From positions 26,364-90,363 of the forward strand of contig JAGGYH010000025.1 in the NCBI GenBank assembly GCA_021162615.1: 64,000 nt of DNA. Direction: 5' to 3'. Positions within the stretch are counted from its first letter, which is position 1. The number at the start of each line of letters is the position of its first letter. Source of the DNA: Candidatus Aminicenantes bacterium. Lineage in GTDB: Bacteria; Acidobacteriota; Aminicenantia; Aminicenantales; Aminicenantaceae. The notes beneath the pieces were generated by a model, which was not told where the DNA came from, did not search any database, and worked only from the letters and a program-made list of their open reading frames with translations. Position numbers and translations under genes: made by a program. This document shows positions 1-64,000 of the stretch, in pieces.

Positions 1-444
1 GTTATTATGATAAATGATATTGTCTTTGTGCATGGCGGGATAAGCATCAAGTTTTCCAAGTGGAAATTAAGCGGCATTAATAATCGTGCTCGCTATGAAC
101 TGTCAGAGATTCAGAACGCACGTTTAAGCAACACTTCTCTTGCCATTGATTTTGAGATCGTTTTTCAAAGCGATGGTCCGCTATGGTATAGGGAACTGGC
201 AAGACAAGATGAGAAATATTTTAAAACAGAAGTGGATACCATACTAGAAAACCTGAAAGCCAGGGCAATGGTCATAGCGCATACTCCAAAAACAGGAATA
301 GCGGCTTCAGTTGAAAGCTTGAGCCGTTTTGATAAAAGATTATGGGTTATTGATACTGGGATATCAAAGGCTTACGGAGGGATTCTCAGCGCATTGATCA
401 TTAAAAACGGGGAATTCTTTGTATGGAGTGAGAACAATGAATAA
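1..444 (+). CDS. Metallophosphoesterase, Shewanella-like PPP phosphatase family (5' end cut by window edge)
   Basis: Frame is open to nt 1. The visible half carries VHGG, DGPLWYRE and AHTP blocks typical of PPP/Shelph-type phosphoesterases. The stop at 442-444 overlaps the next ATG at 437. Confidence 0.7.
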   Translation, partial: VIMINDIVFVHGGISIKFSKWKLSGINNRARYELSEIQNARLSNTSLAIDFEIVFQSDGPLWYRELARQDEKYFKTEVDTILENLKARAMVIAHTPKTGIAASVESLSRFDKRLWVIDTGISKAYGGILSALIIKNGEFFVWSENNE

Positions 445-1231
445 CATAAAAAATAGGTTCTTTTGTTTTCTGGGAATAGTCATGTTTGTCTCTGCATCAT
501 ATCCATTTACATATAAGCAGGAAAAATCACTTTTTCCTGAGGAAACCGAAAAATTTCTGTTAACAGCTGAAGTCGTTTCCATTGAAAAACATCTGGAAAT
601 TGGGAGAACAAATTTCTGGAAGGTGCTTCTTAATGACGGCAAAAAAGAACTCAAAGCTATTTTTAAATACGTCAACCGATCCAGACCCTCTCTTTTTTCT
701 GATAGCTACAAATATGAAATCGCAGCATATAAGGTCAATAAAATTCTGGGCATCAATCTCGTTCCCCCGGTTGTGGAACGAAAAATAAACGGACAGACCG
801 GCTCTCTTCAGATTATGATAGAAAATGTCCTCACAGAAAGGAATAGAAAAATTCAAAATATCGAACCTGAAAAACCAGATGTATTCAAAAACGATATTGA
901 TACGATAAAGATCTTTGAAATTCTTGTGAATGACCAGTGTAATGACAGTGAAGACATCTTGATCCAAAAGGATGACTGGAAAGTCTGGAGAGTGGACTTT
1001 TCCGAAGCATTTTCCCCTTCATCTGATATTTTACTCAAATGCAAAATAGAGCGCTGTCCCAAAATCCTCTATACTCGTCTTCTTGAATTAGATGAAAATG
1101 AGTTAATAATGCTGTTGGATTCATATTTGAATGAAAAAGAAATACATGCCTTACTGGAGAGAAAACAGTTAATTGTCAAAACTATTGACGAACTTATAAA
1201 ACAAAATGGTGAAAACCAGGTGCTTTTCTAA
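437..1231 (+). CDS. Exported PI3/4-kinase-fold (type II PI4K-like) protein, paralogue 1, catalytic loop degenerate
   Basis: ATG 437 is preceded by GGAG (425-428). Signal peptide MNNIKNRFFCFLGIVMFVSASY. Shares the YEIAAYK..LGINLVPP, GSLQ and WRVDFSEAF blocks with the ORFs at 1430 and 7280, but the DR(H/T)xxN block reads QCNDSED. Confidence 0.65.
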   Translation: MNNIKNRFFCFLGIVMFVSASYPFTYKQEKSLFPEETEKFLLTAEVVSIEKHLEIGRTNFWKVLLNDGKKELKAIFKYVNRSRPSLFSDSYKYEIAAYKVNKILGINLVPPVVERKINGQTGSLQIMIENVLTERNRKIQNIEPEKPDVFKNDIDTIKIFEILVNDQCNDSEDILIQKDDWKVWRVDFSEAFSPSSDILLKCKIERCPKILYTRLLELDENELIMLLDSYLNEKEIHALLERKQLIVKTIDELIKQNGENQVLF

Positions 1232-1429
1232 ATACCCTTTTGTTTGAATGCCCATTTTTTGTGCAGTTTATACTAATTCCAATCAAATCAGTTTTTTAAA
1301 AGAAATAACCGCATTTTTTCAACAGGTATTTGCACAGGAATGGTGGATAAATTCTTTGGTGCGTTTGACTTTTGTCTTCTTTATGTAGAAAATTTATATA
1401 ACAGAGATAAAGATAAGAGGAGGGTAATA

Positions 1430-2257
1430 ATGAACAAATTCCTGAAATTTATCTTTATAGTGATTTTTGTTTTTTCATCAGGCTTCCAAACCTTTGCCCA
1501 ATTCACCAACGAAGAAATAGCAAAAATGGAGGAATGGGAAGAATATTTAAAAACCGCTGAAATCACAGGCCATGAGCAAATGCAAAGCCGTGAAGCTGTA
1601 ACCAATCCCTATATCCTTCAGCTGGAAAAAAACGGAGTCGCACGGCAGGCCATATGGAAAAACCCGGAAGGACGTATGAGAGGGTATATGGAAGGCTGGA
1701 AATGGGAGATCGCCGCCTATAGATTGAACAGGTATTTAGGACTAAACATGGTCCCTCCGACTGTTGAAAAAAGATTTCAGGGAAACAGAGGTTCCTGCCA
1801 GCTCTGGATCGATGCCTGGATGAGCCTTAAAGACAAATATGAAAAAAAGATCCGTGTTCCTCCTATAAAGGTCCTTCACTGGAACAGAGCCCTTTATCTT
1901 CAAAGGGCCTTTGATAATCTTATAGCCAATGTGGATAGGCATCAAAATCAATATCTTATTACCGAAGACTGGCGCATGATACTCATCGATCATTCCAGAA
2001 GCTTCAGAACATCGAAACAATACACAACAAAGCTGATCTATGATGAAAAAAACAAACAAGGCTCGAGAACTATGAAAGAACTTCCCATAGAATTTGTTGA
2101 AAAACTTAAATCACTCGACTCCGAGGTTATAAAAAATGTGGTCGGTGAATATCTTACTGACAAGGAAATCGAAGCGGTCCTTCTCCGAAGAGATTTGATC
2201 ACGGACTGGATCAATAAAAAGATAGAAGAATTGGGAGAGGACAAAGTTTTATACTAA
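1430..2257 (+). CDS. Exported PI3/4-kinase-fold (type II PI4K-like) protein, paralogue 2
   Basis: GAGGAGG (1417-1423) lies upstream of ATG 1430. Signal peptide MNKFLKFIFIVIFVFSSGFQTFAQ. Ordered blocks: AIWKNPEG, WEIAAYRLNRYLGLNMVPPT, GSCQLWI, NVDRHQNQ (DRH = nt 1934-1942), ILIDHS (D = nt 1988-1990). Confidence 0.7.
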   Translation: MNKFLKFIFIVIFVFSSGFQTFAQFTNEEIAKMEEWEEYLKTAEITGHEQMQSREAVTNPYILQLEKNGVARQAIWKNPEGRMRGYMEGWKWEIAAYRLNRYLGLNMVPPTVEKRFQGNRGSCQLWIDAWMSLKDKYEKKIRVPPIKVLHWNRALYLQRAFDNLIANVDRHQNQYLITEDWRMILIDHSRSFRTSKQYTTKLIYDEKNKQGSRTMKELPIEFVEKLKSLDSEVIKNVVGEYLTDKEIEAVLLRRDLITDWINKKIEELGEDKVLY

Positions 2258-2404
2258 GCCGGGCTTTTTGACTGAAATGATTTCCAATCAGGGGATGCCG
2301 AATCCTTGGTTAATATCTTATCGAGTGTAAATACGAACAAATCAGCATCATCTTGAGTGAACACCAGAGGAGGTTCTATTTTTTAGCTGCGCAGAAAATA
2401 CAAA

Positions 2405-3370
2405 TCAATCCTCATCCTTTTCCTTCAGTATGTCTTCAGGTTTTTTCATAAGGCTCTCTGCTGTCCATTTAGTAATCAAAAAAGGATAATTGTTTTCAGA
2501 CGAAAGGGCAGGATATTTCTCTTCATCCTCCGCTTTTTCATAGATCCTCAGTTCATAGTCTTTGGCTCCTTTTGCCGTAATGGTATAGACAGGAGTCTTC
2601 AGATTTTCTTTTTCCTTTTCATCAAGAAATGAATCACAGTTTAGCCCTGATAATTTTGACAAAAGGGTATCTATCTTGCTCTTTTCCGCTTTTTTCCCGT
2701 CCTGTGACAGCCACGCCTCTTCTTCCCCAGGACTTGTTTCCTGCTCTTCCTGTTCTTTTTCAGGCGAAACAGGTATGATTTCTCTCTTGAGCTCAAGAGT
2801 CCCGAATTCACCTTTTAACGCCAATCCTGTTATTTCCTCTGCACTGAATTTCATAACAGACTTATCTCTGAGTCCTGATTTATTTTGTTCAAAAGTGCTT
2901 CTAAACGATTCATTGGCATGATAGACTTTCGCATCATCTGCTATCATTACATAGGTATGACTGTATGTAGACGACACCTTGCCTATATAAAACTCCCTAA
3001 GTGCGTTTTCTTTGTCAGAAGCTTTTATATGAATTCTGTTTTCTTTGTCTAATTCATATCTTTCATAATTTTTCTTATCCGAAACCAATTCGGTCAGCGT
3101 GAGATTTCTAATTACATCCAGCATATCATTCACTTTATCGTGATCAGCGATGTACTCCTCGGGCATTATCAACCAGTCTCCCTTGCTCCTTTCAAGCAAA
3201 ATGGACTCATCTCCTCTGTTGATTTCAATTCTACTCAAATCATCTGCATCAATCTTATCAAGCTTAGGGAGTTTATAAGACATTTTATTCCTACCGGTGC
3301 TGATAATAAGGACCACAACCAAAATAATGATGACAGCCATCAATACCATGTATTCTTTCTGTCTTTTCAT
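2405..3370 (-). CDS. DUF4340-like membrane-anchored protein (last gene of the GldG-type ABC operon)
   Basis: GGAGGAG lies 5 nt upstream of ATG 3370. Has a single N-terminal TM helix. Its position directly after a GldG-like gene is the usual DUF4340 context. Assigned by context and architecture only. Confidence 0.55.
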   Translation of the reverse strand: MKRQKEYMVLMAVIIILVVVLIISTGRNKMSYKLPKLDKIDADDLSRIEINRGDESILLERSKGDWLIMPEEYIADHDKVNDMLDVIRNLTLTELVSDKKNYERYELDKENRIHIKASDKENALREFYIGKVSSTYSHTYVMIADDAKVYHANESFRSTFEQNKSGLRDKSVMKFSAEEITGLALKGEFGTLELKREIIPVSPEKEQEEQETSPGEEEAWLSQDGKKAEKSKIDTLLSKLSGLNCDSFLDEKEKENLKTPVYTITAKGAKDYELRIYEKAEDEEKYPALSSENNYPFLITKWTAESLMKKPEDILKEKDED

Positions 3371-3386
3371 TGATCTCCTCCAGCTG

Positions 3387-5585
3387 CTATTTTTGTTTTG
3401 TAAAAACAGCTTTTATCATTTTTCTTCTGGCTTTCCGTCTGGCCCAAACCATAATCCCTATCATTATGAATAACGCAGGGAGACCCCCGATATTAAAGAC
3501 CTTAATAAAATTCCGTGTGATCGGCTTTGTATCTTTCAAGGGATTGAACTTCTGGTTTTTACTTCTCATAACAGCGATACCTTCCCTATTGTTTAAATAA
3601 TCAATGATGTTCAAAATGTACTGTGCATTGGGAGATTCTCCGTTTTCGTCAAGCAGATTGTCCTTTAATATCTCAGATGACCCCATTATAAATATCTTTC
3701 CAGGCCTTCCTCGTTCAATGACTTCTTTTTCTGTTTTGAACCGTGTCTCCTTTGTTTCATCTTTTTCCGGTTCGTCCTTGTCTCCAACGCTTTCTTCCTT
3801 TGGTTTCTCAGGGACCTCTTTGCCAGAAAAATAGCTTAAAAAGCTGCCTTCGGCAAGATAAGCCAAAGGATAACTTTTCATGGATTCACTGTCTGCAGGC
3901 GGCCTTATAAGCATGGGATTCAGATTGATTTGCCCGGACATTGTCCAGGACCTTCCGGAACTCGAAATCACTGGATTTAACTTAATATCTCTTTCCTTGA
4001 TTTTTTTCTCATCGGATGACAGCGGAGATACCTGTATCATAATGAGCTCTTTGATGTTTTTTAAAAAACTGAGCCTGTGATTGATGTTTTCATTTTTTAT
4101 GACAGGGGCAAAATAAATAGGTGTCTCTCCCATTCTCTGATCTCTGCTTACATAGCAGCTCTCGTCAAGCACATATGACTTTTCCACTTTTAGGCCGTAA
4201 TGATCCAATAATTTCCCTATACCTGTGTTAACCGGCATATAGAGCGGCTGTGACATCCCGTACATCTGGTTTTGTCCCTGCTGGGCCTGTTCAAAAGAAT
4301 CGAGAAAAAGGGCTAAAGATTTGCCTTTCATGAGAAACTGATCGATCTGGAAAAGCTCCCAGTCCGAAAATGTCTCCTTTGGCCCTGCAATGATAAGAGT
4401 GTCAATGCTTTCCGGAATCTCTTCGCTCTTTAAGTCAATCCTGTTAACGGAATAGTTTTCATTGATCAGCGAATTGAAATTATTCAAGGAACCTGTCTGC
4501 TGCTGCATTCCCTGAAGCTGGGGGGGGAGAGAATAAGATAAACCAAGGGTTAAATGAGATGTCAAATATCCGATTTCTTCATGAATATTAATAACATTAT
4601 CCACATTTTCCTCTATAAAAGCCTTTATGGTATCCTTTTCTATCAATGAAAACTGTTCTTCCAACCCCCTGCTGGTAAGGTTAAGGTTTCTGTCCAGCAA
4701 AGACCTTTCTACGGACCGGTCTTTGTATTCAATCCCTATGGCTGCCATTCCCTTGCCTGCTTCTATTATCTGCCCATCTGAACCCTCTATTTCCGGCCAC
4801 TGCAGCATAAACCGTTCATATCTTTTTAATTCCTCTTCGGAAATCTCATCCGTACTCGGGTCAATGTATACAAATTCCAACTGGTTATAGAGTTTTGTAT
4901 TGAGTTCAGATACAATATCATTCATTTCATCTGTTATGGTATCAAGCCCTTCCAGATTCACCTCCCTTGCAATATCATTCAGGGAAGATGATTTTATGAG
5001 ATTGACTTTTATCTTTTCTTCGAGGTTAAGAAGAGAAGATATCTTATCATTCATCTTCTGTATAGTGGTAGTAATCCTGTATTCCAGCTTCTCTGTAGAT
5101 GTTACTGCCGGTATCTTTTCCGTAAGGTCCCCGTGGATAAAGACCATCCCCATATAAGCCCTCTGCAGTTTAGCCTCATCCTGCTCTATTTTCTGGACAT
5201 TAACCGGGTATATGCCGTAATCCTGGGCTTTTCTGCGGTTTTCTTCCGCTTGTTCGCTCAAATCTCCCTCTTTTGCCGTTACATCAAAAAAACGATAGCT
5301 GAGATAATCATTGGCATAAAGAGAATAGGCATCCAAAAGGTCATGAAGATAAGACTCGATTGTATTATAGGGTGCGGGAAGATTCTTTGAAAAAAACACA
5401 TTTATCGTTAGAGGCTCTCTTAGAGTGGATACAGCTTGCTTGCTGGCTTTGGATAAAGAATAAAGATTGTTTTCAGTCAGGTCTATTCTGAAAAAAAACC
5501 TTAAGGCGACCAGGTTGATGAGTAAAGTAATTATAAAATACAGTCCAAATTTGTAATAATGAGATTTGTTTCTTATTTTTTCCAT
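3387..5585 (-). CDS. GldG-like ABC-transporter auxiliary component
   Basis: Large protein with N- and C-terminal TM anchors, located directly downstream of the ABC-2 permease. Start chosen at MEKIRNK (ATG 5585) to avoid overlapping the permease. Confidence 0.7.
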   Translation of the reverse strand: MEKIRNKSHYYKFGLYFIITLLINLVALRFFFRIDLTENNLYSLSKASKQAVSTLREPLTINVFFSKNLPAPYNTIESYLHDLLDAYSLYANDYLSYRFFDVTAKEGDLSEQAEENRRKAQDYGIYPVNVQKIEQDEAKLQRAYMGMVFIHGDLTEKIPAVTSTEKLEYRITTTIQKMNDKISSLLNLEEKIKVNLIKSSSLNDIAREVNLEGLDTITDEMNDIVSELNTKLYNQLEFVYIDPSTDEISEEELKRYERFMLQWPEIEGSDGQIIEAGKGMAAIGIEYKDRSVERSLLDRNLNLTSRGLEEQFSLIEKDTIKAFIEENVDNVINIHEEIGYLTSHLTLGLSYSLPPQLQGMQQQTGSLNNFNSLINENYSVNRIDLKSEEIPESIDTLIIAGPKETFSDWELFQIDQFLMKGKSLALFLDSFEQAQQGQNQMYGMSQPLYMPVNTGIGKLLDHYGLKVEKSYVLDESCYVSRDQRMGETPIYFAPVIKNENINHRLSFLKNIKELIMIQVSPLSSDEKKIKERDIKLNPVISSSGRSWTMSGQINLNPMLIRPPADSESMKSYPLAYLAEGSFLSYFSGKEVPEKPKEESVGDKDEPEKDETKETRFKTEKEVIERGRPGKIFIMGSSEILKDNLLDENGESPNAQYILNIIDYLNNREGIAVMRSKNQKFNPLKDTKPITRNFIKVFNIGGLPALFIMIGIMVWARRKARRKMIKAVFTKQK

Positions 5586-5595
5586 TCCAAACTCC

Positions 5596-6303
5596 TCATT
5601 TCTTTTCCTCAATAACCAGATTTGTTGCATACAGAGCAATGAATGAGAGTGAGAGAAAATAGATAATATCTCTCAAATCCAGGACTCCTTTGGCTATGTT
5701 CTGAAAGTGATGGCTGGCACTGAGATATTGAAAAAAGCCTATGAAAACATTAGGGATAAAAAACAAAACAAAATCAATCAATAAAGTGAGGCTGAAACAG
5801 ATGGCCATCCCTATGATAAAGGCTACCACCTGATTCCTTGTTAATGAAGACGCAAGCAGCCCGACAGCACTGAAACTGGCTCCTAAAAGTATGGCTCCGA
5901 AATACCCGCCTATAACCGGGCCCCAATCCAGGTCTCCGATCAAAGAAGTCGATACAGCGTACATCAATGTGGGGCTCAACATTATGGCTACAAATGCCAC
6001 TGCTGCAAAAAATTTTCCTAGGATAATCTCTCTAAAAGACAGAGGAAGAGTAATAAGAAGTTCATAGGAACCTATGTTGATTTCCTCTGAAAACAGGCGC
6101 ATGGTCACTGCCGGGATTATGAACGCGAAAGTAATGGGAAGAAGGGAAAAGAATTTTGTCAGATTTGCCTGCTTTTCAAGAAAAAAAGTGGAAAAAAACA
6201 ACCATCCTATGATGATAAGAAAAACTGAGATAACGATATAAGCAATAGGAGAAATAAAATAAGTCTTAAACTCTTTCCGGAAAATATGTTTTATGTTTTT
6301 CAT
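5596..6303 (-). CDS. ABC-2 type transporter permease
   Basis: Polytopic membrane protein (about 6 hydrophobic segments). Starts 1 nt after the ATPase stop. Confidence 0.8.
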   Translation of the reverse strand: MKNIKHIFRKEFKTYFISPIAYIVISVFLIIIGWLFFSTFFLEKQANLTKFFSLLPITFAFIIPAVTMRLFSEEINIGSYELLITLPLSFREIILGKFFAAVAFVAIMLSPTLMYAVSTSLIGDLDWGPVIGGYFGAILLGASFSAVGLLASSLTRNQVVAFIIGMAICFSLTLLIDFVLFFIPNVFIGFFQYLSASHHFQNIAKGVLDLRDIIYFLSLSFIALYATNLVIEEKK

Positions 6304-6304
6304 T

Positions 6305-7021
6305 TTAATTCCCTTTGGTTAATTTCATGAAAATATTTTCAAAGGATTCTTCCTTCATAGACTTCCTCAGTCCATCCAGAGTATCATCAGCCACTATCTT
6401 CCCTTTGTTGATAATAACAATCCTGTCACAAGTCGCTTCTGCTTCGCTCAGAATATGAGTGGAGTAAATAATGGTCTTCTCCCTTCCGATCCTTTTGATG
6501 ATTTCTCTTGTTTCCACGATTTGATTGGGATCCAATCCCGCTGTCGGTTCATCCAGAACCAGTATTTCAGGATCTCCCATCAACGCATGAGCGATCCCCA
6601 CTCTCTGCCTGTATCCTTTTGAGAGTTCATCAACGGTCATGTGCATGACATTGTTTAATCCACAGAGATCCCCGAGATTTTTTATATGATCTTGTTTTTT
6701 ATCTTTTTCAATGCCTCTTATATCAGCAACAAAATCCAGATAATCATAGACCAGCAGGTCCTTATAAATAGGAGCTGCTTCGGGGAGATAGCCTATTTTG
6801 CTCTTTATTTCCATCATATGATCATATATATTGTAATTCATGACTTCTATATTCCCGTGAGTCGGCTTTAAATACCCTGTGATAATCCTGTATATGGTCG
6901 TTTTTCCAGCTCCATTAGGTCCTAAAAGCGCCAGTATTTCACCCTTTTTGATATCAAAACTCACGTTGTCCACAGCACATAAATCACCGTAATATTTAGT
7001 CAAATTTTTTATTTTTATCAT
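6305..7021 (-). CDS. ABC transporter ATP-binding protein
   Basis: Walker A GPNGAGKT, signature LSKGYRQR, Walker B ILVLDEP. ATG 7021 is preceded by GGAGAG; the longer ORF start at 7033 has no RBS. Confidence 0.9.
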   Translation of the reverse strand: MIKIKNLTKYYGDLCAVDNVSFDIKKGEILALLGPNGAGKTTIYRIITGYLKPTHGNIEVMNYNIYDHMMEIKSKIGYLPEAAPIYKDLLVYDYLDFVADIRGIEKDKKQDHIKNLGDLCGLNNVMHMTVDELSKGYRQRVGIAHALMGDPEILVLDEPTAGLDPNQIVETREIIKRIGREKTIIYSTHILSEAEATCDRIVIINKGKIVADDTLDGLRKSMKEESFENIFMKLTKGN

Positions 7022-7165
7022 GCGTCTCTCCATTGTTATTTTACCTGGTCACTTCAATTTAACCAGCAATATCCCGGTTAAATCTTTGCTTATCAAGTTA
7101 ATTTTTATACAAAATCATCCGCTCTATGTCAATGGATGGTGAGATTTCGGATGGCACGAACGCAA

Positions 7166-7283
7166 TTAACCTGACCTATTCATAAAAAAATGGCGATGTA
7201 TAGGCAAGCCGATCTCACTGCATCTGCTTCGTTAGCTTAGCTCGCATCTGCTGCAACCTCGACTTGTTCATCATCCAGGTTAA
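7166..7283 (-). repeat. MITE-like repeat, short copy (End-B ... End-A)
   Basis: Begins TTAACCTGACCTATTCATAAAAAAATGGCGATG and ends GTTCATCATCCAGGTTAA. The terminal TTA (7280-7282) is the stop codon of the CDS at 7280-8101. Confidence 0.8.
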
Positions 7284-8101
7284 TAAAGGACTGCTTCCTC
7301 TCCTCTTTCTTTTATCATATCGTTCACTTCTTTTATAAGCAGCTTTTTTCTTGCCAGTACAGCCTCGATCTCATAGTAACCCAAATAATCTCCTACCGCT
7401 TCCTTAATACTGTCATAACTTAAAGACTTCACAGCCTCAACGAATTTTCTGGGAAGGGTTGGAAACAACATATTGCTTCTCATCCCATGCTTTCCATATA
7501 TAAGCTGGTCTGTATAGATCCTTTTTGTCCGAAAAGACCGTGAATGGTCTATCAATATAAGGCGCCAGTCTTTGGTATACCTTATGTTCTGCTGCGTTCT
7601 GTCAATATTGCCTATCAAGCTGTCGAAAGCTCTTGCAAGATAAATGGATTTTTGCCATTTTTCTTTCTTTTCATCCGGGACTTTGATTTCATTCTTCACT
7701 CTCTCCAGTTCATCCATCTCCAGCTCTATCCATAACTGAAGAGACCCTTTCCTCCCCCTGAATCTTCTTTCCACAGTAGGCGGGACCATTCCTAATCCCA
7801 ATAATTTGTCCATTTCATAGGCAGCAATCTCATATCTCCATTCATCCTTAAATCCTTTTTGGATTCCTTCCGGATTTTTCCATACTCCCATTTCCTCCCT
7901 GGGCCCGAGTCTCAAAAACAGCTTTTTCGGTTTAGTGATCCCTTCCCCGATGTCCTCATGGCTGATAATATCTGCGGATTTGAGAAAAATTTCCCACTTT
8001 TTTCTCTCTTTCACTTTGTCAATGTCCAGCTGAGGTCCTGCATGCAAAAAAAGACCTGTCAAAACGAATACAGAAAGTAGGGATATGCCTTTAATCCTCA
8101 T
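7280..8101 (-). CDS. Exported PI3/4-kinase-fold (type II PI4K-like) protein, paralogue 3
   Basis: GAGGGAGG lies upstream of ATG 8101. Has a signal peptide. Blocks: GVWKNPEG, YEIAAYEMDKLLGLGMVPPT, GSLQLWI, NIDRTQQN, ILIDHSRSF. Colinear with paralogue 2 over its full length. Confidence 0.7.
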   Translation of the reverse strand: MRIKGISLLSVFVLTGLFLHAGPQLDIDKVKERKKWEIFLKSADIISHEDIGEGITKPKKLFLRLGPREEMGVWKNPEGIQKGFKDEWRYEIAAYEMDKLLGLGMVPPTVERRFRGRKGSLQLWIELEMDELERVKNEIKVPDEKKEKWQKSIYLARAFDSLIGNIDRTQQNIRYTKDWRLILIDHSRSFRTKRIYTDQLIYGKHGMRSNMLFPTLPRKFVEAVKSLSYDSIKEAVGDYLGYYEIEAVLARKKLLIKEVNDMIKERGEEAVLY

Positions 8102-8176
8102 TTTCCTCCCTCATGTATTGTATCATTCTGTAACACAGACTCATTACAAAAAAGGATTTTTTTATAAATTGGTTTG

Positions 8177-8185
8177 ATTATACCA
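8177..8185 (-). promoter_or_regulatory. Extended -10 (TGgTATAAT) upstream of paralogue 3
   Basis: The reverse strand reads TGGTATAAT about 75 nt upstream of ATG 8101. The -35 is weak. Confidence 0.4.
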
Positions 8186-8220
8186 TAAAAAAAGACTATG
8201 CGTAAGAAGGCTGTGGAAGG

Positions 8221-8571
8221 TTAGTGTTTGGTCTGCATTCCCTCCCGCCAAACAGTAAATCCGTAATCTATGAGCTCTCTTTTCGTATCCTTGTCCAGTC
8301 CACTTAAATGAATACCTAATTCCATGCTCTCCTCATCTGAACTCACCCATCGGACCTGCCCTGAGACAAAAGGAGGAATCTTTTCCCCGGGCAAATCAAG
8401 CCTGATCTCTACTTGATCTCCGACCAATAACGTCCTTTGACCCGCTATGATTTTTAGTCCTTCTGAGGATATGTTCTTCACGGAAATTTTTTCAATTGAG
8501 CTGTTCTCAAACCTTGCTTCACCATAACAACTGCATCCGAAACGAAAATATTTTCTTCGTTCTCTTATCAT
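8221..8571 (-). CDS. PilZ domain protein (putative c-di-GMP receptor)
   Basis: RxxxR (RERRKYFRF) and N-x-S-x-x-G (NISSEG) motifs at PilZ spacing. Confidence 0.75.
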   Translation of the reverse strand: MIRERRKYFRFGCSCYGEARFENSSIEKISVKNISSEGLKIIAGQRTLLVGDQVEIRLDLPGEKIPPFVSGQVRWVSSDEESMELGIHLSGLDKDTKRELIDYGFTVWREGMQTKH

Positions 8572-8626
8572 AATTCACGCTCTACATCTATGAATTATCT
8601 ACTATATGTTGGACCTTTATTTCTAA

Positions 8627-8655
8627 AAGATACTTATTGTGGTGGCTAATGTCAA
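8627..8655 (-). promoter_or_regulatory. Sigma70-like promoter upstream of the PilZ gene
   Basis: The reverse strand reads TTGACA, a 17-nt spacer, then TATCTT. Confidence 0.4.
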
Positions 8656-8707
8656 GTCTTTGGCCTTCATTTTTCTCATTGTATCATTCCAAAGATTTCT
8701 CACTTAT

Positions 8708-8820
8708 TTAACCTGGATGATGAACGAGCCGAGGTTAAGAATAGCTTACTGAAATTCAGGTGAGGACGTGGCGACATTGAAGATTTAGTCTTCATAGTGC
8801 TGTGTTTGAGGGAACTCGGC
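8708..8820 (+). repeat. MITE-like repeat, truncated copy (End-A + left hairpin arm)
   Basis: TTAACCTGGATGATGAACGAGCCGAGGTT followed by CTGAAATTCAGGTGAGGACGTGGCGACATTGAAGATTTAG, which aligns with the copies at 29401 and 34061. The right arm is absent. Confidence 0.8.
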
Positions 8821-8854
8821 AAAGCCGCCTGGGATTCATTTTCCAGGCGGCTTT
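8821..8854. terminator. 12-bp perfect hairpin downstream of the BNR-repeat gene
   Basis: AAAGCCGCCTGG / CCAGGCGGCTTT arms around a 10-nt loop. The only U tract is the three Us within the arm. Confidence 0.4.
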
Positions 8855-8871
8855 AATCTTCTATGCTATCT

Positions 8872-11800
8872 CTATTTTTCTTCAGGAACTATGACCCCCG
8901 ATAATCCCTTCTCTTCTAAGAATAAATTAAATAAAAGCAGATCATCAGTAAGTATCTTTTTGAAAAGTTGTTTTTGCGCTTCCAGTCTTTTTTTCAGCAC
9001 AGCATGAACTTCTTTCTGCTGCTTATTCGGAGCAAAATCAACACTGCCGGCCAGATCTCCAGCTAAAACAGACAGCTTACAGTATAATTTATTGGGATAC
9101 CTGAAGGATTTTGAATCCCCCTCAGCCAATATAGGCTGGAAGAGTTCACCTTCAACCAAGCGCAATTTTTTGTCAAATTTTTCAATTTCTATGGCAATGT
9201 CCTTTTGTTTGCCTTTATTCAACATAGCCTTCAGATCATAAAGCTGCTTGCGCATCCATTCGATCTTATTTATCATTTCTGTGACAGAATCAAGGTCCTT
9301 TCGTACTTCCTTCTGCATATTCACTTGTTCTTTGATGTCCTCAATTGATCCTTCTGAATTCGGATCTTTAAGGATATTTAATTCTCGAGCAAACTCCTTT
9401 TCTCCTATAACAAGTTTAACAGAGTATTTTCCGGGAGCCGCAAGAAAACCTCTGAATCCTCCACCAGTGCCCCAGCTCAATATGGGATACCATCCCTCTT
9501 TTTCCCACAATTCAAGAAATCTTTTTTCTTCCACTACATGAGGATTTCCAGGGGGTTTTGTGCGGAGCTTTGCACTCTCGGCCGGATAGTGCCTCATATC
9601 CCACATCACTCGGTTTATCCCTGAATGATTGGTTCCGCTTATTTTATTGACTAAATCCCCTTCCCCGTCATAGATCTCTATTGTAACGCTTTGATTTTGC
9701 TTCTTCTTAAGGTAATAATCTATATAGGCACGCGGAAAGACCCGAGGGCCCCCAGCCTTACTATGGAGTCTGTAAGCTTTTCTTGGATTGAAAAAATGAA
9801 TATCGGATTCCAGCACTTCTTTATTCAACTGCTGTAAAGGAGATATATCGTCCATGATCCAGAATCCTCTCCCATATGTTGCGACCACAAGGTCATTAAA
9901 ATCTTTCTGGACGACCATATGATGGACAGGGGCATAAGGCAGATTATTCTGCAGGGACAGCCAGTTTTGACCGTTGTTAAAGGATACATAAATGGAATTT
10001 TCTGTACCCAAATAAAGCAGTCCTTTTTTCACAGGGTCCTCATTGATCCAATGAACATAACTGAAAACACTTTTTGGCAGATCCGAGCTTATTGATTTCC
10101 AAGTCTTCCCATAATCCTCTGTTACATAAACAAAAGGGTCCCGGTTGTTCATCTGGTGAAAGTCTATGGTCACATAAGCTGTTCCTGCACTGTATTTTGA
10201 AGGTTCGATATTACTTACCGTCCCCCATTCAGGTAGATCAGGTATGTTTTTTGTCACATTTATCCATGTTTTTCCGAAATCACGGGTCACATGCACGAGA
10301 CCGTCATTGCTTCCTGCCCATATGCACCCCTCTTCCACCGGAGATTCAGCAATGGCAAAAACACAGCATCCGTATTCCACAGCCAGGTTGTCTCGGGTAA
10401 GACCGCCAGACGGGCCCATTTTACTTTCATCGTTTGTGGTGAGGTCAGGGCTTATGACTTCCCAACTCTTTCCTCCGTCACTTGTCATATGCACGAACTG
10501 ACTTCCGGCGTAGACTTTGTTATGGTCATGAGGGGATATATGAATGGGAAAGGTCCAATTAAAACGGTATTTGACCGCAGCCGCATGAGCCCCATAAATG
10601 GATTCAGGCCAAACATGAACTGTGTTGATGTGGCCTGTTTTATAATTTGCTCTTTGAAGATCGGCATTATAGCTCCCCCCCCAGACTATATCGGGATCGA
10701 CTGGGTCTGGTATCACAAATCCGCATTCTCCGCCTGCTGTCGCTTCCCAGAGAGAATTATAGACTCCCCATCTGCCGAAAGAACCTGTACTAGGCCCTTT
10801 ATAGGCGCTTCCATCCTGACGCCCTCCATAAACATAATAGGGAAACTGATTGTCGACAGCAACGTGATACATCTGGCCAATGGGAAGAGTGACCCGTTTC
10901 CAGGATTTTCCTCTGTTAAGAGTGATCATCGCGCCTCCGTCATTGCTTATCATCATCCTATCTGGATTCTTAGGATCAGCCCACATATCATGACAGTCTC
11001 CTCCCCAGGGTACTGTTTCAGTGGTGTAGCCTCCGTTTAATGTTCTGCTCTGGCTGTTTGCTGCAAAATACACTTCATTCTCATCAGCAGGATTGACCAT
11101 GACCCGGGAAGCATAATGCGGTCTTTCATTTAGGAGCCTATTGTAACTTGCAATCTTCCAATGGCTGCCTCCATCATCAGATCTCCACAATACACCCCTG
11201 TTGGGATGGCCTGTTTCAATCAATGCATAGACAACATCCGAGTTGCTCTGGGCTATGGCTAACCCTACTTTCCCAATAGGAGGTTCCGGAAGCCCATTCC
11301 CTGAAAGACGATTCCAGGATCCCCCTCCATCCGTTGATTTCCAGATGCCTCCGTTTGGGCCGCCGCTTTCTCTTCCCCATGTTTTTATAACAAGAGGCCA
11401 CATACCCGCAAACAAAATTCGAGGATTATTCGGGTCCATAGCTATTTCAAAACAACCTGTGTTTTCATCCACAAAAAGGACATGTTCCCAAGTTTTTCCT
11501 CCGTCTGTTGTACGGAACACACCTCTTTCTTTCTGCGGCCCATAACAATGCCCCATAGCAGCTACGAAAACAATATCAGGGTCTCTCGCATCTATGACGA
11601 CTCTCCCTATTCTTCCGGTCTTATCAAGCCCCATATGCTTCCACGTCTTTCCCGCATCTGTAGATTTATAAACTCCGTTTCCAATAGAAATATTGCTCCG
11701 GACAAATGCTTCTCCTGTTCCTGCCCACAGCACATTCGGATCAGATGGAGCTATTGCTAACGCGCCTATTGATTGGACTTTCTGGTCATCAAAAATAGGC

Positions 11801-12066
11801 TCCCAATGCTCTCCTGCATCGGCTGACTTCCATATCCCGCCTGATGAGGCTCCAATATAATAAACAAGCGGATCCCCCGGAACTCCCACCACAGCAGAGG
11901 TGCGGTTTCCCGGAGGGCCTATATATCGGTAGCGAAGAACACGGTACACATCAGGGCTTATTGTCTGAGTATATGCCTGTGAAATCAAAACGAAAAACAG
12001 AATAACTCCTGCACAAAAAAGTAAAAATTTCCTTTTTTCCATCCCTTTTTTGATTGAATAAACCAT
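8872..12066 (-). CDS. Exported BNR/Asp-box repeat protein (sortilin/VPS10-like beta-propeller)
   Basis: AGGAGG RBS and a signal peptide. At least 8 SxDxGxTW-type repeats (STDAGKTW, TTDGGKTW, STDGGGSW, TSDGGKSW, TEDYGKTW and others). Confidence 0.8.
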   Translation of the reverse strand: MVYSIKKGMEKRKFLLFCAGVILFFVLISQAYTQTISPDVYRVLRYRYIGPPGNRTSAVVGVPGDPLVYYIGASSGGIWKSADAGEHWEPIFDDQKVQSIGALAIAPSDPNVLWAGTGEAFVRSNISIGNGVYKSTDAGKTWKHMGLDKTGRIGRVVIDARDPDIVFVAAMGHCYGPQKERGVFRTTDGGKTWEHVLFVDENTGCFEIAMDPNNPRILFAGMWPLVIKTWGRESGGPNGGIWKSTDGGGSWNRLSGNGLPEPPIGKVGLAIAQSNSDVVYALIETGHPNRGVLWRSDDGGSHWKIASYNRLLNERPHYASRVMVNPADENEVYFAANSQSRTLNGGYTTETVPWGGDCHDMWADPKNPDRMMISNDGGAMITLNRGKSWKRVTLPIGQMYHVAVDNQFPYYVYGGRQDGSAYKGPSTGSFGRWGVYNSLWEATAGGECGFVIPDPVDPDIVWGGSYNADLQRANYKTGHINTVHVWPESIYGAHAAAVKYRFNWTFPIHISPHDHNKVYAGSQFVHMTSDGGKSWEVISPDLTTNDESKMGPSGGLTRDNLAVEYGCCVFAIAESPVEEGCIWAGSNDGLVHVTRDFGKTWINVTKNIPDLPEWGTVSNIEPSKYSAGTAYVTIDFHQMNNRDPFVYVTEDYGKTWKSISSDLPKSVFSYVHWINEDPVKKGLLYLGTENSIYVSFNNGQNWLSLQNNLPYAPVHHMVVQKDFNDLVVATYGRGFWIMDDISPLQQLNKEVLESDIHFFNPRKAYRLHSKAGGPRVFPRAYIDYYLKKKQNQSVTIEIYDGEGDLVNKISGTNHSGINRVMWDMRHYPAESAKLRTKPPGNPHVVEEKRFLELWEKEGWYPILSWGTGGGFRGFLAAPGKYSVKLVIGEKEFARELNILKDPNSEGSIEDIKEQVNMQKEVRKDLDSVTEMINKIEWMRKQLYDLKAMLNKGKQKDIAIEIEKFDKKLRLVEGELFQPILAEGDSKSFRYPNKLYCKLSVLAGDLAGSVDFAPNKQQKEVHAVLKKRLEAQKQLFKKILTDDLLLFNLFLEEKGLSGVIVPEEK

Positions 12067-12083
12067 TAAACACCTCCTAAATA

Positions 12084-12953
12084 TTATTTATGTATTGCTT
12101 GTTGCGGATTATAAATATAACCCAGCAGTTTGTAAATCAACTTTGCAGCTAGAAAATCAGGAGCTTTGTTTTTAACATCAGGACACAGTTCCACAACATC
12201 AAAGGCTATGATCTTCTTGTTCTCCGCGACTTTTTTTAACAGGGCGAGCACACTGTACCATCCCAGCCCTCCCGGCTCTGGAGTTCCTGTGCTCGGCATC
12301 AGAGAAGTCTCATACACATCCACATCAATGGTGATATAAACATTTTGTTCAAGCTTGTCAACCGCATCCTGGACCCATTCATCATTATCATGAATATCCT
12401 TCGCCAGAAATATCTGATCCCAGTCGACCACTTGGCTTTCTTCCTCTGAAATGCTTCTTATCCCCACCTGAACAACAGGGCACATTTCTCTGACCCTTGC
12501 CATAACGCATGCATGGTTGTAGGGACTTCCCTTGTAGCTGTTTCTTAAATCAGTATGGGCATCCAGCTGAAGGACTGAAAAATCCTTGTGCTTCTTTTTT
12601 AAAGCTCTAACAAGCCCTGTGGTGATGGAATGCTCCCCTCCCAGCATGACTATAAATTTATCCATATGTTTTTCTGCTTCATATTCAACCTTACGGATAA
12701 CCGTTTCAGGATCATCGCCTTCTTTCACATCCATATGAGGCAAGGTATGGATTCCTAACGTATAGACACGGCTGTCGGTCTCTATATCATACAGTTCCAA
12801 ATATTCAGACGCCTCTATGATCGCATCAGGACCTTTGGAAGAACCCCTGACCCAGGAGCTTGTCCCGTCATACGGAACAGGCATTATCAAAATCTCTGAC
12901 TCTTGATAGCTGGCATGCTTTTTTTTGCTCAAACCTCCGAACTGCTTTATCAT
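12084..12953 (-). CDS. Agmatinase/ureohydrolase family protein
   Basis: Arginase-fold metal motifs GGEHS, DAHTDL, DVDV. Its start overlaps the upstream stop (ATGA). Confidence 0.85.
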   Translation of the reverse strand: MIKQFGGLSKKKHASYQESEILIMPVPYDGTSSWVRGSSKGPDAIIEASEYLELYDIETDSRVYTLGIHTLPHMDVKEGDDPETVIRKVEYEAEKHMDKFIVMLGGEHSITTGLVRALKKKHKDFSVLQLDAHTDLRNSYKGSPYNHACVMARVREMCPVVQVGIRSISEEESQVVDWDQIFLAKDIHDNDEWVQDAVDKLEQNVYITIDVDVYETSLMPSTGTPEPGGLGWYSVLALLKKVAENKKIIAFDVVELCPDVKNKAPDFLAAKLIYKLLGYIYNPQQAIHK

Positions 12954-13993
12954 TTACCGGACTCCATCCTTTCAATGACAGACCTTAAAAGCAAAGGCCA
13001 GGCGATAGTGGCATCAGCCATCACTTCAGCCCACATCCCCCCTTCCGTTTTCGGAATAAACTTTCCCCAGGATACGCCTTCTTTGTATGTACAACCGCTA
13101 AGGCCTCCCCAGTGCACGGGTTCAGGGCAGATTCTGACTCCGTATGAGAACCTTTTTTGAGGAAATTTCTCTCCTAATTTATGATTGATGATATCAATAT
13201 AAGGTGCGACCTGCTGCGCCCAATTCCGGGGCACTCCACCGCCAATAGTGAAAATACCGATTTTCCGGCTCTTCATAATCCTTTCTGCATAGTCATCCAT
13301 ATCAATAAAGGGATCAAAATCTATCAAAGGCATATTCTTCTTTTTTTGCCTTCTCCTGAACACACCGACATCAATACCAAGCTCAGAATCCGTGAACGCA
13401 GGAATATAAACTGGAATATTATTTGCTGCGGCGGATTTTAACAGGCCCCTTCCTTTTGTGGTCTTTAAAAGATATCTTCCCAATTCTTCACAGAATGTCA
13501 CACTCGAGAGAGGTTTGCTTTTGTCCCATTTATTCAACACGTCTTTTATGATGGTTTCAATGTCATCCAGGTTCTTTTCCAATTCAATCGTATCATAAAC
13601 CCTGTTGAATCCTGATTTGTAATAATCCACATCATCAACATACGGGTCGCATTTAAAGTGAGAATACCCGACAGACTCCACAAATCCGTGGGCCATGAGC
13701 GCTCCTGTAGAGACCACGGCATCCAGCATCTTTCTATCTATCATTTCGCATACCAGTAAGCCCATTTTGGCAATAGTCATGGCACCGGAAAAGGTTCCCA
13801 CAACAAAACAATCCGGATCTGATATCATTTTATAAAGGACTTCATGAGCCTCCCCTAATGCTCTTCCCCCGAATGCAGTATCTTTCATCTCTTTGACCAA
13901 TTCCAGTGCGCTGCGGCACTTGGCAATATCCAGAGGCTTAAGCGGTTCCAATCCCTTATCAAAACCATCAGAAAATTTGTTGTATTTTCTCAT
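12950..13993 (-). CDS. Deoxyhypusine synthase-like protein
   Basis: Blocks FSGAMT, NNIPVYIPAFTDSELG, TIGGGVPRNW and SWGKF match the DHS family. ATG 13993 is preceded by GGAGGAGG; the ORF could extend to 14005. Confidence 0.8.
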   Translation of the reverse strand: MRKYNKFSDGFDKGLEPLKPLDIAKCRSALELVKEMKDTAFGGRALGEAHEVLYKMISDPDCFVVGTFSGAMTIAKMGLLVCEMIDRKMLDAVVSTGALMAHGFVESVGYSHFKCDPYVDDVDYYKSGFNRVYDTIELEKNLDDIETIIKDVLNKWDKSKPLSSVTFCEELGRYLLKTTKGRGLLKSAAANNIPVYIPAFTDSELGIDVGVFRRRQKKKNMPLIDFDPFIDMDDYAERIMKSRKIGIFTIGGGVPRNWAQQVAPYIDIINHKLGEKFPQKRFSYGVRICPEPVHWGGLSGCTYKEGVSWGKFIPKTEGGMWAEVMADATIAWPLLLRSVIERMESGK

Positions 13994-14032
13994 CCCCTCC
14001 TCCATTCATTGGCCGGATGATATTTTGGACCG

Positions 14033-14587
14033 TTAAATATCTTCGCTTATAAAGACAGCTGCGGCAATCACAGTTGTCCAGTTTCCATCTTTATCTCCCT
14101 TAACGGATTTGGTTATGTTCCGGGTTTTAACAATTTTCCCACTCATTTTAAAAACCTGTTTCTTTTCATTCCAGGCCTCATCCACATTGAATTTGATCCC
14201 GAACGTACTTGCCAACATCGAAGCTGCAAGGTCTTCAGCATAATCGCCTGCTTTTTTGGCGCTTTCCCCAAAGGAATGATGCTCTGAAATATAACCATAC
14301 GTCTTTTCATCTGTGGGAAGCGCCAATCCAATTGATGCAGAAATGACCCTATCCGGTTCTCGGGCTGAGTTTCTTGCCATAATACAGTGTACGATCTGTC
14401 CCGGCTTCAATATTTTTAATCCTTCTTTCCTTGGTATCAGCCTGCATTTAGGAGGAAAGATACTGGAAACGAGGACAATATTGAATTTTTCTATGCCTGC
14501 TTCCCTTAAGGCATATTCAAATGATTGAAGCTGCTCTTTATGTACTCCGGCTCCTTTTGTAAAAAACATCTTTGTGGGAATAATCAT
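14033..14587 (-). CDS. pdaD: Pyruvoyl-dependent arginine decarboxylase
   Basis: N-terminus TKGAGVH...FNIVLVSSIFPP with the self-cleavage SS site. AAGGAGAG RBS. Confidence 0.85.
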   Translation of the reverse strand: MIIPTKMFFTKGAGVHKEQLQSFEYALREAGIEKFNIVLVSSIFPPKCRLIPRKEGLKILKPGQIVHCIMARNSAREPDRVISASIGLALPTDEKTYGYISEHHSFGESAKKAGDYAEDLAASMLASTFGIKFNVDEAWNEKKQVFKMSGKIVKTRNITKSVKGDKDGNWTTVIAAAVFISEDI

Positions 14588-14733
14588 TGCATCTCTCCTT
14601 CTTATCTATAGGGCCTATTTATAAAAGAATGATCGCTTTTTTTGATAATAATATCATTTTAACAGCTTTAATCACAACTTTATTTAGCCGAATTATACGT
14701 AAAAAGAATTTCTGATTCTGTTTACAAACGAGC

Positions 14734-16275
14734 TTAGAATCGCCAGAAAAGTGTTTTGAGCCTTTTAACGAGCTTCTTGGCTTTTGAAAGAGCACGGTTG
14801 GCTCTTGAAAGGGAATAATCTGTAAGAAAGTCTACAGCCAGCTTTTTGTCTTTTTTATACAGGCTTAAGGCTGTCTCTTCCAGGGCCGATTGAACAGCAA
14901 ACTGCTGATCCTCAAACATATTCCACTCGGACCGCACTATTTTTATGGCCTTTTTATAGTCAGTGTCCACCAGATTCTCCAGTTCATTGAACACATCAAA
15001 AGCAAAATCCGAATCAAATTCAAATCTTTCCGGAGGATAATCAAAATGTCTTTTCAAATCCAGTTCATCAGCAATATCACCTGGTTTAAAATAACAATCA
15101 GGCATTTCATCCATTCCAAGATACCACGGAGTCAAAACACTGGTACAAGGAGCTGCCAGAGAACGCCATACCACACATCCTATTTCCAAAGGCATCCCGC
15201 TTCTCAATTGATATACAGCGCCTTCCTGAGTGGTCGGGCCGCAGATGTGGGCCGCTTCTGACCTTATCTTATGAGGAGAGCCTTTTTCATAACCATCAGT
15301 GGTATCGAACTCAGTCCCTTCCAAATGGCTTCTTAATATCTCAGCCACATCTTTAACCGTCATTTTTTTCCCGGGTTTCACTGAAAATGGAAGCTCTTTC
15401 ACTGAGCCTAAAGGGATTTGTTCGCCTTTAACCATACACTGGGCATACCACTGCCTGGGGTCAACCCCATATTTGTCCATAAAGCTTCCTTTCCGGGGGG
15501 ACGGGCAGAAATGTTTTTTAAAATTGAAAGGCTCTGCTTCTGAAGGATCGTACCATCCTCTCTCAAGCGCATACTCAATCAGGCCCGGTGAGGCCATTAC
15601 ATTTTCAGTATCACGGATATCAGCTTCCGCTCCGATAATATGGATATTTGGAAGGAGCACCACTTCATCATCCGGACATCTCTGTGCTATCCAGTGCTTT
15701 CCCCTTGCTACAGCCAGAACCCATGCCTCATTGGGATCGGCAATAATCAGCGAGCGCCCCGAAGACGTATAACCGAACTTATTTAGCAGTTCTCCTGCGA
15801 TTTTCACTCCCTCTCTTGCAGACTTGGCCCGCTGAGCCACCAACCGCCTGAGCATATACCCGATGCCTCCATCTGTTATATCTCCCCTCTCAACGAGGAC
15901 CTGATAGGGATCTTCCCTTGTGGGGCAGGCATCTGAAGACACTACCACTCCCCATTCATTAAAATAAGAATCTCCGAACTGCACACCAGGATTCTGAAGC
16001 CACAGCATGGCATATGTTTCTTCAACCTGAGGCAGGGTGCCGCCGTTTTTAAGGACAACTTTGTCTCCGGGCTTGTACTTCATTCTGGGTATATAACGGT
16101 AATTGATGATCCTCCTTCCTCCGTTCTGTTCGTTATGCCCGAACAGCACAGCTCCGTCAGCAGAGGCCTTCTTCCCTACAAGAACAGTGAAGCAATTCCC
16201 TGACAGAAGGGAAGGGATGAAAAAGAGCGTGCCTAAAAATACTAAAAAGAAAACGACCGATTTTTTCAGATACAT
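14734..16275 (-). CDS. Exported C69-family dipeptidase
   Basis: Signal peptide ending LLSGNC, followed by CFTVLVGKKASADGAVLFGHNE (N-terminal Cys nucleophile block). Start chosen at MYLKK (GGAG RBS). Confidence 0.8.
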   Translation of the reverse strand: MYLKKSVVFFLVFLGTLFFIPSLLSGNCFTVLVGKKASADGAVLFGHNEQNGGRRIINYRYIPRMKYKPGDKVVLKNGGTLPQVEETYAMLWLQNPGVQFGDSYFNEWGVVVSSDACPTREDPYQVLVERGDITDGGIGYMLRRLVAQRAKSAREGVKIAGELLNKFGYTSSGRSLIIADPNEAWVLAVARGKHWIAQRCPDDEVVLLPNIHIIGAEADIRDTENVMASPGLIEYALERGWYDPSEAEPFNFKKHFCPSPRKGSFMDKYGVDPRQWYAQCMVKGEQIPLGSVKELPFSVKPGKKMTVKDVAEILRSHLEGTEFDTTDGYEKGSPHKIRSEAAHICGPTTQEGAVYQLRSGMPLEIGCVVWRSLAAPCTSVLTPWYLGMDEMPDCYFKPGDIADELDLKRHFDYPPERFEFDSDFAFDVFNELENLVDTDYKKAIKIVRSEWNMFEDQQFAVQSALEETALSLYKKDKKLAVDFLTDYSLSRANRALSKAKKLVKRLKTLFWRF

Positions 16276-16626
16276 GATTTTATCTCCATTCCTTGGATTC
16301 ATTCGAAAACTTCATCCTTTTGAATATTTTATAATATCCTTTTTTTATTTTCACTTCCTTCATATAATCCATTTATCCAGGTTCTTGAATCTTGTCTAAC
16401 AGATTTTCCTTAAATATAAAGTCATTCCCCGCCGTCTTTAAAAACACATCCATAGGAGCCACCTCAAATTCCTGTCCTAACCGGTCACGGATTGATTTAA
16501 CCCGGGTGATATCGCTCCATTCTCTCACATGAATGAGTAAAAAATAAGGACATATTCAGTATATTTTTATCAAGAAACCATACGATTTGCAATAAATCCC
16601 TGAAAAAGACTTAGGGGTATCCAGAG

Positions 16627-16712
16627 TGCCGGAGGGGGGAGTCGAACCCCCACTCTCTGTGAGGAGAACTGGATTTTGAGTCCAGCGCGTCTGCCAATTT
16701 CGCCACTCCGGC
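16627..16712 (-). tRNA. tRNA-Leu (anticodon CAA)
   Basis: Hand-folded cloverleaf: acceptor GCCGGAG/CTCCGGC, anticodon arm CTGGA-CTCAAAA-TCCAG, long variable arm, T arm GGGGG-TTCGACT-CCCCC. CCA is not encoded. Confidence 0.9.
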
Positions 16713-16843
16713 AGGTTTGACCTCTATTTAAACATTTTCTTTTTCCCTGGTCAATATCCAATATATTTTCCACAGGAGAAATGGGGAAAGATTTTTTTTG
16801 ACTGAAATAAAATTCAAAAAAAGCTTTGATTTTTTAGAAATTA

Positions 16844-16852
16844 TGCTATAAT
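16844..16852 (+). promoter_or_regulatory. Extended -10 (TGcTATAAT) about 215 nt upstream of the second C69 dipeptidase
   Basis: TGCTATAAT, with TTGATT upstream at a short 15-nt spacing. Confidence 0.4.
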
Positions 16853-17010
16853 AAGTATGATTCTTTTTGGCCGGCTGGAGAGAATCCCCACCTTTTTGGT
16901 TCCCATCATCAACCCCCTTTTGCTGACATCAGCCGGCACCTTTATATTGCTTTTTTCTTTAACATCTGCTAAAAAAAACATATCCTAGTGACCGGACAAG
17001 GTTAATCTGT

Positions 17011-17031
17011 GTGATGAAGAGTTCAGGTTAA
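17011..17031 (-). repeat. Degenerate MITE terminus fragment
   Basis: GTGATGAAGAGTTCAGGTTAA resembles the TTATGAATAG(G/T)TCAGGTTAA ends of the other copies. Confidence 0.4.
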
Positions 17032-17066
17032 TACAAGGAGGTCCAACTATAAAAAGGAGGAATAAA

Positions 17067-18824
17067 TTGGGAAAAAAGATTATCTATTTTAAAAAACTTA
17101 GCTTGATATCTTTGCTTCTTCTCCTGTGTTTTGTTTCTTTCACTCATTCAGAAAACAATGAAAATCCAAAAACAGGAATCATACCTACTGACGGATGTAC
17201 TGTCATCATCGTTGGAAAGGATGCCTCAACAGACGGCTCTGTCATGAGCACACACACCTGTGACTGCGGCCTTTGTGATTGGACATGGCGGTACACCCCG
17301 GCTGCAGATTATGATGAGGGTTCAAAACGAAAAATATACCACATCAATCAGTTCAGAACCTGGGACCCGGACATAGGCCTCAAATGGGAAAAATATAAAG
17401 ATGACTTTACAGGGCTTGAAATCCCACAGGTCAGCCATACCTATTCTTATGTCAACGGTGCCTTCGGATATATGAACGACCAGCAGGTTGCCCTGGGAGA
17501 ATCAACCATCGGATGCCAGGAAAAAATGGAAAATCCCACTCCTACAGCAAAGTTTGATATCACCATGCTGACGTTACTCGCAATGGAAAGAGCCAAAACA
17601 GCGCGGGAAGCTGTAAAAATAATGGGAGAGCTGGCGGAAAAACACGGGTACGGATACACCGATACCGGCGAGATGCTGGCTCTATCTGATCCAAACGAGG
17701 TTTGGATCTTCGAGATCATGCCTGTCGGCCCCCTCTGGACTCCGGAAAGCGGAAAACCAGGAGCCGTGTGGTGCGCTCAGAGAGTCCCTGATGATCATGT
17801 AAGTGTATGTCCCAATGAATCCCGGATCGGAGAAATCGATCTTGACAATCCTGACTATTTCATGGCCTCTCCGAATGTCATCTCCTTTGCAGTGGAACAG
17901 GGCTTTTATGACCCTGAAAGCGGAGAGCCATTCAACTGGAAAAAAGCGTATTCCCCCTCTGAATACAGCGCTGAGAGCAGCAACGGCTCAAGAGCTCGTA
18001 TGTGGCGGTTTTTTGACCTGGCAGCCCCCTCAAGAAACTTCAGCCCTGATACTCCAAATATGGAATTTCCTTTCTCTGTTAAGCCTGATAAAAAACTTTC
18101 TGTGTATGATGTGATGAAGATGACCAGAGATAAATTTGAAGGCACTCCCTATTATCCTGCCAGAGGGCTTCAGGGAGGTGCTTTCAGCAATCCCAATCAC
18201 CTTCCCTATGGATTCGAACTGGAAGGCAAGAGATACAGCCTTTCACGCGTGATCAGTGTCAACCGCGCTGAATATGTGACGGTTACCCAGTGCAGAGACT
18301 GGCTTCCCAATCCAATAGGAGGACTTGTCTGGCTTGCTTTTGGTGCTCAGGACACTTCCTGCTATATGCCGTTTTACATCGGAATCAACAGGATTCCCAG
18401 GTCCTTTGAGATCGGAGATCACTGGAAATTTGATAGGGATTCCGCAAGATGGGCGTTTGACTATGTTGATTTTCACACACAGGTTGCCTATTCTCATGCC
18501 ATCAAGGATGTCAGAGAATATCAACAGAAATGGGAGAAAACCGCTGTTGACAGGACTCCCCTGATTGATGAATACGCTGAAAAGCTTTACAACAAGGATC
18601 CTTCACTGGCATCTGACTTTTTAACTGACTACTGCAACAATAATGCAAAGTTAGTTATTGATGCCTGGTGGGAGCTGGGTGATTACCTGCTGGTGCGGTT
18701 CAATCACTTGTGGAACTATGATGTCAAAGAAAGAAAAAGAAAGGCACTGGAATATCCGGATTGGTGGCTCAAACTTCTGGTTGAATACAATAAATTAAAA
18801 CCGATTGAACAGAAAAAAGATTAA
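17067..18824 (+). CDS. Exported C69-family dipeptidase (paralogue)
   Basis: TTG start with an AAAAGGAGG RBS. Signal peptide. DGCTVIIVGKDASTDGSVMSTHTCDC nucleophile block. Confidence 0.8.
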   Translation: MGKKIIYFKKLSLISLLLLLCFVSFTHSENNENPKTGIIPTDGCTVIIVGKDASTDGSVMSTHTCDCGLCDWTWRYTPAADYDEGSKRKIYHINQFRTWDPDIGLKWEKYKDDFTGLEIPQVSHTYSYVNGAFGYMNDQQVALGESTIGCQEKMENPTPTAKFDITMLTLLAMERAKTAREAVKIMGELAEKHGYGYTDTGEMLALSDPNEVWIFEIMPVGPLWTPESGKPGAVWCAQRVPDDHVSVCPNESRIGEIDLDNPDYFMASPNVISFAVEQGFYDPESGEPFNWKKAYSPSEYSAESSNGSRARMWRFFDLAAPSRNFSPDTPNMEFPFSVKPDKKLSVYDVMKMTRDKFEGTPYYPARGLQGGAFSNPNHLPYGFELEGKRYSLSRVISVNRAEYVTVTQCRDWLPNPIGGLVWLAFGAQDTSCYMPFYIGINRIPRSFEIGDHWKFDRDSARWAFDYVDFHTQVAYSHAIKDVREYQQKWEKTAVDRTPLIDEYAEKLYNKDPSLASDFLTDYCNNNAKLVIDAWWELGDYLLVRFNHLWNYDVKERKRKALEYPDWWLKLLVEYNKLKPIEQKKD

Positions 18825-18857
18825 CCTGACCTATTCATAAAAAAACAGCGATGTTCG
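18821..18857 (+). repeat. Solo MITE End-B
   Basis: TTAACCTGACCTATTCATAAAAAAACAGCGATGTTCG. The dipeptidase TAA stop (18822-18824) lies inside the TTAA terminus. Confidence 0.75.
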
Positions 18858-18864
18858 TTTTTTT

Positions 18865-19263
18865 TTATTTGTCTTTTTGGCCATCCTTATTTATATCCAG
18901 TACATCATAAATTTTTTTTAACATCAGTCCCATATCCAGCGGTTTATTCATAATATCTTCAGCTCCGGATTCTTTTGCTTCGTGTATTAAAGCCAGATTG
19001 CTTTTATAAACGGCTGTCATCAAGATAACCTTTATGTTTTTATATTCATCGGATTTTTTTATTTTCCTGCACAAATCAAATCCATGTAATTTGGGCATCA
19101 GCATATCACTGATCACTAAGGACGGCTTCTCTTCTTTTATCAATTCAAATCCCTCTTCCCCGTTGCTTGCACTGTATACCCAAAATCCCTTCATAATCAA
19201 CGTCTTCTCCATAATTGCCAGAGTCGTTCTATCGTCATCAACAATCACAATCTTTATCGCCAT
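18865..19263 (-). CDS. Single-domain response regulator (CheY-like receiver)
   Basis: Acidic pocket DDD, phospho-acceptor context VISDMLMP, conserved T and K positions. Confidence 0.85.
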   Translation of the reverse strand: MAIKIVIVDDDRTTLAIMEKTLIMKGFWVYSASNGEEGFELIKEEKPSLVISDMLMPKLHGFDLCRKIKKSDEYKNIKVILMTAVYKSNLALIHEAKESGAEDIMNKPLDMGLMLKKIYDVLDINKDGQKDK

Positions 19264-19466
19264 TTTAAATCCTGTTTTTTATTTATCAGTTTTAATTATA
19301 CTAAGAATAATACATAATTAAAATTAAAGAATATACCCAAAGAAAAAAGTCAACCCATTCAATAATTCAATGAGAATTTGTGATTTGACAATCTGAACTC
19401 ACCTGGTATATTAAGGACATGGAATATATGGACTCCAAATTTTTATTATGACTCTTTAAACCCAGG

Positions 19467-20720
19467 ATGGTTTCTCTCTATATAGAATTCTCGATTTTAT
19501 TTATACTTCTTTGTTTATCAGCCTTCTTTTCAGGATCTGAGACCGCTTTCTTTTCACTGTCTCACTATCAAATTGAAAAAATCGTTCTAAAAAAGCCGTC
19601 AAAGGGGATTAAAATACGCAGGCTATTGAACTCTCCCCGCAGCTTGATCATAACCATACTTTTAGGAAACGAGTTTGTTAACATTTCCTTATCTACCCTT
19701 TCTGCTGGGATTATTATCCATCTATTCGGCCAGAAAACTCCATGGATCAATATTGGAATCGTTCTCCCTTTACTGCTTCTGTTTGGTGAAATCACACCCA
19801 AAACAATAGCTATCTATAACAATGAGAAATTCTCTTCATTTGTGATCACTCCTCTATATATCTTCGAAAGCATGATAAGGCCTTTGAGATGGCTTATCAA
19901 AAAAATTTCAGATCAAGTGGTCAATATCTTTGTCAGGGAGAGCTCAAGGAAGGAAAGCATTCTCACTGAAGACATAGTTAAAACCATTGTAGAGGAAAGC
20001 GAAAAGGAAGGAGTTCTGGATAACTCAGAAAAAAAATATATCTTTAAAGTGTTTGATTTTGGAGACACAACCATTGATGAAGTGATGACCCCTCGCTCCA
20101 ATCTCTTCTGCCTTCCCTTTGAAATGCCCTTAATAGAAATGATCCAAAAAATAAAACAAAGCCATTACTCCAAAGTGCCCATATATAAAAAGAGCCGTGA
20201 TAATATCATTGGAATCTTATTTGCTACGGATCTTATCGGGTTAAAAACACAGGAAATAGAAGATTCGGAAAAAACACTGATCAAGATCCTGAGAGAGCCT
20301 TTCTTTGCACCTGTCAATAAAAGAGCTGATGAACTTTTCAGGACTTTCCAGAGAAAAAAAATGTCCTATGCTATAGTCCTGGATGAATATGGTGGTATAC
20401 AGGGCCTTGTGACTATGGAGGACCTGCTTGAACTTATATTCGGTGATATTTCCGATGAATACGAAAAAGAAAAAAAGCACCATCAAAAAATAAACAGTAC
20501 GACATTTCGAATTAAAGCAAACATGCCATTGAACAAGTTCAATCAACTCTTTGGCACGGACATAAAATCAAAGGAAATGGAAACAATAGGGGGTTTTCTT
20601 TTTTCATTGTTTGGGGAACTCCCTAAAGAAAACATGAAAATAAAATATAATAATCTATTATTCACTGTGGATAAAATCACAAGAAACAGGATTGATTCAA
20701 TAACCGTTAAAAAACAATAA
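19467..20720 (+). CDS. CNNM/CorC-family transporter (DUF21-CBS pair-CorC_HlyC)
   Basis: N-terminal TM region with FFSGSETAF, a central CBS pair, and a C-terminal CorC/HlyC-type domain. Confidence 0.8.
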   Translation: MVSLYIEFSILFILLCLSAFFSGSETAFFSLSHYQIEKIVLKKPSKGIKIRRLLNSPRSLIITILLGNEFVNISLSTLSAGIIIHLFGQKTPWINIGIVLPLLLLFGEITPKTIAIYNNEKFSSFVITPLYIFESMIRPLRWLIKKISDQVVNIFVRESSRKESILTEDIVKTIVEESEKEGVLDNSEKKYIFKVFDFGDTTIDEVMTPRSNLFCLPFEMPLIEMIQKIKQSHYSKVPIYKKSRDNIIGILFATDLIGLKTQEIEDSEKTLIKILREPFFAPVNKRADELFRTFQRKKMSYAIVLDEYGGIQGLVTMEDLLELIFGDISDEYEKEKKHHQKINSTTFRIKANMPLNKFNQLFGTDIKSKEMETIGGFLFSLFGELPKENMKIKYNNLLFTVDKITRNRIDSITVKKQ

Positions 20721-21982
20721 TGTCTATTCTAACTCATATTTTAATCATCCTTGTGTGCGTTCTGAGCGAGGCTTTTTTCTCCGGCTCTGAAATCGCTCTT
20801 GTCTCTGTTGATAAAATCCAACTGAGGCATATGACAAAAAAAGGACATAAGCCCTCTTCTTTGGCTTTAAAATTGTTAAGAAAACCCGAATGGATACTGG
20901 GCACCACCTTATTGGGAACAAATCTAGCCACGATAACGAGCACGACTATTTCCGCCTCTCTTTTCTATAAATTATTCGGTCTGGTCGGTATCCCCGTGTC
21001 CATTCTGATTATGGCTTTTGCAAACTGGATATTTGCAGAAATAGTCCCCAAAAGCATTTTCCAGCAACTGTCCAACCAACTGACCCCGAAGATATCCTAT
21101 GTGATTCATTTTTTCTCATTGCTGTTTTTTCCTTTTGTCTGGCTTTTCTCTAAAATCGCTAACGGTCTTGTGGCACTTTTCACGGGAAAGCATCGCATCA
21201 AGAAAACTCCCTTTGTAACAAGAGAAGAGATGAAGCACATGATAGACTTCAAGCACAGCAGAAGCGATGTCAAGCCAAGTGAACGGCAAATGATCAACAG
21301 GCTCCTTGATTTTTCTGAAACAGAAGTCTCTGAAATAATGGTCCCCCTAATAGATGTGAAAGCTATAAGCTCTAAAGCGACAGTGAAGGAGGCTGTCTCG
21401 CTCTTTGTGGAATCAAAACACAGAAGACTTCCTGTATATCATAAAAGAATAGACCGAATTATCGGGATTCTGAACAATTTTGATATCCTCGGCGAAAAGG
21501 GGGGCAAGAAAATCAAACAGTTCATCCGGAAAGCCTATTATATTCCTCCTACCAAAAAGGCATCCGTGCTCCTGAAAGAACTTCAGAACAACGGCGTAAA
21601 CATTGCTATTATTGTGGATGAATTCGGAGGCACTGAGGGCATTGTGACCATTGAAGACATACTGGAGGAAGTGGTGGGTGAAATAGAGGACGAATATGAT
21701 GAATTCAAACCCGAATATAAGATCCAGAAAGACGGCTCCATCCTGGTGAGCGCCAGAATGAGCATAGAAGAAATCAATAAACTCTTTCAGTTGAACATTC
21801 CAAAGGCCGGCTATGAAACAATAGGAGGATATGCCATAAGCAGATTAAACAGAATCCCCAAAAGAGGAGAGGTCATTGAGGCACGCGATGCTACCCTTTA
21901 CATACAAAGAGCAACGGATACAAATATTGTGATGATTAAAATCAAAAAGAAAGATATCAATAAGAATGGACCTTTCAAATAA
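20720..21982 (+). CDS. CNNM/CorC-family transporter (tandem paralogue)
   Basis: Same architecture (FFSGSEIAL...). Its start overlaps the upstream stop (TAATG). Confidence 0.8.
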
Positions 21983-22886
21983 AAAGAAACCAACGACAGG
22001 ATATGTTTATGACAAAATCTATAAAGAGCATATTCTCTTCAAAGGGCACCCGGAATCCCCTGACAGACTTACAGCCATTCAAGACAGACTTAAACAGACG
22101 GGACTATTCGATGAAGTAAAGCACCTGGTTCCCAAGAAAGATCCGATTCCTTTTATAAAAAGAATCCATTCACAAAATCACGTCTCCCGGATAAAATCCA
22201 TACCTAAAACCGGGCAAATCGCAGTCAAAGCTGTCTCCGGAGTATTGGAAGCAGTAGACGCTGTATGCTCCGGAGATGTAAAAAATGCTTTTTGCGCTAT
22301 CAGGCCTCCCGGACATCATGCTCAAAATTCCGGCAGTGAGGAGGGATTCTGCTTCTATAACAATATATCTGTTGCCGCCCGTTATATTCAAGAAACATAT
22401 TTTTATAAAAACATCTTGATCATAGATTGGGACTACCATCATGGAAACGGGACCGAACATTTTTTTTATGAGGACCCGTCCGTGCTCTTTTTTTCCACCC
22501 ATGATTGGTATGCCTACCCGGGAACCGGGGATCCTTTAAAAACAGGATCCGGGGAAGGAAAGGGCTACAATATCAATGTCCATATTTCTCCTGGTTCAGG
22601 AGATAAAACCATTCAAAAGGCATGGGAAGAGAATCTTATCCCGAAACTGGACTCCTTCCATCCTGATTTTGTGCTTATTTCCGCAGGATTCGACAGCAGG
22701 GTGGAAGACCTTCTAGGAAGTTTTAGCATCACTGATAAAGGATTTTATGAACTTTCAAGAACAGCTCTTCATATTGCTGACACTTACTGTGAAGGAAGGC
22801 TGGTCTCTGTTTTAGAGGGCGGATACAATCCCACCGGATTAGCCAAAGCCGTGTCCGTCCATATAAAAGCCCTCTTAAGATACTGA
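21966..22886 (+). CDS. Histone deacetylase-family amidohydrolase (AcuC/acetylpolyamine amidohydrolase-like)
   Basis: RPPGHHA, DWDYHHGNG and EGGY motifs. Confidence 0.85.
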   Translation: MDLSNKKKPTTGYVYDKIYKEHILFKGHPESPDRLTAIQDRLKQTGLFDEVKHLVPKKDPIPFIKRIHSQNHVSRIKSIPKTGQIAVKAVSGVLEAVDAVCSGDVKNAFCAIRPPGHHAQNSGSEEGFCFYNNISVAARYIQETYFYKNILIIDWDYHHGNGTEHFFYEDPSVLFFSTHDWYAYPGTGDPLKTGSGEGKGYNINVHISPGSGDKTIQKAWEENLIPKLDSFHPDFVLISAGFDSRVEDLLGSFSITDKGFYELSRTALHIADTYCEGRLVSVLEGGYNPTGLAKAVSVHIKALLRY

Positions 22887-22946
22887 TTGGATTAAACCTC
22901 AGGCGATTTGATTTTTTTCCTGTATTCTGATAAAAAACGGAACTAA

Positions 22947-23960
22947 ATGCCATTGAACAAAAAAAAGAAAAAATTACTCAAAATCATTGATAATTTCTCC
23001 CAAAAAAAAATAGTGGTCTGGGGAGACTACATTCTTGATGAATATGTATATGGGCATACCCGGCGTATTTCAAGAGAAGCTCCCGTCCTGATCCTTTCGT
23101 ATAAAAACAATATATTCTCATTGGGCGGAGCAGGAAACTCTCTTTTGAATCTTAAATCCCTCGGAGCCTCCCCTATCCCTGTCGGAGTTGTCGGAACAAA
23201 CAAAACAGGAAAAGAAACGCTAAAAATTATTGAAAATCACGGTATTTCTTCAAAATTTCTCATCAAAAAAGCACACTATATAACCCCTTCCAAAACAAGG
23301 ATATTGGCTGGCGAGGAAGGAACCTCAAAACAGCAGATATTAAGAATAGACAAAGAGAGCAGAGTTCCGGACACAAAGAAAATAAAAAACTCACTTCTGA
23401 ATGCATTGATCAATTCGTCATATAAAGCTGATGCTGTTCTTATATCTGATTACCATTATTTCACTGTCAAAAAAGACATCTATGATGAAGTGCTTCCCCG
23501 CTTCAAGCAAGCAGGTATTTTAGTTGCGCTGGACTCCCGATTCAGGCTTGTCGAGTTCAAAAACACCACTATCTCAACTCCAAATGAAAATGAGGCAAAA
23601 AAGGCTCTTGGGATAGATACTTACAATGACATCGGTTCCCCCGAGGAGATCGGAGAAAAGCTGCTTGAAAAAACAGGAAGTGAATCCATACTCCTTACAA
23701 GGGGATCAAAGGGCATGATGTTGTTCCAAAAAGGTAAGAAACCATATAATATCAACATCTTCGGCACTGAAGAAATCGTGGATGTCACAGGGGCTGGAGA
23801 CACAGTCATAAGTCTATTGGCCCTTGCTCTCAGCACAGGCGCAGAGCCTGAGAATGCGGCACTGATAGCCAATTATGCCGCAGGCATTGTGGTGATGAAA
23901 AAAGGCACGGCCACTGTTTCCACAGAAGAATTGAGGGAGGCGATTGTTTCTAAAAATTGA
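22947..23960 (+). CDS. hldA: PfkB-family sugar kinase, D-glycero-beta-D-manno-heptose-7-phosphate kinase-like (RfaE domain I)
   Basis: PfkB signature DVTGAGDT. Followed by the adenylyltransferase and a heptosyltransferase. Confidence 0.7.
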   Translation: MPLNKKKKKLLKIIDNFSQKKIVVWGDYILDEYVYGHTRRISREAPVLILSYKNNIFSLGGAGNSLLNLKSLGASPIPVGVVGTNKTGKETLKIIENHGISSKFLIKKAHYITPSKTRILAGEEGTSKQQILRIDKESRVPDTKKIKNSLLNALINSSYKADAVLISDYHYFTVKKDIYDEVLPRFKQAGILVALDSRFRLVEFKNTTISTPNENEAKKALGIDTYNDIGSPEEIGEKLLEKTGSESILLTRGSKGMMLFQKGKKPYNINIFGTEEIVDVTGAGDTVISLLALALSTGAEPENAALIANYAAGIVVMKKGTATVSTEELREAIVSKN

Positions 23961-24433
23961 ATAAAATAATCCCCTTAAAGAAGCTCAAACAAATTATTAT
24001 AAAACAAAAAAAAGAAGGAAAAACCGTTGTGCTTGCCAATGGGTGTTTTGACCTCATCCATGTGGGACATATAAGATATCTCAAGGGTGCACGTATGAGC
24101 GGAGATATTCTGGTGATAGCTCTTAACAGTGACTCATCTGTGAACCGGCTAAAAGGCCCGGGGAGGCCTATTTTAAACCAAAACCAAAGAGCTGATATAC
24201 TTTCTGGATTTGAATTTGTTGACCATATAATCATTTTTGATGAAAGCGACGTCTCCCGTATTCTACTTTCTCTCAAACCAGATATCCATGCCAAAGGATC
24301 TGACTACACAGAAGAGACGGTTCCGGAGAAGGATGTGGTGTGCAGCTACGGAGGGAAAGTGGCCATAGTAGGAGGGCCAAAAATTAAATCCACATCTGAA
24401 ATAATACTGGAAATCAATAAAAAAAACGAATGA
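23957..24433 (+). CDS. hldC: Cytidylyltransferase-fold heptose-1-phosphate adenylyltransferase-like (RfaE domain II)
   Basis: GCFDLIHVGHIRYL nucleotidyltransferase motif. TTG start overlaps the upstream TGA (TTGA); there is no in-frame ATG before the motif. Confidence 0.7.
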   Translation: MNKIIPLKKLKQIIIKQKKEGKTVVLANGCFDLIHVGHIRYLKGARMSGDILVIALNSDSSVNRLKGPGRPILNQNQRADILSGFEFVDHIIIFDESDVSRILLSLKPDIHAKGSDYTEETVPEKDVVCSYGGKVAIVGGPKIKSTSEIILEINKKNE

Positions 24434-25476
24434 AGACACCAGATAACTTCTCGGAATATAAGGATATCTTCATAATAAAGCTTTCCTCTCTGGGCGACAT
24501 AATCCACACTCTCCCTGCTTATTCAGTTTTAAGGAGCTCTTTTCCTGAAAAGAGCATATCCTGGGTCGTCGAAAAAGAAGCCGAACAGATTCTAGAGCTA
24601 GTCGAGGGACTGGACCAGATCATAACCATTGATCTCAAAAGCAAACCGTTTTACAGGCGCGTTTTCTGGTCAACACTCGCTGAAGTAAAATCAAGCATGC
24701 GGCAAAGAAAAAGCATCGCACTGGATTTTCAAGGCCTTGTCAAATCAGGATTGATATCCTTTTTATCAATGTCAGAAAAAAGGATAGGTTTTCACAGAAA
24801 AAATCTCAAAGAACCGCTTGCCTCACTCTTCTACACCCACCACCTCAAACCTGTGTCTGAAAACATGCATGTTATCCGTAAAAATTTAAAACTGCTCTCA
24901 TTGTTGGGAATTAGTGAAAAAAGATGGGACTTCCCTATTCGAATATCTCCAGGGCTTATTGAATCCACTCAGGATAAGCTTAAAAAGAATGGAATCAACA
25001 TCAGTAAAAATAGCGTTCTTTTCAATATCGGAGGTGCCTGGCAGACAAAAAGATGGTTTCCGGATAACTGGGTAAAGCTCATAAAAATGCTTGATTTTAA
25101 AAGTTTAACTCCTTTGGTTTTGTGGGGGAACGACGAGGAAAAACAGACTGCTATCAAAATCAGTGAAAAGACAGGTGTGGCGGCCGTTCCTTTTCTGACC
25201 GTTAAAGAAGTTTTCGCCCTCATCCATGAATCAGCCTTCATAGTCAGCGGCGATTCCTTTCCCCTTCATGCAGCCTCCGCTCTTTCTATCCCCGTTGTCG
25301 GCATATTCGGGCCTACAAACCCGAATCGAAATGGGCCCTTTAATAAAAAAGACAAAATCGCATTCTCCGAGCTCGGCTGCAGCTACTGTTATAAACACAC
25401 CTGTGATAAACTGGACTGCCTGAAAAGAATCAAACCATCTGAAGTCGCCCGTTTATGTAGAGAGTTGCTGGATTAA
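24430..25476 (+). CDS. Glycosyltransferase family 9 (LPS heptosyltransferase)
   Basis: GT9-like N-terminus (IIKLSSLGDIIHTLPA) and C-terminal GDSFPLHAA block. Confidence 0.8.
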   Translation: MKTPDNFSEYKDIFIIKLSSLGDIIHTLPAYSVLRSSFPEKSISWVVEKEAEQILELVEGLDQIITIDLKSKPFYRRVFWSTLAEVKSSMRQRKSIALDFQGLVKSGLISFLSMSEKRIGFHRKNLKEPLASLFYTHHLKPVSENMHVIRKNLKLLSLLGISEKRWDFPIRISPGLIESTQDKLKKNGINISKNSVLFNIGGAWQTKRWFPDNWVKLIKMLDFKSLTPLVLWGNDEEKQTAIKISEKTGVAAVPFLTVKEVFALIHESAFIVSGDSFPLHAASALSIPVVGIFGPTNPNRNGPFNKKDKIAFSELGCSYCYKHTCDKLDCLKRIKPSEVARLCRELLD

Positions 25477-26025
25477 ATGAAAAGAACAAAACTAAAAAAT
25501 ACAATTTACAGATGGAGGGTCCGCATAGGGTCATTAGCTGCTGCAGCTGCTGTTATACTGGCCAGGCCTTCTTTTAGGTCTGTGATTATAGGATTTATTA
25601 TCTCCACAATTGGTCTGTTGTTAAGAACATGGGCGTGCGGACATATCCAAAAAGAAACAAAATTATCCATGTCCGGCCCCTACAGATACACAAGGAATCC
25701 CCTTTATTTTGGTAACCTTATTATAGGAACAGGTGTCACAACAGGAGCTCATTCCTGGTGGGTCTTCGGTATTTTTTGTCTTTACTTTTTTATATTTTAC
25801 CCTGTCATCATAGGTTTTGAAAAACAAAAAATGGAACGCCTTTTTCCCTCTCAATACCAGACATTCAAAAAAGTTCCTCTGTTTATCCCCGCACTCAGAC
25901 CGCGAATTTCTTATAAAAAAGAGGCTTTCAAATGGTCTCTATATTTAGCCAACAAAGAATACAGAGCTTTTGTTGGAGTGATGATTTTTTGGGCTTCTCT
26001 GATAATCAAGACCATCATAACCTGA
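25477..26025 (+). CDS. Membrane methyltransferase, ICMT/PEMT-like family
   Basis: Polytopic protein with the YRYTRNPLYFGNL motif. Confidence 0.65.
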   Translation: MKRTKLKNTIYRWRVRIGSLAAAAAVILARPSFRSVIIGFIISTIGLLLRTWACGHIQKETKLSMSGPYRYTRNPLYFGNLIIGTGVTTGAHSWWVFGIFCLYFFIFYPVIIGFEKQKMERLFPSQYQTFKKVPLFIPALRPRISYKKEAFKWSLYLANKEYRAFVGVMIFWASLIIKTIIT

Positions 26026-26026
26026 C

Positions 26027-26623
26027 ATGCCGACTAAAAAGAGAAAAAAAAGAGTCAGGGACGTTCTGTGCTTTCGTCAGCCTGACCTCAGAGTCGTGCT
26101 TGAAGATATTACCAACACCCATAATGCCAGTGCTGTTGTAAGGACATGTGATGCTGCGGGAATTCTCTATATCGATATTATTCATTCAAGACCTGAGCCG
26201 TTCCTGATTAATGAATCAATATCTACAAGGGCGGAAAAATGGATCAAATTCAGCCATTACTCTTCCACTAAGGAGTGTTTCAGCTCCTTAAAACAACAAG
26301 GATTTAAAATTGCCTGCACACACATCAGCTCTGAAGCCGCGGATTATACTTCCATAGACTACACACAACCCATAGCGGTTGTGTTTGGAAATGAACTGGA
26401 GGGAGTAACAGAAGAAGCCGTGCATCTTTCTGATCATCTCATCCAAATCCCTATGTTTGGTATGGTACAAAGCCTCAATTTATCAGTATCTGCCGGAATC
26501 ATACTTTATGAAGCGTGCCGGCAGAGAGTTCAAAAAGGATTGTATGAAAAAACCCGCCTTTCTGAAAAAAAATTTAATGAGATTCAAAAAGAATGGCTGG
26601 GATTAGAAAAAAACCAAAAATGA
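26027..26623 (+). CDS. SpoU/TrmH-family RNA 2'-O-methyltransferase
   Basis: SPOUT blocks NTHNASAVVRTCDAAG, FGNELEGV, IPMFGMVQSLNLSVS. Confidence 0.8.
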   Translation: MPTKKRKKRVRDVLCFRQPDLRVVLEDITNTHNASAVVRTCDAAGILYIDIIHSRPEPFLINESISTRAEKWIKFSHYSSTKECFSSLKQQGFKIACTHISSEAADYTSIDYTQPIAVVFGNELEGVTEEAVHLSDHLIQIPMFGMVQSLNLSVSAGIILYEACRQRVQKGLYEKTRLSEKKFNEIQKEWLGLEKNQK

Positions 26624-26626
26624 AGT

Positions 26627-26667
26627 AAAAAAAAGGAGGCAGGAAGTTTTATCCGCTTCCTGCCTCC
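26627..26667 (-). terminator. Rho-independent terminator of the sigma/anti-sigma/HtrA operon
   Basis: 12-bp stem GGAGGCAGGAAG/CTTCCTGCCTCC, followed on the minus strand by T8 (26627-26634). Confidence 0.75.
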
Positions 26668-26718
26668 CGGAAAATTGGAGCACAAAAGCAAGCCTAGACT
26701 TTTATGCACCGATACTGT

Positions 26719-28200
26719 TCAATTCTCTTCAAAAAGGCGTTTCCATGATGCCCGCTTCCGAAGATCTGACAAAAAAGGAAAATCTTTTTCTTCCCGCTCT
26801 ACGATAACCTCGATATGGACCACTTTGGTATTCCGGAGGACTTCTAGGCTGACCTTTTCCTCTTCTTCTTTTCTCTGGATGATCCCTTCCAGCTCTTTCG
26901 TTTTTTCTATTCTCCTTCCGTCAGCCTTTATTATGACATCCCCCACTTTCAATCCTGCTTTCTCTGCAGGCCCGTCTTTGACGATTTTTGTGACCAGCAA
27001 ACCCGTTCCCCTGTTCACTCCAAAGTATTCAGAAAGGTCCCTGTTTATCTCTTCAAGATAAACACCGATATGATTTCTTCCTTTTTCAACGAGTGAAAAG
27101 TACCAACCTTCGGGTTTGGTAATTTTTTCCAGCCTGAATTTATCGGGAGAAAAGAGAAGAGGATATTTTTCCTTGAATTCTGCCATTATGTTTTTTTCTG
27201 AGTACTCGCCCAACTCGACCTTAATGTTTTTTGTCTTATCGTCTCTTTTAATCACTATTTTCAGTTTATCACCAGGCCTGTGCATTCTGATATCATAAGC
27301 GAGCATACTGGAGCTGGTGACTTTTTCTCCGTCAAACTCAACGATAATGTCTCCTTTCCTTATTCCTGCTTTCTCCGCAGGGCTGTCTGTATCCACATCA
27401 TAGACCTCTATTTCTTCGTCACGGTTTTCGATTATGGATACCCCAAGCCACCCCCTCTGGACTTTCCCTTTTTCTTTGATCTCTGTAGCCACTTTTCTCA
27501 CAACATCAATCGGAATAGCCACGGCCAGCCCGGAGACAGGCGTTCCAACAATGCTTAACGAGAGACTTCCTCCGACTATATGACTCCTGGGATCATTATC
27601 CCCTAAAACATCCCACGTTGTTTGACCTGAGTAAACGCCTCTGATTAAACCAACCATCCTGCCTTTCTCATTCACTACAGGACTTCCGCTCGAACCAGGC
27701 ATCAAACACACATTTAAACGGATTTTATCCCGACTTATGGAACTCACTATACCGCTTGTCACAGCCGTAGAATCTTCAGGAGATATTGATATAACTCCGA
27801 TCCACGAGCCGGTGTCAACTTCCTCTTTTTCTCCCCATTCAATTGACTCCCATTTCCCGCCTTCAGCTTTAACCAGAGCAATGTGAGTGACAGGATCCAT
27901 CCCAACAAGCTCTGCATCGAACTTCTCCCCGCTGGAATTTTTCACAAAAATATTTGTTCCGATAGGAGAAACCAATGCGGTCGTGACAATATATCCGTCT
28001 TTCCCTATGACCACACCGGTTGCCACTTTTCTCATCCCGTTTACAGCTTCCACTCGAACAACTGAAGGAGCAGCTTTTTGAATTATTTGTTTGACATCTA
28101 TATCGCCATCCAGGCCATATCCGGTTGCACTGCATGTAAGAAATACGGAAACCGCCGCTATAAAAACCATTGTCAGCATTTTTCTTATATTGTTGTTCAT
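26719..28200 (-). CDS. HtrA/DegP-like serine protease with two PDZ domains
   Basis: Signal peptide. Trypsin-like GSSGSPVV active-site serine block. Two PDZ-like segments (PAEKAGIRKGDII, PAEKAGLKVGDVI). Confidence 0.85.
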   Translation of the reverse strand: MNNNIRKMLTMVFIAAVSVFLTCSATGYGLDGDIDVKQIIQKAAPSVVRVEAVNGMRKVATGVVIGKDGYIVTTALVSPIGTNIFVKNSSGEKFDAELVGMDPVTHIALVKAEGGKWESIEWGEKEEVDTGSWIGVISISPEDSTAVTSGIVSSISRDKIRLNVCLMPGSSGSPVVNEKGRMVGLIRGVYSGQTTWDVLGDNDPRSHIVGGSLSLSIVGTPVSGLAVAIPIDVVRKVATEIKEKGKVQRGWLGVSIIENRDEEIEVYDVDTDSPAEKAGIRKGDIIVEFDGEKVTSSSMLAYDIRMHRPGDKLKIVIKRDDKTKNIKVELGEYSEKNIMAEFKEKYPLLFSPDKFRLEKITKPEGWYFSLVEKGRNHIGVYLEEINRDLSEYFGVNRGTGLLVTKIVKDGPAEKAGLKVGDVIIKADGRRIEKTKELEGIIQRKEEEEKVSLEVLRNTKVVHIEVIVEREEKDFPFLSDLRKRASWKRLFEEN

Positions 28201-28214
28201 TTTAAACAGACCTC

Positions 28215-28616
28215 CTAAAATTTGGTTCTAGCATCGGTGCTTTCTGAGACCTGCTCTAGTATATATACAGTTACAGGCTGGCTTGTTTGCTTTCCTATTT
28301 CCCTTGAATAATCAACAGCTTCGGTAATGGGGATTCTGTTTTCATGACCAATTCTGAAATAATTCTCCATGGCTTGAACTCTTTCTGTATCCTTTTCCGC
28401 AAATTCCTGTATACTCTTGCCTCCGCTAAAGAAAAAGATGCTGTAAACCAAAAGCAATACCCCTAAGGTACCTACGGCTCCTGCCAATGAAAGACTGAGA
28501 ATGCGGCCCTTTTGCTTTTTCTTTTTTCTCTGAATCAAAAGATTCATGACTCCTTTTTCGAAATATTCCGGAGCCTCCACTCTTTCATATTTTTTCAAAA
28601 TATCAAGCTCTCTCAT
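28215..28616 (-). CDS. Putative single-pass anti-sigma factor
   Basis: Overlaps the stop of the ECF sigma gene. One central TM helix. No recognisable domain. Confidence 0.5.
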   Translation of the reverse strand: MRELDILKKYERVEAPEYFEKGVMNLLIQRKKKKQKGRILSLSLAGAVGTLGVLLLVYSIFFFSGGKSIQEFAEKDTERVQAMENYFRIGHENRIPITEAVDYSREIGKQTSQPVTVYILEQVSESTDARTKF

Positions 28617-29205
28617 TTTCGAACTCCTGAGCTTCTGGTTTAAAATTTATATTAAAATCATCCTTTCTGATTTCCTGTTTAAGGTATTGTCTTCCCCTGC
28701 TTATCTGCGCTTTTATGGTTCCAACCGGTTTTTTGAGCATATCGGCAATTTCCTCTTGTGAGAAACCTTCTATATCTTTGAGCACAAGCGGAATTCTGTA
28801 GCGCCGATGCAGATTGTTGAGCGCCTTTCTGATCTTTTTTACTGTTTCTTTCATTTCAAAGTCATCCGTTTCTGACAGTCCCTGCTGGTTGTTGTTGTAT
28901 ACATTCTCTAAAGGAATACTCCTTTGTTTATTCATCTTCTTTAACTCTGTTTTTGCCAAATTCGATGCAATTGTAAAAAGCCACGAAGAAAAAGGAGCCT
29001 TTGGTCTGTATTTTTTTGCCTTATAATAAACCCTTATGAATGTTTCTTGAGATAATTCCACGGCTTTTTCATAATCCCCGGTCATATTATAGAGAAAATT
29101 AACAATTTTATTTTTGTATTTGTGCATGATTTCTTCAAAAGCATCCTCATCGCCTTTTTGTACTAAAAGTATTAAATTTTTATCGTTCATTCTCTCATCA
29201 TCCAT
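28603..29205 (-). CDS. ECF (group 4) sigma-70 factor
   Basis: Region 2 (FEEIMHKYKNKIVNFLYNMTGDYEKAVELSQETFIRVY) and region 4 (SQEEIADMLKKPVGTIKAQISRGR). Confidence 0.85.
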   Translation of the reverse strand: MDDERMNDKNLILLVQKGDEDAFEEIMHKYKNKIVNFLYNMTGDYEKAVELSQETFIRVYYKAKKYRPKAPFSSWLFTIASNLAKTELKKMNKQRSIPLENVYNNNQQGLSETDDFEMKETVKKIRKALNNLHRRYRIPLVLKDIEGFSQEEIADMLKKPVGTIKAQISRGRQYLKQEIRKDDFNINFKPEAQEFENERA

Positions 29206-29400
29206 AACTTGTTTGCATCGAGAAAAGTTGCATTAAAAACAATCAAACTCCACATATTTCATACACTTATTATGAAAACATTTACTGCTTTTTGCAAATC
29301 CCTTCATGCTAGGAACCGCGCCCGTTCGCCTCCGGATTACTTCAGAACCAGCCAGCCTGTTTGAAAGTCTAAGTTCTGCATGATATTACTTATCTAACAG

Positions 29401-29579
29401 GAATAGCTTAGTCCTTATGAAAATCAGGTGTGGCCGTGGCGACATTGAAGATTTAGCCTTCGGATGCAGGAAGTCGATCCTGGTCACCCACGGACGGGGG
29501 GAGTTGCGCAGAAGCCGAGAATACAGCACGTAGAATGGCGTTAAAAATCTTTAGTGAGCGCAGGCCATATCTGATTTTC
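29401..29579 (+). repeat. MITE-like repeat, hairpin-core copy without recognisable termini
   Basis: Aligns with 34092-34289. Arms at 29419-29435 and 29563-29579 are complementary. The 3' end abuts the stop codon at 29583-29585. Confidence 0.8.
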
Positions 29580-29582
29580 TTA

Positions 29583-30110
29583 TCAGCATTTCTTCTCCTC
29601 GAGCTCCATAATGGGATTGTCAGAATCAACAAGGTCGCCTTCAGATGCAAATATTTTCTTTACAACTCCCTGCAAAGAGGACTTGATCTCATTCTCCATT
29701 TTCATTGCTTCCACAATAGCCAGTGTCTGGCCAACTCTCACTTCCTGCTTTTCTGAAACTTCAATTTTTATAACCTTACCGGGCATAGTGGATTTGATTT
29801 TCAACATATCTTCTCTTGATCTCTCTTCGCCGCCCTGTACTTCGCTCTCATCCTGGTCCGAGTCTTTGATGAAATATTGATCTCCCCTGCACTGTACGAA
29901 AAATCCGTCGTCACTCCGTGCAATAAACACTCTATAGACCTTGTCCTCTATCTTTAGGGAAACAATATGGGGAGATAAGTTTTTGATGTCCGCTGTGTAT
30001 TGGTCATCATCAACACCGACAACATACTGTTCACCTTTTTTCTCAAGAAATATTTTCAACAGCTTATTATCGACAACGAATTCATGTTCCACTTTCTTCA
30101 CTCCTCCCAA
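29583..30110 (-). CDS. BT-domain + biotin carboxyl carrier (BCCP) subunit of an acyl-CoA carboxylase
   Basis: Biotinylation motif EAMKMEN near the C-terminus. The start is uncertain: TTG 30110, GTG 30101 or GTG 30092, with GGGAGGAG at 30101-30108. Confidence 0.75.
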   Translation of the reverse strand: MGGVKKVEHEFVVDNKLLKIFLEKKGEQYVVGVDDDQYTADIKNLSPHIVSLKIEDKVYRVFIARSDDGFFVQCRGDQYFIKDSDQDESEVQGGEERSREDMLKIKSTMPGKVIKIEVSEKQEVRVGQTLAIVEAMKMENEIKSSLQGVVKKIFASEGDLVDSDNPIMELEEKKC

Positions 30111-31599
30111 GTCTCCATTTCCCTAATGTCTGCCATGGCGATCTTTCTCCGTGTTCCTTTTTTCCTATTCCTGAATCATATGTCCTGTTTTGCCCCAAAA
30201 AAGCCGCCGCCAGGAGGCAGATCTCTCTTTTTTTATCATCTTTCCTTAGTGCAAACCCATCTTTGAACTGTTTTTCAATAAAATCAGTAGTGGTATCTCC
30301 TCTCCTGAACATGGGGCTTGAGATAACTTCTTTTAAAAAAGATATACTTGTCTTGACGCCTAAAATCACATAATGTTCCAGTGCCTGGACCATTCTTTGA
30401 CATGCCATCTCTCTATTTTCTGCCCAAACAACAAGCTTAGACAGTATGGGATCATAATATATGGGGACCTCACAGCCGCTGTAGATTCCGCTGTCAAGCC
30501 GGATACCCGGCCCTGCGGGTTCGTTGATAAACAATATTTTCCCTGACGAAGGAAGAAAATTATTTTCCGGGTCTTCAGCATATATTCTGCATTCGATAGA
30601 ATGCCCCTTTTGATGCAGTGAGCTCTGTTTTATCTTGAGTTTTTTTCCAGCTGCAATCAAAATTTGATGCTGCACAATATCCAAACCGGTGACCAGCTCT
30701 GTGACAGGGTGTTCTACCTGAAGTCTTGCATTGACTTCCAGGAAATAAAAATTTCTATCCTTATCAAGAAGGAACTCAACTGTTCCGGCATTATTGTATC
30801 CGGTTACTTGGATGACTCTTTTGGCAACTTCTCCCATCTGGTCCCTTAAGCCTTCATCAAGTGCTTGAGATGGAGATTCTTCAATGATTTTCTGATGCCT
30901 TCTCTGGATTGAGCATTCCCGCTCAAAAAGATGCACAATGTTCCCATAGTTATCCGCCAGGATCTGAAACTCTACATGCCGCGGCTCCTGAATGCATTTT
31001 TCCAGATAGACTGATTCATCGCCAAAAGCAGATTTCGCCTCTCTCATCCCGGCTTCAAGTCCGGCTTTTAGCCTTTCATGAGAGTGGACAATGCGCATAC
31101 CTTTGCCTCCTCCTCCGGCAGATGCTTTAATCATCAGCGGGTAGCCGATTTTGTCGGCCTCTTTCTCATATTCAGAAATATTTTTTAAAACACATTTCAT
31201 ACCGGGGATAATGGGGACGCCGGCTTTTTCCACGGTCTGTCTTGAACGCACTTTGTCTCCCACTAGATCCATGGCTCTTGAATTCGGTCCGATAAAAACA
31301 ATACCCTCTTTTTCACACCTTAATGAAAAAGAGGGATTCTCAGCAAGAAATCCGTAACCGGGATGGATAGCCTGGGCCTTTTTCTCCTTGGCCGCATGTA
31401 TAATATTATCTATATCAAGGTAGCTGTCAACAGCCTGAGCCGGTCCTATGCATACAGCTTCGTCCGCAAACTGTACATGCAGACTTTTTCTGTCTGCTTC
31501 TGAATAAACAGCTACGGTTGAAATACCCATCTCCTGACAGGCCCTGATGATTCGAACCGCTATTTCTCCACGGTTTGCAATCAGTATTTTCTCAAACAT
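30082..31599 (-). CDS. Biotin carboxylase subunit (methylcrotonyl-/acyl-CoA carboxylase alpha, lacking BCCP)
   Basis: MFEKILIANRGEIAVRI start and ATP-grasp blocks. The C-terminal SPWQTLGKWRLG motif normally precedes the BT domain. Confidence 0.85.
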   Translation of the reverse strand: MFEKILIANRGEIAVRIIRACQEMGISTVAVYSEADRKSLHVQFADEAVCIGPAQAVDSYLDIDNIIHAAKEKKAQAIHPGYGFLAENPSFSLRCEKEGIVFIGPNSRAMDLVGDKVRSRQTVEKAGVPIIPGMKCVLKNISEYEKEADKIGYPLMIKASAGGGGKGMRIVHSHERLKAGLEAGMREAKSAFGDESVYLEKCIQEPRHVEFQILADNYGNIVHLFERECSIQRRHQKIIEESPSQALDEGLRDQMGEVAKRVIQVTGYNNAGTVEFLLDKDRNFYFLEVNARLQVEHPVTELVTGLDIVQHQILIAAGKKLKIKQSSLHQKGHSIECRIYAEDPENNFLPSSGKILFINEPAGPGIRLDSGIYSGCEVPIYYDPILSKLVVWAENREMACQRMVQALEHYVILGVKTSISFLKEVISSPMFRRGDTTTDFIEKQFKDGFALRKDDKKREICLLAAAFLGQNRTYDSGIGKKEHGERSPWQTLGKWRLGRSEESGT

Positions 31600-32407
31600 T
31601 CTTTTTTCCCTTATCTTCAACCATCCAAGCAGGCTTCCGCTTTTCCAAAAAAGCAGCCATTCCTTCCTGACCCTCGTCACTGATCCTGAGGTTAGCGATC
31701 ATTCTTGCTGTATATTCTCTGGCCTCTTCCAATGAGATCTGAGGCACCTTGAAGAGAAGTTCTTTGCAGCTGGCCATGGCATCCGGTCCGGAAGATAAAA
31801 GACGATCGACCGTATTCTCAACTTCACGATCAAGGCCTTCATAGGGACAGACATGGTTCACAAGACCGATCTTTTCACCTCTTTCGGCTGATATCCTCTC
31901 TCCCGTTAAAAAATACTCTCTGGCTTTGCTCTCCCCTATCCTTTTGACAACATACGGAGAGATGGCAGCAGGGATAAGTCCGATTTTCACCTCGCTTAAA
32001 CCAAACTTGGCTGTAGAGGCAGCGATGACAATATCACAGGCAGAAAGAAAACCGACCCCACCTCCTATGGCGGTTCCATTCACCCGAGCTATAGTGGGTT
32101 TTGGAACGGAGTATATGGTGTGAAGAAGCTCTGCTATTTCTAATGACTCCTTGAGATTCCGGTCATAAGAATAATGGATGATCTCCCTCATCCAGTTTAA
32201 GTCCGCACCCGCACAAAACGACTTGCCTTTTCCTGTCAGCACGATCACTCTGACTGAGGCATCATCTCTTATCTCCCTAAAAACATCCAGCATCTCAGAG
32301 ATCATGGTTGAATTAAAGGCGTTGTGTACTTCAGTCCGGTTTAAGGCAAGAAAGGCTCTCTGGCTTCCTTTCTTATAGATGATTGTGCTGTATTTTTTTT
32401 CTGTCAT
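31592..32407 (-). CDS. Enoyl-CoA hydratase (crotonase) family, methylglutaconyl-CoA hydratase by context
   Basis: Crotonase oxyanion blocks FCAGADL and GGG. Sits between the carboxylase subunits. Confidence 0.75.
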   Translation of the reverse strand: MTEKKYSTIIYKKGSQRAFLALNRTEVHNAFNSTMISEMLDVFREIRDDASVRVIVLTGKGKSFCAGADLNWMREIIHYSYDRNLKESLEIAELLHTIYSVPKPTIARVNGTAIGGGVGFLSACDIVIAASTAKFGLSEVKIGLIPAAISPYVVKRIGESKAREYFLTGERISAERGEKIGLVNHVCPYEGLDREVENTVDRLLSSGPDAMASCKELLFKVPQISLEEAREYTARMIANLRISDEGQEGMAAFLEKRKPAWMVEDKGKKNV

Positions 32408-32408
32408 G

Positions 32409-34016
32409 TTACATCCTGAAAATTCCCACTTTATAGTCAGGAATCATCTGATTCAGGCTCATGGAAATACCAAGAGCCAGGGCTTCTCTGGTATCCAGAG
32501 GCTCTATGATCCCATCATCCCATAACCGCGCCGTGCTGAAATAAGGGCTTCCTTCGTACTCATATTTCTTAAGAATGGGCTGCATGATCTTATTCCTTTC
32601 CTCTTCGGTCATCTTATTGCCGGTTTTTTCAAAGTGCTTCTCCTTCACTGTGAGAAGAACATTGGCCGCCTGTTCCCCCCCCATGACACTGATTCTGGCA
32701 TTCGGCCACATCCATAAAATACGGGGCCCGTAAGCCCTTCCGCACATGGCATAATTTCCCGCACCATAGGAGCCGCCTATTATTACTGTAAATTTAGGCA
32801 CATCAGCATTGGCAACCGCATGAACCATCTTGGCTCCGTCTTTGGCAATCCCGCCGTGTTCGTACTGTTTTCCGACAATAAATCCTGTGATGTTCTGAAG
32901 GAAAATCAGAGGAATCTTTCTCATTGCGCACAAGGTTATGAAATGAGCCCCCTTCAGAGAGCTTTCAGAAAAAAGGACTCCGTTATTAGCAACGATCCCT
33001 ACCGGATAACCCATGATCCTCGCAAAACCGCAGACAAGGGTTATCCCGTATTTTTCTTTAAACTCTTGAAACCGGCTCCCATCGACTATCCTGGCAATGA
33101 CCTCTCTTGTATCAAAAGGTTTTCTTAAGTCCCTTGGAACGATCCCCAATAGTTCATTAGGGTCATAATAGGGTTCTTCAGGTTCTTTGCGGTCAAGACT
33201 GAATTTTCTTGAAGGTTCAAGCGTCTCAACAATATTTCTGGCAATCTTTAATGCGTGCTCGTCATCCTGGGCAAAATAATCAGATACTCCTGAAATCCGG
33301 CAGTGCACATCAGCCCCTCCAAGCTCTTCATCAGTCACCTCTTCTCCGGTGGCTGCCTTGACCAGAGGCGGCCCGCCTATAAAAATGGTCCCCTGTTCCT
33401 TAACGATCACCGTCTCATCGCTCATGGCCGGCACGTAAGCTCCCCCCGCGGTACAGGAGCCCATTACTATTGAGATCTGGGGGATTCCCATTGCAGAAAG
33501 ACGAGCCTGATTATAAAAAATACGGCCAAAGTGCTCCTTATCCGGAAAAGTCCCTGCCTGATGAGGAAGGAATATCCCGCCGGAATCGACCAAATAAATA
33601 CAGGGAAGACGGTTTTCCATGGCTACTTCCTGGGCTCTTATATGCTTTTTTATAGTCATAGGGAAATAGGTACCGCCTTTTACGGTCGCATCATTAGCGA
33701 TTACAAGCACTTCCCGGCCATGGATCACTCCTACTCCGGTCACCATGCTGGCCCCAGGGGCCTGGTCATCATACATTCCATAAGCAGCCATGGGACTTAA
33801 TTCCAAAAAAGGACTATTGCGGTCAAAAAGTCTTTCAAGGCGCTCCCTTGCTAATAATTTACCTCGAGATTTATGAATCTTTCTGTATTTCTCGGGGCCT
33901 CCTTTTTTAATGCGGGCGAGATTATTTCTGTACTCATCAACCTGTTTTTTCATATATTCTAAGTTTTTTATGTACTCAGGACTTTTTGTGTCTATTTTGC
34001 TTTTGATTCTAAACAT
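32409..34016 (-). CDS. Acyl-CoA carboxylase carboxyltransferase (methylcrotonyl-CoA carboxylase beta-like)
   Basis: [39 protein letters not shown] and [11 protein letters not shown] blocks as in the MCC/GCC beta subunit. Confidence 0.85.
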
Positions 34017-34060
34017 ACCCTCTTCCCCTTGTGTATCGAATTATAAAAGACACGGCTTTT

Positions 34061-34446
34061 TTAACCTGGATTATTCACAAGCCGAGGTTGCTTAAACTTA
34101 CTGAAATTCAGGTGTGGCCGTAGCGACATTGAAGATTTAGCCTTCGGATGAGGCTTTTCGAGGGCATCCGGCGAAGCCGGACGCTGAGTATGTCTGACCC
34201 ACGGACTGGGGGAGTTACGCAAGCGCCGAGAAAAATGAAGGAGAATGGCGTTAAAAATCTGAAGGGAGCACAGACCATATCTGAATTTCATATCGGCTTG
34301 CATTAATTGTAAAAAAATAGCGATTAAAATGAAAGTAAAAACAAACAAAAACATTTCAATTGTCATTTTTATGAAAAGCATGTATATCCTTGATATCAAA
34401 ACAAAAAAATGATCATCGCCATTTTTTTATGAATAGGTCAGGATAA
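34061..34446 (+). mobile_element. Full-length copy of the MITE-like repeat (End-A, hairpin core, AT-rich spacer, End-B)
   Basis: TTAACCTGGATTATTCA at the left end versus TGAATAGGTCAGGATAA at the right (imperfect TIR). Core arms at 34103-34119 and 34273-34289. No credible ORF. Confidence 0.8.
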
Positions 34447-34465
34447 ACGCTTTGTTAAATCCTTC

Positions 34466-34861
34466 CTATGAATCAGGAACAAACTTATATCCATAACACA
34501 GTATACCTGAATGTCCTTTTTTAAAAAGCTTTCTGAACTCAATCTTGACTCTTTTTCCCAGCTTCAGGTCCTCAAAATCACAATCAACAATCTGACCCAT
34601 AAGTTTGACTCCGTCATCCAGCTCTATAACTCCGACTGCATAGGGAGCCTGATCCTTGAACTGGCTGGGGGGGACTCTGATAATGGTATAGCTTATGACC
34701 TTTCCTTTCTCCGCAATCTTTGTTTTCACTAAATCGCGAGAGCCGCATTCCGGGCAGATAAGCCTCGGTGGAAAAAATTTCTGTTTGCACTTCGTACAAC
34801 TGTTGGCTTCCAGTCTATACCTTTGAGGTATCTCTCTCCAATATCTTGATGGTGTTGACAT
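34466..34861 (-). CDS. DUF35 OB-fold/zinc-ribbon protein (thiolase-HMGCS scaffold type)
   Basis: Zn ribbon CTKCKQKFFPPRLICPECGS followed by an OB-fold-sized C-terminus. Confidence 0.8.
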   Translation of the reverse strand: MSTPSRYWREIPQRYRLEANSCTKCKQKFFPPRLICPECGSRDLVKTKIAEKGKVISYTIIRVPPSQFKDQAPYAVGVIELDDGVKLMGQIVDCDFEDLKLGKRVKIEFRKLFKKGHSGILCYGYKFVPDS

Positions 34862-34876
34862 TCGCTTCCTCCTTTC

Positions 34877-36031
34877 TTATCCTCTCTCAAAAATATGAAC
34901 GACCGTACTGGCACCACTGCCACCCATATTTTGAGTGAGCCCGATGCGCGCTCCCTTGATCTGCCTTTTTCCTGATTCTTCCCGCAATTGCTTGACGATC
35001 TCCACGGCCTGGGCTATCCCGGTCGCTCCGACCGGATGCCCTTTTGACTTCAAACCGCCGCTTGGATTAACAGGTATATCGCCTTCCAGTGCGGTCCGAC
35101 CCCTTTCCACAGCCTCTCCCGATTTCCCTTTATCAACGATTCCCAGAGCTTCCATGACGCAGAGTTCAGCAATAGTGAAACAATCATGAACTTCAAACAC
35201 ATCTATATCGCCGGGGCTTTTTCCAGCCATTGCATAAGCACTTTTCCCTGCTTGATAAGTTGACTCTAACCAGGTCATGTCTTTTCTCTGGCTGATAGCT
35301 ATGGCATCTGTGGCATGACCGCTTCCTGTTATTTTAACAATAGGTTTGTTCAGTTTTTTAGCGATTTCAACAGGACATATTATGGCTGCGGCAGCTCCAT
35401 CAGTGATAGGAGAGCAATCCAGTATCCTCAACGGGTCAGCGACTTTGACAGAATGCAACACATCATCAAGGGTTACTTCAAAAGGAAACTGCGCAAGAGG
35501 ATTCATCGAGCCGTTCCTGTGGTTCTTCACAGCCACCTCTGCCAGCTGTTTCCTTGTGGTTCCGTATTTATCCATGTGCGCCACAGCAATCAAGGCATAA
35601 AGACCCGGAAAGGTAATCCCGTTGTAGCATTCATACTCCTGGTCGGCTGCTGTGCCCAGGGCATAAGTGGCTTCATCCCCTCCGACATCCGTCATTTTTT
35701 CGATCCCGCTCACCAGAACGATATCACTCATCCCGCTGGCGACCTCCATAAATCCGAGCCTCAAGGCAAGCCCTCCGGATGCACAGGCTGTCTCCACTCT
35801 TGTTGAGGGCACAGGAGCACAACCTAAATAATCCGCAAGAAGGGAGGCGATATGTTCCTGCCCTACAAAAATCCCTGACGACATGCAACCTACGTACATG
35901 GAATCAATATGATCGACTCCTGAGTCATCTATGGCCATCAAGGCTGTTTCTACGTATATATCCCTCAGGGATTTATTCCAAAGCTCTCCCCATTTAGTCA
36001 TTCCGATCCCTATGACTGCTACTTCTCTCAT
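34877..36031 (-). CDS. Thiolase (archaeal/SCP-x-type acetyl-CoA acetyltransferase)
   Basis: Active-site Cys block [10 protein letters not shown]-terminal [17 protein letters not shown] and GGSGAS. Confidence 0.85.
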
Positions 36032-36040
36032 TTTTTCCTC

Positions 36041-37087
36041 CTAATCAGCTTTCCTTATTTTTTCTCTGAATTTTGCGTATTCCCCGTATTCAAGATATTT
36101 TTTATTGTTATTGAGGAGCTCTCTTGTCAGAGGGGCTAAATTTCTCACTGCATCGATCCTTGAAGTGACTTTTAGAATGAATGCATCGCTCCCCGCACCA
36201 GAACCGTATGAGACTAAGAGAATATTATCGCCGGGTTTTGCAATATCAAGCGTAGCTGTTAAACCTAAAGGAGAAGAACCAGAATACGTGTTCCCGAGTT
36301 TGTTCACCAGCCATCCGGGTTCAATCTGCTGCCTGGAAAAACCTAGAATCTTACCTGCCCTAAAGGGAAATTTTCCGTTGGGCTGGTGAAATACTACATA
36401 ATTGAAATCACCGGCCTGCATGCCCGCCTTATTCATAATGCCTTTTGCAGCTCCAATAACATGTTTGAAATAGGCTGGTTCCCCTGTAAACCGCCCTCCG
36501 TGCTGGGGGTAGTACTCGTATTCCCTCCTCCAAAAATCAGGCGTATCCGTCATATAAGCATAGGTATCAAGGACTTCTGCGACCACCTTGTCCCTGCCAA
36601 AAATAAAAGCGGCAGCGCCTGCAGCTGCTGAGTATTCCAAAGCATCACCGGGAGCCCCTTGAGAGGTATCTGCCCCGACTCCAAGTCCATATGTAACTAT
36701 GCCTGCCTTAACGAGATTCAATGCCACAAACATACCTTCGGTCCCGGCCTTACATGCGAACTCAAAATCAGCTGTGTGCACTTCCGGAGTGGCACCCAAC
36801 GCTTCAGCAAGAACAGTGCCGCTGGGTTTGACCGCATAAGGATGCGACTCGGATCCTACATACACCGCACCGATATCTATCGGATCAATTCCAGCTCTTT
36901 TCAGGGCATTTTTAGATGCTTCAACAGACATGGTTATGGTGTCCTGGTCAGGCGAAGGGACTGACTTTTCTTCAAGTATCAAACCCTTCTTGTAACTTGG
37001 TGCGTCAGCTCCCCATACTTTGGCTATTTCTTCTACTTTAATTCGATTTCTCGGGATATAGGCTCCGTAGCCTACGATTCCTTCCAT
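36041..37087 (-). CDS. Hydroxymethylglutaryl-CoA synthase (archaeal-type, ~350 aa)
   Basis: GSESHPYAVKP, EFACKAGT (catalytic Cys) and FHQPNGKFP blocks. Confidence 0.8.
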   Translation of the reverse strand: MEGIVGYGAYIPRNRIKVEEIAKVWGADAPSYKKGLILEEKSVPSPDQDTITMSVEASKNALKRAGIDPIDIGAVYVGSESHPYAVKPSGTVLAEALGATPEVHTADFEFACKAGTEGMFVALNLVKAGIVTYGLGVGADTSQGAPGDALEYSAAAGAAAFIFGRDKVVAEVLDTYAYMTDTPDFWRREYEYYPQHGGRFTGEPAYFKHVIGAAKGIMNKAGMQAGDFNYVVFHQPNGKFPFRAGKILGFSRQQIEPGWLVNKLGNTYSGSSPLGLTATLDIAKPGDNILLVSYGSGAGSDAFILKVTSRIDAVRNLAPLTRELLNNNKKYLEYGEYAKFREKIRKAD

Positions 37088-37257
37088 TTAAACCTCCCTT
37101 TTAGAAAAAATTATTGAATAGAAAGAAAAATTCATCTCTGCCGTTCCTGCATTCCTCCAGTATCGACTAAAAAATCATCCTGTCATATTTCGCCATAGCA
37201 AGTCAAGAAATTTTCGCTTTTTGAGCCAGAGTCCCTTGATTCTGATCCTTGTACACA

Positions 37258-37285
37258 TTGACATAATCATAAACGCGAATAGAAT
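37258..37285 (+). promoter_or_regulatory. Sigma70-like promoter upstream of ECF sigma gene 2
   Basis: TTGACA, a 16-nt spacer, then TAGAAT. Confidence 0.45.
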
Positions 37286-37308
37286 AAAAAAACATCATCA
37301 GTTGCTGC

Positions 37309-37334
37309 GGAACTTTTTGAACCAAATCTTCGTC
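37309..37334 (+). promoter_or_regulatory. ECF-type promoter (GGAAC-N17-CGTC), probably autoregulatory
   Basis: GGAAC at 37309-37313 and CGTC at 37331-37334, immediately upstream of the GTG start at 37351. Confidence 0.55.
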
Positions 37335-37350
37335 TATTAAGGTGTGTTAA

Positions 37351-37920
37351 GTGACAATAAAAAAAATAATAAGAGAATGCAGGAAAGGAAACCAGAGGTC
37401 ATGGAAAATGCTCATTGACACCTACTCAAAAAAAATATTCAATCTCGCTTATCAATTTACAGGCTCATACGAAACTTCCGAGGACCTTACGCAGGAAATA
37501 TTTATTAAAGTCTACAATTCTCTTCATAAATATGACTGTTCCAGGAATTTTAATTCCTGGATTGCTACTTTATCACGCAACTACCTGATAGACCACTACA
37601 GAAAAACAAAACTGGAAAAGAAAAAGCGAACTGATTTCAACGAACACATACTCGATTCAGAAAGCAAGACAGATCCTGAAGAAAACATTATTAAAAAACA
37701 GAATCAAAAAATAATCTGGGAAGGAATCAGGTCATTAAACCCTGATGTGAGAATGGCTGTTATTCTCAGAGATATTCAAGGGAAAAAATATGAGGATATC
37801 GCAGAAATAATGTCCTCTCCCCTGGGAACCGTGAAATCAAGAGTCAACCGCGGCCGCATCAAACTGGCCAAAATATTAAAGAAGGAAAAGGAGAATAAAA
37901 ATGAAATGCCGGCAAATTGA
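37351..37920 (+). CDS. ECF (group 4) sigma-70 factor
   Basis: GTG start. Region 2 (WKMLIDTYSKKIFNLAYQFTGSYETSEDLTQEIFIKVY) and region 4 (YEDIAEIMSSPLGTVKSRVNRGR). Confidence 0.85.
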   Translation: MTIKKIIRECRKGNQRSWKMLIDTYSKKIFNLAYQFTGSYETSEDLTQEIFIKVYNSLHKYDCSRNFNSWIATLSRNYLIDHYRKTKLEKKKRTDFNEHILDSESKTDPEENIIKKQNQKIIWEGIRSLNPDVRMAVILRDIQGKKYEDIAEIMSSPLGTVKSRVNRGRIKLAKILKKEKENKNEMPAN

Positions 37921-38392
37921 AAAATTTCTTTCTCCTTATTTAGAAAACGAATTGAATCAGGAAGAAAAAGCTCTTGTTGAGAACCATATAGAAAAATGCC
38001 CCAAATGCTCTGGCCTTCTTTCATACATGAGAGAAGCAAAGGATTCCATGGCTAAAATTCCGGAAATAGATGTAAGCCCATCCCTTATGAAAAGACTGTA
38101 TAAAATTCCGAATAAAAAACCCAAGAGAAGCTTTCGTTTTCTTCTCAAGCCCTCTCTTCAACCCATACTTGCTGCTGCAACGGTCCTTATCACAGTCATA
38201 TCGCTCTATTCACTGAATCCTGATAGAGAGCAAATAAACAAATTCATCAATCAGAAAATTCATATTGGTTACAGTAAAGCAGAAAGATTATACGCCAGAG
38301 CAGAATCTTTGACCAACACTCTGGCCGGATATAAAGAAAACATTCTTTTTTCCATAAAAAACATTGACTTTTTTTGGGAGAAAAATGACTGA
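37901..38392 (+). CDS. Anti-sigma factor with zf-HC2 motif
   Basis: HIEKCPKCS (H-x3-C-x2-C) near the N-terminus and one TM helix. Overlaps the sigma gene stop. Confidence 0.75.
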   Translation: MKCRQIEKFLSPYLENELNQEEKALVENHIEKCPKCSGLLSYMREAKDSMAKIPEIDVSPSLMKRLYKIPNKKPKRSFRFLLKPSLQPILAAATVLITVISLYSLNPDREQINKFINQKIHIGYSKAERLYARAESLTNTLAGYKENILFSIKNIDFFWEKND

Positions 38393-38425
38393 CTTAATGA
38401 TTAAACTGGAAATGGAGGAATTAAA

Positions 38426-38935
38426 ATGAATAACAAAAAAGAACAAGAAGAAAAATATGTGGCGGAAAGAGCTCCTAAGTCCCCTGCCTTGGCAGGTATC
38501 CTGACCTTCTTTTTTCCCATCGGAACCGGAGCCCTTTATAATGGGCAGATAAAGAAGGCTATATTCTTTTTTCTTGCCTTTTCCGGACTTGTCACTCTTC
38601 AAACCTCAGGAAGAGGACAGCCCTTTTTAGCACTCTGCCTGGCAGGATTTTGTATTTATCAAATTTATGATGCTGTGCATACAGCCAAACTCATCAATCT
38701 CGGTTACCTGGGAGAAGACATTGAAAAACAAGCCCGTTCTGTTGACGAAATTCCGGAGCCGGTGAGATCTGGTTCCATTTTCTGGGGTCTCGTTCTCATA
38801 GTACTGGGTGGTGTCCTTTTATTGGCAAACTATCAAATCATTGATTATGATACCCTCTTTGACTTCTGGCCGCTCATCATTATTGTCATCGGGTTTAAGT
38901 TTATAATGGATTACGTATCCCGAGAGAAAAAATAA
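38426..38935 (+). CDS. Membrane protein with C-terminal LiaF-N/DUF5668-like TM hairpin
   Basis: Four hydrophobic segments. The C-terminal WGLVLIVLGGVLLLANY...WPLIIIVIGFKFI resembles the following small ORF. Confidence 0.55.
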   Translation: MNNKKEQEEKYVAERAPKSPALAGILTFFFPIGTGALYNGQIKKAIFFFLAFSGLVTLQTSGRGQPFLALCLAGFCIYQIYDAVHTAKLINLGYLGEDIEKQARSVDEIPEPVRSGSIFWGLVLIVLGGVLLLANYQIIDYDTLFDFWPLIIIVIGFKFIMDYVSREKK

Positions 38936-38952
38936 CCTTATAGGAGATAAAA

Positions 38953-39153
38953 ATGGCAAAAAAACATAAAAATGACTCTTTGGCATGGGGAATCATACTT
39001 ATCCTCATAGGCGCTATATTCCTTCTGGATAACATCAATATTGATGTATGGGATGCTTTTGCAAGGCTTTGGCCTCTTGTGATTATTGCCTGGGGAGTCT
39101 GGAAACTCTACTTTGGGATAAAAGAGCGCAGCCAAGATAATACCGGAACGTAA
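38953..39153 (+). CDS. Small membrane protein, LiaF-N/DUF5668-like TM hairpin
   Basis: WGIILILIGAIFLLDN...LWPLVIIAWGVWKL. Tightly packed between neighbouring genes. Confidence 0.55.
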   Translation: MAKKHKNDSLAWGIILILIGAIFLLDNINIDVWDAFARLWPLVIIAWGVWKLYFGIKERSQDNTGT

Positions 39154-39154
39154 A

Positions 39155-40462
39155 ATGAAATTCAAAGAGATTTTACTTTTACTGGTCATCATTTTCGCAG
39201 GAATCATTTTCTACCATGCACAGACCGGGCAACTGGACCTGTATATTGATTTGGGAGATGAGTTCTTCTCTGATTATAATGCCTACACCTTTGAATCAGT
39301 CCAAAAAATAAGCCCCCCTTTCCCAATGCATATGGAAGTCAAAAACCAGCAAGGCGACCTGAAAATCTACGGCACAGATGAAAATGAAATATCCATATAC
39401 ATCGAAAAAAAAGTCCGCCACAGCACGAAGGAAAGGGCCAAAGAGATAGCTGACGAACTGGAGATCCTTGTCACTCAGGAAGAGCAAAAAGTCCTGGTAT
39501 CCTCAGAAAGAGGAGAACACACAAGAAGTCATATAAGGTCTGATTTGGAGATATACATCCCAACGGATATTGATCTGTATATAAGCAACTCTTACGGCAC
39601 GGTCGAATTGGATGGAGGCAAAAACGTTAAAATAACGAATAAAAATGGGAAGGTATCTGTCTCAAATGTTCAGGAGAAACTGAGTGTTGTATCCTCTTCC
39701 AACCTCATTTCCATAGAAAATATCGGAGGAGACTGCCAAATCGAAGGACTCCGCTCCCGAATCAATGCCAAAAACATCAATGGCAGCACGACCATAAAAA
39801 ACAAATACGGAAGCATAGATTTGGAAGACCTTTCTCAAGGCGTCATAGTCAACGGCCTTCACTGCTCAATCAAAGGAAAAAATATAGAGGGGCAGATAGA
39901 AGCTGAAAACTCCTATGAAAACATAAAGCTTTCAAACATTGTTTCGGCAAAAATCAGATCGGATAATTCACCCATTGAGATTTCTGAAGCCAAAAGCAAT
40001 CTTGACATAAAAAACAAATACAGCCGTATCCTCCTTAATGATATATACGGAAATATTGATATTGAAGGGGAAAGCCTTGAAATAAAAGGGAAAAACATGT
40101 TCGGAGAGCTCATCTCCATATCAAGTTCATACAGAAACATCGAGCTTGACCACTTCTCATCCAGTGCTGTCATCTCCTTCTCTCACGGAAAAATTACTCT
40201 CTATCCCTCAAATAAAAACATAAAACCGATTACGGTAAACGGAAAGTACGCTGAAATAGACTTTATCCTCCCGCCGGGATTGGAAATACCCATGCAAGCT
40301 CAGACCAAATCCGGGAAAATAAAATGGGAACTCAGCCCCAAAGGGACCGAACAAATAAGCAACGGATATTCTATAATCAATGCTTTTTTAAAAGAAGGCG
40401 AAAAACCTACCATTTTACTCGTAACAACTTACGGGAACATACAAGTCAGAGAGGATTCTTAG
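39155..40462 (+). CDS. DUF4097-like (LiaG-type beta-solenoid 'putative adhesin') protein with N-terminal TM anchor
   Basis: Many short repeats of the type NKNGKVSVSNV / NKYGSIDLEDL / SYENIKLSNI. Confidence 0.65.
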   Translation: MKFKEILLLLVIIFAGIIFYHAQTGQLDLYIDLGDEFFSDYNAYTFESVQKISPPFPMHMEVKNQQGDLKIYGTDENEISIYIEKKVRHSTKERAKEIADELEILVTQEEQKVLVSSERGEHTRSHIRSDLEIYIPTDIDLYISNSYGTVELDGGKNVKITNKNGKVSVSNVQEKLSVVSSSNLISIENIGGDCQIEGLRSRINAKNINGSTTIKNKYGSIDLEDLSQGVIVNGLHCSIKGKNIEGQIEAENSYENIKLSNIVSAKIRSDNSPIEISEAKSNLDIKNKYSRILLNDIYGNIDIEGESLEIKGKNMFGELISISSSYRNIELDHFSSSAVISFSHGKITLYPSNKNIKPITVNGKYAEIDFILPPGLEIPMQAQTKSGKIKWELSPKGTEQISNGYSIINAFLKEGEKPTILLVTTYGNIQVREDS

Positions 40463-40466
40463 ACCT

Positions 40467-41363
40467 CTACCAATCCTTTTTTGCCAAGGTGTGTATTCTT
40501 TCAGTGAGAAAACCGTTGATTTTTATGTTGAAATAGGAAATGAGGTTGGCAAGGTCTTTTTTATATTTAGTTACATAGCGCACAAACTCAGACTCTTTGA
40601 CAAACATAACATTTTCGAATTCGGAAACCTCATCTCTCAATTCTATGAGGTAATGATTGATAGTCCTGTACTGCGAATTGATATCTACTAAGTCCTCTCC
40701 CTTGAGTTTATCGAAATCAAGGTAAGGAGGGAGTGACTGCAATATTAAAGTGCTTTCACTCTTCATTTCATTCAAATACTCATTTATTTCCTGAAAAAAG
40801 GATTTGTATTTACCAGGATTTTTTAACTTTTCTTCCGCTTTATCCAGTAAGGCTTCATTTTGTTCCTTGAGAGAGTTGAGCAGCTCCTTCACTCCGAAAT
40901 ATTTTCTTTCAAAGTTAAAAAGATCGATAAAATCACGTCCAATATAAATCTTATCTTTATAATTAGTCAGTATCTCTCTTGGAGAATGTGTATAAAATTT
41001 GATTTCGTAGCATCGGCCTCCTGAATCTTTTTCTCTTAACCTTGCGAGAAGCAAATACCTGTTCTGCTCGATGAAATAACTGTTAACATCGAGCAGAACA
41101 GAATAAACAGCAAGGTTGCGCACAATCAATTCTTTGATATATTCCAGAAGCTCCTCTTTTTTGGAAAGGAAATCATTTATTGTCTCATTGGGCGTCGGAT
41201 TTAATACGGTGAAGGAAGGAGATATAAGATAAAGAACAGGTCCCAGACCAAGTTCCAGATAAAAGTTTTGTAAGACCCTCTTATGAAGGTCATCAAGGAG
41301 AATAGAATCCAGAGAGGGAAGCTTGCCTTCTTCGATTTTTGCAAGCTCTCCGACTTCGTTCAC
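40467..41363 (-). CDS. Hypothetical protein (no motif recognised)
   Basis: 298-aa ORF packed between genes and co-directional with the upstream lipoate-ligase-like gene. Predicted soluble and helix-rich. Confidence 0.6.
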   Translation of the reverse strand: MNEVGELAKIEEGKLPSLDSILLDDLHKRVLQNFYLELGLGPVLYLISPSFTVLNPTPNETINDFLSKKEELLEYIKELIVRNLAVYSVLLDVNSYFIEQNRYLLLARLREKDSGGRCYEIKFYTHSPREILTNYKDKIYIGRDFIDLFNFERKYFGVKELLNSLKEQNEALLDKAEEKLKNPGKYKSFFQEINEYLNEMKSESTLILQSLPPYLDFDKLKGEDLVDINSQYRTINHYLIELRDEVSEFENVMFVKESEFVRYVTKYKKDLANLISYFNIKINGFLTERIHTLAKKDW

Positions 41364-41431
41364 TGAAGTTCATCCTTTCATTGATTCGAATATTATCACT
41401 AACGAAAGGGAAAATCAATGCAAGATAAAAA

Positions 41432-42235
41432 TCAATGCATCTTTTTGTCATAGATCCAGTCTGTATTTTCATGCCGGTTTTTTTGTATGCTTCGAATAAT
41501 TTCCTTTTGCTTTTTTGAAAATTCCATAGGATGCAGCTCAACATCAAAAAACTCCCGGATCCCCAAAATGAGGTTCTCTGCAAGCAAGCAAAAATCAATT
41601 TCTCTTTGTGCCGCCTGAGAAGCCGTGATTAACCGGATTTCCTCATTTTTTTTATCCAGCAAGGAGACAGATTGAAGAAGCCTGTCATCATTCTCCAGAG
41701 GGATAGAACCATGCTGTATGAATCTATGCGCGGCTCTTTTTTGGGCGCTTCCGACTATTTTCTTATCCTTTACTTTGATCTCATTTCTCGCCGGATATGA
41801 GAAACAGGGAAGGCTGCTTCTGGAATAAAAAAGGTTGTCATCGCTGGACAGATAGGCAGGAATATTTAATTTTTTCAATCCTTTAATAAGGGCTTCTGAT
41901 ATCTTTTTATATGAACTGCTCAAAGAAGAGGTAAAAACGTTCACATCTGATGAGCAAACACTGTAAGTCACTTCTTTATGGTGCAGGACCAGTTTTCCAC
42001 CGGTTATTCTCCGCACAATATCGATCCTGTTTTTTTTGCAAAATCCCAGATCCAATACTTTTCTTATATCCTGAGAGCAGCCGATAGAGACCGTAGGCCT
42101 TTTCCATGTGTAAAACCTTATATAAGTGACCGGGTCCTTCCCCAGGCTCTCGAACAAAAAATCATCGACGGCCATGTTGTACGAACCCTTCCCTGGTTTG
42201 TTCTCTTTTAGAAGGAACCACTTTTTCACAGTCAA
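41432..42235 (-). CDS. Lipoate-protein ligase / octanoyltransferase family (BPL_LplA_LipB domain)
   Basis: YNMAVDDFLFES, RRITGGKLVLHH and KIVGSAQKR...HGSI blocks. Confidence 0.75.
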   Translation of the reverse strand: MTVKKWFLLKENKPGKGSYNMAVDDFLFESLGKDPVTYIRFYTWKRPTVSIGCSQDIRKVLDLGFCKKNRIDIVRRITGGKLVLHHKEVTYSVCSSDVNVFTSSLSSSYKKISEALIKGLKKLNIPAYLSSDDNLFYSRSSLPCFSYPARNEIKVKDKKIVGSAQKRAAHRFIQHGSIPLENDDRLLQSVSLLDKKNEEIRLITASQAAQREIDFCLLAENLILGIREFFDVELHPMEFSKKQKEIIRSIQKNRHENTDWIYDKKMH

Positions 42236-42275
42236 CTTCCTCTATATTTTCTTATTGGCAGCGGTTTAAAAAAAG

Positions 42276-42348
42276 AGCGGACAACGGGATTTGAACCCGC
42301 GACCCCGAGCTTGGGAAGCTCGTGCTCTACCTGCTGAGCTATGTCCGC
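42276..42348 (-). tRNA. tRNA-Gly (anticodon CCC)
   Basis: Hand-folded 73-nt cloverleaf: acceptor GCGGACA/TGTCCGC, anticodon arm CGAGC-TTCCCAA-GCTCG, T arm GCGGG-TTCAAAT-CCCGT. Confidence 0.9.
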
Positions 42349-42441
42349 TTTTTTATAGATTATACTTTTTTACGGTAAAAAATTAAACCCGTTTTAAAAA
42401 AAAGCAAACAGGAGCACAAGCCATACCTGAATGAAATCCTA

Positions 42442-42470
42442 TTGACATACAAAAACCCCCTCATTATAAT
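42442..42470 (+). promoter_or_regulatory. Consensus sigma70 promoter upstream of the bactofilin gene
   Basis: TTGACA (42442-42447), a 17-nt spacer, then TATAAT (42465-42470). Confidence 0.6.
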
Positions 42471-42504
42471 CATCATCTGATTCCTAAAGTTCAGGAGTTA
42501 AAAC

Positions 42505-42891
42505 ATGCCAATGAATGAAAACTTAACTTCCAAAGAACCTGTGAATCCATCCAATGCCCAAAGCTCAAAGGTTGGGGCCTCTCTCATTATTGACGGAGAA
42601 GTCAGAGGCAGCGAAGATCTCATAATAAACGGTCGTTTCACGGGAAAAATCTTTCTTGAGAACAACTCAATATATATAGCCCAGGAAAGCACCGTCAAAG
42701 CTGATATCAGGGTAAAAAATATCACCATAAAAGGGAATGTGGAAGGAAGCATACATGCTTCCGGTAAAGTCTTTATAACAAAAGAAGGAAAGATGACAGG
42801 AGATATAACAGCTTACCGTATTTCAATAATGGACGGCGCCAAATTCAAAGGAAGCGTAAAAATGCTTTCTTCAATCCAGCCGTCCTTCTAA
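42505..42891 (+). CDS. Bactofilin (DUF583) cytoskeletal protein
   Basis: Repetitive beta-helix windings (IIDGEVRGSEDLIINGRFTGKI...IKGNVEGSIHASGKVFI...). AGGAG RBS. Confidence 0.8.
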   Translation: MPMNENLTSKEPVNPSNAQSSKVGASLIIDGEVRGSEDLIINGRFTGKIFLENNSIYIAQESTVKADIRVKNITIKGNVEGSIHASGKVFITKEGKMTGDITAYRISIMDGAKFKGSVKMLSSIQPSF

Positions 42892-42960
42892 ATATTCTGC
42901 CTTCTTTTTAATCCAAACCCTTCACCCTTAAAGAAAGGGCTCCAATCTTAACAGGCCTCT

Positions 42961-43716
42961 TTACCTGTCGTACCTGTAATAAGATTGCGGCGTCTTGGTC
43001 ACAATATAGTCAACTGCAGCTTGGATACACGCCCTGATAGCTTTTTCAACCGGAGTTTTGCTGAAGCCACCCAAGGCAACAGGAAGAGAGCCCACTCTGG
43101 CCGCTCCTCCCAAACCAAAACTTTTCGCGTCGCCTTCCACACTTGTGGCAGCCACTATTTGAGAAGTATTGGCATCGATAATTCGAATATCTATGGCTAC
43201 ATGACCCTTTTTCATTCCTCCGCCCAGGTTTACACCCAGAATTCTGGTAGCACCGCCGATTCCTGATTTGGTCCCTGAAAATTCTGTAACAGCGGCTGTG
43301 ATGATCAAATCAGCTCCGTAAATTTCTCCGATTTTTGCCTGAGTCCCCTGCTTTACTCTTCCGGTGGCTCCCAGGTCCTGTTCCGCCATAACCGTATCCA
43401 GCTGCTCTCTCTCAAGCACAATATAGCGGTTGGTATTGAAAAGGGCTGTAGTCAGCATATCTCTCATCCCTTCTCCGATCTGAGCCCAATGCATCCCGTA
43501 CATCCCAAACCATCCACCTTGCCAGCCGCCTTTGGCTGTCTTGTCTGTGAATTCACCGACAGCAAGACGTGCTTTGGGACCATTGTAATCTTCAGCCTGG
43601 GCCTCGTCTATGGAGGGGCCTCCTGTGGTCGTCACTCTGGTTGTCGTTGACGGTTCGCACGAACAAATCCAGAGAAGAACCATACAAATTCCAATCAATC
43701 CGATAAATCTTTTCAT
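42961..43716 (-). CDS. CsgG-family lipoprotein
   Basis: Lipobox LWICSC. LAVGEFTDKT and NRYIVLEREQLDTVMAEQDL blocks. Confidence 0.7.
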   Translation of the reverse strand: MKRFIGLIGICMVLLWICSCEPSTTTRVTTTGGPSIDEAQAEDYNGPKARLAVGEFTDKTAKGGWQGGWFGMYGMHWAQIGEGMRDMLTTALFNTNRYIVLEREQLDTVMAEQDLGATGRVKQGTQAKIGEIYGADLIITAAVTEFSGTKSGIGGATRILGVNLGGGMKKGHVAIDIRIIDANTSQIVAATSVEGDAKSFGLGGAARVGSLPVALGGFSKTPVEKAIRACIQAAVDYIVTKTPQSYYRYDR

Positions 43717-43816
43717 CTTTCCTCCTATTTATTTAGATTATAAAAGTGATGCTAAGATATTGTCAATAAGATTTTAGCTTTTCAGATAAACATGACCTCT
43801 TATAATATCAAGGACT

Positions 43817-43846
43817 TTAGCAACTCTCCCGGCGTTTTGCTATAAT
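43817..43846 (+). promoter_or_regulatory. Sigma70-like promoter placed for a leaderless uvrB transcript
   Basis: TTAGCA, an 18-nt spacer, then TGcTATAAT. The -10 ends 7 nt before ATG 43854, and there is no SD. Confidence 0.45.
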
Positions 43847-43853
43847 TCATACT

Positions 43854-45845
43854 ATGAAACGCTTCAATCTGAAATCAGAATACTCACCTAAGGGAGACCA
43901 GCCCAATGCTATCAACAATCTTTACCATGGATTGAGAAAAAAGGTCGATCACCAGGTTCTTATGGGAGTCACAGGATCAGGCAAGACATTTACCATAGCT
44001 AATGTGATAGAAAAAGCTGAAAAGCCGGTGCTTGTTATCTCACACAATAAAACTCTGGCCGCGCAGTTATACCAGGAATTTAAAAATTTTTTTCCTGAAA
44101 ACGCAGTGGAATATTTTGTCAGTTACTATGACTATTACCAGCCTGAAGCCTATATACCCAGCTCTAATATATATATCTCCAAAGAATCTACGGTCAATGA
44201 TGAAATCGACCGGCTTCGAATGCATGCCATAAATTCTCTTCTCCAAAGAAAAGATGTCATTGTGGTAGCTTCTGTATCCTGTATCTATGGAATCGGATCA
44301 CCCGAGACATACCATTCCATGAGTTTCCCCCTGCAGACAGGACAGAAGATCACGAGAAAAAAGTTGTTGAGAAAACTCGTTGATATCCAGTATGAAAGGA
44401 ATGAAAGTGAATTTAAACGGGGAACATTCAGGGTAAGAGGTGATATTATCGACCTTTTTCCTTCTTATGAAGACTATGCCTACAGGATCAAGGTGAATGA
44501 ACAGGGGATCAAAGAGCTTCTGCTGATCGACCCTATAAGAGGAATGACTTATGATTCGTATGAAAGGATTTTGATATACCCCAAATCTGTTTTTTCAACC
44601 CCCCAAAGCATCCTTGAATACGCTACTAAAAAAATCGAAGAAGAGCTGAAGGAACAGATCCGTTTTTTCAAAAAACAGGATAAGATTTTAGAAGCAAACA
44701 GAATAGAAGAAAGGACCCTATTTGACCTGGAGATGCTATCTGAACTGGGATGGTGCCCGGGTATCGAAAATTACTCACTCTATCTCAGCCAAAGAAATCC
44801 AGGAGAGCCTCCTTTCACTCTCCTTGATTATTTTCCCTCTGATTTTATCACCATAATTGATGAATCGCATGTAAGCATACCCCAGCTAAAAGGGATGTAT
44901 AATGGGGACAGATCCCGAAAGCAAACCCTTATCGATCATGGATTCAGGCTTCCATCCGCCCTTGACAACCGGCCGCTGAACTTTGAGGAATTCGAGTCAA
45001 AAGTCTCACAGTGTATCCATGTATCTGCCACTCCAGGCCAATATGAGTCCCAAAAAACCCGCCATGTCTATACAGAACAGATCATCCGGCCTACAGGCTT
45101 GATTGATCCTGAAGTGGAAGTCCGGCCCGTCCAAGGGCAGATAGACGACCTTATGGGCGAAATAAAAGAAAGAGCCGTAAAAAAAGAGCGGGTCCTCATC
45201 ACAACTCTGACCAAAAAAATGGCTGAAGACCTTTCAAAATACTACCATGACTTAGGGATCAAAGTCCGCTATCTCCATTCTGACATAGATACTTTGGAAC
45301 GAGTAAAGATCCTAAGGGACCTGAGAAAAGGCAAATTTGATGTTTTAGTCGGAATAAATCTTCTCAGAGAGGGCTTGGACCTTCCTGAAGTCTCGCTGGT
45401 AGCTATTCTGGACGCAGATAAAGAAGGCTTTCTGCGTTCCTCCACTTCTCTTATCCAGACTTTTGGCAGGGCAGCCAGAAATGTGTCGGGAAAGGCGATT
45501 CTCTATGCGGACAACATGACCGACTCTATGCGATATGCTGTCAATGAAACAAACAGAAGGCGCCGGATCCAAAAAATCTATAACAAAAAAAATAAAATAA
45601 CTCCCAAATCCATAAAGAAAAACATCGATGATATACTGAACAGCGTTTATGAAAAAGACTATTTCCAGTATCCGGAAATTTCAGAGGAAAAGCTCCAATA
45701 CATGTCTCCGGGTATCATTGAAAAAAAGATTAAAGAGCTGGAAAACAAAATGAACCGGGCGGCTGAAAGACTCGAATTCGAGAAAGCGGCCAGGTACCGT
45801 GATAAATTATATGAAATTCAAAAATTCCAGGTAGAAAACACGTGA
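43854..45845 (+). CDS. uvrB: Excinuclease ABC subunit B
   Basis: GVTGSGKT Walker A, helicase motifs, and the C-terminal UVR motif ([12 protein letters not shown]). Confidence 0.95.
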
Positions 45846-45846
45846 G

Positions 45847-47637
45847 ATGAAAGATAAAAAACAGCAAAGACTGATTAAAACAGCTCACAAGCTCCCTTCA
45901 AAACCGGGGATATATCTTTTTAAAAACCAAACCGGCAAAACAATATACATTGGAAAAGCCCGCTCTATAAAGGAACGCGTAAAATCTTATTTCTCTTCTC
46001 CATCCGACCCAAGGATCCATACTCTTTTAAATGAAACTCACAACATCGACTTTATCGTCACAGACTCTGAAAGGGAGGCTTTAATTCTTGAGAATAACTT
46101 CATAAGGCAGCACCAGCCAAAGTATAATCTCAGACTAAAAGACGATAAAAGTTATCCTTACATAAAGGTCACGGTTCAGGATAAATATCCAGCCATACTT
46201 CTCTGCCGCAGAACAGAATCTGACAATGCAAGATACTTCGGACCGTTCACTCCTTCCTCGGCCGCCCGCAAGACAATAAACCTCATAAGCAGACAATTCG
46301 GCATAAGAAGCTGCAAGGAAGATATTCCGGGAAGAAGAAAAAGACCCTGCTTGCAATATGATATAAACCAATGCTCTGCCCCGTGCATGAGGATGATTAA
46401 CGAATCTGACTACAATGACGATGTCAACAGCGCTCTGCTTTTTTTAGAAGGCAAAACCGAAAAACTCAAAAACAAATTGAAAACAAGAATGACTGAAGCT
46501 TCACAAAAGCATGATTTTGAAAAGGCCAAACGATTGAGAGACCTCGTTCTCTCCTTGGATCAAATAAGAATCAAGCCAAAGCTCATCTCTGTCAAAGCGG
46601 AAGATAAAGATATATTCGGCTTTTTTAGAAAGCAGGACACCGCAGCCCTCTATGTTTTTCTTATGCGAAAAGGAAAAGTCATTGAATCTTCAAGCTGGAC
46701 TATCAGCGCAAAAAAAACAAGTGATAAAAAAATCCTGCACAACCAGATAATGGATTTTTATTCAAACCGGAATGATACCCCTGATAAAATCCTGGTTCCC
46801 TTTGAGCCGGCTAAAAAAGACCAGCTGTTGAAGAAACTCAGCCGTACAGGAAAAGAATCCCCTGTTTTGCACGTCCCTAAAAGGGGAAACAATAAAAAAA
46901 TCGTGGACCTGGCTGTCCGAAATGCTGAAATGAACCTTCTTAGAAAAACAATCAAACCGAATCCGTTGAAAGAACTGCAGCAGCTCTTCAATCTGAAGTC
47001 GCTCCCAAGGAGCATAGAAGGAATCGATATTTCAAATACCGGAGGAAAGGAATCCGTCGGATCTGTCGTCGTATTTAAAAACGGAAAACCTTCCAAGAAA
47101 GACTACAGAAAGTTTAAAATAAAGACGGTGACAGGACCTGATGATATACACAGTATTCAGGAAATAGTCTTAAGAAGATATAAAAGATCGGCTGAATCCG
47201 AGATCCCTCTCCCTGAACTTATTCTTATAGACGGCGGGAAAGGACAGCTCCATGCCGCTCAAAAAGCCCTTAAAGACATCAACCTCCAACCTGGAGTTTC
47301 TGTTGTCTCTATCGCAAAAAAACAAGAAATCATATTCACGGATCCAATAAAAGACGGCATAAAATTGGATAGGACATCAGCCGCTTTAAAACTTCTTCAG
47401 CATATCCGTGACGAAGCTCACCGCTTTGCTATCAGTTATCACCGTAAACGGCGTAAGGATAAAAGCTTTGAATCTTTTCTGGATGGAATCCCGGGAATAG
47501 GGCCAAAGCGCAAATCAGCACTCCTCGAGAAATATGGAAATATAAAAGATATCCTTCAGGCTCCTGTGAATGAAATAGCCAACTTAATTGGGAAAAAAGC
47601 CGCACGCAATCTTAAGTCATTCCTACAGAAAAAATAA
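45847..47637 (+). CDS. uvrC: Excinuclease ABC subunit C
   Basis: GIY-YIG N-terminus (PGIYLFKN...IYIGKA), UVR motif (DFEKAKRLRD), and C-terminal HhH. Confidence 0.95.
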   Translation: MKDKKQQRLIKTAHKLPSKPGIYLFKNQTGKTIYIGKARSIKERVKSYFSSPSDPRIHTLLNETHNIDFIVTDSEREALILENNFIRQHQPKYNLRLKDDKSYPYIKVTVQDKYPAILLCRRTESDNARYFGPFTPSSAARKTINLISRQFGIRSCKEDIPGRRKRPCLQYDINQCSAPCMRMINESDYNDDVNSALLFLEGKTEKLKNKLKTRMTEASQKHDFEKAKRLRDLVLSLDQIRIKPKLISVKAEDKDIFGFFRKQDTAALYVFLMRKGKVIESSSWTISAKKTSDKKILHNQIMDFYSNRNDTPDKILVPFEPAKKDQLLKKLSRTGKESPVLHVPKRGNNKKIVDLAVRNAEMNLLRKTIKPNPLKELQQLFNLKSLPRSIEGIDISNTGGKESVGSVVVFKNGKPSKKDYRKFKIKTVTGPDDIHSIQEIVLRRYKRSAESEIPLPELILIDGGKGQLHAAQKALKDINLQPGVSVVSIAKKQEIIFTDPIKDGIKLDRTSAALKLLQHIRDEAHRFAISYHRKRRKDKSFESFLDGIPGIGPKRKSALLEKYGNIKDILQAPVNEIANLIGKKAARNLKSFLQKK

Positions 47638-47652
47638 ATCCAAGAATTCAGC

Positions 47653-49332
47653 TCATTCTTTCTTAATGATCACTGCAGTCATATCATCCATTCTGTCTGC
47701 TCCGGATATGAATTCATTAAGATGTTTCAATAACCCATCTATGATTTCTGACGGTTTCTGTCTTCTATGGCTTATAATAAAATCTCTCAAACCCTTTTCC
47801 CCAAACTCCTCGTTTTTTTTATTCCGGCTCTCCGTAATCCCATCCGTATAAAAGACAATAATTTCTCCGGGAGCTAAATGCCCTTTTCTTTTTTCATACG
47901 AGACAGAAGGAAACATCCCCAGGCTCAGGCCGCAGGTTTCCAGACAAGATATCCTGCCTTTTTTATCTATAAGAAAAGGAGGATTATGCCCTGCATTGAC
48001 ATATATAAAATCTCCGTTTCTTTTATTCAGTTCTAAAAAGAAAAATGTGATAAATGAATTGATGTCCGAGCTTTTATTGACAAAATCATTCAATCGGCAA
48101 GCCATGCCCTCTACTGATGAATCTTTACTGACTTCTGAATAAAGGGAGGCTCTTAAAGAAGCCATTAATAACGAAGCCCCCACGCCTTTTCCGGAAACAT
48201 CAGCAATGGTGATCCCAATACGATCCTCATCGATAAGAATATAATCGTAATAATCTCCTCCTACCTGCTGGCAGGGAATGTTGATCCCTGAAACTTGGTA
48301 TCCTTCTATTTCCGGATCTTTTTTGGGAAGAAAATCTCTTTGTATTTTAGCAGCCAGGTCCAGTTCTTTTTCCATTTTCTCTTTTTCTATTGACTTGTCG
48401 ATCAACCTTGAGTTCTCAATCTTCACAGCAGCCAGGTTAGACAACAGCGTCAGAAGTTTCAGGTCTTCTTCATTGAACTGCTTGCTTAAGGATATGCGGT
48501 CTGAATATATGATTCCAATGATTTCCTTATTGTTCCATAAAGGGACACACATAGCTGAACTTATATTAAACCGTATGACACTTTCCTGGGCTTTAAACCT
48601 GGGATCCGCCTGAACGTCAGAAACTAAGATTGAAGAATGTTTGTTCACCGCCATGTCAACAATACTCTGGCTGACATTTATCTTTTTATTCACTAGGCTG
48701 GTGTTGTTGACGCGTATGACTTTCGGTATAAACTGAACAGGATTCCCCTCTTTTATCATGAGAACTCCTCTATCCATGGGCAGGTTCTCACATATTAAAT
48801 CCATAATATGTTCCAACAATTCACTGAGAGGTTTGTGCAGCACGAGAGTCCTGCTTACTTCACTGATGACAGACAGGGATTTATGTTCCTTTTTGATTTT
48901 CTCGATATCAAAGCCTTTCTCTTTGGCTTCTATGGTGGTGCTTAACTCCGGTTTTCTCAGTATATCTTCAAGATGCATTATGGTATTGACATTGACAGAA
49001 GAGGAAGGGGAATCCGTAAATTCAACATTAGTGGACAGCTTCTTATTAAATACAATCCTTGTCGAACCAATAAGGATCTCATCGCCTTCTTTGAGCCTGA
49101 CTTCAGATTTAATCTTCTCTCCGTTTAAAAAAGTTCCGTTTTTGCTGTCATTATCCTTGAGTATAAAGTCTTTCCCCAACCTGTCTATTCGGGCATGAAA
49201 GCCTGAACAAAAGGGGTCAGGAATTGATATATCATTATCACTTGACCTGCCCATAGAAACTTTGTCTTCCGTAAAGTCAAAAGAAAAGGGATCTCCTGCT
49301 TTTTGATAAACAAACAACTGGATTTCTTTCAT
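47653..49332 (-). CDS. FHA-GAF-PP2C (SpoIIE/RsbU-type) phosphatase
   Basis: N-terminal FHA (GRSSDNDISI...SGFHARI...SKNGTFLNG), a central GAF-sized region, and a C-terminus with GGDYYDY, ADVSGKG, TDGITE. Confidence 0.8.
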   Translation of the reverse strand: MKEIQLFVYQKAGDPFSFDFTEDKVSMGRSSDNDISIPDPFCSGFHARIDRLGKDFILKDNDSKNGTFLNGEKIKSEVRLKEGDEILIGSTRIVFNKKLSTNVEFTDSPSSSVNVNTIMHLEDILRKPELSTTIEAKEKGFDIEKIKKEHKSLSVISEVSRTLVLHKPLSELLEHIMDLICENLPMDRGVLMIKEGNPVQFIPKVIRVNNTSLVNKKINVSQSIVDMAVNKHSSILVSDVQADPRFKAQESVIRFNISSAMCVPLWNNKEIIGIIYSDRISLSKQFNEEDLKLLTLLSNLAAVKIENSRLIDKSIEKEKMEKELDLAAKIQRDFLPKKDPEIEGYQVSGINIPCQQVGGDYYDYILIDEDRIGITIADVSGKGVGASLLMASLRASLYSEVSKDSSVEGMACRLNDFVNKSSDINSFITFFFLELNKRNGDFIYVNAGHNPPFLIDKKGRISCLETCGLSLGMFPSVSYEKRKGHLAPGEIIVFYTDGITESRNKKNEEFGEKGLRDFIISHRRQKPSEIIDGLLKHLNEFISGADRMDDMTAVIIKKE

Positions 49333-49402
49333 CGGCCCATTAAATTATAGCCTTATCCCATCTTAAATTTCAAGAAAACCCGAAAATATTATATAATCTA
49401 TC

Positions 49403-49477
49403 TTAACCTGGATGATGAATAAAAAAATAAACATCGCCGTTTTTTTATGAATAGTTCAGGTTAATAGTTCAGGTTAA
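49403..49477 (+). repeat. Minimal MITE copy (End-A fused to End-B) with 13-bp tandem terminal duplication
   Basis: TTAACCTGGATGATGAA...CATCGCCGTTTTTTTATGAATAGTTCAGGTTAA (49403-49464). TAGTTCAGGTTAA is repeated at 49465-49477. Confidence 0.8.
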
Positions 49478-49498
49478 AAACGAAAGCGACTCTTAGCT

Positions 49499-50725
49499 AT
49501 GTTTGATCTAAAAAATGAAAATGATTTTACATCCATAAGAGAGCAGTTCCCTGTTTTAAAAAATTGTGTTTACCTTATCAGTAATTCCCTGGGCGCTGTT
49601 CCCAGAAAAGTCAAAGCAGGGCTGGAACATTACTATAATCTGTGGTCCAAACAAGGAGTCAATGCCTGGAAAAAAGAATGGTGGGATTTATCAAAAACAA
49701 TAAGCACAAAGATCCAGGAACTTTTGAAAGCAGAAAAAGACAGCATCACCATGACCTCCAATGCAACCATCTCTCACTGGATGGCTCTGTCCACTCAGTT
49801 TAACAATAAGGATGGCAAAAGGAACAGAATCATCATGACTGACCTGGATTTTCCTTCTTCCATATATGCTGTCTCAAAAATTGCTGAATCCATGGGATGG
49901 AAACTGGAGATAATCAAAAGTAAAAAACCCTCTTATTTGGAGACAGAAAAAATCACAGAAAGAATAGATGATACCACTTTATTTGTTGCCACTTCTCATG
50001 TGTGTTTCAAAAGCTCTTTTATCCAGGATATTCAATCAATAGCTGAAAAGGCATCTCAAGTCGGTGCAAAGACGATTATTGACGGATATCACGCACCGGG
50101 GATCATTCCTGTTCATCTTAAAAAAGCAGGAATAGATTTTTATATCGGAGGCTGTCTTAAATGGCTTTGCGGGGGGCCGGGGAATGCTTTCTTATATGTC
50201 AATCCAGAGTTGGCAGAAAAAATCCAACCCTCTCTCACTGGGTGGATGGCTCATGAGAATCCCTTCAAATTTGATCTTGATTTAAAATACACATCAGGAT
50301 CTTACCGGTTCATGTCAGGAACTCCGCCCATTGCCTGCCTTTACACAGCCGCGGCCGGACTTGATATCATAAAGAACATAGGAATAAAAAACATCAGAGA
50401 TAAATCCACGTCCATGACTCAATGGATCATAAATAAAGCCAAAGAAAGAAATTTTTCGATTCATTCTCCTTTAAAAAAAGAGCTCAGAGGAGGAGCTGTT
50501 TCAATAAACCTCCCTTATGCTTTTCAAGTCAAACAAGCACTTGATCAAAAAAAAATACTGGTGGATTTCAGGAAAGGCCGCACAGACAATGAAGATGTTA
50601 TCCGTATCGGTCCTCATTTTTATAATAAAAAAGGGGAAGTTGATGTCTTGTTTGAACAAATAGATGACATCTATTCTTCTGGATACTACCGGAAATTTTC
50701 AAAAACAATAAGCCATGTCACATAA
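49499..50725 (+). CDS. Class V aminotransferase-fold PLP enzyme, kynureninase-like
   Basis: The N-terminal pattern FPVL...VYLISNSLGAVP...W...W and the length resemble the kynureninase family. Assignment is tentative. Confidence 0.55.
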   Translation: MFDLKNENDFTSIREQFPVLKNCVYLISNSLGAVPRKVKAGLEHYYNLWSKQGVNAWKKEWWDLSKTISTKIQELLKAEKDSITMTSNATISHWMALSTQFNNKDGKRNRIIMTDLDFPSSIYAVSKIAESMGWKLEIIKSKKPSYLETEKITERIDDTTLFVATSHVCFKSSFIQDIQSIAEKASQVGAKTIIDGYHAPGIIPVHLKKAGIDFYIGGCLKWLCGGPGNAFLYVNPELAEKIQPSLTGWMAHENPFKFDLDLKYTSGSYRFMSGTPPIACLYTAAAGLDIIKNIGIKNIRDKSTSMTQWIINKAKERNFSIHSPLKKELRGGAVSINLPYAFQVKQALDQKKILVDFRKGRTDNEDVIRIGPHFYNKKGEVDVLFEQIDDIYSSGYYRKFSKTISHVT

Positions 50726-50777
50726 AGTTCGGTGACTGTTTATAAAGTATTTCTATTTCTGACAGCCCCTCTCAAAT

Positions 50778-52730
50778 TCATATTCCAATGAATATGAGCC
50801 TGGCAATGAAACTAATGAGCAATGCCACTGAAGTGTTCAACAGAACGGACAGGAAAGCCCACTTTCTTCCTATTTCTTTCCATATTATGGCTACTGTAGA
50901 CAGACACGGAATAAAAAAACTAAGAAATATAGTGAAGACAATGATCTGTTGTTGCGATACTACGGTTAAAAGCTGGCTGTAACCGACTCCCAAAGCCTGA
51001 AGCATCATGATAAGAGAGAGTTCCTTCCTTAAAAAACCAAAAATTAATGTGACTCCTAATTCCTCGGGCAATCCAAGAACATGCTCGACAATCGGTGAAA
51101 GAGCGATATTGATGACTCTATCTACATGAAAAAATTGAAAAAGGCCCAGCACCACACTTCCTGCGATCAAAATAGGCCATGCAAATCCAATAAAAGACTT
51201 TAATTGAAAATATACTTTCTTAAGGACATTTGAGATAGAAGGGACTTTTAAAGACGGTATCTCAAGGATAAGACCCGGAGACTGTGTTTTAAAAAACAGT
51301 GAGATCACCCTTCCTAAAACAGCCACAAGGAGCATATTGAAGAGATAAAAACCCACAGCCCATAAAGGCCCTACATAAAAAGCGATCAGCGCCAGGATAA
51401 TAGTGGTCCTTGCAGAACAGGGAATAAAAGGAATCAACAACGTGGTGATGATTTTATCCCGCCTAGATTCAAGGATCCGTGTTGAGACGACTGCAGGGAC
51501 ATTGCATCCGAAACCAAGCATAAAAGGCGAAACGGATTTTCCATGAAGCCCTATCTTATGCATCAGTGTATCCATCAAGAATCCAACCCTTGATAAATAT
51601 CCGATATCCTCAAGAAAAGACATCAACAGAAGCAAAGGAATGAAATAAGGAAGCACAATGGCTATTCCGCCTCCTATTCCCTGTATAAGACCATCCGCTA
51701 AATAAAACAAAATCCCTTTTCCCAAGAAATCGGATAAAACGCCTCTTAATGCGGTTAAAGGGGCTAGAAGCAATTCCTCGATCGGGCTTGCTACTACAAA
51801 AATGATCAGAAAAAAACTGATAAACACACCGAGCAAGATAAAATAACCCAAGAATGGATGCATAAGGATATCATCAATTCTCTCTGCAAAGCTCGCTTTT
51901 TTCCTCCGGGTTACCTTACAGCAATCTTCAAACATTTTAAAGGCAAGGTGATGCCTTTCTGCAGCAATGACCTCATATGCGGGCGCATCATGATTCCTTT
52001 GAAGCTCCTCCCTTGCATTGTCTATGCTGTTTTTTAAAGGAAGGCTTATTTCCTGGATCATCCGGTTAAAAGACGGCCTGTCCAGCTCTATGGATTTAAT
52101 AGCTGTGAATCTATTATTGGCTACGGATTTAAATTCATCCGGAATGAATTCTTCCACTTCCTTAATTTTATCTTCTACGTCCTTGGACCAGACCAGTCTC
52201 TTCGGTTTCAAACCTTCATCAAGACAAGATATGGCTCTATCCAGCAGCTCTTTAACTCCCCTTCCATGAGAAGCAATAGTGGAAACGACAGGAATTCCGA
52301 GCATTTCTTCTAACTTTTCCGGATCTATTTCTATCCCCTTTTTCTCCGCCATGTCTATCATGTTCAATGCCAGCACCATCGGATATTCCAGTTCCATCAG
52401 TTCCAGTGTCATCTCTAAGCTTCTTCCGAGTATGGAAGCGTCCACAACATTTATTACCAGATCAGGTTTTTCAACAAAGAGATGTGTGAGGGCCACCTTT
52501 TCTGCCTCATCCGCAGGATTGAGAGAATAAGTCCCCGGCAGATCTATGATATTGAACAATCTTCCTCTGACACTGACTTTGCTGTGCGTGTGCTTGACAG
52601 TCGTTCCTGGAAAATTCGATGTGACGGCTTTAAGCCCTGCAATAAAATTAAAAAGCGTACTTTTCCCACAGTTAGGCTGGCCGATGAAAACTATATCAGG
52701 AATGCCCTCTTTTTTATTCAACAAAGTCAA
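50778..52730 (-). CDS. feoB: Ferrous iron transporter B
   Basis: N-terminal GTPase (GQPNCGKST, DLPGTYS) plus a polytopic membrane domain. Confidence 0.9.
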   Translation of the reverse strand: MTLLNKKEGIPDIVFIGQPNCGKSTLFNFIAGLKAVTSNFPGTTVKHTHSKVSVRGRLFNIIDLPGTYSLNPADEAEKVALTHLFVEKPDLVINVVDASILGRSLEMTLELMELEYPMVLALNMIDMAEKKGIEIDPEKLEEMLGIPVVSTIASHGRGVKELLDRAISCLDEGLKPKRLVWSKDVEDKIKEVEEFIPDEFKSVANNRFTAIKSIELDRPSFNRMIQEISLPLKNSIDNAREELQRNHDAPAYEVIAAERHHLAFKMFEDCCKVTRRKKASFAERIDDILMHPFLGYFILLGVFISFFLIIFVVASPIEELLLAPLTALRGVLSDFLGKGILFYLADGLIQGIGGGIAIVLPYFIPLLLLMSFLEDIGYLSRVGFLMDTLMHKIGLHGKSVSPFMLGFGCNVPAVVSTRILESRRDKIITTLLIPFIPCSARTTIILALIAFYVGPLWAVGFYLFNMLLVAVLGRVISLFFKTQSPGLILEIPSLKVPSISNVLKKVYFQLKSFIGFAWPILIAGSVVLGLFQFFHVDRVINIALSPIVEHVLGLPEELGVTLIFGFLRKELSLIMMLQALGVGYSQLLTVVSQQQIIVFTIFLSFFIPCLSTVAIIWKEIGRKWAFLSVLLNTSVALLISFIARLIFIGI

Positions 52731-52950
52731 CCATGATTTTGCTGGCGATCCCTCTCCCGATGGCTACAGAGGTCCCTGTCGTATTGTTTCTTATAAGCAC
52801 CGGCCCTCTGAACATGCTTCGGGAATCCAGCTCCACGATATCATCCTTATGGATCCCCAAAGAGAAAAGCCTTCTTCGCACTTCAGCTCCCCCGGATATA
52901 TTGGTTATTCTTAATTGTTTTCTCCGGGGCGAATTTATTAAACTCATCAT
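52714..52950 (-). CDS. feoA: FeoA family protein
   Basis: 78-aa SH3-like protein overlapping the feoB start. GIHKDDIVEL and VAIGRGIASKI blocks. Confidence 0.8.
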   Translation of the reverse strand: MMSLINSPRRKQLRITNISGGAEVRRRLFSLGIHKDDIVELDSRSMFRGPVLIRNNTTGTSVAIGRGIASKIMVDFVE

Positions 52951-53076
52951 TTGATCTATCCATGTCTTAAAAGTTAACTAGTGATGATAAAAGAAGCAGA
53001 AAAAAAATTCAAGGGGTTAACTGAATAATATACCACAACTTTAATTGACAACCAAGCCCTATATCTGTTAAAAATT

Positions 53077-55695
53077 ATGCAAATGTTCAACACACTCTTA
53101 AGCAAGATATTCGGCACTAAGACCGAACGGGATATAAAAAAACTCCAACCCTTTGTAGCGGCCGTGAATGACCTTGAAACGGAAATCAAAAATCTGAGCG
53201 ACCAGCAGCTTAGAGAAAAAACAAATGAATTCAAGAATAAAATAAGCAACGGAGCCTCTTTAGATGACATCCTCTTTGAAGCCTTTGCTGTTGTAAGGGA
53301 AGCAGCAAAGAGAAAAGTCCATATGAGGCCCTTTGATGTGCAAATTATAGGCGGAGTGGTTCTCCATCAGGGCAAAATAGCAGAGATGAAAACAGGAGAA
53401 GGAAAAACCCTGGTAGCTACTCTTCCTGCTTATCTTAACGCACTTGAAAAAAATGGCAGTGTTCATATAGTCACGGTCAATGATTATCTGGCAAAAAGAG
53501 ATGCAGAGTGGATGGGGCCTATTTATAAAACCCTTGGATTAGAAGTCGGTATTATACAGCATGACATGAATGAAATCGACAGGCAAGACGCCTATGAAAA
53601 AGATATCACATACGGAACAAATAATGAATTCGGTTTCGACTATCTCAGAGATAATATGAAATTTCGCCTTATGGATATCGTCCAGAAAGAACATAAATTC
53701 GCAATTCTTGACGAAGTCGACAGCATTCTAATAGACGAGGCCAGAACTCCCCTTATCATATCCGGTCCAACCGAAGATTCGACCTCCATATATTACAAAA
53801 TCAACAACTTGGTGAAAAAACTGGATAAATCCAGAGATTATCAAATAGACGAAAAAACAAGAACGGCTGTTCTTACAGAGGATGGAGTGGAGCATGCAGA
53901 AAAATCTCTTCATATAGATAACCTGTATGACATCAAACATATGGACCTGATCCACGCCATTAATCAAGCACTGAAAGCGCATCATCTCTTCAAAAAAGAT
54001 GTCGACTATATGATAAAAGACGGAAAAGTGATCATTGTCGATGAATTTACAGGGAGACTCATGCCTGGAAGGCGGTACAGTGACGGCTTGCATCAGGCAT
54101 TAGAAGCAAAGGAAAATGTCCGAATCGAAGCTGAATACCAAACCCTTGCTTCCATAACATTCCAAAACTATTTCAGAATGTACGAAAAATTAGCCGGTAT
54201 GACCGGAACAGCAACCACAGAAGCTGCTGAGTTCCATTCCCTGTATGACCTTGACGTGGTCGAGATCCCCACTAACAAACCTCTTATACGAAACGAACTT
54301 GATGACCTTATTTACCGAACAGCCAAAGAAAAATGGGATGCTGTGGCCAATGAGATAATAGAAAACAATAAGAAGGGAAGGCCTGTACTAGTGGGGACCA
54401 TTTCTATTGAAAAGTCAGAATACCTCAGTTCCATCCTGAATAAACAACACATCAAACACAATGTCCTCAATGCAAAATATCATGAATCCGAAGCAAAGAT
54501 CATAGCCCAGGCCGGAAGAGTGGGTGCGGTCACTATAGCCACAAATATGGCGGGAAGAGGCGTTGATATTTTATTAGGAGGTAATCCTGATTCCTTAGCC
54601 GAAGACATCCTTAACAGAAAAGGGGACAAAGAAAATAGCGAAGAGGAGGAGCGCCAGAAAGCTCTTCAAAAAGCCCTGTCCATCACAATGCCTGAAAAAG
54701 AAAAAGTTATTTCCCTGGGAGGGCTCCACGTTATAGGTACGGAAAGACACGAAGCCAGAAGAATAGACAATCAATTAAGAGGAAGGTGCGGGAGACAGGG
54801 AGATCCAGGCTCATCCAGATTTTATCTTTCCCTTGAAGATGACCTCATGCGCATCTTTGGAAGTGAAAAAATCTCGGGAATCATGACCAGAGTCGGGATG
54901 GAAGAAGGAATCCCTATTGAACACAAAATGGTCACCAAAGCCATTGAGAGAGCGCAAAAACAAGTGGAAGCCCGTAACTTTTCCATAAGAAAGCATCTTC
55001 TTGAATACGATGATGTGATGAACAAACAGAGAGAGTCGATCTATTCACAGAGAAAAGAAATCCTCCAAGGAAAAAATATGAAGGAATACCTGCAGGAAAT
55101 CAGACTCAATATAGTCGACTGGATAATGGACACCAACACCAACGAAGATAAATCTCCGGATGATTGGAATATCGAAGGTTTTACAAGTGCTATAAAGGCT
55201 CAGTTCGGGTTGGACGTCGATGAATTAGAAATCAATTGGGAAACCATCAATTTCCAAGAACTTCATGAAAAAACAATAAACGCCTTAAATGAGATTTATG
55301 AAGAAAAAGAAAGAATGATCTCACCCGAGAGGATGAGGGAATTCGAGAGAATCATAATGCTTCAAGTGATTGATTCTCAATGGAAAGACCATCTGCTTGC
55401 CATGGACCATTTAAAAGAAGGCATAGGCCTGAGAGGATACGGACAAAGAGATCCTCTTGTTGAGTATAAAAGAGAAAGCTATGATATGTTTCAAGCAATG
55501 ATGGATAGGATCGAAGAGGAAACACTAAAGTTTCTGTTTTTACTTCAGCCTGTTGAAAAAGAAGAAATGCCGGAAAGAAAAGAACAAGAGATCTACTATA
55601 AAAAACCTCAGACTTCCCCGACAAGACAGGGTAAAAAGGCACGCTCTGTAATCCCTAAGAAGAGAAAAAAGGGCAAGAGAAAAAAAATAAAATAA
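53077..55695 (+). CDS. secA: Preprotein translocase ATPase SecA
   Basis: [18 protein letters not shown]-terminus, MKTGEGKT Walker A, DEVDS, and a basic C-terminal tail. The start could be the second ATG at 53083. Confidence 0.95.
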
Positions 55696-55706
55696 GGAGA
55701 AAAAGA

Positions 55707-57170
55707 ATGCTGCATAAAGAAATATTAGAAGGTCTGACATTCGATGACGTGCTGATAATGCCTGCAAAGTCAAATATTCTTCCGGCTGAGGTTGATGTAA
55801 CAACGAAACTGAGCCGTAATATTGGTTTATCCATGCCCATAATCAGCTCTGCAATGGATATGGTAACGGAATCCAAGATGGCTATTGCCCTGGCCCAAAA
55901 CGGCGGGATAGGGATCATCCACAAAAATATGCCCATTGATAAACAGGCCGAAGAGGTGGATAAAGTAAAGCGTCATGAAAGCGGAATGATTGTAAACCCA
56001 ATAACCATGAAGCCTCAGGATAAGATATATGAAGCTAAAGAAGTCATGAAAAAATATCAAATCTCCGGGCTTCCCATAACAGATGAGAACAATAAATTAT
56101 TGGGCATCCTTACAAACCGGGATATCCGGTTTGAAACACGCCTCAATCTTGCCATAGAAAAAATAATGACCAGAGAACTGATCACGGTTCCGCTTGGAAC
56201 CTCTATCGAAGAGGCGAAAAGGCTTTTTCATAAACATAAAATCGAAAAAATCCTCATGGTTGATGAGAAATTCCATTTGAAAGGATTGATAACGTATAAA
56301 GATATCCTTAAGCGGATTAAATATCCTCATGCATGCAAGGATAAACTCGGACAGCTTAGAGTAGGAGCAGCCATTGGAATTGCTGAAAACACCATAGAAA
56401 GAGCCGCTGAACTCACCCATGCAAAAAGTGATGTGCTCGTGGTTGACACAGCGCACGGGCATTCACAGAAAGTCCTGGACACGATCAAAATATTAAGAAA
56501 TAAGTTTCCGGATGTAGAGCTTATTGCCGGCAATATAGCAACGGCAGAAGCTGCCAAAGATCTCATAAAACTCGATGTAGATGCCGTGAAAGTCGGAGTC
56601 GGTCCCGGATCTATCTGTACGACTCGAATCATATCCGGCGCCGGTGTCCCGCAAATAACAGCTGTTGCCAATGTTTATCAAGTCACAGAAGCGCATGACA
56701 TTCCTCTCATAGCAGATGGAGGAATTAAATTTTCCGGCGACATCACAAAAGCCATAGTTGCCGGAGCTGATTCAGTCATGATAGGCAATCTCTTAGCTGG
56801 AACTGATGAATCCCCGGGAGAAGTTGTCATTTATCAGGGACGCTCTTATAAAATTTACAGAGGCATGGGATCTCTGGAAGCCATGCGTGAAGGAAGGACC
56901 GGTGATAGGTATTTTCAAGACGCAACTAATAGAGCAAAATTAGTACCTGAAGGCATAGAAGGCCGTGTCCCTAATAAAGGCAGTGTTACTCACATAATAC
57001 AGATGATGGTGGGCGGCCTTAAGGCAGGAATGGGCTATGCTGGCTGCTCTAGCATAAAGGACCTGCAGAAAAAAGCAAAATTTATCAAGATCACATCCGC
57101 AGGAATCAGGGAAAGTCATGTCCACGATGTTATCATTACCAAAGAAGCACCTAACTACCACCTCGACTGA
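55707..57170 (+). CDS. guaB: IMP dehydrogenase
   Basis: LTFDDVL N-terminus, a CBS pair insert, the catalytic [11 protein letters not shown] loop, and [17 protein letters not shown]. Confidence 0.95.
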
Positions 57171-57252
57171 TCCTGGTTATTCATAAAATGTGAAAATCAG
57201 ATATGGAAGGCTAAATCTTCAAAATCGCCACGTCCACACCTGAATTTCAGAA
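57171..57252 (-). repeat. MITE copy with short hairpin (End-B-like + fused arms) between convergent guaB and panD
   Basis: The reverse strand reads CTGAAATTCAGGTGTGGACGTGGCGATTTTGAAGATTTAGCCTTCCATATCTGATTTTC followed by TTTATGAATAACCAGGA. The panD stop (57247-57249) lies inside the arm. Confidence 0.75.
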
Positions 57253-57606
57253 TTTGGTCTCTTTGATCTTATTGTCTTTGTCCAGTATCAGTATTTTTGG
57301 CCTGTGAAAGTCAGCTTCCTCGTCACTCATTTGAGAATAGGAAGCAATAATGATTTTATCCCCGATACTGACCTTATGAGCCGCTGCTCCGTTCAGACAC
57401 ACAACTCCGGGCCTTTTTTCATCCTGTATCACATAAGTTATAAATCTTTCTCCGTTCGAAATATTATAGATATGGACCTGTTCAAAAGGAAAAAGATCTG
57501 CCTCTTTAATCAAATCTTTGGCTAAGGTAATACTTCCCTGGTAATTAACATTTTTTTCTGTGACCTTTGCATTATGTATCTTGGATTTAAGCATGATTCT
57601 TATCAT
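57247..57606 (-). CDS. panD: Aspartate 1-decarboxylase
   Basis: MLKSKIH...YQGSITL with the Gly-Ser self-processing site. Confidence 0.9.
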   Translation of the reverse strand: MIRIMLKSKIHNAKVTEKNVNYQGSITLAKDLIKEADLFPFEQVHIYNISNGERFITYVIQDEKRPGVVCLNGAAAHKVSIGDKIIIASYSQMSDEEADFHRPKILILDKDNKIKETKF

Positions 57607-57681
57607 TCTTATGCCTCCTTAATCATCCTACCTGGATCTTTCACAAAAATCATCACCTCATCAAATCGGGATCGATCAAGC

Positions 57682-58524
57682 TTAAACAATCATATTATCT
57701 ATCAATCTAACTTTTCCTATATACACGGCCAAAGCAATAAGTGTCCTTCCTTGCTTTATTTCCATCATGGATTCAAGGGTATTTTTATTGACGATCTCAA
57801 TATAATCTATCTTAGCTGATTTTTCTTTTCCTATCTCATTCCTTATCAAATTGACTACTTCACTTGATTCCCTCTTCCCTCCTCTAACAGCCTCCATCGC
57901 CAACTGAAGGCTTCTGAATAAACATCTGGCAGCTGACCTTTCCTCCTTCTTAAGGAGGCTGTTTCTTGAGCTTAAGGCCACTCCGTCTTTTTCCCTGACA
58001 ATAGGTAGGACTGATATTGCGATATCCATATTGAGGTCTTCAACCATTTTTTTCAAAATAACAGCCTGCTGGGCATCTTTCTGCCCAAAATAGGCTCTAT
58101 CGGGCCCTACAATATGAAACAGCTTCATAACCACGGTACAAACACCCCTGAAATGGCCGGGCCTTGAAGCACCGCACATCACATCCTGCAGGTCTTGCAC
58201 TTCAACATATGTTCTGTATTCATTCGGATACATATCACTGTCCTTAGGAGTGAACAAATAATCCACTCCCTCCTCGTCCAGTATCTCTGCATCTTTGTCC
58301 AGGTCCCTGGGATATTGTTCAAAATCTTCATTCGGACCGAATTGAGTGGGATTTACATACACACTCACCACAGTACAGTCTGTCCTTTTAACAGCTTCTC
58401 TGACCAGACTCAAATGCCCTTCATGTAAATACCCCATAGTGGGGACAAAACCTATGGACTCCCTTTCATGCCGGTGTCTTCGCATTTCCTTCTTCATTTC
58501 CTCAATGCTTTGTATCACTTTCAT
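57682..58524 (-). CDS. panC: Pantoate--beta-alanine ligase
   Basis: GFVPTMGYLHEGHLSL and FGQKDAQQ blocks. Confidence 0.95.
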   Translation of the reverse strand: MKVIQSIEEMKKEMRRHRHERESIGFVPTMGYLHEGHLSLVREAVKRTDCTVVSVYVNPTQFGPNEDFEQYPRDLDKDAEILDEEGVDYLFTPKDSDMYPNEYRTYVEVQDLQDVMCGASRPGHFRGVCTVVMKLFHIVGPDRAYFGQKDAQQAVILKKMVEDLNMDIAISVLPIVREKDGVALSSRNSLLKKEERSAARCLFRSLQLAMEAVRGGKRESSEVVNLIRNEIGKEKSAKIDYIEIVNKNTLESMMEIKQGRTLIALAVYIGKVRLIDNMIV

Positions 58525-58561
58525 GATTGTTTCCTGCTCTCTTAAAAAAACTTTCGAAGCC

Positions 58562-59425
58562 CTATTTTTTGGTTTTTCTTGATAGAAAGGCCCTTTCTAT
58601 TTCCCTGGAATGATAGGAATAGACATCCGAAGGAAATGTATTTTCTCTTACCTCTTTCACATATTGACTGATCCCATCAATGAATATCTTATTCAGGTCA
58701 ACGTATTTTTTTACATATTTAGGCAAGTATCCGGTTGAATATCCCAATAGGTCGTGGAAAACCAGAATCTGTCCATCACAAAATCGGCCAGCTCCGATAC
58801 CTATAGTAGGAATACCTAACCTGTCCGTGATAACCTCTGCCAGTTCCAAGGGAATACACTCAAGGATTATTGAAAAAACACCTGCTTCCTCCAATTTTTC
58901 TGCCTGATTTATGATCTGGTCAGCCTCTTCTTTATTCTTTCCTCTGACTTTAAAACTACCTATCCGGTTGACTGACTGGGGAGTCAGTCCAACATGGCCC
59001 ATAACAGGGACTTCTGCTTCTATCAAAGCGTGTATTATCTCCAGCCGAAAGGGAGAGGCCCCTTCTATCTTTACAGCTCTCGCTCCGGCTTCCTTTACAA
59101 AACGAAAAGCATTCCGTACAGCTTCCTGTTTGGAGATTTGAAAGCTCATATAGGGCATATCCCCTACTACAAGGGCTCTTTTGACTCCTCTGCTCACTGC
59201 TTTCGTATGGTGGATCATCTCATCCATAGTCACAGGGATGGTATCAGCATAGCCTAGAACAACCATGCCAAGGGAATCTCCCACAAGCACAATGTCCACT
59301 CCCACACTGTCAACTATCTTTGCCGTAGGAAAATCATAGGCAGTCAACGCAACAATCTTTTCTCCTTTTCTCTTTTTTTTGATCAGGTCTGGAATGATGA
59401 CCCTTTGATTTAAATTTTCAGACAT
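58562..59425 (-). CDS. panB: 3-methyl-2-oxobutanoate hydroxymethyltransferase
   Basis: LTAYD...LVGDSLGMV and KIEG blocks. Confidence 0.95.
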   Translation of the reverse strand: MSENLNQRVIIPDLIKKKRKGEKIVALTAYDFPTAKIVDSVGVDIVLVGDSLGMVVLGYADTIPVTMDEMIHHTKAVSRGVKRALVVGDMPYMSFQISKQEAVRNAFRFVKEAGARAVKIEGASPFRLEIIHALIEAEVPVMGHVGLTPQSVNRIGSFKVRGKNKEEADQIINQAEKLEEAGVFSIILECIPLELAEVITDRLGIPTIGIGAGRFCDGQILVFHDLLGYSTGYLPKYVKKYVDLNKIFIDGISQYVKEVRENTFPSDVYSYHSREIERAFLSRKTKK

Positions 59426-59478
59426 GTTTCTTCCTTTCTCCCCATCCTGCCTTTACTTATCAGGATTGAGGTAAAGTC

Positions 59479-60159
59479 TCATTTATCTGTCTTCTCTCTC
59501 TTTTTCTGGTTCTGTCTGTCCAGGGGGACATAATAAAGAGTATTTTTTTTCATCTGGGCAACTTTGTCAGCAATATCCTCCACATCTTCCTTTCTTTCAA
59601 AATCAAGATTATCTGCTTTAACGACCAGCAAAGGAGTCGCCTGATAATTGAAAAAGAAATAATCAAAGGCCTCCAGTATGTCTTCCAGATACTTTTCAGA
59701 AATATTTTTCTCCATTTCCGATCCGGTCTTTGATATCCTCTCCAGAATCGTATCCAGAGATATTTGAAGATAAATGGTTAAATCCGGCTTAGCTACTTTT
59801 TCGTAGAAAATACCGAATATTTTCTCATATACTATTAATTCTTCATCCGTCAAAGTCTGATAGGCATATATCTTGTCCTTCTCAAAAAGATAGTCACATA
59901 TGATCCGTTCTGAGAACAGATCCCTCTGCAGCAAGGTTGATTGTTGGTGATATCTATTGACAAGATAAACGAGCTGCGTCAAAAAAGCAGCCCCTTCTTT
60001 TTCTTCATAAAAATTTCTTAAGTAGGGATTATCCTCCTGGTCAAAAACAGCTTTTCCTCCAATTTCTTGAGATAATGCCTGAACCAGTCTTCTTTTCCCG
60101 GACTTCATCATTCCTTCAACAGCTATGTGGTTGAAAGGGATATCTTCCATTGGAGTCAT
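59479..60159 (-). CDS. Deoxynucleoside kinase family protein
   Basis: P-loop-like EGMMKSGKR, NPYLRNFY, FLTQLVYLVNR, and a lid region, as in dNK/dGK kinases. Confidence 0.7.
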   Translation of the reverse strand: MTPMEDIPFNHIAVEGMMKSGKRRLVQALSQEIGGKAVFDQEDNPYLRNFYEEKEGAAFLTQLVYLVNRYHQQSTLLQRDLFSERIICDYLFEKDKIYAYQTLTDEELIVYEKIFGIFYEKVAKPDLTIYLQISLDTILERISKTGSEMEKNISEKYLEDILEAFDYFFFNYQATPLLVVKADNLDFERKEDVEDIADKVAQMKKNTLYYVPLDRQNQKKREKTDK

Positions 60160-60275
60160 CAGTCTCTTTCCACTCCTCTAATCATCACTTTAAAACAGGA
60201 TTAAAATAACGAATATGTCCTAAGAAGTCAAACAGCTCATCCATCCTGACGGATCCATATTAAAATGCCGAACGG

Positions 60276-60506
60276 CTATTTGGATGACTCCCTCTTCTTT
60301 TTTGAGGAAGGAGCTTCTTCCTCCGTTGGAATAATGATCCAGGCTATAATATAAAAAACCAGCATGGGGAATAAGGCAGTGATCAAGGCAAGCCCGACAA
60401 AAATCAATCTAATGAGAGAAACATCCAGATCAAAGTATCTTGATATTCCGGTACACACCCCCGCAATCATTTTGCTGCTCTGTAATCGGAAAAGCTTTTT
60501 TGGCAT
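60276..60506 (-). CDS. PspC domain membrane protein
   Basis: KMIAGVCTGISRYFDLDVSLIRLIFV followed by a TM helix. Confidence 0.75.
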   Translation of the reverse strand: MPKKLFRLQSSKMIAGVCTGISRYFDLDVSLIRLIFVGLALITALFPMLVFYIIAWIIIPTEEEAPSSKKKRESSK

Positions 60507-60523
60507 AATCCATTCCTCCTGTT

Positions 60524-61069
60524 TTAAAGTCCGAGATCCTGGTCAATATCCTGCATGGCTTTCAAACTTATGGAAATAAGTTCATCCAGTTCAAGTCCTG
60601 TATTACTGATTTCTTGGATAACCTCTCGCTTAGCCCCCCTGGCAAAACTTTTTTCTTTATATCGTCTTTTGACAAAATCCGAATCAACCTCTCTTATTTT
60701 TTTACTGGGATGCATAAGGGCAGCGGCAACAATAAGCCCTGTTAGGGGATCTACAGAATATATGGACCAGTCCATCTTTGATTCACACTCCGATCTCCCT
60801 GAATGAGCCCTTATGGCCCTCAGGATATCTGGGTCAATATCATAATCCTTTAAGATGGTCATGGCCTCTATTCCATGCTTTTCAGGAGATTTCTCGGTCA
60901 TTTCATAATCGATATCATGCAATAATCCGGCAAGTCCCCATTTTTCGACATCCTCATTAAATTTTTTTGCAAGGGCTCTCATGCATGCTTCGACAGCAAG
61001 AGAGTGTTTAACGAGATTTTTGTTTTTTAGATATTTCTTGACTAATTTAAAAGCCTCTTCCCTGTTCAT
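60524..61069 (-). CDS. HD-domain phosphohydrolase
   Basis: H...HD signature (HSLAVE ... AGLLHDIDYE). Confidence 0.75.
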   Translation of the reverse strand: MNREEAFKLVKKYLKNKNLVKHSLAVEACMRALAKKFNEDVEKWGLAGLLHDIDYEMTEKSPEKHGIEAMTILKDYDIDPDILRAIRAHSGRSECESKMDWSIYSVDPLTGLIVAAALMHPSKKIREVDSDFVKRRYKEKSFARGAKREVIQEISNTGLELDELISISLKAMQDIDQDLGL

Positions 61070-61082
61070 GTTAAATCTCCTC

Positions 61083-62180
61083 TCACAATTTTTTTTCTAA
61101 CAATTCTTTGCCTTTTATTAAAAAAAGTATCTTACTCATATCATTCTCTTTATCATAAACCGATAAAAGCAGGGTGTCACGGAACCATAGAGGATTGGAT
61201 CTCAATTCATTTTTAACGATATATTCTCCTTTATCTTCACCCGTTTTGATATCAAAGCAGTTCACTTCTGAAGAGAGAGATGTGACCAGCAGCCGGGATC
61301 CGACGGCCTCTATTGGAAACAGGCACCGGGCAGGAATTTGGTTCCACCATAAAACCGTGCCGTTCCTATCATTCAAACAGTAAAGAACATTATTCCAGGA
61401 AACAAACAAGACACATTTCTTGCCCAGCAAAGGATAAGCATGAACTTTTCCGCCTGTTTTAACTTTCCACTCGATCTTTTTTTTCTCCATATGGATACAG
61501 TAAAAGTATTCATCGTAGGAGCCAAAATAAAGCCGGCCCTGTCTGTACACAAAGGATCCTCTGACATGACCTCCTGTTTCATACTCTTTTATTATGTCCC
61601 CATCAAAGTTTACAAAATACACTTTCCTGTCATCGCATCCAAATACAACCGTATCATCTATGACGACAGGCAATGACCGGATAGGTCCTTCTGTTTTCAT
61701 TCCCCAGAGGTATTCTCCGGAATCAGCCTCATAGGACAGAAAATTTCCGTTTTCAGTCCCGAAAAATATTTTCCCATGGGAAGCGGCTATGCCTCCCGAG
61801 ATATTTTCTTCTATGCGAGTCTTCCAAAACAATGCGCCGTTTTTACGGATACAATAAATATTGTTCATGCTGTCATAAAGAAAAATGTATTCAGTGCTAA
61901 TATATGGCGGAGAAACAAAATCAATTCCTGATGCAAACAGCAATAGCGCTCCTTGCTTAAGTTCCTCTATACAGTACAAATTCCCTTTAGAAGAAGAAAA
62001 ATACACCCTGTTCTCACTTCGTGTCATAAATCTGTTTATCTCGCCCTCGAAACAAACCTCGCCTTCCTGTATTATTGGAAAATCAAGAACCGGTTCCACA
62101 GCCGGCTCCTGTTTTTTTTGAAAAGAACAAGAACTCAGGGCATAAATAAAGACAAAATAAAATACCGCACTTCTCTTCAT
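61083..62180 (-). CDS. PQQ-like beta-propeller lipoprotein (BamB-like)
   Basis: Start chosen at MKRSAVFYFVFIYALSSC (lipobox). Repeated G...Y(C/F)... W propeller blades. Confidence 0.65.
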   Translation of the reverse strand: MKRSAVFYFVFIYALSSCSFQKKQEPAVEPVLDFPIIQEGEVCFEGEINRFMTRSENRVYFSSSKGNLYCIEELKQGALLLFASGIDFVSPPYISTEYIFLYDSMNNIYCIRKNGALFWKTRIEENISGGIAASHGKIFFGTENGNFLSYEADSGEYLWGMKTEGPIRSLPVVIDDTVVFGCDDRKVYFVNFDGDIIKEYETGGHVRGSFVYRQGRLYFGSYDEYFYCIHMEKKKIEWKVKTGGKVHAYPLLGKKCVLFVSWNNVLYCLNDRNGTVLWWNQIPARCLFPIEAVGSRLLVTSLSSEVNCFDIKTGEDKGEYIVKNELRSNPLWFRDTLLLSVYDKENDMSKILFLIKGKELLEKKL

Positions 62181-62503
62181 GATCCTTATCAAGCCAAGCT
62201 TATTCAATAATATCATTGATATCATATCATTATAACAAAACAATGGGCCCGTCAAAAGAAAAGAGCTTCATGCCCTTGCTTTACTAAACCAGAGCAAGTT
62301 GTTATTATTCCGTTTGTAAGATAATGATAAACTATATTTTGCTTTATAAAATCAGGAAGCTCGTCAAAAACATCATAAAAGAAAAAATAAAAGATGAAGA
62401 AATCGCCACAACAGAAAAATCCTGTATAGGATGTCTCGCAGACGAGCTGAGCTGGGAAATCTACTATTTAATAAAGGAAGATAAAAAAAAATAAATTATA
62501 AAT

Positions 62504-62537
62504 ACATCGCCATTTTTTTATGAATAGGTCAGGTTAA
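62504..62537 (-). repeat. Solo MITE End-B
   Basis: ACATCGCCATTTTTTTATGAATAGGTCAGGTTAA, ending 4 nt from the rarA stop codon. Confidence 0.75.
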
Positions 62538-62540
62538 TCC

Positions 62541-63932
62541 TTATAAAGGAGGTCCTTTTTTCTCTTTAATCTTTTTTTTGATCTCATTCCACCACTCCAG
62601 TCTTTTTTTCATCTCTTTTTCAAATCCCATGGACCCCGGTTCATAATATTCCCTGTTTTTAAGATTTTCCGGCATTGTTTCCATGTCTGTAGTGGCCTCA
62701 CCAAAGTCATGTGCGTATTTGTAGTCTTTTCCATAACCCTGTTTTTTCATTAATGAAGAAACAGGATTCCTTAAATGAAGAGGAACCGGTTCAAATAGAG
62801 ATGATTCCACATCTTTGACGGCTTTGCTGAATGCTTTATACACACTATTGCTTTTAGGGGCTGAAGCGAGATAAATGACCGCCTGGGCTAAAGCAAGTTC
62901 CCCTTCAGGAGAACCGATGAATTCAAAGGAGTCCTTGGCATTCAGAGCTATATTGAGAGCATTATTATCTGCAAGTCCTACATCCTCCGAAGCAAACCTG
63001 ACCAGCCTTCTTGCTATATACATCGGGTCCTCACCTGCTGCTATCATTCTTGCCAGCCAATAGAGAGAGGCATTCACATCACTGTTTCTTAAGCTTTTGT
63101 GTAAAGCAGAAATGAGATTAAAATGCTCTTCGCCTTTTTTATCATAGAGAAGAATCCTCTGCTGCAGGGCCTCTTTGACAGCTTCTAAATCTACTTTATC
63201 ATCCTTGGCCAGATGGACCGCAATCTCCAGGGTATTCAGAGCCCTTCTCGCATCGCCGTCAGCGTATACGATTACGGCGTCCATGGCTTCTTTTGATATA
63301 TGGGTCTTTCTCTCTCCCAATCCTCTTTCTCTGTCCTGTAGAGCATTATTCAGTATTTTTTCCAATGTTTCCGGCTCCAACGCATTCAACTTCAATACCT
63401 TAGTCCGTGACAAAAGGGGTGCGATCACTTCAAAAGACGGATTTTCAGTGGTCGATCCAAATAGGATAATCTCTCCTTTTTCAACATAGGGAAGAAAGGC
63501 CGCCTGTTGTGCTTTATTGAATCTGTGGATCTCATCAATGAAAATAATGGTTGGTTGCCTGTATAATCTACTGTGTTCCTCGGCCTCCTCCATCGCTTTT
63601 TTAATCTCTTTGATGCTTGAAAGAACAGCACTGTAAAACATGCAGGGGAGGTTAAAATGGTCAGCCAGGATCGCGCCAAGGGTCGTTTTTCCGGAACCCG
63701 GCGGGCCCCAGAAAATAAGAGAAATCAAACTATCAGCCTTGATGAGCTGGGCAAGTATCCGGCCTTCTCCAATAAGGTGTTCCTGGCCGTAAAACCCATC
63801 AAGACTTTTAGGCCTCATACGTTCTGCCAAGGGAGTGTGTTTCATCCTTTTAGTTGACATTCTTTTCATTTTGGTCCACTTTGTATCCCCGCCATACTCT
63901 ATATTCAGATGTATCCACTCTGTTCCTTGCAT
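62541..63932 (-). CDS. rarA: Replication-associated recombination protein A (AAA+ ATPase)
   Basis: PLAERMRP, GPPGSGKTT, IIFIDEIHRFNK and the C-terminal MgsA domain. The true start may be one of the internal ATGs (MKRM/MSTK/MKHT), which would make the gene shorter than the listed ORF. Confidence 0.9.
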   Translation of the reverse strand: MQGTEWIHLNIEYGGDTKWTKMKRMSTKRMKHTPLAERMRPKSLDGFYGQEHLIGEGRILAQLIKADSLISLIFWGPPGSGKTTLGAILADHFNLPCMFYSAVLSSIKEIKKAMEEAEEHSRLYRQPTIIFIDEIHRFNKAQQAAFLPYVEKGEIILFGSTTENPSFEVIAPLLSRTKVLKLNALEPETLEKILNNALQDRERGLGERKTHISKEAMDAVIVYADGDARRALNTLEIAVHLAKDDKVDLEAVKEALQQRILLYDKKGEEHFNLISALHKSLRNSDVNASLYWLARMIAAGEDPMYIARRLVRFASEDVGLADNNALNIALNAKDSFEFIGSPEGELALAQAVIYLASAPKSNSVYKAFSKAVKDVESSLFEPVPLHLRNPVSSLMKKQGYGKDYKYAHDFGEATTDMETMPENLKNREYYEPGSMGFEKEMKKRLEWWNEIKKKIKEKKGPPL

Positions 63933-64000
63933 ATTCTTTATGCCATCCGTCTGGAACAGGCATCTCCCTATATAATAATCTCCTTTTTGCCTCCAATAAA

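Follow-up and report, generated by a model that had tools for sequence, protein, structure and literature searches.

The window, a 64,000-nucleotide stretch of Candidatus Aminicenantes DNA, opens with the 3′ part of a metallophosphatase gene followed by two kinase-like paralogues, A and B (Table 1). A third paralogue, C, lies ~5 kb from B on the opposite strand, an orientation left unstated in the earlier note that first singled out these ORFs. The operon between B and C encodes a DUF4340 protein, a GldG-like ABC_transp_aux protein, an ABC-2 permease and an ABC ATPase, according to the Pfam labels of the near-identical loci L001 and L002. Its conservation between B and C is confined to the window's own lineage (L001~L005, L009 and L010), and it is regarded only as context of the module described below.

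Table 1. Features at the 5′ end of the window and motifs of the three paralogues
Feature	Position	Strand	Basis or detail
Shelph-type PPP metallophosphatase, 3′ part	1..444	+	147 codons; translation, Pfam, PDB relative
Start/stop overlap ATGAATAA (A ATG and phosphatase TAA)	437..444	+	8 nt; sequence read
Paralogue A ORF	437..1231	+	264 aa
Predicted Sec-type signal peptide of A, MNNIKNRFFCFLGIVMFVSASYP	437..505	+	direct reading
A, AIFKY	656..670	+	Lys retained
A, YEIAAY	713..730	+	Glu retained
A, NDQCNDSED	929..955	+	degenerate catalytic loop
A, VDFSEAF	992..1012	+	metal-loop Asp retained
Paralogue B ORF	1430..2257	+	275 aa
Predicted signal peptide of B	about 1430..1501	+	direct reading
B, AIWKN	1649..1663	+	Lys77
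B, WEIAAY	1703..1720	+	Glu93
B, NVDRHQNQ	1928..1951	+	catalytic loop; Asp169 at 1934..1936
B, IDHSRSF	1985..2005	+	metal loop; Asp187 at 1988..1990
Four-gene ABC export-type operon	2405..7033	-	window ORFs
Paralogue C ORF	7280..8101	-	273 aa
C, IDHSRSF	7532..7552	-	metal loop
C, NIDRTQQN	7586..7609	-	catalytic loop
C, YEIAAY	7817..7834	-	
C, GVWKN	7874..7888	-	
Predicted signal peptide of C	at 8101 end	-	direct reading

The phosphatase ORF covers the C-terminal 147 residues of the protein, with DGPLWYR, AHTP and VIDTG in its translation, whereas the 5′ half lies outside the window. The full-length protein, taken from the ~98% identical contig L001, consists of 350 residues and contains the motifs GDIHGD, GDVLDRG and GNHE in addition to a signal-like N-terminus. 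The best solved relative is the Shewanella psychrophilic phosphatase I (PDB 1v73 and 2z72, E = 5e-36), in line with the previous assignment to the Shewanella-like phosphatases. As previously described, the ATG of A at 437 overlaps the phosphatase stop codon at 442..444. This 8-nt overlap, together with a GGAG 9 nt upstream, indicates that the phosphatase and A are translationally coupled.

A, B and C each begin with a basic n-region, followed by a hydrophobic stretch and a cleavage-like site of small residues (MNNIKNRFFCFLGIVMFVSAS/Y, MNKFLKFIFIVIFVFSSGFQTFA/Q and MRIKGISLLSVFVLTGLFLHA/G, respectively). GGAG or GGAGG precedes each ATG (GGAGG for B and C). These features agree with the signal peptides predicted previously for all three. 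Among the orthologues, 38 of 43 of the A type (scored for a hydrophobic N-terminal 12-mer), 80 of 81 of the B type and 54 of 55 of the C type have a hydrophobic N-terminal segment, and almost every one of 150 family representatives has one too. Representative P0232 bears a twin-arginine signal (RRRQFLK), and P0182, P0223 and P0263 have lipoboxes. Moreover, natural phosphatase-A fusions lack the internal hydrophobic segment of A and keep the N-terminal one alone. As called by a hydropathy heuristic and sequence reading, these patterns support the predicted export of A, B, C and the phosphatase.

Fold and catalytic motifs of the three paralogues

A shares 31% identity with B and with C, 53 columns are invariant among the three, and one family HMM matches them all at 1e-91 to 4e-95, confirming that they are paralogues. 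Foldseek search with the AlphaFold2 model of B (pLDDT 94.8, pTM 0.90) returned Fam20 structures as all of the top 15 matches (E ~1e-9, TM-score 0.61~0.65), and that with the model of A (pLDDT 91.2) returned Fam20C or Fam20A as all of the top seven (TM-score 0.64~0.67). The strong matches of both models are kinases without exception. Judged from these models, the fold is kinase-like, rather than the non-kinase fold that the earlier note had allowed for.

A family profile built from 109 sequences was searched against PDB sequences and aligned over both lobes with FAM20A (3.4e-15), Fam20C (3.7e-11) and Fam20B (3.1e-9), compared to 1.2e-3 for PI4K2B and 0.03 for PI4K2A. The query-normalised TM-scores are likewise 0.61~0.67 for Fam20 versus 0.48~0.51 for PI4K2. 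The profile aligns FK(P), EIAA(F/Y), NxDR and (I/L)D(H/N)(S/G)R(A/G)F, and places both Asp as well as the Lys and the Glu on those of Fam20. By both sequence profile and predicted structure, the nearest relatives are the Fam20 secretory kinases, clearly closer than PI4K2, which comes second. The paralogues had been read as type II PI 4-kinases; the kinase-like fold and the motif resemblance stand, but the branch does not. At the level of Pfam, the phosphatase matches Metallophos (6.7e-14), C scores 12.7 bits against PF00454, below the cut-off of 27.1, and the window proteins (15.3 and 12.0 bits) stay below the Fam20C threshold of 26.8 bits.

B and C possess the complete catalytic set and look catalytic, resembling exported Fam20-like kinases. 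In B the catalytic loop is more conserved than the rest of the domain (identity 0.79 versus 0.66, 82 orthologues), and so it is in C (0.86 versus 0.61, 55 orthologues). Asp187 is conserved in 107 of the 109 representatives and the DR pair in about 80%. By contrast, the N(V/I)DR(H/T)Q.. of B and C is replaced in A by NDQCNDSED, with DRxxxN absent, and the metal loop of A reads RVDFSEAF instead of LIDHSRSF (VDFS versus IDHS), its other blocks being AIFKY, YEIAAY..LGINLVPP and GSLQIMI. Conservation among A-type orthologues is lower in the catalytic loop (0.36) than in the remainder of the domain (0.48), the reverse of B and C. A thus retains the Lys and Glu of the nucleotide site and the metal-binding Asp; given the loss of the catalytic loop, it looks like a catalytically dead, exported Fam20-fold protein, an apparent pseudokinase.

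The five motif blocks once ascribed to all three ORFs hold for B and C, except that B departs from N(V/I)DR(H/T)QxN at its last position (NVDRHQNQ); the two Asp codons of B had been placed correctly. A does not follow the pattern in its catalytic and metal loops, and the lost catalytic loop of this phosphatase-coupled paralogue had been missed.

Conservation of the module and its neighbours

The kinase-like family comprises 4,669 unannotated clusters at 50% identity, and its named members belong without exception to Acidobacteriota, including Aminicenantes. The phosphatase gene is found in 33 of the 40 Aminicenantes loci that have enough upstream DNA. Of 36 split phosphatase/A-type gene pairs in Aminicenantes loci, 34 overlap or abut, and six further loci encode both in a single ORF; a kinase-like gene that directly follows the phosphatase gene or is fused to it is always of the A type. 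In most Aminicenantes the C-type gene directly precedes the B-type gene, both lying on one strand. In addition, about 17 of 22 long representatives are fusions of Metallophos and kinase-like domains, and a search with one fusion as query yielded at least 120 full-length fusions of 650~830 residues in other Acidobacteriota, named only “metallophosphoesterase”. The conserved synteny in Aminicenantes and the many gene fusions show that kinase-fold and phosphatase genes form a genuine, recurring module, bearing out the co-occurrence anticipated earlier; the Aminicenantes synteny could in part be due to common descent and not to selection. The literature searched yielded no description of a module of this kind, which the earlier note had likewise not recognised as described.

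The Lys of the FK motif is replaced by Arg or Gln in many non-Aminicenantes subfamilies, which is unusual for active kinases. At locus L164 the fused gene has glycosyltransferase and epimerase genes as neighbours, in 12 loci the B-type gene is followed by genes for APS kinase and ATP sulfurylase, and at some loci the module genes form operons with Omp85 or TonB-dependent receptors.

Many relatives carry a TLC/NTT-HEAT transporter gene directly beside the module, in at least three different gene orders. The adjacent transporters score 52.9~62.6 bits against PF03219 TLC (cut-off 21). A TLC gene lies in 42 of 80 Aminicenantes loci; among non-Aminicenantes loci of at least 8 kb, 14 of 27 have one. 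About half of the longer loci elsewhere lack it, and no TLC-like ORF was found in the 64-kb window or in the 8 kb upstream. Against the NTP/NDP-exchanger model TIGR00769 the adjacent transporters reach only 48~80 bits compared to a cut-off of 387, and they are members of the uncharacterised NTT-HEAT clade, with putative nucleotide transport. The periplasm is not, to our knowledge, known to contain ATP. The TLC ATP/ADP-transporter family is a concrete candidate for the supply of the phosphate donor, a question raised in the earlier note, in many relatives but not in the window.

A proposed extracytoplasmic phosphorylation cycle

Kinase-like and phosphatase genes, often fused, beside an ATP/ADP-transporter-family gene in related Acidobacteriota suggest a hitherto undescribed extracytoplasmic phosphorylation system, and the 5′ end of the window would be part of this conserved cell-envelope module of Acidobacteriota (here class Aminicenantia). 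We propose that B and C are kinases that use a nucleotide triphosphate to phosphorylate a protein or glycan of the envelope, and that the phosphatase takes this phosphate off again. A shares the fold of B and C and probably also their substrate-binding surface. It may act as a subunit that targets or regulates the phosphatase, and perhaps also as an allosteric partner for B and C, in the way that Fam20A is for Fam20C. Where present, the TLC-family transporter might bring cytoplasmic ATP out and periplasmic ADP in to fuel the kinases, which would parallel the ER/Golgi ATP import for Fam20C; this source of the donor would apply to the relatives, the lineage of the window being without a nearby transporter gene. 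The fold and the synteny beneath this model are established, whereas the chemistry, the substrate and the ATP export are our reading of them; taken as a whole, we consider it moderately probable.

An unlikely alternative is that no kinase-fold protein transfers phosphate, all of them being non-catalytic binding or sensor domains (e.g., for a nucleotide or phospho-ligand) that target or regulate an exported phosphatase engaged in phosphate scavenging or in dephosphorylating envelope components. The clear degeneracy of A, the Arg or Gln in place of the FK lysine in many subfamilies, the phosphatase as the sole annotated domain of the fusions, the lack of a known periplasmic ATP pool and the missing transporter gene near the window locus would all suit it. 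However, the catalytic loop and the metal-binding Asp are the most conserved parts of B and C, and Asp187 and the DR pair are widely kept among the representatives, a pattern that fits catalysis rather than mere binding; moreover, catalytic-looking B and C are kept beside a degenerate A, suggesting that the two states differ in function, and the TLC adjacency suggests nucleotide supply. It is rather improbable that B and C are catalytic but not protein kinases, either phosphorylating a glycan like Fam20B, in which case the phosphatase would take off a transient phosphate as envelope polysaccharides are assembled, or performing another nucleotide-dependent transfer, such as the AMPylation and glutamylation carried out by some atypical kinase folds. 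In animals, Fam20B adds a transient phosphate to xylose and a dedicated phosphatase takes it off, a precedent for the glycan variant; Fam20B (PDB 5xom and 5xoo) ranks among the top matches by both sequence and structure, and the glycosyltransferase/epimerase neighbours at L164 and the APS kinase and ATP sulfurylase genes point in the same direction. Nevertheless, glycan-synthesis genes are not consistently associated across loci, Shelph-type PPP enzymes are known as protein phosphatases, and sequence does not tell sugar from protein acceptors.

That the paralogues are type II PI4K-like lipid kinases acting on an envelope phospholipid or lipid-linked intermediate is, in our view, very improbable. 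PI4K2 is indeed next-best after Fam20, PF00454 gives weak matches of up to 24.9 bits in relatives, and the NxDRNxGN loop of most family members resembles the NTDRGNDN loop of PI4K2; but the PF00454 cut-off is never reached, and Fam20 is nearer by 8~12 orders of magnitude in E-value and about 0.15 in TM-score, an advantage that spans both lobes and the C-terminal helices. The Cys-rich palmitoylation motif is also absent from the family, and the fold similarity leaves the substrate class unfixed, Fam20B being a sugar kinase and Fam20C a protein kinase. We give hardly any credence to a cytoplasmic module using ordinary ATP, in which the N-terminal segments would be mis-called starts or cytoplasmic helices. 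The heuristic nature of the export calls and the helix modelled by AlphaFold2 for the N-terminal segment leave some room for it; against it stand the signal-like pattern in nearly every orthologue and representative, the strong Shine-Dalgarno sites upstream of the proposed ATGs, the twin-arginine or lipoprotein signals of some members, the internal hydrophobic segment dropped upon fusion behind the phosphatase, and the operons with Omp85 or TonB-dependent receptors.

Among known systems, the proposed kinase/phosphatase module most resembles Fam20 (PF06702), the best match by both profile and structure. In animals, Fam20C is the Golgi casein kinase, Fam20B a xylosylkinase and Fam20A a pseudokinase. 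Both families share the motif order FK(P), EIAA(F/Y)..L..VPP, F(D)xLIxNxDR and (L/I)D(N/H)(G/S)R(G/A)F and the C-terminal helices, have N-terminal secretion signals (predicted here) for action outside the cytosol, and combine catalytic members with a degenerate paralogue, although A is degenerate in the catalytic loop and Fam20A in the αC Glu. Compared to the solved Fam20 chains of 385~440 residues, the bacterial domain is only about 250 residues long (target-normalised TM-score 0.42~0.52), and with 0~1 cysteines it lacks the Fam20 disulfide pattern. Furthermore, the bacterial proteins are coupled or fused to a phosphatase and often adjoin a TLC transporter gene, neither of which is known to us for Fam20. 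PI4K2A and PI4K2B (PF00454) belong to the same superfamily, with a similar motif order and alike catalytic (NxDRxxxN) and metal ((I)D(N/H)(G/S)) loops; however, the similarity is far weaker (E 1e-3 to 3e-2, about 200~250 aligned columns), and PI4K2 is a cytosolic, palmitoylated eukaryotic lipid kinase without a signal peptide. The best match in the curated bacterial library is the uncharacterised, PI3/4-kinase-like SCO1664 family of actinobacteria (TIGR03843), which aligns over most of the domain with A, B and C (E 7e-9 to 3e-12) and the fusion P0261 (7e-15), but at 35~55 bits against a cut-off of 172.4 these are not members.

The phosphatase has all the PPP core motifs and the C-terminal (V)ID(T)G and (A)HT motifs of the Shelph enzymes (Shewanella phosphatase I, plant SLP1/2 and Plasmodium SHLP1), yet differs from them in being coupled to, or in relatives fused with, a Fam20-fold domain, an architecture for which no description was found in the literature searched. 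NTT-HEAT and NTT-HEAT-cNBD transporter fusions have been described in free-living bacteria, with no functional context reported (Major, Embley & Williams 2017, PMC5381601). The adjacent transporter genes of the relatives share the MFS/TLC + HEAT architecture, and at one locus the transporter gene is followed by a cNMP-binding gene, reminiscent of NTT-HEAT-cNBD; the exported kinase/phosphatase neighbourhood is a new context, the window itself having no such gene. Finally, the bifunctional PFK-2/FBPase-2, PPIP5K, AceK and HPr kinase/phosphorylase are all cytoplasmic and, except for the kinase-like AceK, unrelated in fold. What the module has in common with them is only the logic: a phosphate writer and an eraser in one polypeptide or operon, whose pairing sets the steady-state level of phosphorylation.

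Gene arrangement and the phosphatase

The start of the window holds the 3' part of a phosphatase gene followed by two of the three kinase-fold paralogues, A and B, whereas the third, C, lies on the opposite strand beyond an operon of DUF4340, GldG-like, ABC-2 and ABC-ATPase genes. Direct reading revealed ATGAATAA where the start codon of A (ATG) meets the phosphatase stop (TAA), and a GGAG or GGAGG stands upstream of the proposed ATG in each of A, B and C. A single family HMM matches all three at about 1e-91 to 1e-95; A shares 31% identity with B and likewise with C, with 53 invariant columns in the alignment of the paralogues. At each N-terminus, a basic n-region precedes a hydrophobic core, and a small-residue site follows. 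The five motif blocks that the earlier note assigned to all three ORFs are complete in B and C, but A has NDQCNDSED at the position of N(V/I)DR(H/T)Q.. and RVDFSEAF at the position of LIDHSRSF.

The locus of this lineage is rearranged, and the position of the operon between B and C is conserved only here (related contigs L001-L005, L009 and L010). The tRNA and Rfam scans of the window identified two tRNAs as its sole RNA genes, both far from the locus. Promoter and terminator scans of positions 1-8700 gave the same counts as shuffled sequence and were uninformative on operon structure.

Coordinates of the genes at the locus, of the RNA genes in the window and of example genes from related contigs (L-numbers)
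Feature	Sequence	Coordinates	Strand	Remarks
Phosphatase gene, 3' part	Window	1 to stop 442-444	+	147 codons; frame open from base 1
ORF A	Window	437-1231	+	ORF call
ORF B	Window	1430-2257	+	ORF call
DUF4340, ABC_transp_aux (GldG-like), ABC-2 permease, ABC ATPase	Window	2405-7033	-	Four-gene operon between B and C
ORF C	Window	7280-8101	-	ORF call
PilZ-domain protein	Window	8221-8571	-	116 aa; downstream of C; label from near-identical L002
Exported Sortilin/VPS10-BNR repeat protein	Window	8872-12066	-	1,064 aa; label from near-identical L002
Arginase-family gene	Window	12084-12953	-	Label from near-identical L002
tRNA-Leu(CAA)	Window	16626-16712	-	tRNA/Rfam scans
tRNA-Gly(CCC)	Window	42275-42348	-	tRNA/Rfam scans
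Phosphatase gene, full length	L001	7965-9017		350 aa
Propeller lipoprotein	L039	8164-9000	-	Example
RsbW-like HATPase_c_2 protein (c2)	L014	10823-11251		Example
STAS-domain protein (c5)	L074	4683-5030		Example
Peptidase_M14 gene	L165	14467-17118		Example; 883 aa
TLC-like gene	L168	5540-6833	-	Split over three frames

The missing 5' half of the phosphatase gene was recovered from L001, a contig whose DNA is ~98% identical to the window where the two overlap. The full-length orthologue begins with a signal-like N-terminus (MKTNRCIFSLLIISFVALFAVPSLQSF) and contains the PPP core motifs GDIHGD, GDVLDRG and GNHE, all in the half that lies off the window, and the window part contributes the C-terminal bacterial-like PPP motifs DGPLWYR, MVIAHTP and WVIDTGIS. 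Comparison with the PDB identified Shewanella psychrophilic phosphatase I (PDB 1v73, 2z72 and 2zbm) with E-values of 5e-36 to 9e-36, followed by Rhizobiales-like phosphatase 2 at 9.5e-5. The reading of this protein as a Shewanella-like PPP phosphatase (Shelph), made in the earlier note from the visible half, is supported because the protein passes Pfam Metallophos and the Shewanella enzyme is by far its best solved relative. The same note had asked whether the upstream half carries an export signal; judged by the L001 orthologue, the phosphatase appears to be exported as well.

Fam20-like fold and three family types

In Pfam, none of A, B and C had a match above threshold, and the weak matches to Fam20C, HipA_2 and PI3_PI4_kinase alone left the family undecided. 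Against Fam20C (PF06702, gathering cut-off 26.8 bits), B scored 15.3 bits, C 12.0 bits and A had no match; against HipA_2 (PF20613, cut-off 27 bits), C scored 13.5 bits. The PI3_PI4_kinase profile (PF00454, cut-off 27.1 bits), which the earlier note had proposed for the paralogues, matched C at 12.7 bits, A and B not at all, and relatives at 16.7-24.9 bits. Matches to the uncharacterised SCO1664 family (NCBIfam TIGR03843, cut-off 172.4 bits) were also sub-threshold, at 37.2 (A), 46.6 (B) and 35.4 bits (C), and the domain is modelled in neither Pfam nor NCBIfam. One 671-aa relative (representative P0122), which has kinase-like domains in two or three tandem copies, is the only member seen above the cut-offs of Fam20C (29.4 bits) and HipA_2 (29.8 bits), but the latter match covers only ~50 residues around the catalytic loop.

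Searches against PDB sequences were more discriminating, and even a profile built from the paralogues alone selects Fam20B, Fam20A and Fam20C. The family profile, built from a 109-sequence alignment, matched FAM20A (E=3.4e-15), Fam20C (3.7e-11 and 4.3e-10), Fam20B (3.1e-9) and C. elegans Fam20 (5.7e-7), with PI4K2B (1.2e-3) and PI4K2A (0.03) ranking after six Fam20 sequences. The alignments to Fam20 span both the N-lobe and the C-lobe in addition to the C-terminal helices, pairing A.FK of the family with KAMFKP, EIAAY..L..VPP with EIAAFHLDRILDFRRVPP, FDxLIxNxDR with FDFLIGNMDRHH and IDHSRAF with LDNGRGF. Structural similarity search using Foldseek with the AlphaFold2 model of B (pLDDT 94.8, pTM 0.90) revealed that the top 15 PDB matches are all Fam20, with E-values of 1e-9 to 5e-8 and query-normalised TM-scores of 0.61-0.65. 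For the model of A (pLDDT 91.2, pTM 0.85), the top seven are all Fam20, including the pseudokinase Fam20A, with query-normalised TM-scores of 0.64-0.67. PI3K and PI4K chains follow, PI4K2B with a TM-score of 0.48-0.51. Among known kinds, the Fam20 kinases of the secretory pathway come nearest to A, B and C, and the type II PI4Ks come second. Of the type II PI4K placement in the earlier note, the kinase-like fold stands, whereas PI4K2 yields to Fam20 as the closest relative by both profile E-value and TM-score.

Four residues of Fam20, the Lys of FKP, the Glu of EIAAF, the Asp of NxDRHH and the Asp of LDNGRGF, are aligned and present in B (K77, E93, D169 and D187) and in C, where the set is likewise complete; the Fam20 residue identities were taken from HMMER alignments and background knowledge. 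By contrast, A lacks both the Asp and the Arg of the catalytic loop (NDQCNDSED) and is therefore a pseudokinase-like member. The Aminicenantes members fall into three orthologous types corresponding to A, B and C. The A type has FK, YE(I/L)AAY, a highly variable loop and R(V/I)DFSEAF; the B type has WKN, WEIAAY, LIANEDRHQNQYLI and LIDHSRSF; the C type has WKN, YEIAAY, LIANEDRTQQNIRY and LIDHSRSF. Identity within the catalytic loop versus the rest of the domain is 0.36 versus 0.48 in the A type (~20 of the 109 aligned representatives), 0.79 versus 0.66 in the B type and 0.86 versus 0.61 in the C type. This conservation signature of the A type is one of apparent loss of catalysis, with the fold, Lys, Glu and metal-loop Asp kept.

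The family is large. When 1.84 billion cluster representatives were searched exhaustively with HMMER, 4,669 clusters matched at E≤1e-3, of which 701 reached E≤1e-30, and a word-indexed search with B returned 3,461 proteins. The named matches are all 'hypothetical protein' or 'metallophosphoesterase', and all belong to Aminicenantes or other Acidobacteriota (Terriglobia, Thermoanaerobaculia, Bryobacterales and Acidiferrales). A profile search with a 16-sequence alignment returned close Aminicenantes orthologues only; a wider range was sought with a second alignment, searched against metagenome contigs. By a hydropathy heuristic and reading, signal-like N-terminal segments occur in A, B and C and in almost all of the 150 best representatives, with a twin-arginine motif (RRRQFLK) in P0232 and lipoboxes in several (P0182, P0223 and P0263). 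Some database titles disagree with this distribution: L052, titled 'Candidatus Hydrothermarchaeota archaeon', has a C-B pair and motifs identical to those of L051, an Aminicenantia contig of the same study, and is probably mis-binned, and many clearly Aminicenantes MAGs (among L003-L082) are titled 'uncultured Eubacteriales bacterium'.

Coupling to the phosphatase and neighbouring transporters

Twenty-two of the 150 representatives reach 500 aa or more, and in ~17 of these a signal peptide is followed by GDxHG, GDxxDRG and GNHE and then by a C-terminal kinase-like domain; Metallophos was confirmed in the six long representatives tested. Such a fusion (P0261) used as query retrieved at least 120 full-length relatives of 650-830 aa with PF00149 as the sole annotated domain. 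Hundreds of 'metallophosphoesterase' entries carry an unrecognised kinase-like domain of ~280 aa. Most fusions from outside Aminicenantes have a canonical NxDRNxGN loop, which makes the ancestral state look like an active kinase fused to a phosphatase; the Aminicenantes appear to have duplicated the genes and subdivided their roles.

The synteny with the phosphatase, for which the earlier note had suggested a survey of other genomes, is recurrent. Sequence reaches 6.5 kb or more upstream of the B-type gene in 40 of 80 Aminicenantes loci, and 33 of those 40 contain the phosphatase. The kinase-like gene directly after it is always of the A type. Of 36 split pairs, 34 have this gene overlapping the phosphatase stop or at most 43 nt away from it; in six further loci the two form a single ORF. 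The split A genes have their own signal peptide and the fused forms lack an internal hydrophobic segment, and therefore both states are genuine. The possibility that the split is a frameshift artefact of a fused gene was rejected, given ~36 independent split assemblies in which A has its own signal peptide. Another envelope-linked arrangement of kinase and phosphatase is found at the P0194 locus (JGI 3300071358), where genes for a TPR protein, a kinase-like protein, an Omp85-family protein, a 532-aa unknown protein and a Metallophos protein lie on the same strand, and an ECF sigma factor and FecR come next.

The commonest other neighbour in Aminicenantes is a gene of the TLC (ATP/ADP-transporter) family, with 76 genes in 42 of the 80 loci. 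These pass Pfam PF03219 at 52.9-62.6 bits against a cut-off of 21 and come in two forms, of ~465 aa or of ~830 aa with HEAT repeats. A typical layout reads TLC, TLC, STAS / phosphatase, A / TLC, propeller lipoprotein / C, B / RsbW-like ATPase. Loci beyond Aminicenantes show the association too, with the genes ordered in other ways: the fusion followed by TLC-HEAT (L089, L091, L095, L096, L099, L103, L106, L107, L129 and L165/L166), a convergent pair of kinase gene and TLC, with the phosphatase next (L094, L115 and L125), or TLC-HEAT, a cNMP-binding gene and the fusion with overlapping starts (L164). Precomputed labels give PF03219 and HEAT in L164, L165 and L166. Among the 27 non-Aminicenantes loci of at least 8 kb, the transporter is present in 14 and the phosphatase in 16. 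A profile from the Aminicenantes neighbours found no TLC-like ORF in the 64-kb window, and the 8 kb that precede it in L001 have no such call. In L168, the TLC-like gene located 3.2 kb from the fusion, on its upstream side, may be a pseudogene or reflect indel errors of a long-read assembly.

The neighbouring transporters score 47.7-79.8 bits against the NTP/NDP exchanger model TIGR00769, below its cut-off of 387 bits, and by their domain architecture are assigned to the NTT-HEAT(-cNBD) clade. Major et al. 2017 (PMC5381601) describe this clade as common among free-living bacteria, with no function known, and their text mentions neither kinases nor export.

Other recurrent neighbours (DUF3313, TonB-dependent receptor, Peptidase_M14, SdiA-regulated-like propeller, STAS, RsbW-like ATPase, APS kinase plus ATP sulfurylase) are lineage-restricted and give no consistent substrate clue in either the Aminicenantes or the wider loci. 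The RsbW-like protein follows the B-type gene in 49 Aminicenantes loci and the STAS-domain protein precedes the phosphatase in 22; proteins of both kinds are partner-switching components. Near the module in Aminicenantes, Hanks-type Ser/Thr kinases bearing TPR repeats are common as well. A ~280-aa lipoprotein with SdiA-regulated and phytase-like β-propeller domains, located between the TLC and C-type genes in 27 loci, could be a partner or substrate. In 12 Aminicenantes loci (L036, L037, L040-L044, L059, L063, L069, L073 and L077), the APS kinase and ATP sulfurylase genes of PAPS synthesis lie convergent and directly after the B-type gene, which may be coincidence or hint at a link to sulfation or activated-nucleotide metabolism. 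The Peptidase_M14 gene follows the fusion and TLC-HEAT on the same strand in L096, L103, L129 and L165/L166.

A candidate extracytoplasmic phosphorylation system and its known relatives

The general view places regulated ATP-dependent phosphorylation in bacteria in the cytoplasm alone, because no ATP supply is known in the periplasm. We tentatively propose, as possible rather than probable, that Acidobacteriota possess an ATP-fuelled system of extracytoplasmic phosphorylation, in which NTT-HEAT transporters exchange ATP and ADP, Fam20-like writers act on envelope proteins or glycans, and a Shelph joined to a kinase or pseudokinase acts as eraser. For the individual genes, the most likely way of working is as follows. 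The transporter would swap cytoplasmic ATP for periplasmic ADP across the inner membrane; B and C would phosphorylate an extracytoplasmic substrate; the phosphatase would remove the phosphate that they put on; and A would target or regulate the phosphatase and might activate B and C too.

Several other readings of the family compete with this proposal. A cytoplasmic location would give the module ordinary ATP; the signal-like N-termini of the paralogues and the phosphatase, together with the twin-arginine motif and lipoboxes of relatives, argue for export. A lipid kinase would suit the PI4K chains that come second to Fam20 in sequence and structure. The type II PI4Ks have a Cys-rich palmitoylation motif, CCPCC, and a cytosolic membrane association, whereas no such motif is found in A, B and C, which carry putative N-terminal export signals instead.

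The paralogues might also be purely non-catalytic binding modules. The main internal warning against classical kinase chemistry throughout the family lies in the FK lysine, in the column of B residue 77 aligned to the Lys of Fam20 FKP, which is Arg or Gln in many non-Aminicenantes subfamilies. The Arg variant reads AIFRD, and the Gln variant reads AHIQT, with FNIAAY replacing EIAAY. These subfamilies still keep NxDRNxGN and IDHTRAF, and in B and C the catalytic set is complete and the catalytic loop is more conserved than the rest of the domain. A glycan kinase, or another nucleotide-dependent transferase, is a further rival. Fam20 enzymes themselves phosphorylate secreted proteins (S-x-E) or xylose, in a reaction dependent on Mn2+ and ATP.

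What lends the proposed phosphorylation system its interest is the combination of a large unannotated family with predicted export signals, whose closest kin are animal secretory kinases, with a tied phosphatase and, repeatedly, an adjacent gene of the ATP/ADP-transporter family. Since writer, eraser and candidate fuel line are all named, extracytoplasmic phosphorylation becomes directly testable. A first functional context is also offered for the NTT-HEAT transporters of free-living bacteria. Should the proposal be true, this long-uncharacterised clade would gain a function, and the family would represent a prokaryotic relative of the Fam20 kinases of animals, and perhaps their source; the component parts come from known superfamilies, and the system-level reading would be new for bacteria. 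In literature of incomplete coverage, we found no description of exported bacterial Fam20-like or periplasmic Fam20-type kinases, of Shelph-kinase fusions or of a link between NTT-HEAT transporters and kinases.

The solved Fam20 chains have 385-440 aa versus a mature domain of ~250 aa here, ~150 residues shorter, with target-normalised TM-scores of 0.42-0.52, and the disulfide pattern and extra segments of Fam20 have no counterpart. A, B and C are not formal Fam20 members, as they miss the Pfam cut-off, are shorter and have zero to one cysteines (one in B, none in C). The proposed system as a whole would be a bacterial counterpart of the eukaryotic secretory-pathway kinases. Within it, A on one side and B and C on the other may form a natural kinase/pseudokinase pair, a striking parallel, though a parallel only, to the pseudokinase Fam20A and the kinase Fam20C.

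Follow-up and report, generated by a model that had tools for sequence, protein, structure and literature searches.

An archaeal-type HMG-CoA synthase trio linked to methylcrotonyl-CoA carboxylase genes in Candidatus Aminicenantes and other bacterial phyla

Structure of the locus

The analysed window is a stretch of 64 kb (64,000 nucleotides) from Candidatus Aminicenantes bacterium, an uncultured bacterium of sediments, contig JAGGYH010000025.1. It contains a block of seven genes, all of which were recovered as minus-strand open reading frames in agreement with the initial annotation (Table 1). The distances between consecutive genes, from HMGCS to BT-BCCP, are 9, 15, 449, 1, -8 and approximately -11 to -29 bp; thus the junctions are short or overlapping, as had been claimed, with the 449-bp gap between the DUF35 and carboxyltransferase genes as the exception. 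Pfam and NCBIfam models and sequence comparisons upheld every gene identity proposed earlier. Pfam profiles were run on almost all window ORFs of at least 150 aa, and UvrB and UvrC were taken from the gene-caller output. The window also has genes for two C69 dipeptidases, which indirectly fits a peptide-fermenting lifestyle.

Table 1. Features of the seven-gene block and its surroundings (window coordinates)
Feature	Coordinates	Strand	Length	Evidence or remark
Intergenic region upstream of HMG-CoA synthase	37088..37350			divergent; presumed site of the operon promoter
Seven-gene block	29583-37087	-		all ORFs present
Archaeal-type HMG-CoA synthase (HMGCS)	36041..37087	-	348 aa	TIGR00748, PDB 6esq_I, catalytic residues
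SCP-x/archaeal-type acetoacetyl-CoA thiolase	34877..36031	-	384 aa	NF004720, NF053570, structure matches
DUF35 scaffold, Zn-ribbon and OB fold	34466..34861	-	131 aa	PF12172 (zf-ChsH2), PF01796 (OB_ChsH2_C)
Intergenic gap between DUF35 and carboxyltransferase genes	34017..34465		449 bp	repeat-filled
Separate repeat	34400-34446		45 bp	four further window copies: 49418, 62481, 18821, 7166
MITE-like element	~34097-34297		~200 bp	inside gap; 16-nt terminal inverted repeats
ORF	34061-34399		106-112 aa	inside gap
3-Methylcrotonyl-CoA carboxylase beta (carboxyltransferase, LiuB-type)	32409..34016	-	535 aa	PF01039, MCC-beta comparisons
3-Methylglutaconyl-CoA hydratase (LiuC-type crotonase)	31592..32407	-	271 aa	ECH_1, PRK05674, Azospirillum hydratases
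Biotin carboxylase half of split MCC alpha (BC)	30082..31599	-	505 aa from ATG	Biotin_carb_N, CPSase_L_D2, Biotin_carb_C
BT-BCCP half of split MCC alpha	29583..30110	-	169-175 aa	Biotin_lipoyl, 63 bits
Second full MITE-like copy	29414..29587			at operon 3' end, directly after BCCP stop

In the region upstream of the HMGCS gene, a weak sigma-70-like match (9/12 positions) lies at 37186-37159 of the minus strand. Another weak promoter-like site, 34035-34006, precedes the carboxyltransferase gene.

The gap had been described as filled by a MITE, and it indeed contains an element with terminal inverted repeats that has other copies in the window. The copy at the operon end is 73% identical to the gap element over 202 nt and has the same terminal inverted repeats, and partial copies were observed at 8703-8827 and 57206-57250. 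The gap repeats have no match in Rfam. The ORF within the gap matches no Pfam or NCBIfam model, lacks homologs beyond the same species, and is probably spurious rather than a gene. In most relatives the corresponding junction spans 12-160 bp. Among the Aminicenantes relatives its length ranges from 35 to 474 bp, and given this variation an internal promoter is possible.

The archaeal-type trio

The first three genes had been assigned to the archaeal type, and the comparisons bear this out. HMGCS reaches 548 bits with TIGR00748, the archaeal equivalog model (cut-off 353), but no more than 122 bits with TIGR01835, the model of the bacterial type. It is 63% identical (470 bits) to the HMGCS chain 6esq_I of the solved complex from Methanothermococcus thermolithotrophicus, and retains the catalytic residues Glu80 (GSESH), Cys112 (FEFACKAG) and His234 (FHQPNG). 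The thiolase scores 543 bits against NF004720 (cut-off 420), 549 bits, slightly below the cut-off of 600, against the archaeal acetyl-CoA acetyltransferase model NF053570, and 364 bits to both 6esq_A and 7yvy_A; its catalytic cysteine (ACASGG) and the EVHDCF (HDxF) motif are retained. The third protein matches the DUF35 chain (6esq_E) of the archaeal complex with 108 bits, and the alignment contains the CxxC...CxxC zinc ribbon.

Thus the trio agrees with the archaeal thiolase/HMGCS/DUF35 complex (2018 PNAS) in its proteins and their gene order, and catalytic residues and zinc ribbon are conserved. The comparison is one of sequence, the bacterial trio being known here from its genes. It differs from the archaeal system in residing in a bacterial host with no mevalonate-pathway genes nearby, in its linkage to methylcrotonyl-CoA carboxylase (MCC) and hydratase genes, and in its proposed physiological direction, which would be the opposite one.

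The carboxylase and hydratase genes

The carboxyltransferase scores 526 bits against PF01039. In comparisons with characterised subunits it scores 746 bits with the MCC-beta of P. aeruginosa, 737 with human MCCB and 746 with AccD1 of M. tuberculosis. Geranyl-CoA carboxylase (474 bits), PCC-beta (about 250) and GcdA (about 150) were rejected as identities by the same comparison. By sequence, the protein is a true MCC-beta ortholog. The crotonase scores 220 bits against ECH_1, and its best NCBIfam model is PRK05674 of the LiuC/AtuE type (282 bits, under the cut-off of 426). It shares 48-50% identity with the Azospirillum hydratases whose genes lie immediately between those for MCC-beta and MCC-alpha, and judged by these alignments is the ortholog of the hydratase at this position in classical liu clusters. 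The ATG start of the biotin carboxylase agrees with the gene caller, and the protein aligns with P. aeruginosa MCC-alpha over residues 9-504 and with human MCCA over residues 50-545. For BT-BCCP the start favoured by the gene caller is 30092, which corresponds to 169 aa; the biotinylation motif EAMKMENEI is present, and residues 22-171 align with the BT region and BCCP of human PCCA (574-728). The assignment of this half of the block (liuB-liuC-liuD) to an ATP- and biotin-dependent 3-methylcrotonyl-CoA carboxylase and a 3-methylglutaconyl-CoA hydratase is well supported.

The arrangement is close to that of classical liu clusters, such as Pseudomonas liuABCDE and those of Azospirillum and Cupriavidus. 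The MCC-beta is 64% identical to its counterparts there, and the gene order follows the Azospirillum p2 cluster, which runs MCC-beta, hydratase, MCC-alpha and ends with HMG-CoA lyase; the Cupriavidus plasmid cluster has the order lyase-IVD-MCC-beta-MCC-alpha. However, the alpha subunit is a single chain of about 670 aa in classical clusters, whereas here two proteins, BC (505 aa) and BT-BCCP (about 170 aa), share its domains. Further, the HMGCS trio is attached, and the window lacks the lyase (liuE) and isovaleryl-CoA dehydrogenase (liuA). Both absences had been noted before and were confirmed: neither enzyme was found in the window by tblastn or by the Pfam search, and tblastn with a real lyase query (E <= 1e-3) also drew a blank in all 90 related loci, about 1.2 Mb of sequence in total.

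The carboxylase is a dedicated ATP-grasp biotin carboxylase without a membrane decarboxylase subunit. This argues for the carboxylating direction, and HMG-CoA would then be the product of the carboxylase/hydratase half. The initial annotation had suggested a resemblance to the isovaleryl-CoA route of Myxococcus xanthus (MvaS, LiuC, AibA/AibB, AibC). Three acetyl-CoA would be converted via HMG-CoA, 3-methylglutaconyl-CoA and 3-methylcrotonyl-CoA to isovaleryl-CoA, a source of iso-fatty-acid primers or leucine, and the biotin enzyme, working backwards and perhaps with ATP formation, would replace the decarboxylase AibA/AibB. Indeed, the operon enzymes include a LiuC-type hydratase and connect the same intermediates, from acetyl-CoA to 3-methylcrotonyl-CoA, as MvaS-LiuC-AibAB. 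Iso-C15 lipids are abundant in many of the host phyla (Acidobacteriota, the FCB group, Myxococcia), and the acyl-CoA dehydrogenases that neighbour the module in relatives belong to the Bcd/AcrC type, whose members often act as reductases. On the other hand, the presence of a soluble ATP-grasp biotin carboxylase is characteristic of carboxylation; in the known biotin decarboxylases a membrane pump subunit takes its place. Reversal at cellular ATP/ADP would probably need a very large product/substrate ratio. The M. xanthus route uses a bacterial MvaS and the cofactor-free AibA/AibB, whereas the operon has an archaeal-type HMGCS with thiolase and DUF35 and an ATP-dependent carboxylase; no AibA/AibB-type CoA-transferase-like genes were found in it with Pfam and NCBIfam, and AibC is absent from the block. 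Finally, peptide fermenters have ample leucine-derived isovaleryl-CoA. Such an anabolic role is decidedly unlikely.

Conservation of the linkage

The linkage was analysed in 55 informative loci, that is, loci from species-representative genomes in which at least 4.5 kb of sequence follows HMGCS. Synteny in relatives, which had been proposed as a check, is kept in many phyla: the trio adjoins biotin carboxylase and hydratase genes in 42 of the 55 loci, with the MCC-beta ortholog in 37 and a different carboxylase plus hydratase in five. The trio stands without an adjacent carboxylase in 12 loci (about 22%). The linked loci cover at least eight phylum-level names, with linkage in Aminicenantes, other Acidobacteriota, Zixibacteria, Ignavibacteria, Coatesbacteria, Glassbacteria, Elusimicrobiota and Eisenbacteria, and with the variant carboxylase in Planctomycetota and Myxococcia. 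Complete genomes, e.g. CP070825.1, CP070742.1 and OY969724.1, also carry the module. In Elusimicrobiota and Eisenbacteria the carboxylase block lies upstream of the trio, not downstream. Thus the trio and the carboxylase genes stay together through rearrangement and even a change of carboxylase lineage, and functional coupling is far better supported than by one genome. A literature search found no paper describing this module.

The two halves could still be separate units sharing a neighbourhood, namely liuBCD with a lyase elsewhere in the genome and a trio, transcribed independently, for some other acetyl-CoA condensation task, with a second promoter in the repeat-filled gap. The length of the junction in the window and its variation in Aminicenantes, the weak site preceding the carboxyltransferase gene, unrelated genes inserted at this junction in several phyla, and the genomes with the trio alone are consistent with this. 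However, the adjacency in at least eight phyla, despite inversion of the block order and a swap of the carboxylase lineage, is hard to explain without shared function, and a lyase is near none of the 42 linked modules, whereas it is adjacent in classical clusters. We therefore consider separate units rather improbable.

The genes flanking the module suggest a catabolic context of the beta-oxidation type. Short-chain acyl-CoA dehydrogenase genes directly adjoin it in about 12 loci, and thiolase II and 3-hydroxybutyryl-CoA dehydrogenase (Hbd) genes follow it in Zixibacteria and Ignavibacteria. The acyl-CoA dehydrogenases score 325-380 bits with butyryl-CoA dehydrogenases versus 242-258 bits with isovaleryl-CoA dehydrogenases. 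Adjacency of a thiolase as such discriminates between no readings, since the lyase-containing Azospirillum cluster also has one.

Possible roles of the module

A leucine-to-mevalonate shunt, also suggested by the initial annotation, is a live rival. Both halves would run to HMG-CoA, the trio from three acetyl-CoA and the carboxylase and hydratase from leucine carbon, and a reductase encoded elsewhere would lead to mevalonate and isoprenoids. In haloarchaea and trypanosomatids MCC and hydratase likewise deliver HMG-CoA that is used directly, uncleaved by lyase. The closest counterpart of the trio is the archaeal mevalonate-pathway complex, all catalytic residues are kept, HMG-CoA formation is the only demonstrated physiological direction of the archaeal-type trio, HMG-CoA is the metabolite common to both halves, and the 12 loci with the trio alone are as expected for an autonomous biosynthetic job. 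However, this route needs HMG-CoA reductase, and a motif scan for HMG-CoA reductase, lyase and GHMP kinases found none in the window or within 10 kb of the module in 80 relatives. Mevalonate genes are usually clustered in bacteria; the MEP pathway occurs in 58 of 59 phyla, the module-bearing phyla are not listed among the main mevalonate users, and Chloroflexi are described as the only phylum with an archaeal-type pathway (PMC6107057). The acyl-CoA dehydrogenase, Hbd and thiolase II genes beside the module also point to bulk catabolism, not a low-flux biosynthetic branch. On balance, this supply role is doubtful.

The overall interpretation of the locus given initially is supported, but we tentatively prefer a third option that it did not name, a catabolic leucine/isovalerate module centred on HMG-CoA, in which the trio replaces the lyase and probably runs backwards. 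The first step, in which the carboxylase and hydratase convert leucine- or isovalerate-derived 3-methylcrotonyl-CoA to HMG-CoA, is well supported. The trio, filling the functional slot of liuE, would then catalyse HMG-CoA + CoA -> acetoacetyl-CoA + acetyl-CoA, the reverse of the archaeal direction, and thiolysis would follow, giving overall HMG-CoA + 2 CoA -> 3 acetyl-CoA. The lyase releases free acetoacetate, whereas the reverse route would save the second thioester. By this reckoning the lyase route would yield about 1 ATP net per leucine (two net acetyl-CoA minus the carboxylation ATP), no better than excreting isovalerate, and the reverse route about 2 ATP (three acetyl-CoA minus one ATP).

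Condensation by the thiolase is strongly endergonic (about +25 kJ/mol), and the synthase step is exergonic to about the same extent. If these values hold, the net reaction of the trio lies close to equilibrium and can be driven in reverse by the ATP-dependent carboxylase. However, the last step of HMG-CoA synthase, hydrolysis of the enzyme thioester, is normally treated as irreversible, and we know of no demonstration of reversal for the archaeal-type family. The loci with the trio alone suggest that it may have another or additional role. The lack of isovaleryl-CoA dehydrogenase in the window and the closeness of the relatives' acyl-CoA dehydrogenases to the butyryl-CoA type also count against this reading. 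A mechanistic analogy, and only that, is the reversible citrate synthase of the reversed oxidative TCA cycle in Desulfurella and Thermosulfidibacter. It too is a Claisen-condensing, thioester-hydrolysing synthase, long thought irreversible; in vivo it works in the reverse direction, which makes an ATP-dependent or thioester-wasting lyase unnecessary. However, it belongs to an unrelated family and pathway, and its reversal is demonstrated, whereas that of the trio is hypothesised.

The presence of the trio where a lyase is usual suggests an undescribed, possibly energy-saving end to leucine breakdown. If true, it would make full breakdown of leucine and isovalerate worthwhile for energy-limited anaerobes such as peptide-fermenting sediment bacteria.

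Composition of the operon

The operon combines members of two known families, an archaeal-type trio of HMG-CoA synthase, thiolase and DUF35 protein, and a liuBCD block of methylcrotonyl-CoA carboxylase (MCC) and hydratase. All seven open reading frames lie on the minus strand where the initial annotation had placed them, and Pfam and NCBIfam confirm every assignment (see the table). The gene junctions are short or overlapping, as had been described, except for a 449-bp gap between the DUF35 and carboxyltransferase genes.

The archaeal-type identity proposed for the trio is borne out by family models, by matches to a structurally characterised complex and by catalytic residues. The synthase passes TIGR00748 and fails the bacterial synthase model TIGR01835 (122 bits, cut-off 360). 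It shares 63% identity with its counterpart in the thiolase/synthase/DUF35 complex of Methanothermococcus thermolithotrophicus (6esq, chain I), and all residues of the catalytic triad, Glu80, Cys112 and His234, are kept. The thiolase scores 364 bits against its counterpart in this complex (chain A) and keeps both the nucleophilic cysteine (ACASGG) and the HDxF motif (EVHDCF), the latter being the criterion by which genuine archaeal-type acetoacetyl-CoA thiolases are told apart from bacterial homologs put to other uses (PMC12960953). The DUF35 protein matches chain E with 108 bits. The window has the order synthase-thiolase-DUF35, as do nearly all loci of relatives that are long enough to show it. 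By sequence, the trio is a member of the archaeal-type family, and the three proteins are predicted to form a heterocomplex in which a common CoA-binding site channels acetoacetyl-CoA.

The carboxyltransferase is a clear MCC-beta ortholog on alignment scores, with predicted specificity for 3-methylcrotonyl-CoA. It scores 737-746 bits against the MCC-beta subunits of Pseudomonas and human and AccD1 of M. tuberculosis, compared with 474 bits for geranyl-CoA carboxylase, about 250 for the propionyl-CoA carboxylase beta subunit and about 150 for the glutaconyl-CoA decarboxylase alpha subunit GcdA. Identification as a geranyl-CoA/acyclic-terpene carboxylase, a propionyl-CoA carboxylase or a glutaconyl-CoA decarboxylase was rejected on these scores. 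The MCC-alpha subunit is split over two open reading frames, as the biotin carboxylase aligns with residues 9-504 of P. aeruginosa MCC-alpha, and the small carrier protein with the BT/BCCP end of the propionyl-CoA carboxylase alpha subunit. The BC, BT and BCCP domains and the biotinylation lysine of the AMKM motif are all present, and relatives have the same two-gene split. The crotonase is 48-50% identical to Azospirillum hydratases encoded directly between MCC-beta and MCC-alpha. The classical Azospirillum cluster has the order isovaleryl-CoA dehydrogenase, thiolase, ACAD, MCC-beta, hydratase, MCC-alpha, HMG-CoA lyase, and its MCC-beta, hydratase, MCC-alpha segment is reproduced in the window. 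Together with the protein identities, this match makes the second half of the operon a liuB-liuC-liuD block.

A BPL_LplA_LipB-family ligase gene is situated about 4 kb upstream of the operon, a position conserved in Aminicenantes relatives, and in one related locus (L047) such a gene sits between the synthase and thiolase genes. The product may be a biotin-protein ligase devoted to the split carboxylase.

Features of the window and of related loci (coordinates refer to the window unless preceded by the handle, L plus number, of a related locus from another genome)
Feature	Coordinates	Strand	Remarks
HMG-CoA synthase	36041-37087	-	TIGR00748, 548 bits, cut-off 353
SCP-x-type thiolase	34877-36031	-	NF004720, 543 bits
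DUF35 protein	34466-34861	-	Zn ribbon and OB fold; PF12172, PF01796
Carboxyltransferase	32409-34016	-	Pfam/NCBIfam
Crotonase	31592-32407	-	Pfam/NCBIfam
Biotin carboxylase	30082-31599	-	Pfam/NCBIfam
Biotin carrier protein	29583-30110	-	Biotinylation motif EAMKMENEI
MITE-like element, about 200 bp	34097-34297		Second full copy 29414-29587, just after the carrier protein stop codon
MITE-like element, partial copies	8703-8827, 57206-57250
45-bp repeat	34400-34446		Four other copies: 49418-49464, 62481-62537, 18821-18864, 7166-7198
BPL_LplA_LipB-family ligase	41432-42235	-
BPL_LplA_LipB-family gene	L047 2594-3376
ECF sigma/anti-sigma module, upstream	37351-38935	+	With LiaF-like membrane proteins
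ECF sigma/anti-sigma module, downstream	28215-29205	-	With HtrA
Polyamine cluster	12084-14587	-	PF01862, PF01916, PF00491
Peptidase C69 genes	14734-16302, 17067-18824	-, +	Flank tRNA-Leu
Variant module	L062, L065, L067, L074, L085		Carboxyltransferase 34% identical to that of the window
DUF1446/AtuA-like genes	L077 18781-20583; L087 9966-11801; L063 9692-11518; L076 8489-9853
Inserted genes	L045 16682-17680; L050 14004-15074; L082 6937-8253; L054 13652-14878		Mrr restriction endonuclease, DUF2726, Schlafen/AlbA_2, TPR protein
CoA-transferase and transporter genes	L030 7734-10608		Solibacteraceae, after the trio

Comparison with known pathways

The core order liuB-liuC-liuD is shared with the canonical liu cluster, and in both classical clusters compared (2/2) the HMG-CoA lyase gene liuE adjoins the MCC genes. 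The initial annotation had reported neither a lyase nor an isovaleryl-CoA dehydrogenase (liuA) in the window, and our searches agree. The Cupriavidus lyase as a tblastn query found nothing at E <= 1e-3 in the window and 90 loci, no isovaleryl-CoA dehydrogenase was found by tblastn in the window, and motif scans of the window and 80 related loci revealed no HMG-CoA reductase, lyase or GHMP kinase. As the window has neither liuE nor liuA, identity with a canonical liu cluster was rejected.

The scan for reductase bears on the main rival explanation, namely that both halves of the operon make HMG-CoA for the mevalonate pathway. Supply of mevalonate is the only proven role of the trio. However, no reductase was seen near any copy of the module in the scanned set. 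As indirect evidence, a survey of 2018, in which Chloroflexi are the only phylum with the archaeal-type mevalonate pathway, omits the module-carrying phyla from the mevalonate users (PMC6107057). We consider this explanation rather improbable. A tblastn search with E. coli IspH, Dxr, Dxs and IspG of the MEP pathway produced no match in the compared loci, a sample too small to be meaningful.

The suggested likeness to the myxobacterial alternative isovaleryl-CoA (AIB) pathway stands only in part. The module indeed has a biotin carboxylase in place of the decarboxylase AibA/AibB. However, the AIB pathway has an MvaS-type synthase, whereas the window synthase fails the bacterial model, and no AibA/AibB glutaconate-CoA-transferase-like or AibC domains were found among the operon genes or their neighbours; hence membership in this pathway was rejected. 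An anabolic route of the myxobacterial type, with the carboxylase run backwards, is disfavoured, since the biotin carboxylase subunit is ATP-dependent and AibA/AibB are absent.

Conservation of the operon

The synthase sequence was found unchanged on 22 metagenome contigs, and the ten placements listed match the window arrangement over the length that their contigs cover. The relatives that bear a name, at 84-91% identity, belong to Candidatus Aminicenantes, and a scan of one genome per species revealed more than 587 genomes encoding a relative of the synthase. The best 80 of these are 66-85% identical and come from many phyla. The seven window proteins were compared by tblastn with the loci of these 80, and the tally was restricted to the 55 loci that reach 4.5 kb or more downstream from the synthase gene. 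Among these 55 loci, drawn from the best 80 of more than 587 relatives, an MCC-beta ortholog (at least 60% identity) is linked in 37, a different carboxylase with the hydratase in five, the hydratase alone in one, and neither in 12. Linkage of the trio to a carboxylase and a hydratase, for which the earlier reading had asked a test of synteny, is thus conserved in 42 of the 55 loci.

Nearly all 37 loci with MCC-beta have the window order, from synthase, thiolase and DUF35 through carboxyltransferase and hydratase to biotin carboxylase and carrier protein. The full module is present in Aminicenantes, Acidobacteriota, Zixibacteria, Ignavibacteria, Coatesbacteria, Glassbacteria, Elusimicrobiota and Eisenbacteria. 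In Elusimicrobiota and Eisenbacteria the carboxylase genes precede the trio, being situated upstream of it. Planctomycetota, Myxococcia and Acidobacteriota have the variant module. Its carboxyltransferase is equidistant from MCC-beta and GcdA, and its biotin carboxylase and carrier protein are AccC-like and AccB-like, respectively; within the same gene context it represents an uncharacterised lineage of carboxylases. The association has survived rearrangement, insertions and even exchange of one carboxylase lineage for another, which strongly indicates that the trio and the carboxylase share a function. The module is widespread in candidate phyla, and a full-text literature search found no description of the combination of the trio with liuBCD.

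The gap between the two halves

The gap had been described as MITE-filled, fairly so: it holds an element of about 200 bp with 16-nt terminal inverted repeats and a 45-bp repeat, both with other copies in the window. Among the loci compared, both small intergenic repeat families appear specific to the window species. An open reading frame in the gap was rejected as an eighth gene, being mostly repeat, with neither a family hit nor a homolog outside the species. A riboswitch or other known RNA was likewise rejected, as Rfam gave no match in the gap at E <= 1; over the whole window only two tRNAs were found at gathering thresholds. A consensus scan of the gap found no convincing minus-strand terminator, and the promoter-like sites are weak only.

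The junction between the DUF35 and carboxyltransferase genes measures 12-160 bp in most relatives and 35-474 bp among Aminicenantes, and in some phyla unrelated genes are inserted there. Such a variable and invaded junction makes it possible that the operon comprises two separate units, with a lyase elsewhere in the genome. The breadth of conservation speaks against this explanation, and we regard it as unlikely.

In several phyla defence-like or selfish genes are inserted between the module genes, the gene order being unbroken. As a clue to the pathway the inserted genes were rejected, being unrelated or defence-like.

Neighbouring genes

Recurrent neighbours were identified by clustering all flanking open reading frames. 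Short-chain acyl-CoA dehydrogenases directly adjoin the module in about 12 loci and are Bcd/SCAD-like rather than orthologs of isovaleryl-CoA dehydrogenase. 3-Hydroxybutyryl-CoA dehydrogenase and thiolase II genes are beside the module in Zixibacteria and Ignavibacteria. Other recurrent neighbours encode a methylmalonyl-CoA-mutase-like large subunit and a DUF1446/AtuA-like protein of about 600 aa without an NCBIfam hit, whose gene is directly upstream of the carboxyltransferase gene or beside the trio in Ignavibacteria, Zixibacteria and Chlorobiota.

Loci with the trio only are mostly surrounded by unrelated genes. In a Solibacteraceae genome (L030), genes for a CoA-transferase of family III and a CitMHS carboxylate transporter come after the trio, an arrangement that would be consistent with the import and activation of a dicarboxylate, for example 3-hydroxy-3-methylglutarate.

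The rest of the window is unrelated to the operon and contains ECF sigma modules, HtrA, LPS genes, transporters, UvrBC, SecA, pantothenate genes and a polyamine cluster. The operon has an ECF sigma/anti-sigma module on either side, and both are conserved in Aminicenantes relatives. The polyamine cluster encodes a pyruvoyl-dependent arginine decarboxylase, a deoxyhypusine-synthase-like protein and an agmatinase/arginase, a set that is archaeal-flavoured in a bacterium; its product may be homospermidine or a related polyamine. The pair of C69 dipeptidase genes fits a peptide-fermenting lifestyle.

Possible direction of the pathway

Judging by their encoded identities, the enzymes of the module interconvert acetyl-CoA, acetoacetyl-CoA, HMG-CoA, 3-methylglutaconyl-CoA and 3-methylcrotonyl-CoA, and the carboxylase is of the ATP-dependent type. 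As a soluble ATP-grasp biotin carboxylase drives carboxylation, we infer that the liuBCD half produces HMG-CoA. This HMG-CoA would need a sink, most likely the trio run backwards, which would cleave it to acetoacetyl-CoA and acetyl-CoA and then yield three acetyl-CoA. Reverse operation of the trio is the best-supported hypothesis, although we infer this direction only tentatively. A somewhat less probable extension is that in a broad set of uncultured anaerobic phyla the reversed trio replaces the lyase, converting HMG-CoA and two CoA to three acetyl-CoA with conservation of the thioester. We view the module as one for leucine/isovalerate in which the archaeal-type synthase complex has assumed the terminal step or is at least linked to it.

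The free energy of the thiolase condensation is about +25 kJ/mol; that of the synthase step is similar in size and opposite in sign. As the two steps offset each other, the net reaction of the complex would lie close to equilibrium. It could be pulled backwards by a low acetyl-CoA/CoA ratio or by an ATP-driven supply of HMG-CoA. Reversible citrate synthase in the reversed oxidative TCA cycle provides an analogy.

The lyase route gives two net acetyl-CoA, because acetoacetate is reactivated by CoA transfer. It would thus leave about 1 ATP per leucine after the cost of carboxylation, the same as excretion of isovalerate, whereas the reverse route with its three acetyl-CoA would yield about 2. 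With free isovalerate as substrate, the lyase route would give about 0 ATP and the reverse route about 1, the cost of forming hydrogen not yet deducted.

Implications

With either reading, current automated annotation can be expected to mislabel the module in hundreds of metagenome-assembled genomes. The module makes the general question of the natural reversibility of HMG-CoA synthase directly testable. If the mevalonate explanation is right, several candidate phyla would join the bacteria with archaeal-type early mevalonate enzymes, in this case fed by leucine.

If instead the lyase is replaced by the trio, the textbook degradation of leucine and isovalerate would acquire a new ending. Together with reversible citrate synthase, there would then be two natural cases in which a synthase supposed to be irreversible operates in reverse. 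The archaeal-type synthase would gain a catabolic, non-isoprenoid role in bacteria, which would bear on arguments that use it as a marker of mevalonate-pathway ancestry, and a naturally reversible, substrate-channelling module linking C6 to three C2 units would be of interest to metabolic engineering. Finally, complete fermentation of leucine or isovalerate would yield twice as much ATP, and the new ending would explain how subsurface fermenters and syntrophs that are starved of energy can profit from branched-chain substrates.

Follow-up and report, generated by a model that had tools for sequence, protein, structure and literature searches.

The 386-bp non-coding element at 34061-34446, which lies in a gap within an operon of an uncultivated bacterium of the Aminicenantes, inside the 64-kb stretch of DNA analysed here (the window), is probably a TA-inserting MITE that carries a separate structured-RNA module as its cargo. 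The MITE itself is ordinary and, as far as the literature searched shows, is the first to be characterised in the Aminicenantes lineage. The unusual part is the passenger, a large, multi-helix and heavily covarying RNA-like module (the core), and orphan RNAs of such a profile have repeatedly proved to be biologically significant. A covariance model and an alignment of the core now exist, such that it is testable in metatranscriptomes and in vitro. The MITE landed in a TA some 20 nt downstream of a ChsH2-like gene, duplicating the TA, and its cargo slot here holds a ~190-nt module of a separate repeat family in place of the usual ~80-95-nt hairpin.

The insertion is defined by comparison with relatives in which the same site is empty. 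In the window, 34064-34443 is one 380-bp insertion, TA-[380 bp]-TA, with the unstranded left and right copies of the target-site duplication at 34062-34063 and 34444-34445. The empty sites (L115, L116, L118-120), in which the flanking carboxyltransferase is 92-93% identical and the gap is 66-68 nt, hold a single TA 18 nt past the stop codon of the ChsH2-like gene and read ...GG-TA-TTGAGG, whereas the filled site reads, on the operon strand, ...GTT-TA-[TCCTGACC...CCAGGT]-TA-AAAAAG. Five assemblies, independent of one another and from the same population as the window, carry the 448-nt filled gap. Two further pairs behave in the same way, namely L123:18462-18723, which is empty in L121 and in the window, and L123:1625-1870, which is empty in L121; both are TA-flanked when filled, with a single TA when empty. 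Seven more composites lie in contexts that are all different, and the six of these with both ends inside the locus have TA at each end (6/6), the composite L081 being cut off at its left end. All of the genomes used in these comparisons are MAGs, in which repeats cause breaks or chimeras, L107 and L110 being examples. The TA duplication that the initial annotation had predicted is thus borne out by three filled-versus-empty comparisons, as is its proposal of a MITE-like family that is dispersed, has terminal inverted repeats and lacks a transposase; the family is not restricted to the window, with matches in other Aminicenantes genomes and in metagenome contigs, and its presence or absence differs between relatives.

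No transposase was found in the window by Pfam among the 46 ORFs scanned, in agreement with what had been reported. The scan took in every long ORF that does not lie inside a longer one, with six exceptions, and 6 of the 46 gave no Pfam hit; the six ORFs outside it (24430-28616) are syntenic with relatives' genes, the products of which belong to non-transposase families or to none. A search for an autonomous partner, as inverted pairs of ends lying 600-2500 bp apart in ~1.6 Mb of related loci, found only housekeeping genes between them (TruA, SmpB, an epimerase, a BamD-like protein, GspE/F, peptidase S9 and an amidohydrolase). Inverted repeats, target-site duplication, small size without a transposase and dispersed copies are among the features by which bacterial MITEs are defined (PMC3184786), and these are all present. 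The segment 34064-34443 is therefore almost certainly a MITE, that is, a non-autonomous DNA transposon, inserted at a TA. Since the element has no transposase of its own, it would have been moved in trans by one encoded elsewhere.

A TA target, TA duplication and short terminal inverted repeats are typical of the IS630/Tc1-mariner family and of its MITEs (for example RUP), and the Aminicenantes element has these in common with them. The most likely source of the transposase is the IS630/Tc1-mariner family, of which the element is a candidate member; neither an IS630-like transposase nor a complete element bearing these repeats turned up in the window or in the related loci examined, and IS5/IS427-group elements can also yield 2-4-bp duplications that contain TA. 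The likeness to Correia/ERIC-type elements that had been drawn is apt, in mechanism only. Correia elements duplicate a TA on insertion. These elements (CREE/NEMIS, of Neisseria) are also small, non-autonomous and multi-copy, lie in intergenic positions near genes, have terminal inverted repeats and nested length variants, and contain no identified transposase (PMC3184786). They are, however, ~100-157 bp long, form one simple hairpin and belong to another phylum, whereas the Aminicenantes elements are modular, range from 118 to 386 bp and are probably unrelated to them in sequence; moreover, the 386-bp copy, unlike Correia, holds a module of several helices that has an evolutionary history of its own. 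ERIC/IRU elements of Enterobacteriaceae have longer variants that arise by internal insertions, and are frequently co-transcribed, folding in the RNA (PMC3184786). The likeness here is again one of mechanism, and none would be expected in sequence. ERIC is a single 127-bp imperfect palindrome whose internal insertions are not independently conserved structured modules. The BIMEs/REPs of E. coli are likewise mosaics of a few short repeat modules, which lie at the ends of genes, vary in order and orientation, and are gained or lost between close relatives; REPs, in contrast, are mobilised by RAYT (Y1) transposases, and lack such a TA duplication and inverted repeats as well as any large conserved multi-helix module.

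Read from left to right on the + strand, the element begins with a left end and a cargo slot. Next come the block ATCGGCTCGCC and then a second hairpin, with AAAAAAATGGCGAT / ATCGCCATTTTTTT as its closing arms, and a right end completes the order. The left end, End-A (34064-34091), is made up of the left terminal inverted repeat ACCTGGATTATTCAC and a subterminal block AAGCCGAGGTTGC; with its flank, 34061-34089 reads TTAACCTGGATTATTCACAAGCCGAGGTT. It recurs in the window at 7253-7283 (-), 8708-8740 and 49403-49420, and it occupies the left-hand end of MITEs in other genomes too, both composite and core-less. The core follows at 34098-34292, and after the cargo slot comes a conserved linker, ATCGGCTTGC...AAAAAAATAGCGAT (34293-34330), the end of which is the left arm of the second hairpin; this block is common to core-less MITEs, where it reads ...GAGATCGGCTCGCC...AAAAAAATGGCGAT. 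The loop of the second hairpin is an AT-rich spacer (34331-34410; GC 0.21-0.25 vs 0.51-0.62 in the core) that is conserved in the composite copies L004, L021 and L039. End-B (34411-34443, or to 34446 with its flank) consists of ATCGCCATTTTTTT, in which a T-run follows the right arm of the hairpin, and of ATGAATAGGTCAGGA, the terminal inverted repeat on the right; it also forms the right end of MITEs elsewhere. The terminal inverted repeats are imperfect and ~14 nt long, with ACCTGGATTATTCA at the left and TGAATAGGTCAGGA at the right; ACCTGGATTATTCA(C) pairs with the reverse complement of TGAATAGGTCAGGA, and the same ends recur on composites and on core-less copies in several genomes.

The initial annotation had described this copy as the master of a nested deletion series. 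This does not stand, as the core is a separate and more widespread module and not MITE-internal sequence. An ordinary MITE of the family has a different ~80-95-nt hairpin in the cargo slot (7166-7283 in the window; L123:18462-18723), and 54 of 89 complete cores (61%) have no terminal inverted repeat within 250-300 nt. Cores do lie between MITE ends in at least 11 loci, and MITEs are in turn found inserted within cores. Because the core is independent of the MITE ends, its closing helix varies freely in sequence and another hairpin fills the slot in ordinary MITEs, the 386-bp copy is, as judged from these sequence comparisons, a chimera of two repeat families and not their progenitor. The cargo lies in either orientation inside the MITE ends, including at the same site in sister genomes. 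Simple inversion between the arms of the closing helix was considered for such opposite orientations at one site and was rejected, as an upstream module, U, moves along with the core. No target duplication is visible around stand-alone cores.

All of the further copies and fragments previously listed for the window exist, far above chance, save that the one at 17011-17031 was recognised by eye only. A BLASTN search of the window with the 386-bp sequence located the others; a 33-nt End-B pattern (up to 3 mismatches) has 5 matches in the window against 0.00 expected, and an 18-nt End-A pattern (up to 2 mismatches) has 5 against 0.02. With the covariance model, the core at 34098-34292 scores 209 bits and the second core copy, at 29414-29582 (+), scores 110 (BLASTN 29414-29587, 73%, E 1e-29). 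The second copy has lost part of helix P3 and the whole of P4 to a ~27-nt internal deletion. It is preceded at 29299-29413 (+) by a remnant of the U module and a conserved upstream block, as found before the core in one subfamily, and this stretch matches L019, L021, L046, L061, L067, L072, L082 and L098 at 73-78%, together with the core. The same site is occupied in L067, L121 and L123, such that the insertion is old and is decaying differently in each lineage.

As to whether these fragments are deletion derivatives, as had been proposed, some truly are, and others are core-less MITEs or solo ends. A true derivative is the mini-core at 57189-57253 (-), which scores 27 bits and the sister-genome ortholog of which, L027:7793-7987, is a full-length core of 220 bits; it retains the P1 arms and the 5' motif with its interior deleted (BLASTN 57206-57250 (-) to the core arms, E 1e-12), and is followed by an End-B-type inverted repeat, TTTTATGAATAACCAGGATCA, the whole spanning 57169-57253 (-). 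At 8708-8827 (+), End-A precedes the first ~85 nt of a truncated core that is fused to a terminator-like hairpin (BLASTN E 7e-21; 20 bits over 8746-8959). The 118-bp element at 7166-7283 (-) is a core-less MITE, with End-A (7253-7283, E 4e-5), a short internal block, ATCGGCTTGCC and End-B (7166-7198, E 5e-10), as seen by BLASTN and by pattern. At 49403-49477 (+) End-A is fused to End-B (49418-49464, E 4e-11) with the final 13 nt duplicated, and at this site in the sister genome L027 TTAACCTGG alone remains. Solo End-B copies lie at 18821-18864 (-; E 1e-10), between convergent genes, and at 62481-62537 (+; E 4e-11). A weak, degenerate End-A/End-B-like palindrome, GTTAATCTGTGTGATGAAGAGTTCAGGTTAAT, occupies 17003-17033 with no strand assigned and is not significant in BLASTN. 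Absent from the earlier list is a remnant of the core 3' arm, GGAGCACAAGCCATACCTGAAT, at 42411-42432 (+), which has a BLASTN E of 0.24 by itself; the orthologous site, L063:736-1104, holds End-A, the 5' arm, a MITE and the 3' arm.

The core folds on the + strand into a closing helix P1 (34101-34119 / 34273-34291), which accounts for the complementary arms that had already been noticed, an invariant 6-bp helix P2, a long-range P3, a P4 hairpin and a variable P5 domain. The minimum free energy is -72 kcal/mol (z -3.85), against -58 on the - strand, and the covariance model scores 209 bits on the + strand but 14.6 on the -. In an unbiased MAFFT alignment, 87.7% of cells are paired versus 40-52% with slid partners, and 31 pairs change on both sides versus 10-20 in controls, the observed value being reached by 0 of 500 shuffles. 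A model-fitted alignment, which leans towards the model in its pair counts, gives 90.0% paired versus 38-51% when slid and 666 cells changing on both sides versus ~110, with 19 of 19 pairs covarying in P1 and 6 of 6 in P4. In other words, there are compensatory changes above controls and they are strand-specific, as expected of a conserved structured RNA, and the core is very probably a selected single-strand (RNA) fold. GCGACAUU with AAUGGCGU is a candidate pseudoknot.

The same features bear on whether the core might be no more than the internal sequence of a plain MITE, with its arms as inner inverted repeats and its fold a by-product of palindromic DNA, such as a cruciform or a single-strand hairpin formed in transposition or replication. 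The core does have ~20-bp complementary ends, and these, CCTGAATTTCA, resemble the MITE repeat CCTGGATTATTCA; it lies between MITE ends in the composite loci above, and many of its copies decay like junk. The sequence of P1 is, however, unconserved, with the pairing alone maintained, such that one GC-rich lineage has a wholly different helix (GCGGCGTTCGGGTCCGGCT / AGCCGGACCCGGCGCCGC), whereas a transposase-binding site should be conserved. Moreover, the internal, non-palindromic helices P3, P4 and P5a covary, P3 being swapped wholesale (GTGCTGTGTTT/GAACACAGTGC, ATCCGCTTTT/AAGAGCGGAT, ACTGTCCTTT/GAAGGGCAGT, GAGTTT/AAACTC), and the ~60 junction nucleotides that join the helices are nearly invariant across lineages of 42-65% GC. 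The majority of cores without MITE ends weighs in the same direction, as does an excess of G-U/U-G (355 cells) over A-C/C-A (109) in the model-fitted alignment, a count which is likewise affected by the lean towards the model; this strand bias is also compatible with a DNA-level hairpin, since a G-T wobble forms in single-stranded DNA too. Taken with its own points in favour, the plain-MITE explanation is improbable.

Stretches with the core number more than 104, and the 25 species-level assemblies that hold them are all from Aminicenantes/Acidobacteriota. A single genome has anything from 1-2 copies to at least 20; at least 25 species carry the core, and in these as in metagenomes compensatory changes maintain its fold. 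The covariance model gives 87 hits in 100 genome loci and 81 in 100 metagenome loci, the latter having been chosen by the 3' motif alone, and the P5 domain ranges from ~20 to ~150 nt in size. The core is new to Rfam, and the ORF antisense to it is mis-annotated as a 'hypothetical protein'. It matches no Rfam family at gathering or at permissive thresholds, whether in the window, the element or 13 variant loci. Rfam 15 at the gathering threshold finds two tRNAs only in the whole window, a permissive scan (E<=10) of 33950-34550 finds nothing inside the core, and the 13 loci with diverse core variants give no hits, including to HEARO, IS605-related families, ribozymes, riboswitches, Acido-1 and Acido-Lenti-1. 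Two core motifs have 0 hits in IMG/VR viral contigs, and BLASTN of the 386 bp finds no match in PLSDB plasmids or INPHARED phages.

The surroundings of the core offer no common theme. ORFs around the copies were clustered for 104 genome loci and 65 metagenome copies, and no neighbour protein recurs within ~3-4 kb of the 89 copies in genome loci or the 65 in metagenomes. The antisense artefact ORF forms the one large cluster, and the others are housekeeping paralogs such as TPR, ABC-F, FtsX-type permeases, TonB-type receptors, sigma-54 regulators and AlaRS. The low-copy large variants have no conserved synteny. On the + strand, the two window cores are flanked by neither a consensus sigma-70 promoter nor an intrinsic terminator, and a promoter-like block upstream or a T-run downstream is present in some core subfamilies only. 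It is possible, and we put it forward tentatively, that the core is a context-independent small RNA, either trans-acting or self-serving. It would then be transcribed as a small, stable structured RNA with an activity independent of neighbouring genes, serving as a trans-acting RNA, as an RNP component or as an RNA needed for its own propagation, and would multiply partly through capture and movement by TA-specific MITEs and partly by another route. Most single copies would be dispensable, decaying by deletion and by further MITE insertion. Many copies are decaying in a lineage-specific manner, and such rapid decay counts against a host function for each individual copy.

A more specific reading, which we consider unlikely, is that the core is a new functional RNA class, be it a ribozyme or an RNA that brings about, or is subject to, its own mobilisation, as a bacterial SINE-like or otherwise RNA-dependent mobile element. 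It would have colonised the Aminicenantes independently of nearby protein genes, exchanging nesting with a TA-specific MITE, with the invariant junctions serving either as an active site or as a surface recognised by an enzyme that acts in trans. Of the rival explanations proper, a self-cleaving or catalytic RNA, or a SINE-like RNA copied back into DNA, would make the junctions a catalytic or recognition core and the spread RNA-mediated. The many invariant junction nucleotides, the tolerant peripheral helices and the domain of variable size would fit this, as would the high copy number without a nearby protein and the presence of the cargo in either orientation at one site in sister genomes. 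It too is improbable, since the core matches no known ribozyme family, its ends lack any signature of retro-insertion, be it poly-A, target-primed or other, as well as a target duplication, and 1.6 Mb of loci, which were not exhaustively annotated, revealed no reverse-transcriptase gene.

Action in cis on an adjacent gene, as a riboswitch, attenuator, mRNA stabiliser or terminator, is within the abilities of REP, ERIC and Correia sequences. Many cores lie 0-40 nt from a gene's stop codon, where they would be co-transcribed as a 3' UTR, some have a T-run directly after P1, and End-B is a hairpin followed by T7. Set against these points, the four orientation classes relative to neighbouring genes (10, 14, 17 and 13) show no preference, the neighbours share no functional theme, three of the four core copies in the window are antisense to the flanking operon and a stabiliser hairpin would need a far less elaborate fold, such that a role in cis has a slim probability.

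A scaffold of the omega-RNA/HEARO or bridge-RNA kind, for a transposon-encoded RNA-guided protein that serves protein-less copies in trans, is very improbable. HEARO RNAs were known as multi-copy, intergenic structured RNAs with variable flanks before IscB was understood, and were later recognised as the IscB guide RNA. Together with orphan RNAs, the HEARO/IscB omega-RNAs are, like the core, lineage-restricted, multi-copy and intergenic, of 100-300 nt, with strong covariation and a role that was at first unknown, and in some cases tied to mobile DNA; the core is likewise highly structured, has variable flanks and is entangled with mobile DNA. Orphan structured RNAs such as the Acido-1 and Acido-Lenti-1 motifs came from comparative genomics (PMC2864571). 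HEARO is, however, accompanied by an ORF, whereas there is none beside any core copy examined, and no TnpB, IscB, IS110-type, reverse-transcriptase-like or recurrent gene lies within ~3-4 kb of the 89 and 65 copies. Nor does the core match HEARO or IS605-related families in Rfam, and its variable parts are paired helices, not unpaired loops capable of acting as a guide.

Several narrower candidates were tried and rejected. The sigma-factor gene beside the 29414 copy is not a recurrent neighbour, which removes a link to ECF sigma factors. A small ORF or type I toxin (ATG-TCT-GAC-CCA...) is broken by 1-nt length differences and by stops in large variants; a CsrA sponge, suggested by several GGA motifs, fails as the ACGGAC hairpin is replaced in large variants; and a hammerhead motif, CUGAUGAG, seen in one subfamily, is not conserved.

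Lastly, that the element encodes the 74-180-aa 'hypothetical protein' of public annotations, on the - strand across it, is scarcely credible: an ORF at 34061-34399 (-) is reported by gene callers and has 64 homologous clusters, but it contains no Pfam domain, crosses the MITE end and the AT-rich spacer, and has homologs that vary in length and in the portion of the ORF covered, with 1-nt indels between subfamilies that shift the frame and keep the base pairing. The exact sequence of this ORF was not on record when looked up, and the 7 contigs with a homolog, P0157, represent a single locus from 7 samples. Repeats of this kind break and chimerise MAG assemblies, supply the stop codons of neighbouring genes and create spurious ORFs.

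On inspection of the sequence, the 386-bp copy at 34061-34446 has the layout proposed for it in the initial annotation, in which End-A (TTAACCTGGATTATTCACAAGCCGAGGTT) on the left is followed by the G+C-rich core, with its two outer arms (34101-34119 and 34273-34291) base-paired to each other, by an AT-rich spacer (GC 0.21-0.25 vs 0.51-0.62 in the core) and by End-B, which ends in ...CATCGCCATTTTTTTATGAATAGGTCAGGATAA. It lies between two minus-strand genes, in a thiolase/HMG-CoA-synthase-like and methylcrotonyl-CoA-carboxylase cluster. Five assemblies, independent of one another, from the window's own population share the same 448-nt filled gap, while in relatives with a 92-93% identical carboxyltransferase the two genes are separated by only 66-68 nt. 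On the operon strand these empty sites read stop-18 nt-TA-TTGAGG..., and the filled site in the window reads stop-20 nt-TA-[TCCTGACC...CCAGGT]-TA-AAAAAG..., from which the element proper is 34064-34443, with TA flanks at 34062-63 and 34444-45. Two core-less MITEs at L123 (such handles denote loci from related genomes or metagenome contigs carrying homologous copies or sites) give further filled/empty pairs, both insertions being flanked by TA: a 258-bp one at L123:18462-18723, absent from L121 and the window, which read CATT-TA-ATCC, and one at L123:1625-1870, absent from L121, which reads AAA-TA-AAAT. The TA target-site duplication that had been expected is therefore displayed by three comparisons. 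Seven more full composites, 76-91% identical to the window copy, stand in unrelated contexts (L004, L081, L021, L023, L070, L018, L102), with TA at both ends in all six whose two ends fall inside the locus, L081 being cut at its left end. In other words, 34064-34443 is a 380-bp TA-duplicating inverted-repeat insertion without a transposase and, given its terminal inverted repeats, TA duplication, small size, lack of transposase and presence/absence polymorphism, a MITE by the bacterial definition (PMC3184786).

The earlier statement that the window holds no transposase stands, since none of 46 Pfam-scanned ORFs (long window ORFs not nested in a longer one, outside six at 24430-28616) matches a transposase family; six of the 46 have no Pfam match of any kind, and the syntenic counterparts, in relatives, of the six ORFs at 24430-28616 belong to non-transposase families or to none. 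The TA target points to an IS630/Tc1-mariner-type transposase acting in trans, such that the MITE would be mobilised by an IS630-type enzyme, duplicating TA. In ~1.6 Mb of related DNA, no autonomous partner turned up between end pairs spaced 600-2500 bp. Closest in mechanism are the Correia and ERIC MITEs and, likewise, IS630-derived MITEs (PMC3184786), so that the Correia/ERIC-type likeness first suggested is borne out at this level. The element is a MITE of this Correia/ERIC/IS630-derived kind, new for the lineage, for which a literature search found no account of repeats or ncRNAs. In L107 and L110, which carry the window's 100%-identical carboxyltransferase, unrelated genes replace the ChsH2-like gene upstream of the element (UvrA-like in one, a Na/Pi cotransporter in the other), a discontinuity that suggests either chimeric assembly or genuine rearrangement at the repeat.

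When the element is searched against the window by BLASTN, the derivatives listed initially are recovered (E 1e-29 to 4e-5), except the 'degenerate end' at 17011-31, and a further remnant lies at 42411-42432. Pattern searches of the window gave five End-B matches (0.00 expected) and five End-A matches (0.02 expected), counts so far above expectation that the listed derivatives are not due to chance. Some neighbouring genes take their stop codons from these repeats (7280-7282, 18822-18824, 57247-57249): a 273-aa ORF (7280-8101, -) and a peptidase C69 gene (17067-18824, +) both stop in the TAA of a TTAACC terminus, and PanD (57247-57606, -), of 119 aa vs 118 in most homologs, stops within the P1 arm of a mini-core.

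The relation between these copies is not that of a source and its deletion products. When the core and its flanks are aligned from 47 loci, conservation ends with the outer helix, beyond which the flanking sequences form several unrelated classes. Within 250-300 nt, 54 of 89 complete cores lack any inverted-repeat motif, and just 11 are bracketed by such motifs. Where MITEs have no core, a different hairpin stands between ...GAGGTTGC and ATCGGCTCGCC..., in the cargo slot that the core fills in the window copy; the MITE architecture is, then, modular. The reverse nesting also occurs, MITEs interrupting cores in L008, L009, L013, L025, L041, L045 and L063. The separate core family and the mutual nesting make the 386-bp copy a chimera of two repeat families. 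Consequently, the observation of a dispersed MITE-like family is confirmed, while its reading as the 'master copy' from which the others derive is not. It is with these data that the rival view of the core as plain MITE interior has to be reconciled. The core appears to spread partly by MITE capture, and would be carried along as cargo; structured cargo and mutual nesting set the element apart from just another MITE. The invariant core 3' motif (GAAUGGCG, 34255-34262) is complementary to an End-B block, CGCCATT (34414-34421), and has the same sequence as the left arm of the second MITE hairpin (AAATGGCGAT), a match of only 7 nt that could be fortuitous or reflect shared ancestry. The P1 arm CCTGAATTTCA also resembles the MITE inverted repeat CCTGGATTATTCA.

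The cargo is a member of a family found across the lineage and maintained in a specific single-strand fold. The + strand of the core folds at -72 kcal/mol (z -3.85), the - strand at -58, and the structure derived from RNAalifold, mutual information and inspection comprises a closing helix of ~19 bp (P1), an invariant AGAUUU/AAAUCU (P2), a long-range helix pairing the segment that directly precedes GAGGG with the one that directly follows GCCGAG, with a CUUC/GARG extension (P3), a hairpin (P4) and a P5 domain, which ranges from a 20-nt hairpin to ~150 nt and gives total core lengths of ~190, 250 and 320 nt. With this structure 87.7% of cells are paired in a MAFFT alignment of 46 copies, and 90.0% in a model-fitted alignment of 87 matches, which leans towards the model; sliding partners by 1-3 columns leaves 40-52% and 38-51%, respectively. 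Changes on both sides likewise fall from 31 to 10-20 pairs (MAFFT) and from 666 to about 110 cells (model-fitted), and none of 500 shuffles reached the observed values in either alignment. Covariation is seen in 19 of 19 P1 pairs and 6 of 6 P4 pairs of the model-fitted alignment, with its leaning towards the model. Most telling for the fold are the wholesale replacement of P3 between subfamilies (GTGCTGTGTTT/GAACACAGTGC, ATCCGCTTTT/AAGAGCGGAT, ACTGTCCTTT/GAAGGGCAGT, GAGTTT/AAACTC) and a wholly different P1 sequence in a GC-rich lineage. In the model-fitted alignment G-U/U-G cells (355) exceed A-C/C-A cells (109), which identifies the + strand as the folded one. The core fold is, therefore, selected and strand-specific.

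Core orientation relative to the upstream/downstream gene is even (same/same 10, opposite/opposite 14, same/opposite 17, opposite/same 13), and the low-copy large variants share no synteny; the even orientation speaks against a cis-regulator, the first of the functional rivals. The second, a guide-RNA scaffold, has against it the absence of any recurrent protein near core copies in the genome and metagenome loci examined. The third is a ribozyme or retro-mobile RNA; all three, like the plain MITE interior, are possible but less likely accounts. The core RNA is akin to the orphan multi-copy structured RNAs from comparative genomics (PMC2864571), none of which matches, and to HEARO before its function was known, but again without a match. 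A small protein is ruled out: the core has no conserved ORF, the antisense ORF reported by gene callers (34061-34399, -) has no Pfam match, and subfamily length differences shift the frame with base pairing intact. Homologs of this antisense 'hypothetical protein' form 64 clusters, all lacking a Pfam domain; those that are named come from Ca. Aminicenantes. Such genes across the element are likely spurious. The favoured reading is that the core is transcribed into a small structured RNA, which would act independently of neighbouring genes. Promoter and terminator scans of the two window cores were negative; one subfamily has a TTGTAA-N17-TGgTAAAAG block upstream of the core, and T-runs follow P1 in several copies.

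The family extends well beyond the window, confinement to which would have told against the initial annotation. A 23-nt degenerate core pattern, scanned over one genome per GTDB species, occurs in at least 104 stretches from at least 25 assemblies; among the matches listed all are Candidatus Aminicenantes/Acidobacteriota MAGs, some mislabelled 'Eubacteriales', and a protein named from a Ca. Aminicenantes MAG matches the window's own carboxyltransferase at 100% identity. At neither gathering nor permissive thresholds does Rfam hold a family for the core, in the window or in 13 loci with diverse variants, and the core thus remains outside known Rfam families, as the initial annotation required. 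Counted by exact-motif matches, copy number per genome runs from at least 1-2, as in the complete 4.43-Mb genome CP070825.1, to 20 or more in CAZUXT01, the sister species to that of the window. In metagenome contigs, scanned with the core 3' motif only, 120 stretches were found; a covariance model gave 81 matches in the first 100, among them a ~189-nt subclass whose 5' motif diverges. Four GC-rich (0.60-0.65) cores lie within ~11 kb of CAZDJZ010000016.1 (L075:2510-7854 and L071:4705-4899), each of the three in L075 being antisense to the minus-strand genes on either side of its gap, and REP-like units surround the four (CCTCAGGATGACA; GGATCTTA..TAAGATCC).

Shared sites differ in their state. 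A sister genome of ~90% nucleotide identity, syntenic with the window over three blocks, has a full core in the PanD/IMPDH gap, of which the window keeps the arms only; closer relatives have the gap filled, in either orientation, and a relative whose PanD is 84% identical has an empty gap of 59 nt. The tRNA site holds different wrecks in window and sister genome, and four genomes have an occupied sigma-factor/BCCP gap, with differing deletions, insertions and orientation. Such differing decay and occupancy indicate that individual copies are dispensable and old; no identical copies were found at different loci. At two loci sister genomes carry the core-plus-U unit reversed relative to each other, between the same pair of flanking genes (window 29299-29587 vs L067:3892-4300; L244:2360-2580 vs L245:2370-2810), reflecting either inversion between inverted repeats or successive insertions at a hot spot.

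In one subfamily the core is preceded by the U module (window 29299-29400; L067:4100-4290; L245:2640-2770). The complete module is a ~190-nt palindrome (CTTTCAGGCAGGCTGGCTGGTTCTGAAG ... CTGAAGAACCAGCTTGCCTGATGAAAG), of which the window has the right half only, and a portion of the module is similar to the expanded P5 of the 266-nt RNA variants (L003, L006). Palindromes of another, A-rich family, composed of GTGAAAGGTGAAATG-type units, stand at gene ends and beside cores (L123:14437-14600, L246:2355-2400, and upstream of cores in L009 and L013), and a different palindromic element (AAAATGGGGACAGGCCCCATTTT ... AAAATGGGGCCTGTCCCCATTTT) lies inside the P4/P5 region of two cores (L069:6060-6150, L096:3560-3700). 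Of the two tRNA genes in the window (16627-16712, -; 42276-42348, -), the second directly adjoins the core remnant 42411-42432, and in L123/L121 a tRNA likewise stands beside a MITE insertion site. Two ECF sigma-factor genes lie either side of the catabolic operon (28603-29205, -; 37351-38392, +), the second with a zf-HC2 anti-sigma gene after it; the first is the divergent neighbour of the 29414 core, a pairing that does not recur at other loci.
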